From Euglena gracilis (lineage: Eukaryota): a stretch of 64,000 bases of DNA. Under the pieces are notes generated by a model. The model made no database searches and was not told the origin of the DNA. It saw only the letters and a list, made by a program, of their open reading frames with translations. This document shows positions 1 through 64,000 of this stretch, piece after piece; position 1 is the first letter of the stretch; every line of letters starts with the position of its first letter. The position numbers were made by a program, and so were the translations under genes. The stretch lies in the NCBI GenBank assembly GCA_039621445.1, contig CP154954.1:11402716-11466715 (forward strand), read 5' to 3'.

Positions 1-50
1 AAAATTGGCAGCGGTGACGTCGAGTGTGCGTGCAGACAATTCCACGGGGG

Positions 51-3000
51 TCACCGCTGCTTGTTCTCTCCGCCGAGGCTCTCCATGAAATTGAAGCTGG
101 ACATGCTGCCCGTGGCCGCGTGGGCGAAATTGAGGAACGCCGTGGGGACCTGGAGAGAGCGCCGCAGGGGGGCGAGCAGGGCTGGACGGGAAAGCCTGGT
201 GGAGGGGGGGGGTCGGACCCCCACCCACCACCCATGGGGTTGTGGGGATTTTCGTACAGCCTTGGGGAGGAAGAAGGACGGGGGGTGTCAGTCTAAATGG
301 GGGGCTACTTTTTCCCCCAAGGTCCATTTTGTAACATATTCCATTTGGATGAAATGGGCATTCAGCTTGGGGCTTCCTCTCCAAATGTGAAACCCCTGCG
401 GGTCGTGAAATGCCGCCCAACATGAAGCTGGGAGGGTGGGTGGAAGATCGGTGCGTCGACCTTCTCGCCGAAGAAGAACTTGGTGTTGTTGCCGAGGCTC
501 TGTGCGAACGCCTGGATGAGGGACCACTGCATGAACTCCGGCGTTAGGCGCTTCTGGCCCCAGGGCCCACCCTCGCTGGCGATGCACCGCCTGGCATCGG
601 CTGGCATCGAGCCCCCTCCCCCCCGGGCAATTGCGGAAAATTGCGGAAATTGTTGAAAAATTGCGGAATCTGCGGAAAATTGCGAAAATTGCGGAAAATT
701 GGGGAAATGGCGGAAAATTGTGGAAATTGCGGAAAAACTGCGGAATTTGCGGAAAATTGCGGAAATTGCGGAAAATTGTGGAAAATCGATATCCACCCTC
801 CCCCCCTACCCCTCCCTGCCCCCTACCCCCCGTCTTGCCCCAAGGCCTCCCCAATCACAAAACCGGTTGTTATGGCCTATTCCTGCTCCCCCCAAGCCCA
901 ATGAACACGAAATGGCAATCTAGACGGTACGGACGGGGAACGTTCATGGGGCATGGGGCCCACTTACAACTGAATTGCTGCAACAGACAACAATCTAGAC
1001 GGTCCGGACGCCCCCGGGTTCATTGGACATGGGGGGGGGGGGCGCAATCCTGCCGTGATTTCCATGCATTTCATTCAGCTCCCCCAGCAGCCACACCGGT
1101 AATTAACAGGAAAGCTTTGACCTCGGAAGATTCAGGGGGAAGAAAGAGCAAAAGACGGTGGGGATGGGACCGTCAACAGCTTTGCAGCACAGGTCGCTAA
1201 AATGACGGCGACCCCAACTTCTGAGAAATGGTTCTGGTTCTGAGAAGCGGAGGTCTCTCAAGTGTCGAACGCTCCCATCCCGCCCCCACAGTGATTGGAT
1301 GGGCACCAGACCCGACGCCGAGCCACTGCTCCCAGGGCCAAACGGTGCGCCGGTGCGCTTTACGAGTACTTGGCCGAGGCGATCGCCACCACCCGTGTGG
1401 CAACGACCCAGCCCCTCAAACCGGGTGAACAGCCCAGACCCATGACTGACGCTGGGGGGAGGGTGGGGGAAAACAGAACATGGGACCTCAAAAAACGCGA
1501 TGCAAAAACGCGCAGCTAAATGCAAATAAACACACAAATATGCAAAAAATTGCAAAATTTGCCAAATCAAAAAACCCACAAAAAATGCAAAAAAAATGCG
1601 TCCCCCCCCCCTGCTGGGGGGGGCGGCCCTGGCCGGAACGTCGCGGCCTCCGTCTCCGCAGTGTAGCGGCGGGCGTCGGCCTCTGCGCGCTGCCTCACCT
1701 GCAAGATGTCGCTCCCCGGCAGAGGCCATTTTGGATCCGGGGGGGGGGCCTGGGCTGTCCGGGAATTTCGGGTGGGGGGGACCACCCTCCCACCACAGCA
1801 CCATGTCTGGAAAAATTCCTCTGGCGCTGAAAAAACATGTTGACCCAAGTATTGACACCTCCGGCAAAGAACCCCCTTTTTGGCAAAAATGCCCCCCCCC
1901 CCCCCCGGAGTCGGTATACCGCCACCAGGCCCCGAAAACTTGAACAAAGAACCCCCCCCCCCGACTGAGTCCCTGGAAGAACCCTTCAATCATCAGCGCC
2001 CATCCCCCAAGAGCGCCGCCCAACGACCCCCGGGGAAGGGTGGTGAGCTCAGAGGCTGGGAAATACGGGCTGCCTGGGCAGAGCCCCGGCTGACGAGTCG
2101 CAGGTGGCGAAGGTGGGCGAGTCGAGGAGGCTAGACAGCCGCCAGCCGACGGCCCACTCTAATGTACCAACGGGCCACATCCACCGACTGTTAGCTCCCC
2201 CTCCAATACACAAATTCATTTTTTCTCAAACCACTGGACTGGGGCACAATGTGAGACTGGGGCGGAAATGGGGTCCAACTGGCCTGAAAATAACCAAAAA
2301 TGCAAAAAAAAACATGCAAATTTATTGTATCAACCACCAATTTGAGTTTCGGAGTCAGGGGGGTTTGGCACTTTCCAGAACAAAAAAAACTCTATTTCTA
2401 TCTGGCTGCACGTCGGGCGCTTGGACAGAAATTAAACTACATCAATAAAGTCCCGCAACCCCCAACGGGTTTTCTTTAAGACTTTGGTGGGGGGGGGTCC
2501 CATGGGTCGGCTGAAAAAAAGGTGCTGGCCGGGAAAAAGGTCCTGGGCTGGACCGCCCCCCTTAGGGGGGAGGGGGGTCGAGGGGGAGGTTTGGCCCGCT
2601 AGCAGCTGAACTGGCCGGGTACCCCCAAAATAGGCAAAAGAGCCCGAAGCCCCCAGCTTGACACTTTTTAAACGAAGGTTTGCAGGTGAACACCCCCAAA
2701 CCACTCAAAAATGCCGTTCATAATGGCCGTTTTTGACCCCTTTTCAAGAAACGTCGGCGCAAAGCTGCGAAAATTTTTCTGGTCCAGCCCGGCTTTGCCA
2801 GGCTGGCCGAAACTTTCAGCTGACCCTGGGGGGGGGGGGCTGTAAACCCCCCACTTATAAACCCCCTGGGGTTTATACGATCCGGTTTGGTTGGCCGGCC
2901 GAAGGGGGGGGTTTATAGGTCCCGGAATTGTTGGTGAAAATCCGACCCCCCCAAAATGACCCCGAAAACCCCCGAAATTGGCAATTTTTGGCAAATTTGG

Positions 3001-6000
3001 ACAAAAATGGCATTTTGAAGATGATCGGTCTCAAAAAATTGCCAAAAAATCAGTTTTTGGGTGGTCTGCGGCCAAAAAAATCGTCCCCGGTGGCTTCCAT
3101 TTTTCTTCCCCAGGGGGGGGGGGGGGTTATAAGTCCCGGTTTGGTTGGTCGGCCCGAGGGGGGGGTTTATAGGCGGGGGGGGGTTTATAAGTGGGGGGGG
3201 TTAGCCCAGCTGGGAGCTGTTGGCTGGGAAAACAAGGTGTTGGCTGGCTGGCCTCCCTGGGGGGGGTCCCCTCCAACTCGAACATAATCCCTGCCCCCCC
3301 CCCCCCGCGGTTTGATGGACGCTCACAGGTCATCAACCTTCAAAAAAGACTCTGCTCTCCAGCTGCGTGCGGTTCAGCGCCGCGCGCTTCTCCGCGAGCT
3401 GCATCTCCTGCGTGATGCGCGACACCGTGGCCGCCCGGTTCGCCTGTGCCTCCTGTGTGAGATGGGGGAGGGTGTGGTCGTGCAGTGCCACACTTTGGGG
3501 GGGGGGGGGCAATGCACCCCGTGTCACTGAGCCCAAAGCACCAGAGGGTTGCAAAAAATAACGAAAACTATTCCAAAACAGCAGGTGCATATTTGGCACA
3601 ATTTCATTAACAAACCTGGAACAAGAACCCTTGAATCAAGTCCAAAGCTCCGTCAGGATAAAAAAAAAAACGTGAAACCCCACAACTTGGAAGAATTCCC
3701 CATAATCTTATATCAAATTTTCGATTCACACCTCACCCAGCTGGTCAAACATCTTTCCACCAAAGCACAGCACAAGAAAAACATTGAAGAACATTGACTT
3801 AACACAGCACTCCCCCCCCCAAAACGTTTTATTCTGGAATGGGACTGAAAACCCTCGGGTTTATATATTTGGGTGGTTTACATTTGGGTGGATAAATCAA
3901 ACTTTCTGAGACAAAAACTAACACAAAATCCTTGGTCGATAAATGGGGATAATACAACACGATATGCGGAGATAACACTCATTCATTGAATGTTGAAGGT
4001 GCTAAATAGCATGTGCACAAAATGCAATCCGAGAAGCACGAGTTTTCGCACATGCAAATTGTTCTGATATGTTTCGTGTCAGTAATCTTTACATCACTCT
4101 TCTTGGGTTGCTTTGATTGATGTGTGGTATGATGGTCATGTCACAATCAAAAAAAACCCACGAAGAAGAATATTGCATGGGGTGCAAGGTTGATTTGTTT
4201 CATGTTAAAAGAGTTGAGGGTCTAAAAGTGGAGGATCTCCCACAGACTTGTGCTGATAACCATTTCATTCTGATTCTTAATTATTTGTGATTATTTGTGA
4301 TTATTCGTGACATTTCCTTAGACATAATACAATGTGCGACATTTTGTGGCATTTTTGCAGGGTTTTTGTGGGCATTTTTGTGAATATTGTGAACGTTGCG
4401 AACCTTTTCATTGAATTTTGAAAAACCTTGCACAAAATTCGGTTTCTGAATTTGCTTTTTATAACCATTAAAGAGGTGGCTGTTTCCGTCAAGCCAGGCC
4501 GCCCCACCTGCTGCTCCGTGACGGACCGCTCCTTGATAAGGGACACCTGCGCCCAGGGCTGTCCGGGTGAGCCTGGTGGGGGTCGGCACAGGGAATTCAA
4601 TGAGTGGGGGGGAGGGGTGGGGGGTGGGCCAAACTCTCACTGCCTCCATACATAAGGTTTTCCGGCGCGAGGCGCCAATTTCTTTTTGGTGCTGAAAAAA
4701 AAGCCAAAAATTGCGTTTTCTTGGACTTTCTTTTCAAAAAAAAATTGGCCAAAATATACACCCAACAATTACCTTCCCTGGCGTGAAGCGCTGGATAAAA
4801 TCCTTTTTTGGTTCCGAGGGGGGGATCCTGGACCCCCCTCGGGTCTTGAGGGGGGGGGGGTAGTCTCAACTCCCTCTCCTTCTCGCGCAAATCCAACGTT
4901 CACTCAATACCCTGCCGCCCCAACTCCCCAGCCTGGGACGTGCGGGGGGGGGGTCGGAACCGACCCTCACCCAACACGTTGAGGGGGGGGTTTCCGGGGT
5001 CCCGCGCCGCCCTGCCCGCGCCTCCTTCTCCGCGTTGATCTTCGCGATCTCCGCCTCCTTCTCCGCGCGGATGCGCTCCTGGATGCGCAGCGTCTCCTCC
5101 TTCTTCATCACCACCTCCTGGTCCCCGGCAGCCCCGAACGAGGTTGTGGCCCCAATTGCAACAGGCAACCACACCAGGGGTTTTTTTTAAGACCGGGGGG
5201 GGGGGGAGGGGGGACCGGGGGACCCACAAAAAATGGCCGAAAATCGCGAAAAGTGCTAAAAATAGAATTTTTTCGGCGCCTGCGGCGCCGAAAAGTATAT
5301 CCCACCCCCCGGGGGGGAGGGGGGGGCTCGGCCGGACCCATCCACCCAACCCCCGCCTCCCCCCCTCCGGGGGTCCAAATTTAAAAAAATCCCTGAACCA
5401 CACCCCGTTGGTCTGCTGTTTTGGGGGGATGCCAAGTGTTGATTGTGTGTTCATGGGGAGGGGTCGGTGCCTGCCTGGTTGCGGACGGGCATATTGTGGG
5501 AGCCCGCAACCAGGGCTCGCACAATAAAAAAAATATACTTATTTTATATATTTATGTATTTTATATGTATTATATAAAACATAATTGATGCCACCAACCT
5601 GGCCGTTTCCCATTTGAACATTTCATCTATAAAAATAGAATAATCAGGTAAAACAAATATGTTGATTTGTTGGTGACTAAACGCCCTCCGTCTGGTACCA
5701 TGCATACCTCCCGAAATAACTTTGCAGTGTCCTACAACTGTGCATGTCCAAGTGACTTTGAAGGGGGAATCCCCAAAAAGATCCGTCAAAATAACTTCTA
5801 TTCACAAAGGAAAAAACATAAAAAAATACATCGTTCTGGAAAATCAGGCAGCTGTAAGCACAAAAAATCGTCCAAAATGCCATAATGTTCTATTGGCCGA
5901 TGGACAGAAGCATTAAATTATGCACAATCATCAACAAAAAAATAATATTTAACAAATTCTCCTTGGGAAAATGGAAATTCCACCACTGGTTTTAGGTACC

Positions 6001-9000
6001 ACCCAAATGCCTTTGCAGGGGATGAGGGCAAAAAAGATCGGTCCACTAACTTTGGGGGCAAATTATTCGGGGGGAGGGTTTAAACTGGAAACAGGGCGAT
6101 GCAAAATTAAAGAAATGGGGGAAAAAACTGACAAACACAAAAAATTGAATAGGAAATACGCCTTTCTTCACGTGATTCTGACGGTGTGACAGACGCTAAA
6201 AGGTGGGCATGGGAAAAAAGATGCGTTCCAGGCAGGATTTGCTGCGCCACCAGCAGGCGGGCCTTGTTCTTCTCCACCTCCTCGTAGTGGTTGCGCACGG
6301 AGTCCGGGATGCGGGGCTTCGTCACCCGGATGGTGATGATGCGGATCCCTGCGGCCATCCCACGGAGATAATTTCAGAAACTCTTCAATTTCATTTAATT
6401 TCATTCAATTTCATTCAATTTCATTGAATTTCACTTAATTTCATTGTTTCATTTTATTTAAGCAACAGCTAAACCCCCCAAACATAAGACCCCCCCCCCC
6501 CTTGGGCCGATCGAGCAAAAATCAAAAAAATATGACCCCCCAAAATAAGGCCCCCCTGGAGGTTTCCAGCACCGGACCCAAAAATAAGACCCGGGTCTTA
6601 TTTTTGGGGGGTTTATGCGCATGCATTTGGATAAAACGGAGCAAATGAAAAAAAAAACACACAGCGTCACCCTCCACAGTAAAATGCAGAATGAATCATT
6701 TTTGTTGAGATTTTTGTTGGATGTGTGTGCCGCCATGTGTCATGGGACGAGAGACAGAATACTGCACTCTCTACTCTCTGAAAGGGAAAAGGTTTGGTTT
6801 GAGGAAGTGAGGGTTAAAATTAAGCTATTGGCAGGAAGGGGGGAAATGCAAACAAGTTTCCATTTATTATTTTTGCATTTTTTTTGGTGTTTTTTTTGCG
6901 TTTGCTGAAACTCAAAATCGAAATTTGTGTTTCGATTTTGCGCCTTTTTGTGCTATTTTGGGTTCCTTTTCCCAGCGAGGTTGGATTTTTTGCTGGGATT
7001 TTTTTCGACTTTTGCTAAATTTCTGTATTTTTGAACTTTTTTGATTACAAAATGCATAATTCTGGAATCAGCAGTTGCATCACCTTATCTACACCACAAT
7101 ATGGTTGCATGAGGAAAAAATCTTCCCTGGAGAAAATGATTTTTTTTCGTAGTTCTCTCCAGCAGGCAAATATACATCCGGGATCCGGGGGAGTTCCTGG
7201 AAGAATTCCCATCCAACGAGCGTTTTTTGTGTTTATTTTCTTTTGTGTCGCATTTTCGAGGGTCCAAGTTGCGTCCCCCCGTTTTTGGGATTGTCAGGCT
7301 TCTGGTACTTGAGTTTGGAGCACACCCGTGCCGTAAGAGTCGCAATCACGTTGCAGAGACTGTGCCAAGGCCTCATCTAACGTCTCAAACTTTTCAATAT
7401 ACACATCGCGCAGGGGGCGGGGCAGTTCTGAATGACCCCCGAGGTGGAGGTGGGGCATGAGGAACGCCGTTGGCCTAATTCCCCCAAGCGGCTCAAACAT
7501 TTATGGCATTTTTTTTGATTTTTTGGCGTTTCTGTTTTTTAATTTAAATCAAAGTTTAATTTTGTGTAAATTGAAAATTTCTAATTTTTCATTTAGTTTT
7601 TCTCTTTATCGGTTTCGAGAGTAACTTTGCCTTTTTTTGAACAGTCTTACAAAACCTCAGTAGATTATTTTTTTTTATATCAGACAGTGCCAAAAATCAT
7701 CTTTTTTGGACTTCTTCCGATTACACAGCAAGCCTCGACTGACAACCGTCTTGTCTCCCCTCCTGGGGGCCTACCAGCAAATAGGGTCCTGCAACCCCCA
7801 GGGGTTATAAGTGGGGGGTCGCTGAGCTCTTATCCCTTTATGGGTAAGAGTGAAGCTTGCCCCTGGGCAAAAGGGGGGTCCAACCCCCCCCCCCCTAGAT
7901 CGAACAATCGTCAAATCGCCGCAATTCACAGGTCCAAGGTCCATAACAAAGGGAAGATAGTGGTTTTTGGCACCTGGTTGTATGACCCTCCTAGTCGGGG
8001 GTTGTAGAAACCTGGTGGGTGGGGCAGGGGGAGGGGCTGGTCATTGAATCTATGGTCTGGACCCCCTCCCCCCGGTCCTAAAAAATATGCTTCCAGCAGA
8101 GAAATAAGAGAATTTACGTACACCTTGCATTTTGCATTTTTTTGGTTTTTTTTGTATGTGGTGAGGTGCTTTGTGGCCTTTCTCCTTCCCCTGCCACAAC
8201 CCCCGACCAGGGGGAGGTCGTAACCAGGTTTTTAATAGTGCTGAGCTCTTAATAAGCGCGCCCCCACCCCTTCATTGACCCCCCCCCCCATATAAACCGG
8301 CGCACTCCGTGGAGCTGTTTGGACTGAAATGCAGGGGTTTTGTGCCTGAAACGGGAGGCCAAGGGGTCAAAAATCGCTCATTTTTGGCTCAAAAACGGGT
8401 TTTCCGGGTCCGGGAGGCCAAAAAACATCGTTTTGGGCAAAAAACTTTTTTCGATTTTTTTCGACTTTTTTGACCCGGTTTTGACCCAAAGTCAATGGGT
8501 TGGCGGCCCAAAACGGGGAGCTGGCGGGTCGAAAAACGCTCGTTTTCGGCTCAAAAACAGTTTTTCCGGGTCCGGGAGGCCAAAAAACATCGTTTTGGGC
8601 AAAAATTTTTTTCGATTTTTTTTCGACTTTTTTGACCCGGTTTTGACCCAAAGTCAACGACGGGTTGGCGGCCCAAAACGGGGAGCCGGCGGGTCGAAAA
8701 ACGCTCGTTTTCGGCTCAAAAACAATTTTTCCGGGTCCGGGAGGCCAAAAAACATCGTTTGGGGCAAAAAATTTTTTTCGACTTTTTTCGACTTTTTTGG
8801 CCGAAAACGGCTAAGTCAAACAGTGGAAAATGTGTACAAAATGGCCTAAAATGGCCTAAAATGGCCAAAAAACGCCCGTATATCGGGCTAAGCGGGGAGT
8901 TGCGGGGAACCCATAATCCCAGTAGATAGAGCGTCCCAAGGGCTTCAATTTAGCTCTCTGGACATTTCTTTTGATTTTGCATCATTTTCGAGAAATTTTG

Positions 9001-12000
9001 AAAACATTGGTTTTTTGACCCCCCCCCACCCCCCGAAAACAGCCAAGTCGAACAGTGGGAAAAGTGTACAAAATGGCCATCCGGGCCGAAATCGGCCGTA
9101 TCTCGGGCAGGGCGGGGAGTTGCGGGGAAATCAAAATACTGGTAGATGGGGCGTTCCAAGGGCTCCAAATTAGGTCTCCGGACATTTCCTTTGATTTTGC
9201 TTCATTTTGGAGATATTTTGAAAATTGACATTTTTTGGCCGAAATGGCAGAGTCCAAAGGGGGGGGGGGCTTACCCAGGGGGGGGGGGCGGGTAAATCCT
9301 ACCCAGTTTGGACCCCTTCGCGCGTGAATAACTCGGGCCTGGCGGGGAGTTGGGGGTCAAACCCAGGTGATTCGGAAACTAGGAATCCAGTCGCTCGCGA
9401 CTGAAAAAAAAAAATCCGGGAACCGGGCCGGGATCATGGTGATAATCCGTCGGTTCCCGAGGTGGCCCCGACCCGGGGGGGGGGGGGGGGGGGGGGGGGG
9501 GAGGGGGGGGTCGAGGGGGGGGTTTCGCCGGTGGTAAGCTTCGCTCTTACCCATAAAGGGATAAGAGCTCAGCGACCCCCCCAAATTTCACCCCCCCCCT
9601 CGGGGGCCAATTTCCAGCGCCCAAATACCACACCCTCCTGTTTTCCTTTGGCTTTCCGTGTAAAAATAACACCCCCCCTCCCCGGGGCCCCAGTTCGGGT
9701 GCCCAAATAACGCACCGGGGGGGCTCCCCTGAACTGCAACCCCCGACCGGGGGTGGATCCCCAGGGGAGGTTGTGGGTGGGTGGGTCGGTCTTCAAAAAA
9801 AGAAAAAGTGTCCCTTGCCCACCGACCATCCCTAAAAGCCGACCACCCACCCACCCATGCACACAAAACCCACCAAAATCGCCCGGAAGCCCTCCAAAAC
9901 TGTTTTCCAGCCTGGCCTTTCGCACCCCATGGGAGGTCCAGCGGCCCAACCCACCCACCCAATCTCGAAAACCCACCCATCCACCCCTCGGGAGCCCCTC
10001 GGGAGGGTGTGTTTCTGGTAGAATAGCAACTTCCCTGTGCTTTAGAAAACTTGCGAGGCTAATCAAATCATTTTTTTGGGGAATATTTCTGACGCAAAAA
10101 AGCATACAATTAGGCGAAAAAAACATTATTATGATGATAAAATATTTACCAAGCCGCGGACACCCCCCACAGCCCCCACCACACTTCCTGCGATCAGAAT
10201 TGCCCCGGACAGGAGTGCTTCGAGCAGAACTGGTTGATCTCGTGGTGGATCTTGTCGAAGATCCGCACCAGGCATCGTTTTTAAAAAACGAAGGGGGGCT
10301 TTGCAGTCATCCCCGGCAATTGGATCTCGGCTGGGTCCCCAGCGACTTTACCGCAACGTGCATTTCCCATTCTCAAGACCTTGCCGTGCAACCCCCCACA
10401 AACCCCCAACATGGGGTTTGGGGGGGGGGGTTGTGTGGAGGGGGGTGTACGGGAATCCCCCAAAATCCCACGGATGGCGGGTCGATCACCCCCCACCCCC
10501 ATCCTGGTAGGGGGTCCGTGCGGGGTTTCGAGGTGATCAAATTGATTCATCACATTTTTCCTTTGGCGCCGAAATAATTTTTCGATGCGTGCTGTGGTGG
10601 GTGGGGGGTCAACGCCCCCTGCCTGCCGTTCAGTCCTGGGGGGGGGGGGGGCTGTGGCTTCCTTTAAAAGAGGCCTCGCCCACACTCGGTCGTAGTCCAC
10701 TCCGTACAGGCGGATCGTGTTCAGCGCGTTGGTTTTGTTCAGCAGGTTGACCACCTCAATCTGAGGGACATGTGCACTTTTTTTTTTTGGTGGGGAGGCG
10801 CTGCCGAAATTTCCTTTGGCGCCATGAACCCTCTGGAAAAACCAGTCAGTCACTTTACCCCCCGGGGGGGGGGTCGGCCACTTAGGAAAATCAGGCACTT
10901 TTTGGCCTTTCAAGGCCATTTTTGGCCAAAATTTTCTCTGGCGCCTTCGGCGCTGGTTGGCCACTCAGCCACTTTTGGGTGATTTCTGGCCTACCCCACC
11001 CCCGGGGGGAGGGGGGTCACGGCCAAAAAACCAGTCAGTCACTCTGAAAAAACCGGTCAGTCACCTCCGGGGGGGGGAGGTGGGTGGGACAGGTGTTAAG
11101 CAATGGTCCGATGGAGACCCGGGGGCTGACCATTTTTTTGGGGGGGTTTCGTTCTGGAGAAGAAATGCTGCCTTGGGAACCAGACAACGCCGTCAAAACG
11201 AGACGCGGTTGCAGCACAAAATCAAAAAAAACAGGGTGTTAAGAATGCAAAATCATTTTTTTAAATTTTTTTTAAAATGATTTTATTTATTTATTTATTT
11301 GGGAGGAACTGGCCGATGAAAATATATTTCCATTGAAAAAAAGATTGCTGGAAATGTCCAAAGGAAAAATTAAGTATTCCTTGCAAAATTTGTGGTCTGG
11401 CTTCCCTCCGTTTCATATTTGAGCGGGATGTTTAGACCCCAAGGGGGTTATATACGGGTGGTAAAACTTCCGCGACCAAAAGAGCATATGTTTCCCAAAA
11501 CAATTTTGACCGTATCTTGCCGAAATTCCAATATTTTCAAGATTTTTTGTTGGTCACCGTCTTTGGGACCAAAAATGTCAAATTCATTACCCAAACTGCC
11601 GCAAAATGATACATTTTAGGGGTTTTCCCCATCTCACGCCGCTCGCATGGTGCCTGTCATGCTTCCCCATATTGCATTTGGAGGATATTACATTTGGTTG
11701 TCAAATCACATTTCCCAGGGGTTTTCCAGGGGTTTCCCAGAGTTTTTATATCCTTGGGTGGTTGTATTTGGGGGGCATTTTCCACATTACGTAGCAGAAA
11801 AGGTAAATATAATTTTCTTTTTTCTTGAAAAAAAGTTTCCACAGCGATGATACATGGACCTAAATTTGCGTATACTTGCGGCACGGCCACGACAACGAGT
11901 GATCCATCATAAATGACAAATAAACGGAAGAAGATGCTACTGGTGACAAACATAAAACATATTGAAAGTGGCGGTGGGCATTTTCATATGAATTGATGCA

Positions 12001-13506
12001 TTCATTCACTTTCATTCCTTCTCAGATTCTTCCAGAGGGGTTCCAGAGGGGGTTTTAAGACCTGAGAGAGACCTGAGAGAGATGGAGGGGGGTCGGTTTT
12101 GGGGGGAGCTGAATTGCAGGCTTGAAATGGCCCACACCCACCCCAGAATTGTGCGTCACCCACCCCAAACCCAATAAACTCCCACAGAAGTCGAACGAAC
12201 CCACCCCGCCCGGCCTGAGATTAAACGCGTTAGCCACCTACCGGGCCCCTTTGCCCAGGTTACTTCCAGAACAAAAAAGTGCCCATAGTGGCGCAGGCGA
12301 CACACCTTGTCGAAGTATATCATCACCCCCCCACTGGTGCCGCACGGGATGTCGCGGACTACGTCGGTCTGCATAGTTGTCTGCAAAGACAGGCGCAAAT
12401 CGCACAACATCACACAACATCACAAATCACAAATCACATTTCATGTGCACGCAGCGCCAAGAAAGAATGCGAGGGAATCAGAACGAACCATTAATAACTG
12501 GTCGCTACGCAACCCAAAAAATTTCTGGGACAAAATGCAAGCCGTGCTGGTGAGTTAAACCAACACTTCCCGAATAGCGGGAGCCAAACCCAGGCGCGAA
12601 ACGATACCTGCCCAAATTGAAGCAACTCCCTGCGAAAAAGCACGATGCAAATCAGACCAAACCCCAAGGTAAAATTACAAGGTTGCTGTTTACCCATTGC
12701 TATCGGTCAATATTAAAGGCTTGATTATTCCCCTTCTTTTTGGAATCTACGATGGCAAGCATGCCGTTTCCCCCCAAAAAAGGTTAATCTTGGTCTCCCT
12801 TTCGGAAGAAAGTACGACCCCCACCCCGATAGACAGTTACGTGCCACGTTTGTGTCTGGAAATTCAGGAACGATCTGGGCAGCTTGAAAGCAGAGGACCT
12901 GCACGTGGGCCACGCGGGTGACGAAGGGGTTGTGCATGTGGAGGCCGGGCTCCGTGACCGAGTCCACGAGGGCCCCGAAGCGCCAGTAGATGCCTGGGGC
13001 CACCAGGCACGGCCCAGCCAGCGACACGCCGACGATGGCAGGTCGCCAGTTGGGCTCCCATCCAATTTTGAGAAGGAAAATTATGCACGGGACATATTTA
13101 ATTTCATTTAATTGAATTTAAATTTAATAAATTGAATTTAATGAATTAATTTACTAAATTAATTTAAATTAAATAAATAATAAATTAAATTAATAAATAA
13201 AAAATTTCATGATTGCCTTGGTCTCCCCATGCAACACAGCCTCGGGCGTGGGAGTTTGTTGCTGCTGGAGTACAATGGAGATGGGAAAATTGCATTTGAA
13301 AAGCCCCTAAACCCTCAAGGGGGGCAGGGAATAATTTCAAAAAAATCATCTTCAGTCTGAGATGGGTGGATGGACACATAACATGTGCCTCGCAAACGCA
13401 CGCCCATACCGACATGGCCCTCCGGGATGGTGTGGAAGGGCCGGAACACCCCCAGCAGCAAGACCGGGACGAGCGCCAACACAAAGAAAACGTGGGAGGG
13501 CTCCAT
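51..13506 (-). CDS. ERLIN: Erlin (ER lipid raft SPFH/band-7 protein), 13 exons, 370 aa
   Basis: Hand-spliced exons (minus): 13506-13410, 12993-12899, 12380-12306, 10760-10681, 10263-10211, 7412-7326, 6348-6239, 5123-5018, 4548-4508, 3452-3358, 1714-1635, 555-461, 149-51 = 1113 nt, open frame ending TGA. N-terminal hydrophobic anchor, then erlin-type motifs [82 protein letters not shown]. Confidence 0.93.
556..1634 (-). other. Nonconventional intron (erlin intron 11)
   Basis: 5' GGC-CAGGGCC ... GGCCCTG-GGGCC 3'; no GT-AG; removal gives the in-frame [10 protein letters not shown]. Confidence 0.85.
628..785. repeat. Minisatellite (TTGCGGAAA[A])n
   Basis: About 16 tandem 9-10-nt units. Confidence 0.9.
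1715..3357 (-). other. Nonconventional intron (erlin intron 10)
   Basis: 5' GAG-CAGAG ... CTCTG-CCGGG 3'; removal gives QL-E-SDIL. Confidence 0.85.
2845..3202 (+). mobile_element. TA-flanked MITE family A
   Basis: TIR AACCCCCCACTTATAAACCCCC; the core CGGTTTGGTTGGCCGGCC...GTTGGTGAAAATCCGAC recurs at 22301, 48931 and 55851. Confidence 0.82.
4549..5017 (-). other. Nonconventional intron (erlin intron 8)
   Basis: 5' GGG-CAGGGC ... GCCCTG-GGCGC 3'; removal gives EA-Q-VSL; junction 8-mers GGCGCGGG / GGCGCAGG. Confidence 0.8.
5124..6238 (-). other. Nonconventional intron (erlin intron 7)
   Basis: 5' ATC-CTGCCTGGAACG ... CGTTCGGGGCTG-CCGGG 3'; phase 0, QQ|DQEVV. Confidence 0.75.
5175..5395. mobile_element. 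hAT-like MITE, 8-bp TSD AACCACAC
   Basis: Ends CAGGGGTTTTTTTTAA ... TTAAAAAAATCCCTG; AACCACAC at 5167-5174 and 5396-5403. Confidence 0.88.
6470..6615. mobile_element. Small TA-flanked MITE (ATAAGACC repeats)
   Basis: TAAACCCCCCAAACATAAGACCC ... GGGTCTTATTTTTGGGGGGTTTA. Confidence 0.7.
7413..10210 (-). other. Intermediate/nonconventional intron (erlin intron 5), GT start, non-AG end
   Basis: 5' GTC-CGGGGCAATTCTGA pairs 13/14 with TCAGAACTGCCCCG-CCCCC 3'; removal gives HS-L-RDVYIE. Confidence 0.88.
7813..9582. mobile_element. ~1.77-kb element bounded by ~46-bp inverted repeats
   Basis: GGGGGGTCGCTGAGCTCTTATCCCTTTATGGGTAAGAGTGAAGCTT at 7813-7858 is inverted at 9537-9582; internal ~163-bp tandem repeat at 8360-8800. 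Confidence 0.7.
10264..10680 (-). other. Nonconventional intron (erlin intron 4)
   Basis: 5' GGCGAGGCCTCTTTTAAA pairs with TTTAAAAACGATGCCTG-GTGCG 3'; removal gives RV-W-IFDK. Confidence 0.8.
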
Positions 13507-13519
13507 ATGGCAAACGGAT

Positions 13520-13560
13520 CTGCGCCAGCAAATTGATCGGAGCAGACACAGAGCAAATAA
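13520..13560 (-). promoter_or_regulatory. Putative spliced-leader trans-splice acceptor of erlin
   Basis: Pyrimidine-rich stretch ending GCAG 13 nt before the ATG. Similar: CTGCAG 11 nt before the Ku80 ATG, and CACAG directly before the RRM ATG. Confidence 0.5.
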
Positions 13561-13863
13561 TCCTTCAGAGTTGCATGAATTGGCCCAAATCTGGGGCCTC
13601 TATGGTTCGATTTCTCTGGGTATGAATGCCACAGGAATGCTGTTTACCATGGAATCTGGTCACAATGACGAACACCATTCTGGTGAACAGGAGATCTGGA
13701 CGGCGAACTGACTGCTTTGCCTCCCATGGGGTCGAATTTCCGCTGTCAAAACGCCCTCGTTTTCGGGTAATGCAGAGTGACACGGCGCGGCCCCTCGAGA
13801 AGCCCAAGGCACCACATTTGCAGGTTTGCGGTACGAAAGGGGGACGGGGCACCTGGGGGCAGG

Positions 13864-41280
<27,417 letters not shown>

Positions 41281-42332
41281 GAGCAACGGGACTGCAGCGC
41301 AAACGGTGCATGCATGAACCCTTCGTGTGAAATGAGCACCACTTGAAAAGACCAAAAATCTCCCAGTCACCATTTCCCCATCCATAAACGATGGCATGTG
41401 ACTGCGGTGCTTGGTGGGTTGGCGGGCAAAAGCCCCCATTCTGTGTATATGACCCCCCCTCAAAAAGGGAAGATTGGTATGCTGTAAAAACAAGCTTAAA
41501 TATCCACCTGCGAGTCAAACACAAAAAATACCGCACAAATTTATACGTTGTTGCTTCGGGTATGCCTTTTTTGCTTTGACATCCAAAAAATGTGCATATT
41601 CAAAACAAAAAATTGATAAGTTGAACATCGTTCCATGCCTGCGGGACACATACCCAAAATGCATTGAACTGAACCGATGGGGGGCCAGCTGTGCAATTAA
41701 AACAGATGTGCTGATGTGCCAGCACAGAGGTGGAAAACGTCCGGAGGGTTGCAGTGCGCCAGTGTGTGGCGCTCCGTAAGGAAGGTGAAGAACGGTAGTG
41801 CAGGAGTGACGGTGTGGTGTGAGGGGAGCCGGGTTGTTACGGGGAGGGCTCCTCCGGAGCGGCGGTGGGACGCCGGGGAGGGGAGGCAGCTCTGCCTCAG
41901 CCGCCAGAAGCGGTCTCGCTAAACGGAAATCCGTTTCTCGGAGACACAAGAATTACTGAGTGCGCAAAGAAGAATATGAGACACAAAAAATGAGGACCAA
42001 AACGAATATACATACACCCCGATTTTGCTGTCAAAGAAACGCAACCTGTGGAGATTTGAGGCAGTTTCCAATATGATGTGACCTGGGTGGCCAAAAAGTG
42101 CACAATCGGCAGCATGGAGAAGACAGCTTCTTCAGGTGGTGGCAACCTCACCGCACACATTGTAACAGACCGGTGGGATTCACCCCTGATACGCCTGGGC
42201 CTTAACACGTTTGCGAAACGGAACTGAATTGCCCACCAAATATCACTTCCAGGCCATGTTTCTTCAATATCTCTGATACAATCAGCCACCAGCACCAACG
42301 TCTTGCGTATGTGAGCATGTGTGTGTGTGTGT

Positions 42333-42372
<40 letters not shown>

Positions 42373-42697
42373 CTGTTCCGGTCAACCGTGTGAAAGATTA
42401 CTTTCCAGGCCGAGATACAAATGGACACTTTCCAGCACAACCAGAAAGAGCCGTAGATATCACAGAGCACATCTCCAATCTGACTGACTGAATGATGCCG
42501 CTGTGGGCTTTTTGCACACACCACAATTTGTGTGTTTGCAAAAGCAAGGTGAACATGTGTATTGAAATGTGCATGTTGTATAATGAAAAACCCATTTCGA
42601 ATCGATACTGCGAGGGAGCGAACACATTCAAACTAGAAGAAGAAGAGAATTTGTGTTCGTTGGGCACGGAGGGGAGGGGGCACGGTCCGTCGCAACA

Positions 42698-45600
42698 CTA
42701 ACGCCCGGCACAGACGGCCCCGGCACACTGCGGGCCGAGCGCCGGCGAGGCCGACCCCGCACGCGCCCCTTGCGCCTTCCGCGTGGCGGAGGGCACCGAC
42801 AGCTGCACCCGGGCCCAGCCGCCCGCTTCCTGTCCTTCGCTTCGGCGGCGAGAGGGAGAACCGCCCGCGCGTGCGACACAAAACACTTCGGATGATTTGG
42901 GGCGACCGAAATTGTGGGCAGGGTTGGCCGTGCCACTGCTTGGGAGGTGATCGGAGGGTTCCGGACCACCTCCACCCCGAAGCCAAACAACCCCTGGGGG
43001 GGGGGTAGGTTGGCGCACACCTTGCCAGGGCAGAGCGGAAGGCCAGTTGGGGGGGTCGACCCCCCCCCACCACCACCACCCTGGCAGTTTGGTCATTCCC
43101 GTTCTGCCCTGCCCCCTGACGTGGGCCGATTTCAGTTTGGAAGCAAGTCGGATGCAAGCGGGGGGGGGGGATCATGCATGGTGTGTGCTCCCGATGGCAA
43201 ATCCAGATGGGCGGGGGCACCGAGGTTTGCATTGGAGGAAACGGAGGCCTGTACGGATGGTCCGCCCCTGGACGGACCGCCCATTGGTCGGGGCAGGTTG
43301 GGGCACTGCCCACCCGTGCTGTGTGTGAACAACAGAGACCAACCCTCCCAAAATCCCAGGTCCTTAAATCCTGGGTCTGGGTATTTTGGGGGTCATTAAC
43401 ATAACATTAACAACATTAACATAACATAACATAACATTAACAAAGACCTGTTTTAATATCCCAGGACCATGGGAAATGAAAGATGGAATTTACTTTGAAT
43501 CTGATTTGCGCAGTTGCGCAAATGATTGACCCCTGGGGGATATGGAAACAATATTTTTTTTTTCAAAGACGTTATCACCCAATTCCCAACCCCCCAATGC
43601 TTTTGAGGTCAAGTCATTATCGTTGGGCTTTTGAAGCACCATTGATCTGTGCGTGCGCAATGAAGTGGCCCAAATAACTTGGCAGGGAGCAGGTCGAAAA
43701 GACAATTTGGCACTCCTCCGAGTAAGGGGAGGGGGATCACAAAAAACCACTTTTCTTCTGCCTATGCATATACATGTGTGTATATGTACATATTGGATAT
43801 ACATGCACATATGTAAATATACATATGTGCATATAACACGCATACATGTACACATGCATGCACATATATATTATATATACATATATAATATTATATATTA
43901 TATATTGTATATTATTTATATATATTATATTTAACACAAATACATGTATATGTTATGCATGTGTTTTATGATATATTATATGTATGTACATAAATGTGTG
44001 TGCATACAGGTACATACATGTACATACACATACACACATATATACATACATACATACATACATATATATATATGACCATGTATTATATGCCATAATATAT
44101 TATATAACCTGTGGGCAAACTCTTCGAGGTCTAGATTAAAAAGTCACAATAAATTCTGGATCCATCTGCCAGAGGTTGGCCATTTTTTTTATTGAGCATA
44201 TGATTTCTGCAAATTGAAAGCAATTTCCATTACTTTGTGCCCACTCCCTCTTCCCCCCCATCTTGTCCCAAAATAATTTCCTCACATTGTCACACTCTTA
44301 CCATATTGTGTGTTAATGTATGTATATATATTTATATCATATATCATATATTTTTCTATATGTTTTAATGCATGATATATCATATTATACATATATTATA
44401 CATTATATTATATCATTATATGTGCATTCCATGTATTATAATGTTAATAATATGCATAATGTGTACATATACGTACATATATATGCACAAATTGTGTGGG
44501 TGTGTCTGGTCATCGGACCTCTTCGCTCCTCGATGAGGTTTTTTGTGTCATTTATGAAAAGAAAACTAGGAAGAAAGGGCACTGGGGGGTGCCAAATATA
44601 TGAACAAGGCACCAGGCGACTCCCAAATAATTTGGGGGGGGTCCATCAGGTGTATCCAGTGGAACTGAGAATCAATAAAATTAAATCCAGCAAATTTGGT
44701 TGCAAATAAAACTGAGCGGGAACACTTCGACTTTACTCTCTCTGCAGGGATTGCAGGGATTACCTCTGTTTTGTGTTGGGAACCCAAAATTCTCATTCGT
44801 GATTTCCCTGATTTTTTTGTGCGATTTTTTGTGTGGTTTTCATGCTACAAGAATCGTCTGGTCTGACTGTCACTTGGGCCACATACATTTTCATGTGGCA
44901 CTCCAAGTCCTTGAGGTCATTTTTTGTACTTTTTCCGAAAATTTAGCATTTTTGGAGGCCAGGTGATCCAGAAAAAACGATTTTTTCTCGTAATTTTGTT
45001 GCCAGGGATTGTGATTTTTACCTACATTTTCAGGTCAAAATCAGGGTCGTCGGCCCGAGATTGGGGGGGGGGTGTATTTGTGTTAACTCGGTCGCCGAAG
45101 TCGGACCCGGGGGGGGTATTATTTGGGGCGAGGTTTTACCATACCTCCCCACCCCTCGTAATTTTCATCCCCCTCCCTTGCTCAAATGTTACCCCGGGAA
45201 TGCATCGCCCCAATCTGTTCCGCCCTAATTGTCAGCCCCTGCTGACTTTGCCCTAAAAAACGGCCTGAAATGACATTCTGGACAATTCTTGGGTGGAAAT
45301 ACTCCAAACTGCCCCTCCCCTGGCAAAGAATTGAGAGATTACCTGGGGTGCCCCAGGGAACTCTTTTCCATTTTGGGCAATGAGTGAGAAATTTCCATCC
45401 CCCTCTGAGCTGCCGAATTCTGTACCCTCTGGGGGAGTTTGTCACGCAACAAACGTATACAATATGAATGAAAATTAAGGTAAGACACGATACAGGGATT
45501 TCTGTACTTTGTCCACTGGAAAATCACGAAAGAAATCATGAATCAGTACGTAAATGGAGCTTTCCCCAAAATCAGGAGGTTGATTTCTTGAACAGATATG

Positions 45601-47851
45601 TTCTTTTCACTCCCTCCGTGTCGTCGTTTTTTTGTTTGTCTTTGTTTTTTTTTCACTCTTTGCAGTCATGCCATTTTCTGATTCGGGGGGTTTGAGTGCT
45701 GTTTTGGGTCCTGTGGGACTTCGAGAAATTTTGGGTGCTATTACCCCCCAAATAATGCTCCCCCCCCTCGGGCCTGGACTTCGGGTGAGAAAATAATACC
45801 CCGGAGGGTATTATTTGGGGGGGGGGTTATGCTTTGCCCGGCCATTTGGCCATTTGGGCCATTTGGGGGACGGCAACTTTGGGGCGGATGAACGCCCGCA
45901 ACCCCGGTGGGCCAACGGGCCGGGGCTAAATCACAGCATTCTTTCATGTCATTGTTTGTCTTTAGCCTCTTCGTCAGATGTCCGGATTTGTAACCCCCCC
46001 CCCAAATAATACCCCCCCCCCCGGGGTATTATTTTTTCGCCCGAAGCCCCGGCCCGGGGGGGGTATTATTTGGGGGGGGTATTATTTTTCCAAAATTTTC
46101 GATATTTTTCGAAGTCCCGTAAAACCCAAAATAGCACCCCAAACCCCCTTTGGGGTCATTTTTTGCACTTTCTTGTGAAAAAACCATTTTATGGAGGTCA
46201 GATGAGCCAGAAAAATTGATTTTTTTCGTAATTTGTTGTCAGAGATTGTGGTTTTTACCGACATTTTCAGGTCAAAAATCCGGGCCTTTGGCCCGGAACA
46301 GGGGGGGGGTATTATTTCGGCGGCCGAAGCCGGACCCCGAGGGGGGGGGTATTATTTGGGGGGGGTATTATTTGGGGGGGGGTATTATTTGGGGGGGTTT
46401 ACCCCCCCGGGCAATTGTCACGCGACATATCGGGCTACATGGGGGGGGGTGACAATTTCCTGGGGTGACAATTTGGCCGGCACAGAGGGGGGTGACAATT
46501 GCCCGGGTGCGTCAATTGCCCGAGGGGGGGGGGCGGGTACCCGAAAGAACACAATGGAATTGGTTTGCCCCGTGCAAATGTCTGGCTTGGTGGGTTGGAG
46601 CGGGGCAACAACCTGGCTTGTTGGAGGGCCGCGGAGGCTGCGTCCGAGTCCACAAACTTGACGAAGCCGAACCCGTTGGACTTGCCGGTGTGGAAGTCCC
46701 GGATCACCTTCGCGTTGAGCTGCCCAAGGAATGGAATTGGTTGGTTGGAACGGTTGGGAAAACCCCGCGCGCCGGCGAAGAAAAGAGATGGGCTTTTCGG
46801 TTCCAGAGTTAGAAAGATAGAAACAAAAAGGCACCGTTGCCATTATTGTGCTGCACCAAAACTCTGCAAGTGTCAAGCGTTCGGTAGGACGGTTTCTTCT
46901 GAAAATGGAAGCTTCTCCACAGCCCAAACTGGTTCCGAATGGCCACTTGTTTTGAAGTGGGTATGGTTCTTTTGGGGGTGGGGCACTTTGGGAGTGCCGT
47001 TGGTTCTCACCCAGCCTGGACCGCCACCAGCGAAGTATCTGCGATCACCTCAAACATATTAGTGTATATGTCTTGCATTTTTTCCATTTTCTCGTAGTGT
47101 CTGTCATCCGCCGCGAGAACAAATGAAATGCAATCGCGGCCACACGAAAGCACCTTCCCTAAATTTGATGGGGTTCTGGAGCCCGACCTTCCCCGGAAAT
47201 TATCGACGTCCTTGAGGAGTTGCCACCGAAAAAGCAAGTAGAAGCCTGGACGACAGTTTCCACATGACTAGTTGGACAGTTCAGGCCAAGGGGACAACCA
47301 TGTAGGGAGGGGGGACCTCTTGGGGTGTTATGTATGGAGTACATACATACATACTACATACATATGGGAGGCGCTTGGAAAGAGGGGAGGCGACATAAAG
47401 ATTTCTGGAATATATGGACGTTCAATAAGCTCACGGTTCTCAAATATGATCTGTGGAGTGAAATTGGTTTTTTTTAAAAAAAAAGATCAGGCAAAAGATG
47501 AATTGGAAGAGATGGATGTGAGCCAACGAAATGGTGGTCGAACAACGGGAAGGAGCCTTTGAGCATTCACAACTCTGACCTCACCCGTAAAAAATGATCG
47601 CGAAAATGTCCGTGCAAAACGGGGGGCAGAAACTTCCATGATGAATGGAAGGATGAGGTTCTGCGGCGTCCCATTACCTCCTGAACTGCCAGTCACCCTC
47701 AATCGGGGCAACCCTGCCACACCTGCCCAGCCCGGGGGAAGATGGCCGCCAGCTCCGCGTCGTCAACGCTGAAGGGCAGGTTCCCGACAAAGAGCTCCGC
47801 TGCCCGGAGGGCGGGCGTGGGTCGCAGCAGTAACATGGCGGCCCGGCGCAT
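42698..47851 (-). CDS. Single-RRM RNA-binding protein, possibly with an organellar presequence
   Basis: Exons 47851-47723 (MRRAAMLLLRPTPALRAAELFVGNLPFSVDDAEL, RNP2), 46719-~46620 (AKVIRDFHTGKSNGFGFVKF, RNP1), ~43289-43255 (NGRSVQGRTI), 42810 onwards (RVQLS...). The 3' end is uncertain: in-frame TAG at 42698, or further splicing to the GC-rich segment at ~41750-41920. Confidence 0.8.
42811..43254 (-). other. Intermediate intron (RRM gene), GT start with CAG/CTG stem
   Basis: 5' GTA-CAG ... CTG-GGCCC 3'; in-frame TI-R-VQLS. Confidence 0.75.
45742..46401. mobile_element. MITE or composite with AAATAAT/ATTATTT repeats
   Basis: TACCCCCCAAATAAT ... ATTATTTGGGGGGGTTTA; a partial related copy lies at 44950-45130. 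Confidence 0.65.
46400..46539 (+). mobile_element. Small MITE with TGACAATT repeats
   Basis: Copy of 36244-36381. Confidence 0.75.
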
Positions 47852-48930
47852 CTGTGGGGGGCGTGGCGGATAAAAAAAACTGACATTTTCGGCTCCAACC
47901 AAAAATGAGCTTTTCGTATACACACGATCAGAGCTCAAAATAGTGTACACAACCGTTTTTTTCCCAACGGAAATTGTTTGGATAGGTGAGGCGGGGAGTT
48001 TCACATATTCTTGCTGGTTTCGCCGATCCCCTGAGGGCTTGGGGGGACTTTGTGCAAGCTGGACCCTACCCTACCCCCAGGTGGGGCCACAGCCAGCCAG
48101 GACCTTCTTCAAGACAGCAGCTCCAAGCTGGACTGGGAACCCCCCCCCCCCCGGGGTCGAGCGGAAATAAAATTCTTTGCAGCCTGGCGAAGCCGGAATG
48201 GACCAAAAATATTTCGGCGCCATTTTCGAGAAGGGGGGGGGTCAAAATGGCCAAAAATGGCCAGAGAAATTCCCTGACTTCCTGGAAAAAAAAGGTCAGG
48301 GGTGAACCTTGAAAATAGGGGCTACCCACCAGGATCCATCCGCTCCCACCCCCTGGCTTTGGGATCTGGCCCCACCCACATGACAAGAGGTCATCCATTA
48401 GCGGTTGGTGGTTGTTGGTTGGTCTGCAACCGGTTTCCAACTACGTGTGGTTGGGCGCTGGCCGGTAATAGCAACTGTTGTGGGATGAATAGGAAAACAA
48501 AACAATCGCCAAAATTAAGAAAATAAAAAATAAACAGTAAACTTATGAAGTTATTTCTTTTTTTTTTTTAATAAATGAACAAAATTAATTAAAAATACAT
48601 ATACATCACAGGCGAACTTTTCAGTCGGTGAAGCTGCACAACTTTGAATTTCACAGGGGCGGAGGTCCGCTGAAATATCTGGACCTGATTACTGTGGAAA
48701 AGAAACAGTTCTCCAAGATTCTGCTTCCCACAACCCAACGCGACAGCGGGGGGAACACTGCGCTGCACCGTCAGTCGCGTTAGCGTCCAGTACAGCAAGC
48801 ATTGGGCCCCGAGGCAGTCACCACGGACACAGCAACCCAGCAACGTCCGGCGGAGGGTGCTTCGTCTCGCAGCCAGGGCTGCATGGGAAGGACTGGCGGG
48901 GGGGGTCGACCCCCCATCACCCATAACCCA

Positions 48931-49243
48931 TAACCCCCCCCCCACTTATAAACCCCCAGGGTTTATGGATCTGGTTTGGTTGGTCAGCCGAGGGGGGGGG
49001 GTTAAATGGGGGGTTTATAACTAACTAGTATAAATCAAGGAGTTGTTGGTGAAAATCCGAGCCCCAAAATGACCCCGAAACCCCCCAAATGGCAGTTTTG
49101 GCAAATTTGGTCAAAAATGGCATTTTTGATGATGGTCGGTCTCAAAAAGTTGCCATCAGTTTTTGTGTTGTCGCGGCAGAACAAGTCGTCCCCGGCGGCT
49201 TTCATTTTTCTTCCTCGGGGGGGGTTTATAAGTGGGGGGGGTT
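48931..49243 (+). mobile_element. MITE family A
   Basis: Copy of 2845-3202; followed by (TTTGGGG)n. Confidence 0.8.
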
Positions 49244-49319
49244 TGGGGTTTGGGGTTTGGGGTTTGGGGATCACTGGACAACCCTGATCGTAGCCTAGTG
49301 TCGCGGAGGCGTGTTGAGG

Positions 49320-52300
49320 CTACGGGGCTATGGGGCGGGCGGGGCCGGGGGGGTCCCCCACCAGCTCCTTCTTCAGGTCGGGGTGGGCGTTGACGTAGGC
49401 CGGCCGCGGGCCGCGGTGCCAGTGCCCCGGTCCGGGAGTGTTCTTGGGAACTCCACAACGGAGTTTGGGACCTTTGCGGTTTCGCCCTCCCTCATCTTTT
49501 TGTCCATGTTCTTTTTTTTATTTAGTTTATCTTGACAAATTATGATTATTATATTATATATATATATATTATATATAATAATAATATATATAATATTATA
49601 TATGTATAATATTATTATATTATATATAATATAATATATATATATATATATTATATATTATATTATTATTCTTATTATTATTATTATTATTATGATTATT
49701 ATATTATTATTATACTTGATTCTTTTTTGGCAAAAGGTCCAGGATGCTTTATGCCTGACCCTGATAGAGTATGACATGTGCTTATCAACAAACGCCAAAA
49801 TACATCCCCTCTGTTGGAGTCCCAGCTGCGGCAATGGAATGCGAGACGGCGGCCCGGGCTCGAACTTGCTCTTCGCTTTGGTGTATGTCTTTCCGAACTG
49901 CTTCGCACAGACCTCGATGTCACCCAGCAAAGGGCTGTGCGCGTGCGTGTGCGTGCTTGCGTGCGTACGTGCGTAGTATGTGTGCTCTGTGCGCACAACC
50001 GCGAGAAATGTGATAATTCAAAAAAATGTGTTGGGAGAGAGTCCAGCGGCAGTTTCCCAGGGGATAGGTAATCGGCAAAAAAAATTACCACACATCAGAG
50101 AGGGACAACCAAGGAGATTTCGAACTCCAGAAAGGTTTCGGCAGAAAAAACAATCCACAAATGCCCTGCCAACACGGGTGTGTGTCGCCGAAGGTAAACA
50201 TTGGACAAACAATGCACATTTTTCTTTGTGTCTGCTATGGGTAGGCACCCCGTAACACAGGCACGGGGCGGGTAGAAAGAAACTTGGTCATGACCAAGGC
50301 TTGGCCAGAGCCATGGTTGAAGGCCAGGTCGGGGGGCCAACCTCAGGGGGCCAAGTTTTCATGTTTGCATGTGAAGAATTTTGGCAGGCCACGCACAAAA
50401 TAGGCCAAAAATCTTGAAAACGGGGGGGACCAAGGTCGCAGGTTAAGGCCGACGACCAACTTTCGCGGGGCCAAATTCGCATGGAAGGAGGAGGGGGGAC
50501 CAAGCCCCTGGGGGGGGGGGCGGCCAAGGGCTGGCGGGGGGTATCCAGCTTAACGGGAAACCCCGCTGTCCACCGATTTGGCCTCGAGGCACGGACCTCC
50601 CCCCCTCCGTGCGGGGTGGGCGGCACACTCCCGGGCCCGCTCCGCCTTCGCCCGCTCTTTGGGGTCCCCCGCGGGACCGACGGCAACGTGGGCGCTGCCG
50701 CGCGGAAACGCCGTGCCCGGGACTCGGACGCCTGTTTCGCCCCCCCCCCCTGTGTGCGCCGTGGCTGTTCGTTGGGTGCCGTTTATCCCTGCTTCTCGCC
50801 TGGCGCTGTTTTCTGCCCCTGTCCTTCGGCCCTGTTTTCCCGTGTGCGTGGAGGTGCCCCCCCCCCCCCCCCCCCCCGGGCTGTTGGGGCCCCCGGGGGC
50901 CAGGCTGAACGGCGGCCATCACTGGGCCGCTTTTCGGCGCCCCCCCCCCGTCTCGGCAGAACCTGCCAGGTTCTGGGTCATCTTCTTGGGGTTCCCCCCC
51001 CTCCGTGTCAAACAACTGGTAATGTTTGTCCTCCGACTGGGACGGGGCGTGGGACGCATGATACGATGGGCCATGATGGGTAAAGTCTGCCGGGCTGCAC
51101 TCGTTTTGCCGTGCCGCCGGAAGATTGGCTGTCGATCAAACGTGCGCGCACATGCGCATTGCGTCAGAAATTCACAGGACGCAAACTCTTAAATGTCAAA
51201 CTACCTCCCCCCCTTGTCCAACAACCACTAAATATCGCTACTGACCGGGGGGGGGGGTGGTCGCTATTTTGGCCAAATATCGCTACTGACCGGTGGTCGT
51301 TAGACAAGACCGGGGACAAATTTTTTCTGCCAAATCACCTGGTTTTGCCACCAAATATCGCCAAATCTGTAACAATGGTCACTGAATCTGTGCAAGTGGT
51401 CACAAAACGGCCAAAGGTGGTCAAAAGGGCAAAAAGTGGATAAAAGCGGTCAGAAGTGGCCTAAAATGGCCACAAATGTGCAAAAATAGCCAGAAGCAGC
51501 CAAAAAACTGGCATAAATGAAGCAAAAAAAGCATTCAAACAGCCAAAAAATGGTCTAAATTGCCAAATGCAGCCCAGAGTGACCAAAAGTGGCCAAAAGT
51601 GGTCCAAAATAGCCAAAAAATTGGCCAAAGAAGGCCAAAAGTGGCTGATTTGCAGGAAACCAGACAAAAAAAGCATGTAATGAACTACAGAATGGATACT
51701 GGTGGAAATTTTTGAAAATTGCTGGAGGGAAGAACGCGAACGTCTGGAAAAACAGATCACCTGGAAAAAGATCGCTACTGACCGGGGGGGGGGGTCGTTA
51801 GACAAGGTCGGTCGTTGGACAAGGGGGGGGGGAGGTGCAACACAAACACAAACACCCATAAACAAATTATCACACACATAACCCCCCATCCCAATCGAGA
51901 AACTGTCACCTGTGAGGTCAGACCTTGACAATGATAGGTCGGGTGGACCGGTGCCAGAGACCATGGCAGCTTCCTGTACTGGGCAATAACAATAAAAACT
52001 GCACTTCGGAAAACTAAATGAGTTATCGAGCCATTTAGATTCGACCCAGAAAAGGATCACGGCAGAATCGCCCCAAAGAGGGGGGTCTAGGAGTGCCCTA
52101 GAGGGGGAGTCGGTGCCTTCTTAATCGAGGGCCATAAAATGTTCAAAGTGGGCTTTTTCTGGGCTTCCGGTGCCTTCGGCGCTGGGGTGCAAGCGCACCC
52201 AGGCACCTCTGGCCACTTTCTCCTGTCCCGGGGGGGGGGGCTTGCCTTGAAAGCCTGCCCAGAACGTCAACAGAAAGAGGTTCCAGATGACTGGGCACCC

Positions 52301-55300
52301 GGGGACGGGGTCGGGGGGGGGTCACCCCTGCGGGAGCCGGTCCGTCCCGGCCGTGGGACAACAGGTCGTCCTCCGCGGCGCTCTGCAGCAGCGGGGTGGG
52401 GTAGCACCGCTGGAAGCAGAGGTCCGCGCCGGGCGGGCGCCCCTTGCTCACGGAGACCCCACAAGCAAGGATGAGTCTTGGTCTTGTATTCTTGGGGGGG
52501 TACCAAGAGTGACCCAAGATTCTTGCCCCCCCACCCAAGACCCAAGATCTTGGGTGCAGGCAATGCGAATGTGAAGAAACAAGATGCTCAACACCAAGTC
52601 TTGGCCCTTGCCATCACATGCATGGTGCTTCACAAGGATCAAGATTTGCGTCGTTTTGCTAGGATCTCATCTAGCAACGCCTCCTGTTTAGCACGATGCT
52701 TTTCACGCAAAGCAGAGTTGCGCTCAGGCTGTTTTTTTTTTACCAACCCCGGGGGGGAGGGGGGTCAGAAGTGCCTTTGAGTGCCTGCCCAGGCAGGCAC
52801 TACCCCCCCGGGGGGGGGTTGGGTTTCGGCCTGTGCCCAGGCACTTTCCTTGGAAAATCGGCCATTTTAGGCCATTTTTTTTTGCCTTCCGGCGCCTTCG
52901 GCGCCAGGGTGCCTTGCCAGGCACTTTTGGCCAAGTTTGTTGGAGTGCCTTGGGGTGCCTGCCCACTAAAAAACAGCCTGGTTGCGCTTGGTCCTTTCTT
53001 AGGCGGCGCTAATTGCCCACCCGATTTTGGCGTTTTTTGGCTGTTTTGAACACAAAATAAAAGGGCACAAATTAGTAGGTTGAGAGGGGTGTGTGGCTGC
53101 TTTGGGCAATAATTTAACAGAAGTGGTTTTGTGCGGTATTCCGCTTAACCGATCTACGATTGTGTGTGCGTTGTGTGAGTTGGGGGTGTACTGGAACTGT
53201 TGTAAACGGCTTGAAAAACACCGAGTTTGAATGGGTGTGACACGGGGCTGTGTGTCCATGGTGTTAACCTGGTCGCAGATAATATGATAATGAGAAACCT
53301 TCTGTGACGAAAAAATTTTTCGGCCGGGGTCCCAAGACCCAAGAATCTTGTCATTCTTGGGTACCCCCCCAAGAAGCAAGATCTTGGGGGGGTAACCCAA
53401 GACCCAAGACTCATCCTTGGCACAAGAATTGGGGGGGGGGGCGAGGTATGGACCATCGAAAAATGCGATGCAAAACACGGAACAGAAAGCAGGTTCGATT
53501 TGATGCCATTTTTAGAGAAATACAAAAAAAACATCAAAAAGCGTTGTTTTGTTTCTGCAAGCTGATGCGAGAAACCTGGATTTGCTACTGAAAACGGCAT
53601 TTTTTTTGAAAAAGAAATTTTGGTCGCAGCGGATGCCGTGGAAAAATAAAAGGGTATAAAACTTTATTTCCGAGCAGAAATTGAAAATCACAAGAGAAAA
53701 ACAAACAAAAGCACAAAAAGTGGTGAAAATCAAATCCACGCGCGCGTGTTCCACTCATCTTTCACAAGGGTAAGAGTGACCGCACAGAGACAATTGGGAG
53801 GGGGCAGTAATGGTGGTGAACCCCGCAAACCGAAGCACTCGGCCCAAACCGCCCCACTGTGGAAGTCGTACAGGCGGTCCTTCAAGAACACGGTGGTGGA
53901 CTGGAAGGTCAACTCCTCTTGCTCCATCCAGTTCATGGCGGGGGGCAGGCGATGGCGGTCTGAGTGGGGACGGGACACCCATCCGTGGGACCCCCTGTTG
54001 CTGCCCTGGAAGTCGACAGACACCCCAGCGTCCGATGCAAAATCACGGAAATCACGGAGAGGCCAGGAACATACCGTTGCTTGCCAACCCCCCGGGGGGA
54101 GGGGGTCACTTTCCACTTTCAAAGAAACCAGTGAGTCACGTTTCACAAGCCAGACACCCACTTCCTCAGTCACTTTGGCTACCCAGCCAGAAAATGGCCA
54201 ACATAGCAAAGGATTTTTGTCAACCCCCCCAAAATTCTGGTGCCTGACACTTTCAGCCAATCCTGGCCGACCCTCCTCGGGGGGGTCGGACACACCCTGC
54301 GCAATGGTATGGTCCAGGCCGCGGCAATGTTCTACCCCCCCCCATGTCCAATGACCGGTAACCTCTGTCCTCTGACCGGGGGGGGGGTGGTCGTTGGACA
54401 TGGGGTCAAAAGAAAGTTGGTGGGTACCCGGGTCCCTACCCACCCAAAAATGCCCAAATTTTCCCTTCCGGCGCTTTGCGTCGAAAATTTTGGGCAATTT
54501 TGACAAATTTTTGTCCAAAGAGTGTTAAATTTTTGGCCAATTTTTGGGCAAAATTTTTCGTCCCGGCGTTTCACGCCGGGACCCAAAATTTGGTCAAACC
54601 TCCGAAAAAGTGTCCTCTGACCGGGGGGGGGTGGTCATTGGACATAGGGGGGTCGTTGGACATAGGGGGGGGGTACTGAGCGAGCCGTTGGCAGAAGGGT
54701 AGGCAAACGTCCACCTTGCCAAAAAAAACAACAACACCGTAACCCTCCCCAAAGTAACTTTGTCCCCGGTTTTGACCCCTAATCCCAATAATATTTGGGC
54801 AGTGCCCAAAACCATTGGCGGATTGATTGGCCACTTTTCCTAAAAAAAATTTGTCGTCAAATGTTGGTTTATGAACAAACATGAGGCAATGTAATGCTTC
54901 TGTTCATCAGCCAAAAGGACATTATGGCATTCCCGGCAATTTTTTTGCGCTCACCACCGCTTGGTTTTCCAAAATGATGCAGCATTTTTCCACATCTTCC
55001 CTTGTGAAGAGGGGCGGGGACAAAATATTTGGATGTATCTTCTTTTTCGGCCTTCCCCTGTAGAAAACTATTTAAATATGCAAGGCTTTAAGGCACTGCA
55101 AAATTATTGAGGGGTTTTCCTTCAACAAAAAAGACCCCAGAAAGGAGCCGCTGACCCGGGTTGTTTGCGTGCATACGTGTATGTGTGAGTGCGCGTACGT
55201 GCGTGCGTGTGTCGCTATGGCTGTGCTAATGGCGGTGACTGTGCTCGGGCAATGGAATAAATGTGCTGCCTTATAACCACGAGGATGGCGCCTTGTTCTA

Positions 55301-57543
55301 TGGGAATATGTGACCCAGTTTATCTGGAGCTTCACTCTTTTCAACGCCCTTCTGAATTCCTTTTTCTGTGGGAAAAGGTCATTTCAAGCAACAGAGGCAA
55401 ACTTCAAAAGGCTTAAAATGGGGAAAATACCAAACAATCCAAACAGACAGGCTAGATATCCAAAAAAGAACAACAATATTCTGCACCACGTTAACGGGCG
55501 CATTACTGGCAACTGCCTTTCCTTTCTCCCTCTGGCGTCAAAATCAACTTCTGAGAAATTTGTCTCTGGTAGGATAAACACTATTTCCACTTCATTTCTC
55601 ATTTCAGGAATATTGATACATTTCTTTCAGGCAGCTTTCTTCGGGCAGCTTTCGCTGGAAGAACAAAAATACGCCGCAGACAGGCATACTGTGCCGACTG
55701 GTCTGAGGGAAGAGGCGTTGGATGTGCGGAGCAACGATAATGTGTGGTCAGGTGGAGCCGCATAAGATAAGGGAGGATAGGCCAGGAGCGGAGGTACCAC
55801 GCTGGAGATAGACCAATGGACCCATTGACCTAATGAGAATCGACACCGATTAACCCCCCCCCCCCCACTTCCCACCCCCCCCCCCCCACCGATAACCCCC
55901 CCACCGATAACCCCCCCCCCCCCCGACCCATAACCCCCCCCCCCGCGAAAGAAAAATGAAAGCCGCCGGGGACGATTTTCTCAGCCGCAGACCACCCAAA
56001 AACTGATTTTTTGGCAATTTTTTTTTTGAGACCGACCAATTGCCATTTTTGAAGATAGTTTGCCGAAAATTGTCCATTTCGGGGGGGTTTCGGGGTCGTT
56101 TTGGGAGGTCGGATTTTCACCAACAATTCCGGGACCTATACCCCCCCACCTATAACCCCCCCCTTTGGCCGGCCAACCAAACCGGATCGCATAAACCCCG
56201 GGGGTTTATAAGTGGGGAGGTTTAGTTCAGCCCAGGGGTCTTTTAAGACGGGGGGGGAGGGGTCCCCCCCACCCACCCACCCTGGGGTGGCCCACCTTGA
56301 CAAGGGCGCTGTTTTTAGCATTTTCGCAATTTTTTTTGGCCATTGTCGGGGTCCCCCCAGGAGGGGTGGGATATACTTGAGGGCCCGAACCTCTTGGCGG
56401 CGGGGGGGGGGGGGGGGGGGGGGGGCCCAGACCCCCCCTTCGGCCAAAGACGGGGTGGGGGTTCTGGCCCCTTTTCTATCAAACCCAGGCGACAAATCCA
56501 CCGGGTGCCACCTTTCCGGGTGTATAGATGTTGTGGGCGGCTGAATATGATGCCCTAGAGCCGCACATTGCTCACAGCCCGGGGGGGGGGGGGGGCGGCA
56601 CCCCCGCTGTGCTCCGGCGGCTGCGGCCAGCCAGGGGGAGGGCGTCGGTGAGGCGGGGCTCCACAGAGGCAGTGGCGAGGACGGGGGTGGGGGGGGGGCG
56701 GGGCACGCTCCTGTCCAAAAGGCGGTCGCTGGAGCCGCGGGCGCGCCAGATGCTTTGCGTCGCAACAACAAACCGAAGCAAATGGATCATTTCGGATGGA
56801 GGGCGGGACCATAGGGTGGGACCATGGATTCGCTCAGTGACCCCCCGGGGGGCACTTTTCCCGGGACCCAAATCCACCCACCCACAACCCCCCCTCCCCC
56901 ACCAACCCCGAGGGTCAAATGCCCACCGACCCACACACCCAAAATCCCAAAATCGGCCGAAACCCTTAAAAATTTTCTCCCAGCGCAGCCTTTGGCCCGG
57001 CCAAAACCTGACCACGGCGCAACCCCCTCCCCGGGGAGGGGGGTCCAGCGGTCCCAACCCACCCACCACTCTCGACCCTCCCCCCTGTTGCACTGTGGCT
57101 GTTTTATTTGATACCCTCTCGAACCTCCCCCAGGAGGTGGTCACATGGGTGTAAGTGAATCTATGGGCGAGACCGTGTTCAGCCTCATTGTACTATAAAA
57201 AAGGTACACACCAGCCCCTGCCAGCCCCTGGGGGTTCTAGGAAAAATTTAAATCAGAATTACACCCATTTGGAGGGTTTAGGCCTAAGTTGAGCCGAACT
57301 GGGGAAAAACTATGCTTGAGGTCCAGCACACCCCCCCCCCCCTTTTCAAAACACAACGAGAAGTCTCTCTGATCAGGGCTGTGCTGGAGCCCACCTCGAC
57401 CAGATAGTCCACCAGAAGCACAAGAAGCAAAATTTGGGCTGCGTACATGCATGTTCTGCGGTTGCATGTTCTGCAGGAATGCATGCATGCACACATGGAC
57501 ACACATCCTAACACATAATCCATAACACACACACACACACACG

Positions 57544-57642
<99 letters not shown>

Positions 57643-59277
57643 CCACACGCAAACCCACACGCACGCACGCACACACGCACGCACACTCACTCTCTTACAC
57701 ACAGGTTCCATATTGATGCATGAGGAGACCGCTCAAGCAGTGGCGCGGCCCGTCTCAGCGGTGCCTTGCATGTAGATGCCAGACGGCGGCAAAAAGGGAG
57801 AGGAGCGGCGGGCCGAGCCGGGAGGTGGCGGTCGCATGCGGGGAAGAGAACACGACGTCCAAGTCAAGTCACCCGGGGTGTCCTTCTCATGTGACAGATG
57901 GTGCCGATATTCTGTTCTATTTTAACACATCTCATCTTATCCTATCCTACTCTATTCTGTTCAATTCTGCTCTATTCTGCGATGATGATATTATGATGAT
58001 GTTATGATTCCATGATTTGATGATATTATGATGATGTTATGATGATGTTATGATTCCATGATTTGATGATATTTATGATGAGGTTATGATGATGTTATGA
58101 TGATATTATGATGATGTTATGATGATATTATGATGATATTATGATGATGTTATGATGATATTATGATGATATTATGATGATATTATGATGATGTTATGAT
58201 GATATTATGATGATATTATGATGATGTTTTGATTCCATGATTTGATGATATTATATTCCATGATACTCTCTTATATTCTATTCTGTTCGATATATTTTCT
58301 TTACGTGACCCGACCCTGGAGGTTTCTGAGGCGCATTTTTTGAAAGGTGCCAGCCACAATCCTTCCTGCAAAAAGTCGGTCGGATCCATTCAGAAAAAAT
58401 ATTCTTCAGGTAGAAAAATACTGCTGCTTGCAATATGTTCAAAGCAAAACAGGCTGCGTTTCGGCGGTTTGGGCTTCGCATTTTCACTCAGGGGTCGGAG
58501 ACAATGTTGTGGAGACCGCGGAGAGCGTTTGACGCCCCAGTCTTGAGTCACGGCCCGGTCGCGAGCCCCGGGGGCGGGAGAGATCAATGCTACTGCGATC
58601 CCCCCGTGGCCGGGCGTGTGAAGAGCCCGGCGGTTTGCCGGTACGGCCGGGAGCGTGGAAGTAGGGCAGCCCAGCAGACAGCCCTAGGTCAGCTGGAGTT
58701 AGAATGCTAGGTGGAATGCATGCATGTTTAAATGAGGGGCTGACTTACTGACACGGGGGGGGGTGATACTTATCTGGGTTTCCAAACCCATCCATTTTTT
58801 TGAAAAATCCTTGACTTGAAAACATGCAAAATCCCTCTTCCCGGGAGAGGCACTCCCACAGGCCAAAGCATTGTTTGAAGACCTCCTGTGAACCCCATGG
58901 GCCCAGAGCTGGCGTTGAACCGGGTCCAGAAAAATGGAATGTGCAAAAAAGGTGCAAAAATAAAAAAAAATAAACGAAAAATCGTGCTTTTTGGCCCGAA
59001 ATGTGCCAGACTGACGTCGCCGTTTTTTTTTTAAGCCAACTTTGACCCCCATCCTCCAAGTTCCAAGTTCCAAAGCAATAATCGGTTACGGTGCAGTCTT
59101 CGGGTGGATGGACAAAAAATAAACTCCACGGGTGGAGGGAATGCTAGCCGGCAAAAGGTCTTTGGCTGGCTGGCTACCCCCCCCCTTTTTAGCACGACGA
59201 TGACAGTCTGAGAGGAGACGAGCATTCCCGGGTAAATCTGTAGCCTCGCTGTTCTTGTTCTTTTCAAACGCCTTCAT
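49320..59277 (-). CDS. Uncharacterised multi-exon protein (one TPGPG motif near the C-terminus)
   Basis: Coding-like GC3-rich segments: ~53959-53858 (AMNWMEQEELTFQSTTVFLKDRLYDFH), ~52424-52353 (DLCFQRCYPTPLLQSAAEDDLLSH), ~50711-50610 (AFPRGSAH...KERAKAERARE), ~49932-49850 (LLGDIEVCAKQFGKTYTKAKSKF), ~49452-49320 (VPKNTPGPGHWHRGPRPAYVNAHPDLKKELV...*). The start at 59277 (MKAFEKNKNSE) and exons at ~58500-58700, ~57770-57880, ~56600-56750 and ~55670-55810 are tentative. Confidence 0.5.
51204..51835 (+). mobile_element. MITE family B
   Basis: Full-length homologue of 28125-28696. Confidence 0.88.
52466..53419. mobile_element. Non-autonomous TIR element with CCCAAGA subterminal repeats
   Basis: TIR CAAGGATGAGTCTTGG ... 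CCAAGACTCATCCTTG; flanks CCACAAG / GCACAAG. Confidence 0.75.
52725..52980. mobile_element. hAT-like MITE, 8-bp TSD GTTGCGCT (nested)
   Basis: CAGGCTGTTTTT ... AAAAACAGCCTG; perfect TSD; lies inside the 52466-53419 element. Confidence 0.9.
54335..54673. mobile_element. TA-flanked MITE related to family B
   Basis: TA|CCCCCCCCCATGTCCAATGACC ... GGTCGTTGGACATAGGGGGGGGG|TA. Confidence 0.75.
55851..56224 (-). mobile_element. MITE family A
   Basis: Reverse-complement copy of 2845-3202. Confidence 0.8.
57527..57690. repeat. (CA)n microsatellite
   Basis: Direct inspection. Confidence 0.95.
57982..58265. repeat. 11-nt minisatellite ATGATGAT(A/G)TT
   Basis: Direct inspection. Confidence 0.9.
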
Positions 59278-59501
59278 CACAGGTTGCGAGGGAATCCTGT
59301 CAAGCTCCTCCGTGCGCCACGAGACCGGTGGAACAAATGCGCTTTGGATTCCAAGAAGCTGTCACGCAGGCCGCCCGTCACGAGCAGGGTTTGGCGTGGG
59401 GGCAAAGTGGGCCCCCCACCGGTGCCCCCCCCCCCGTCGGCTGGCTGCGTTCCGGGTCCGGGCCCGGCTGTCCGCTGCACAGAGGGTGGCCTGGGCCTCG
59501 C

Positions 59502-62500
59502 CTACTCCTTTGCAGCCCCCGTGAGGTCCAACACCAGCTTCGCCGTGATGCCGAAGCCTGTCAGCCAGAACGGCGCCCGGCTGTCTTGTGCCAACCCCGG
59601 GCCCCCCCGGGGGGCGGGGGGGGGGGGGCAGCACGGCAGCACACCGCCGGCGCATGGGACAGGAGGCAGAAGCCCAACCGGGAAACTGTATCCAGTCAGG
59701 TCACGGAGGACAGGAGAGGGGGGGGTAAATTAACCCCCCGCTCCTCCACGCCGTTGGCTTCAGGAAAGTTGGTGAGTACCCACCCCAAGCCAAATGAACA
59801 CTGCCCCCCCCCGTCTAAGCACCGGAAAAAGATGGGTAAGAACCAGGGGGGGGGGGTGCTCAATTCGCCAAAATATGGGTAAGAAGCAGGGGGGTGGTGT
59901 TTAGACAAGAGGGGCAATTTTGGGCTGCAAAAGAATTCCCTTTCGCGCCGAAAAGGAAATTTGCTCCTTATTTTGGTGGTCCACTGTTGCACTTGCAGGC
60001 ACTTGGGTGCAAAATCAACAATATCTTACCAAACCAGGCTTCAGAAATTTCCAAAATTTCGAATTTTGCGACAAATTTCTTTTAAAAAAAATCAAAAGAA
60101 GCCTCCCTGAGAAGATGACCTTTAAAAAGATGGGTAAGAACCGGGGGGTGCTGAGAAAAGGGTGGTGCTTAGACGGGGGGGGGTACAATGACAATGTAGA
60201 CAGTCTGGACAGGGAAATTCACTTGGGATGGGTTGTATGGGTATTTGCATTGTTTTAAATGGTGACAAACTTGACGGTACAACAACCCTGTTCATTGGGC
60301 AAGATTGGGCAAGGGGAGTTCATTAAACATGCGCCTGTGTGTACTGATGGGCCTTCTGGAAATCAAGGCCTTGGGGAGAAGAAATTCCGTCCTGTCTTTT
60401 GCTTTTTGATACTATGGGCAAAGAGGTCAATTTCTCGAGTAAAGCCAACTTGGGCGTAGCATGCAGAAATTCATAAAAAGTGACACGGGCGGAGATATTG
60501 GCCAGCCTTACAAGACAGGCAGATCAGCACGAGGGCCGGGAGGTTCTCGAAGTAGAGGCAGGTGGCTGCGGCCAGGGGTGGCGTGGGCTCGGCCGGACTG
60601 CTTTCGCGCCAATCGGGAAAGCCTTCCTTTTCTCTCCTGGACCCCGGGGTTCGGCCCACACCAGGTTGAGGTGTGTCCGCCCCCCCCCCCCCCAACCTTG
60701 GGGTGACTGACTGCATGTTTCCGAGCGACTGACTGTTTTCTGGCTCCAGACCTCCCACGTGGGTGGGGTTGGCCAACTTGAACCAAAGGGCCACCCGCAT
60801 GAAAGGCATCGGAAGTTTTTGAAAAAAATTGATATTCGAAAAAAAACTTGATCTTTGAATTGAATTTGAATGTTTGAACTTGAAAAAAGAGAAAAAGTTG
60901 GTATTCGAACCAGCCATTTTGTTTGGCCCGAGTGACCTGGCCCCCTGGGGGGTAGGGAGTAGCTGATGGCTTTAAAAAAAAGATTGACTCGTTTTTAAAA
61001 GTAAAATGTGACCTGCCCAGGGGGGGGGTAGAAAATGGTGAACTCCATGTTTCATCTTTGTTTCCCACTGGTAAGATTTTGCACCACAGGGGCTATTCAG
61101 AATTGGACTTATTCGAGTTTTTTTGGGTACATTTTCTTGTGCAGCACCTGAGTATTTGCACATTCTGTTTCAAAGCACAAATTTTTTCTTTTTGCTCTGA
61201 TCGACTGATGCATTTTCCCACTCCAGGACAATTGCGGAAATGCAGTGCGACACTGCATCAACGAGGGCGATGGCAAGGAATCAAAAACCTGAGTCGTTTT
61301 CCTTTCCAGATTGGCCTGCCCAAAAGAAAAGACAAACGAGGGCTCGAATCATTTGATAAAACACAAAATCCCCCCTCCCCGTCAGGAACCGTCACCTGAC
61401 AAGTTAGCGAGTATGGCCCAGATGACAACTTCCGAGCCTCAACACTCACTGGGTGGAACGCGGCGAACCTTTTGGGTGCCAATTTGGGTGCCAAACCTCA
61501 ACCCCAAATGTTTTCAAACAATTTCTTCAGAACAATTAAAACACGTAGGTGTTGTATTTGGTCATGTCTGCCAATTTTTTTTTTTTTGCAAAATTTTGTT
61601 CGTCGAGAAAACCATAAATGTCGCGAAAAAGAACGGCAAGCTATATTTCGACAGGATTACTCAATCAGGCCTCATCTGGGCTGGAAAGAGACATCACCTG
61701 ATGCCATTTTGCGTCGGTGCTTCAAATGCCTTGATGAAGCACCACGCCCCCCTGGTCGTCCCTGCGACCGCGATGATGGCCACCGCAATGACGGTGATGA
61801 GCACGGTGCTGGGGTCCACGTTGACCTTCATCGTGCCCATTGCAACCAGCGGTCCATTCTGCTGAAACCCGGAGGGCACAGGTGGGGCCCGGCTGTACTG
61901 TACTGTACTGTACTGTTCGTCAGGTGCCGCGCTGTGTTGAAAAAGTCTCACTTTCTTCGGGGGGTCCTCGGGGGATTTCCTTCTTTTTTGCGTTGCATTT
62001 TTCGAATACTTAAAAAACAATTTTTTGTTTTTTTTAAAAAAAAATCATTTTTTTTTTCCGGCAAATGTGCCGCCTAAAAACGTTTGGGCCTCGGGCACTG
62101 CTGTGTCCCCCCCCCCAACGGGCGACCCCGTGCAGGGGGTGGTTGTGAAAAAGACTCATCAATCATATCATTTATCACTCATCAATTATATCATTTGTAG
62201 AATTATATATAAGAAGACTTTTTTCTGGGAAATTATGACCTCTTTGGGCCATATACTTTCAGGTTGGCTTCAAAAAAAAAAAACACCTCAAAAACATCCA
62301 TTTCCCCTCCGGTTTGGAAAAAAATTCACGAGCAAAAAATTGTAAATGAGAAAAAAAGTGTACAAATGAAAAGCGCAAGAAAATAATTGCACCGAAAAAG
62401 AAGTTGGGACTCCAGTGCCACGGCATCAAGCAAGAAGGTGCGCAGACCACCACAGCGACACACTTGCATAGCTTTGCATGTGTGTAAGAAGGGAGTCCTG

Positions 62501-63129
62501 GCCTCATCGACGTAAGTGCCGTCTTCCAGTGACATCCTAGGCTCAATGCCGAACACATTGTTGCGGTCGGTGCCAGGGCGGAACGAACGTTACTCAGCGA
62601 CCCAAAAGCGGGCAGCCAAATGCTTGGACGTTGGCAGAGAATCAAAGAGGCTGCCCCGAGACGAGGCAAAGCGAAAAAAAAAGGAAATTCACAGCGTTTT
62701 CAAAGGAAGAGATGGCAGAAATGGGAACGGGCGACCAGAAGGTCCGGAATAAGCCTGTTTTGGGCCCGGGGGATCCCCGCCTGTTGTCACGCTTGGCTTG
62801 GCCCGAAACTTGCTGTGTGTGGCAGAAAAACAAAACACCTCTTCGGCGCCCCCAACCCTCTGGGCCTAGCCCCCCCCCCTGGTTGAGGCTTCATGGCCGG
62901 TGCTGACTTCGCTTCTGGCCCAGTCTGCTGTGTGGTGACTGGCCAGGGACCGACTTACCCCCCCGCCCGCAGGACGGTGGGCCCCCCTGCCCGAAGCTGC
63001 TGCGGGCGCCGCCGTCGAAGTAGTACCGCTCCCCCTCCATGACCTGCACGAACACGTCCTCCCCCCGCACCTGCACCGGGAACACCTCCAGCGGGGGGCA
63101 CGGCGGGGTTTGGGCGACGACGCGGCCCG
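59502..63129 (-). CDS. PSB33: TEF5/PSB33-like Rieske-type thylakoid protein, 3' part (5' exons beyond the window)
   Basis: Exons ~63129-62993 (LEVFPVQVRGEDVFVQ...GGARSSF), 62568-62503 (DRNNVFGIEP), 61858-61758 (hydrophobic VLITVIAVAIIAVAG), 60567-~60525 (TATCLYFENL), ~59570-59502 (FWLTGFGITAKL...KE*). Rieske-like C-terminal strand plus two hydrophobic helices, resembling green-algal TEF5 as I recall it; not checked by search. Confidence 0.68.
59804..60185. mobile_element. MITE
   Basis: CCCCCCCCCGTCTAAGCACC ... GGTGCTTAGACGGGGGGGGG|TA. Confidence 0.7.
60568..61757 (-). other. Nonconventional intron (TEF5/PSB33-like gene)
   Basis: 5' GAC-CAGGGGGGCGTGG ... CCACGCCACCCCTG-GCCGC 3'; in-frame AG-T-ATC. 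Confidence 0.85.
62569..62992 (-). other. Nonconventional intron (TEF5/PSB33-like gene)
   Basis: 5' GGG-CAGGGGGG ... CCGCCCTG-GCACC 3'; in-frame SSF|DRNN. Confidence 0.78.
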
Positions 63130-63209
63130 ACCGCCGGGCAATGGACACTGCCAAGAAACGGGACCAGGGGAACGCAACATAATAACACAGTGCATATGCT
63201 CCACATGCA

Positions 63210-63241
63210 ATATATATGTATATATGTATGTATGTATAAAA

Positions 63242-63274
<33 letters not shown>

Positions 63275-63500
63275 TGTATGTATGTATGTATGTATGTGTG
63301 TAATGTATGTATGTATGTATGTATGTATGTATGTATGTATGTATGTATGTATGTATGTATGTATGTATGTATGTATGTATGTATGTATGTATGTATGTAT
63401 GTATGTATGTATGTATGTATGTATGTATGTATGTATGTATGTATGTATGTATGTATGTATGTATGTATGTATGTATGTATGTATATATATAATATATATA
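63210..63500. repeat. (TATG)n microsatellite
   Basis: Direct inspection. Confidence 0.95.
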
Positions 63501-64000
63501 GTTAGGTTAGGTTTTGGATTTGGATTAGGGTTCGGGTGAAGGGTTAGGGATAGGGGAAATTAGGCAGTTGGACCGCATTTCGGCAGATTTTAGGACGAAT
63601 TTTCGGCCCAATCTTTTATATGAATTTCGACCTGATTTCGGCACAACTGTTTTCCTAAATCGTAACCCTAACCAGGGGCAGGGAGATATTCCGGTCGGCC
63701 AAAATTTTTATTCCGGTGTTTTATTCCGGTTTATTCCGGGTTATTCCGGTTTATTCCGGAATTTATTCCGGTTTATTTCGGTCAATTTCTGTCTGAATGG
63801 ACTTAGGATTTTTTCGAAGCACAACTGGGCCGAGGCACTCACCCGGCTTCAGGAATGGCGATGCATTCCTTGGTTGCCCAGCCCCGCCAAGTGGTCACTT
63901 TGCACTTGGAGATGCTGTGCAGACCGCACCACAACACACCTCCACCGTTTTGGGAAAAATAAGAAATAGGAAGCACAGATATTTTTTTCTGCATTGTGAA

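What the first reader, a model, noticed from the sequence alone, without database searches (positions are those of the whole stretch)
4549..5403. hAT-like MITEs look like generators of scarless nonconventional introns (3+5 = 8-bp TSD)
Seen: at least seven intronic MITEs (5175, 14183, 16321, 18362, 32962, 35810, 52725) have CAG...CTG inverted ends and 8-bp TSDs (six perfect). Seen: the nonconventional introns are N3-CAG...CTG-N5, so they have the same terminal triplets plus exactly 8 unpaired nt. Established: hAT transposons make 8-bp TSDs, and a transposon origin for euglenid introns has been proposed in general terms. Inference: inserting such a MITE into an exon gives abcdefgh-CAG...CTG-abcdefgh; excising fgh-CAG...CTG-abcde leaves exactly one TSD copy and restores the ORF. 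Prediction: (last 5 exon nt + first 3 intron nt) should resemble (last 5 intron nt + first 3 exon nt). My hand count over 16 junctions gave 61/128 matches (about 3.8/8, range 1-7) against roughly 2-2.5/8 by chance.
Basis: partly seen in the sequence, partly recalled or inferred. Interest (0 to 1): 0.92.

Follow-up and report, generated by a model that had tools for sequence, protein, structure and literature searches.

The report
Transposon footprints at Euglena's odd introns
Small mobile DNA elements in this euglenid genome share their end sequences and 8-base insertion footprint with the organism's unusual non-GT-AG introns, which suggests these introns began as transposon insertions that the cell splices out exactly.

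Summary
Seven MITEs (143-440 bp) have CAGG..CCTG inverted ends of 13-18 bp and 8-bp target-site duplications, six perfect and one 7/8. A scan found 9 such structures, against 0.31 on average in shuffles.

No RNA reads could be laid, so I inferred 38 intron junctions in three minus-strand genes from euglenid protein homologues. 17 are GT-AG and 21 are not. Nine of the 21 fit the published code N3-CAG..CTG-N5|R. Thirteen have a stem of at least 5 bp in exactly the 3/5 register.

The 8-mer (5 exon + 3 intron nt) matches its partner (5 intron + 3 exon nt) at 78/168 positions (46%), against 32% for shuffled partners (P about 1e-5). The excess is confined to offsets -5..+2, appears only for an assumed duplication length of 8, and is absent in GT-AG introns. 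Intron ends also resemble the MITE ends beyond CAG.

A 2016 paper reports 8-nt direct repeats at a newly gained E. agilis intron. The MITE-origin idea and "TSD-like" junction repeats are already in print; the 3+5=8 arithmetic and actual MITE families were not found in print. The "hAT" label is unproven, because Merlin elements with 8-bp duplications are documented in E. gracilis.

The parts
4549..5017 (-). Erlin-like gene intron 8, nonconventional. On the minus strand it reads GGG-CAGGGC...GCCCTG-GGCGC|A. The flanking 8-mers GGCGCggg / ggcgcAGG match at 7 of 8.
5018..5123 (-). Erlin-like gene exon ([35 protein letters not shown])
5167..5403 (.). MITE M5175 (5175-5395) with perfect 8-bp duplication AACCACAC on both sides. 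It lies inside erlin intron 7, 51 nt from the acceptor.
14175..14333 (.). MITE M14183 (14183-14325), duplication GTGCGAAT. Same family as M5175 (92% over the first 38 nt). It lies between the Ku-like and erlin-like genes.
16313..16622 (.). MITE M16321 (16321-16614), duplication GTCCTGAT. Same family as M52725 (87% over 150 nt, starting at the CAG). It lies in Ku intron 19 (GT-AG).
18354..18809 (.). MITE M18362 (18362-18801), duplication GCCCCAGT, 17-bp inverted ends CAGGCTTTTGCTTAAGG. It is nested in nonconventional Ku intron 18.
32954..33368 (.). MITE M32962 (32962-33360), duplication ACCCCAGG. It lies in Ku intron 4 (GT-AG).
35802..36070 (.). MITE M35810 (35810-36062), duplication CTTTTGAA/CTTTTGAT (7 of 8). 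It lies in nonconventional Ku intron 1.
52717..52988 (.). MITE M52725 (52725-52980), duplication GTTGCGCT. The surrounding gene was not identified.
1715..3357 (-). Erlin intron 10, N3-CAGAG..CTCTG-N5|G, 8-mers match at 6 of 8
556..1634 (-). Erlin intron 11, N3-CAGGGCC..GGCCCTG-N5|A, 4 of 8
7413..10210 (-). Erlin intron 5, N3-CGGGGCA..TGCCCCG-N5|T, 4 of 8
10264..10680 (-). Erlin intron 4, non-GT-AG, GAGGC..GCCTG variant, 5 of 8. The register is uncertain.
5124..6238 (-). Erlin intron 7, non-GT-AG. The 5' junction is ambiguous (6238 or 6247). It holds M5175. Match is 1 of 8, or 3 of 8 with the alternative junction.
17919..18849 (-). Ku intron 18, N3-CAGGGTTTGCT..AGCAAACC(T)CTG-N5|G, with about 11-bp inverted ends like the M32962 and M18362 ends. 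This junction gives VPVDSIL, identical to the homologue. 4 of 8.
28055..29172 (-). Ku intron 8, N3-CAGGCTT..AAGCCTG-N5|G. Both ends share 8 nt with the M35810 ends. 3 of 8.
15546..15739 (-). Ku intron 20, N3-CAGGG..CCCTG-N5|G, 4 of 8
24840..25499 (-). Ku intron 12, 3/5 stem TGTGCTTT/GAGGCACA. Its 5' end shares GCTTTTGCTT with the M18362 end at the same offset. 5 of 8.
35348..36560 (-). Ku intron 1, 10-bp stem AGGGCGGCCG in the 3/5 register, 2 of 8. It holds M35810.
30880..31632 (-). Ku intron 5, 3/5 stem GCGAAGGTTCG (with G-U pairs), 1 of 8
21315..21445 (-). Ku intron 15, 3/5 stem CACGC/GCGTG, 4 of 8
14766..15142 (-). Ku intron 22, stem GGGGCA/TGCCCC in the 3/6 register, 3 of 8
30494..30841 (-). 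Ku intron 6, non-GT-AG, weak 3/6 stem, 4 of 8
33510..34801 (-). Ku intron 3, non-GT-AG, no terminal stem found, 4 of 8
26961..27992 (-). Ku intron 9, non-GT-AG, CAG at +4 but CTG followed by only 4 nt, 2 of 8
62569..62992 (-). Third gene intron 1, N3-CAGGG..CCCTG-N5|G, 4 of 8
61842..62503 (-). Third gene intron 2, N3-CAG..CTG-N5|A (homology score 2 below the best alternative), 3 of 8
60568..61757 (-). Third gene intron 3, N3-CAGGGGGGCGTGG..CCACGCCACCCCTG-N5|A, 3 of 8
59576..60529 (-). Third gene intron 4, non-GT-AG, no 3/5 stem, 5 of 8

Best explanation
The window is euglenid nuclear DNA. It carries at least three families of short non-autonomous DNA transposons (MITEs). Each starts CAGG(G/C) and ends (G/C)CCTG, and each duplicates exactly 8 bp of target on insertion.

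Euglena's nonconventional splicing is published to need a CAG/CTG helix. It cuts 3 nt upstream of the 5' arm and 5 nt downstream of the 3' arm. For such an element freshly inserted in an exon, these cuts remove the element plus 3+5 = 8 nt. That equals one copy of the duplication, so the reading frame is restored without a scar.

Many of the nonconventional introns in this window are most likely old insertions of this kind. Their duplications have decayed to about half identity, and their inverted ends are partly eroded.

Shown here: the MITEs and their 8-bp duplications; the partner-specific 8-nt junction repeat in the right register; the resemblance of intron ends to MITE ends. Taken from print: the N3/N5 code. 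Inferred: the historical derivation and the scarless excision of a new insertion. The transposase superfamily is open (hAT-like by end sequence and end length).
For: (1) Seven MITEs have 8-bp duplications, six of them perfect. No comparable signal appears at 5-7 or 9-11 bp. The scan gave 9 hits against 0.31 in shuffles.

(2) Similarity between family members starts at the CAG and the flanks differ, so the mobile unit is CAG..CTG.

(3) Of 38 homology-inferred introns, 17 are GT-AG and 21 are not. Thirteen of the 21 have a stem of at least 5 bp exactly in the 3/5 register, and 9 fit N3-CAG..CTG-N5|R. Maximal terminal stems with n3+n5 = 8 occur in 7 of 17 non-GT-AG introns and in 1 of 17 GT-AG introns.

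(4) The 8-mers match at 78/168 (46.4%), against 32.1% for permuted partners, P = 1e-5. For the canonical nine it is 38/72 against 36.0%, P = 0.0018. The excess holds in each of the two large genes (P = 0.022 and 0.005) and after dropping the two best introns (P = 0.004).

(5) Along the junction diagonal, matches jump from 2 to 14 of 21 at offset -5 and fall from 11 to 7 after +2. The best 8-wide window starts at -5. When the assumed duplication length is scanned over 2-14, the only clear excess over mismatched partners, apart from the two-position case t=2 (0.57 vs 0.43), is at 8 (0.48 against 0.34).

(6) GT-AG introns give 48.5% against 46.5% for mismatched partners, so there is no partner-specific excess.

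(7) Nine of 12 CAG-type intron ends share at least 5 nt with a MITE end, against 18% of 2058 background CAG sites. Three of 12 share at least 8 nt, against 1.7%. The Ku intron 12 end carries GCTTTTGCTT at the same offset as in the M18362 end.

(8) In print:
- N3-CDG..CH'G-N5-6|R, defined by knock-ins (PMC12501133, sections read).
- E. gracilis consensus CCAGG at +3..+7 and CCTG at -9..-6 (PMC11170887, section 10).
- A strain-specific new intron with 8-nt direct repeats (PMC4770533, passages).
- A purine at both intron +1 and downstream exon +1 (PMC4770533). In this model these are the same position of the duplication.
Against: No junction here is verified by RNA. All rest on homologues that are 58-100% identical per exon segment, plus splice rules. 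One junction (erlin 7) is ambiguous, and three (Ku 8, Ku 15, third-gene intron 2) were placed 1-3 score points below the homology optimum because of the stem.

Twelve of 21 non-GT-AG introns lack the canonical CAG/CTG. Five with 3/5 stems of other triplets show no excess (16/40 against 38%, P = 0.49). The third gene alone is not significant (15/32, P = 0.21, n = 4).

No intron in the window has a perfect duplication or full-length similarity to a MITE family. Internal similarity of introns to MITEs is only slightly above a mononucleotide-shuffle null and may reflect G/C runs. Six to seven introns have maximal stems that leave 6 rather than 8 unpaired nt.

No transposase was seen and no genome is held. 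Short junction repeats are also reported for conventional introns (84.4% of all introns 'slidable', PMC12501133).
Confidence: 0.62

Rival explanations
1. The same transposon-to-intron route operates, but the elements are mobilised by a superfamily other than hAT that also makes 8-bp duplications. Merlin is the obvious candidate, being the one DNA transposon group documented in E. gracilis with 8-bp duplications.
For: PMC8101967 (passages) reports two Merlin families with a conserved DDE motif and 8-bp duplications in E. gracilis. No hAT transposase is reported for Euglena in the held library: searches returned only that Merlin paper. The 3+5 = 8 logic needs only the duplication length.
Against: The same paper describes Merlin inverted ends as 24-462 bp with a terminal GG. 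Here they are 13-18 bp and start CAGG. A Drosophila hAT MITE has ends CAG(G/A)GG and 8-bp duplications, and hAT ends are given as 5-27 bp (PMC3517528). T at duplication position 2 and A at position 7 each occur in 4 of 7 MITEs. That is the Ac-type hAT target pattern as I recall it.
Confidence: 0.2
2. The nonconventional introns arose by another route, such as repair of staggered double-strand breaks as proposed in 2016, or are ancient. The MITEs are unrelated elements that merely share the common CAG..CTG termini, and the 8 = 3+5 match is coincidence.
For: Milanowski et al. 2016 read the 8-nt repeats of the new gapC intron as a double-strand-break repair footprint. No intron here belongs outright to a MITE family. 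Twelve of 21 introns lack the motif.
Against: The repeat excess sits exactly between the inverted-repeat anchors and only at length 8. Intron ends share CAGG(G/C), and in three ends 8-9 nt, with MITE ends. Break repair does not explain the inverted ends.
Confidence: 0.1
3. The junction repeat is produced by the splicing machinery's own sequence preferences at the two cut sites, or by my way of placing junctions. It is not a historical duplication.
For: Both cut sites prefer a purine after the cut (10 of 11 at each site in the primary set, by eye), which raises identity. Junctions were placed by homology and stem rules, not RNA.
Against: Shuffling partners keeps all position-specific preferences and still gives 32% against 46% (P = 1e-5). 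Stem-based choice of register is blind to direct repeats. Wrong junctions would dilute the signal rather than create it. GT-AG introns treated in the same way show no partner-specific excess.
Confidence: 0.08
4. The direction is the reverse: the MITEs descend from excised nonconventional introns that re-entered the genome.
For: Excised nonconventional introns are circular RNAs with full-length ends, as stated in the review PMC11282704.
Against: An excised intron would carry the 3 + 5 spacer nucleotides. MITE family members instead share sequence from exactly CAG to CTG and have unrelated 8-bp flanks that are duplicated. That is the signature of DNA-level insertion with a staggered target cut.
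Confidence: 0.03

Closest known systems
Euglenid nonconventional introns and the MITE-origin hypothesis (Milanowski et al. 2014, 2016; Mob DNA review 2024; Nomura et al. 2025)
   Same: Non-GT-AG borders; CAG at +4..+6 pairing with CTG at -8..-6; frequent direct repeats at junctions; a proposed MITE-like origin. The 2024 review already calls CAG/CTG 'TIR' and the junction repeats 'TSD-like'. Nomura et al. defined the 3-nt and 5-nt spacers by knock-in.
   Different: In the passages and sections I read, none names a transposon superfamily, an 8-bp duplication length as the reason for 3+5, or actual free MITE copies. '8 bp', '8-bp' and 'hAT' occur 0 times in the review. 'TSD', 'hAT' and 'target site duplication' occur 0 times in Nomura et al.. 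The 2014 paper says no transposable elements had been identified in euglenids. The 2016 paper saw the 8-nt repeat but attributed it to break repair. Supplements were closed.
Introner elements of Micromonas, Aureococcus and dinoflagellates (Huff, Zilberman and Roy 2016, cited in the papers read; Amoebophrya, PMC7789003)
   Same: Non-autonomous DNA transposons with inverted ends and target duplications become introns. In Amoebophrya, non-canonical introns have 8-20 nt inverted repeats and 3-5 nt direct repeats overlapping the borders.
   Different: As I recall, the Micromonas and Aureococcus introners use canonical spliceosomal sites, partly built from the duplication. Here removal would use a separate, helix-measuring splicing code with fixed 3/5 spacers that add up to the duplication length.
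hAT-superfamily MITEs, e.g. Drosophila Mar (PMC3517528)
   Same: 8-bp duplications, short inverted ends, ends starting CAG(G/A)GG.
   Different: No cognate transposase is known here. Half of the Euglena ends read CAGGC. The elements are G/C-rich (57-70% GC) rather than AT-rich.
Merlin transposons of E. gracilis (PMC8101967)
   Same: DNA transposons with 8-bp duplications in the same genus.
   Different: Merlin ends are described as at least 24 bp with a terminal GG. The ends here are 13-18 bp and start with CAGG.

Membership tests
hAT superfamily (non-autonomous member) | 8-bp target-site duplication | tested here: met
   Six perfect and one 7/8. Perfect repeats at other lengths: 5: 0, 6: 1, 7: 1, 9-11: 0. 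Definition from PMC3517528.
hAT superfamily (non-autonomous member) | Short terminal inverted repeats (5-27 bp) | tested here: met
   13-18 bp with at most 2 mismatches.
hAT superfamily (non-autonomous member) | Terminal motif and Ac-type target pattern (YARNG ends; nTnnnnAn), both recalled rather than taken from a call | tested here: inconclusive
   CAGGG fits and CAGGC does not at the fifth base. T at position 2 in 4 of 7, A at position 7 in 4 of 7, both together in 3 of 7.
hAT superfamily (non-autonomous member) | Cognate autonomous element encoding a hAT transposase with the same ends | not testable with these tools
   No genome is held for this window. The 10 longest ORFs had no Pfam match. 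The rest of the window was not scanned.
Merlin superfamily | 8-9 bp duplication | tested here: met
   definition.
Merlin superfamily | Inverted ends of 24-462 bp with a conserved terminal GG | tested here: not met
   Ends are 13-18 bp and begin CAGG. Definition from PMC8101967.
Euglenid nonconventional intron (code 5'-N3CDG..CH'GN5-6|R) | Borders that are not GT/GC-AG | tested here: met
   21 of 38 homology-inferred introns have no GT-AG option at a compatible junction. Erlin 8 and Ku 12 have a possible GC-AG alternative.
Euglenid nonconventional intron (code 5'-N3CDG..CH'GN5-6|R) | CDG at +4..+6 paired with CH'G followed by 5-6 nt and a purine | tested here: inconclusive
   9 of 21 fit with CAG/CTG, N5 and a purine. 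Erlin 5 fits with CGG/CCG but has a pyrimidine. The others have stems of other triplets or none.
Euglenid nonconventional intron (code 5'-N3CDG..CH'GN5-6|R) | Removal from the mRNA at these borders | not tested
   No reads could be laid. Junctions rest on protein homologues only.
Transposon-derived intron (introner) | Inverted ends and a target duplication at the intron borders | tested here: met
   Stems in the 3/5 register in 13 of 21. Partner-specific 8-nt repeat, 46.4% against 32.1%, P = 1e-5.
Transposon-derived intron (introner) | Introns that are copies of a repeated element family | tested here: inconclusive
   Terminal similarity only: at least 8 nt in 3 of 12 ends, plus 10 nt in Ku 12. 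Internal similarity is weak.
Transposon-derived intron (introner) | Presence/absence polymorphism of the intron | not testable with these tools
   The only evidence is a published case in E. agilis gapC.

The most novel reading that the evidence does not exclude
Euglena's second, codominant splicing code is a transposon-erasing system calibrated to one family of DNA transposons. It measures 3 and 5 nt from the helix formed by the element's inverted ends because 3+5 equals that transposon's 8-bp target duplication, so every exonic insertion is neutral at birth. Under this reading, most of the hundreds of thousands of nonconventional introns are former MITEs. The cutting activity may itself derive from, or have co-evolved with, the transposon.
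Probability: 0.35. Interest if true: 0.9.

Novelty: new variant of a known kind. Interest (0 to 1): 0.72.

Why it matters
The origin of euglenid nonconventional introns, and the reason for their odd 3-nt/5-nt spacer rule, are open questions. The 2025 paper that defined the code says their origin 'remains unclear'. If the spacers simply add up to a transposon's target duplication, the rule has a one-line explanation, and the origin question becomes testable genome-wide and at the bench.

The available tests are junction 8-mer identity by intron age, clustering of introns with free MITEs, a search for the transposase, and a knock-in of a MITE plus duplication in the published EgGSL2 assay.

It would also be a clear case of a host splicing system that makes transposon insertions into genes harmless. 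That could explain how about 70% of the introns of a genome come to be nonconventional.

Tried and rejected
RNA evidence. The look-up of sequencing runs listed no holder on record as RNA. So no junction, strand or expression evidence was obtained.

Other sources. No whole genome is held. Earlier scan notes held nothing.

Gene finding. Pfam on the 10 longest ORFs found nothing. A GC3-based ORF screen was uninformative. A codon log-odds scan trained on the erlin exons did find the other genes' exons. The window's own erlin, Ku and third-gene proteins were not in the protein collection; only homologues were.

Structure and similarity. Global minimum-energy folds of whole introns show the terminal helix in 5 of 9 cases, so they are not decisive. 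Internal similarity of introns to MITEs is only slightly above a shuffle null.

Rejected candidate. The element 62736-63002 (flanks 7/8, ends 9/12) was rejected as an intron. By homology its end overlaps the coding exon 63109-62993.

Literature. Searches for a printed hAT or 8-bp explanation found none in the held library ([mis-specified term, no result], 73). Supplements, which hold the junction tables of the 2014, 2016 and 2025 papers, were closed and may bear on this.
Full report
What the window is. The sequence is about 50% GC, with many short exons and G/C-run-rich spacers. Three minus-strand genes could be modelled by aligning euglenid proteins from the public collection to the window.
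- An erlin/SPFH-like gene has 13 exon matches between 13446 and 81, to P0002 (367 aa, Pfam PF01145).
- A Ku80-like gene has 23 exon matches between 36685 and 14590, to P0123 (664 aa, EukProt record name GGOE01001433.1, Pfam PF02735 and PF08785).
- A third gene has 5 exon matches between 63109 and 59505, to P0124.
Exon matches are 58-100% identical, so these proteins are relatives and not the window's own products. The window's own proteins were not found.

The MITEs. I scanned for CAG...CTG pairs 60-3000 bp apart with at least 9 of 12 complementary terminal bases and an 8-bp flanking direct repeat with at most one mismatch. Six duplications are perfect and one is 7/8. Perfect flanking repeats are found 6 times at length 8, and 0-1 times at lengths 5-7 and 9-11. 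One hundred shuffles give 0.31 hits on average (maximum 2), against 9 observed.

The inverted ends are 13-18 bp long and begin CAGGG or CAGGC. The elements are 143-440 bp and 57-70% GC. M16321 and M52725 are 87% identical over 150 nt. M5175 and M14183 are 92% identical over their first 38 nt. M18362 and M32962 share internal stretches. Similarity begins exactly at the CAG and the flanks are unrelated. The mobile unit is therefore CAG..CTG, and the 8 bp is a true target duplication.

Five elements lie in introns of the modelled genes. M14183 lies between genes, and M52725 lies in unannotated DNA. The duplications have T at position 2 and A at position 7 in 4 of 7 each, a pyrimidine at position 3 in 6 of 7 and a purine at position 6 in 6 of 7.

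Junctions without RNA. For each pair of neighbouring exon matches I therefore listed all in-frame donor/acceptor pairs near the match ends, scored the spliced peptide against the homologue, and kept those within 5 points of the best. Seventeen introns have a GT-AG option at such a junction. Twenty-one do not: six in the erlin gene, eleven in the Ku gene, four in the third gene.

Among the 21, the register was chosen by the longest terminal helix starting at +4 and -6, a criterion blind to direct repeats.
- Thirteen have a helix of at least 5 bp exactly in the 3/5 register, and two more in 3/6.
- Nine fit N3-CAG..CTG-N5 followed by a purine, and one fits CGG..CCG.
- Counting only maximal helices, n3+n5 = 8 occurs in 7 of 17 non-GT-AG introns of the two large genes, against 1 of 17 GT-AG introns. 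A second group of 6-7 has n3+n5 = 6, where one spacer pair can also form.
The published rule is therefore visible here, but far from universal. The finding's start, 4549, is the first base of erlin intron 8 (4549-5017). On the minus strand this reads GGG-CAGGGC...GCCCTG-GGCGC|A.

The test of the prediction. The model says that the 8 nt before the 5' CAG (5 exon + 3 intron) and the 8 nt after the 3' CTG (5 intron + 3 exon) are two copies of one target duplication.
- In the 11 best-anchored introns of the two large genes they match at 44/88 positions, against 2.66 of 8 for mismatched partners. The permutation P is 0.0025.
- For all 17 non-GT-AG introns of those genes the match is 63/136, with P = 4e-5.
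- The third gene, found afterwards, gives 15/32, which alone is not significant (P = 0.21).
- All 21 together give 78/168 = 46.4% against 32.1%, P = 1e-5.
- The excess holds in each large gene alone (P = 0.022 and 0.005), after removing the two best introns (P = 0.004), and after removing the two junctions placed below the homology optimum (P = 9e-5).
- It is strongest in the nine canonical introns (38/72 against 36.0%, P = 0.0018) and weaker in the other twelve (40/96 against 31.1%, P = 0.010).
- It is absent in the five 3/5 stems with other triplets (16/40 against 38%).
- Along the junction diagonal, matches jump from 2 to 14 of 21 at offset -5 and fall from 11 to 7 after +2. The best 8-wide window starts at -5.
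- When the assumed duplication length is varied from 2 to 14, the only clear excess over mismatched partners, apart from the two-position case t=2 (0.57 vs 0.43), is at 8 (0.48 against 0.34 for n = 14; 0.50 against 0.33 for n = 11).
- GT-AG introns in the same geometry give 48.5% against 46.5% for mismatched partners. That is consensus only, concentrated at offsets -1 and 0.

Do intron ends look like MITE ends? Of 12 intron ends that start with CAG, nine share at least 5 nt (CAGGG or CAGGC) with a MITE end, against 18% of 2058 other CAG sites in the window. Three share at least 8 nt, against 1.7%: both ends of Ku intron 8 with M35810, and the 5' end of Ku intron 18 with M32962. Ku intron 18 has about 11-bp inverted ends (CAGGGTTTGCT). 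With the N3/N5 rule it gives a peptide identical to the homologue across the junction. Ku intron 12 carries GCTTTTGCTT at the same offset as the M18362 end, though its first paired triplet is TGT/ACA. Inside the introns, similarity to MITEs is weak.

What is in print. Nomura et al. 2025 (PMC12501133; outline and sections 5, 8, 11 read, and Discussion passages) defined 5'-N3CDG..CH'GN5-6|R by knock-ins. They found the 5' spacer strictly 3 nt and the 3' spacer best at 5 nt. They report that 84.4% of introns have short junction repeats, and they say the origin is unclear but MITE-like elements may be the source. A 2024 paper gives CCAGG at +3..+7 and CCTG at -9..-6 for E. gracilis (PMC11170887, section 10), which is the same CAGG..CCTG as the MITE ends.

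Milanowski et al. 2014 proposed a MITE-like origin and noted that no transposons were then known in euglenids (PMC3935182, passages). The 2024 review calls CAG/CTG 'TIR' and the junction repeats 'TSD-like' (PMC11282704, passages). Milanowski et al. 2016 describe an intron present in one E. agilis strain only, with 'eight nucleotide direct repeats' at its junctions, and suggest break repair (PMC4770533, passages). The same paper lists a purine at intron +1 and at downstream exon +1. In the duplication model these are the same position.

None of the texts I read links the number 8, the 3+5 spacers and a transposon's duplication length, or describes free MITE copies. Literature searches found no such paper in the held library. 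Supplements were closed.

Which transposon? The 8-bp duplications, the 13-18 bp ends and the CAGG start fit the hAT description (PMC3517528, where a Drosophila hAT MITE has ends CAG(G/A)GG). The T2/A7 tendency fits the Ac-type target pattern as I recall it. However, no transposase is available here. Merlin elements with 8-bp duplications are the DNA transposons actually reported in E. gracilis (PMC8101967). Their described ends (at least 24 bp, terminal GG) do not fit. The superfamily is therefore open, and the 3+5 = 8 argument does not depend on it.

Verdict. The general idea is not new. The explicit arithmetic, the register-specific evidence and the actual MITE families appear to be. Still to be shown: RNA-verified junctions, young introns that are family members, the transposase, and precise splicing of a MITE plus its duplication.

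Noticed in passing
17919-18849 and 35348-36560: Two nonconventional Ku introns (18 and 1) each hold a younger MITE with an intact or 7/8 duplication (M18362, M35810). These are nested insertions into what may itself be an old element.
   Followed up: partly
30880-31632 and 24840-25499: In Ku introns 5 and 12 the terminal helix can extend one pair further out. That leaves 2 + 4 rather than 3 + 5 unpaired nt. Six to seven of 17 non-GT-AG introns have maximal stems with n3+n5 = 6.
   Followed up: partly
62736-63002: A CAG..CTG pair with 7/8 flanking repeat and 9/12 complementary ends has one end overlapping a coding exon by homology, so it is not the intron there. It may be a chance hit or a decayed element.
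   Followed up: partly
whole window: A relaxed scan (flanks at least 6/8, ends at least 8/12) gives 32 hits against 9.8 in shuffles. That suggests about 20 further decayed elements or unannotated nonconventional introns, for example 37977-38231 and 22145-22369.
   Followed up: no
36700-41300: The Ku-like gene probably continues upstream. Coding-like minus-strand pieces lie at 38009-38086, 38697-38777 and 41185-41283. The homologue used is truncated at its N-terminus, so these exons were not modelled.
   Followed up: no
46624-46722 and 47738-47854: Two minus-strand exons encode RRM-type motifs (..GFGFVKF....LFVGNLPF..), so a fourth gene is present.
   Followed up: no
20110-20425, 29376-29500, 29962-30191, 57520-57703, 63205-63499: Simple repeats occur many times in the window (up to 213 self-matches). 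The one at 20136-20283 blocked the first attempt to lay reads.
   Followed up: no
4549-5017: Erlin intron 8 could also be read as a GC-AG intron shifted by 2 nt, giving R instead of Q at the junction. This resembles the 'intermediate' introns in the literature.
   Followed up: partly
5124-6238: The erlin intron 7 donor is ambiguous. The homology-best junction has CTG at +4..+6 that cannot pair with the 3' CTG. A canonical GCG-CAGC..GCTG-CCGGG|G junction 9 nt upstream would delete three residues relative to the homologues.
   Followed up: partly
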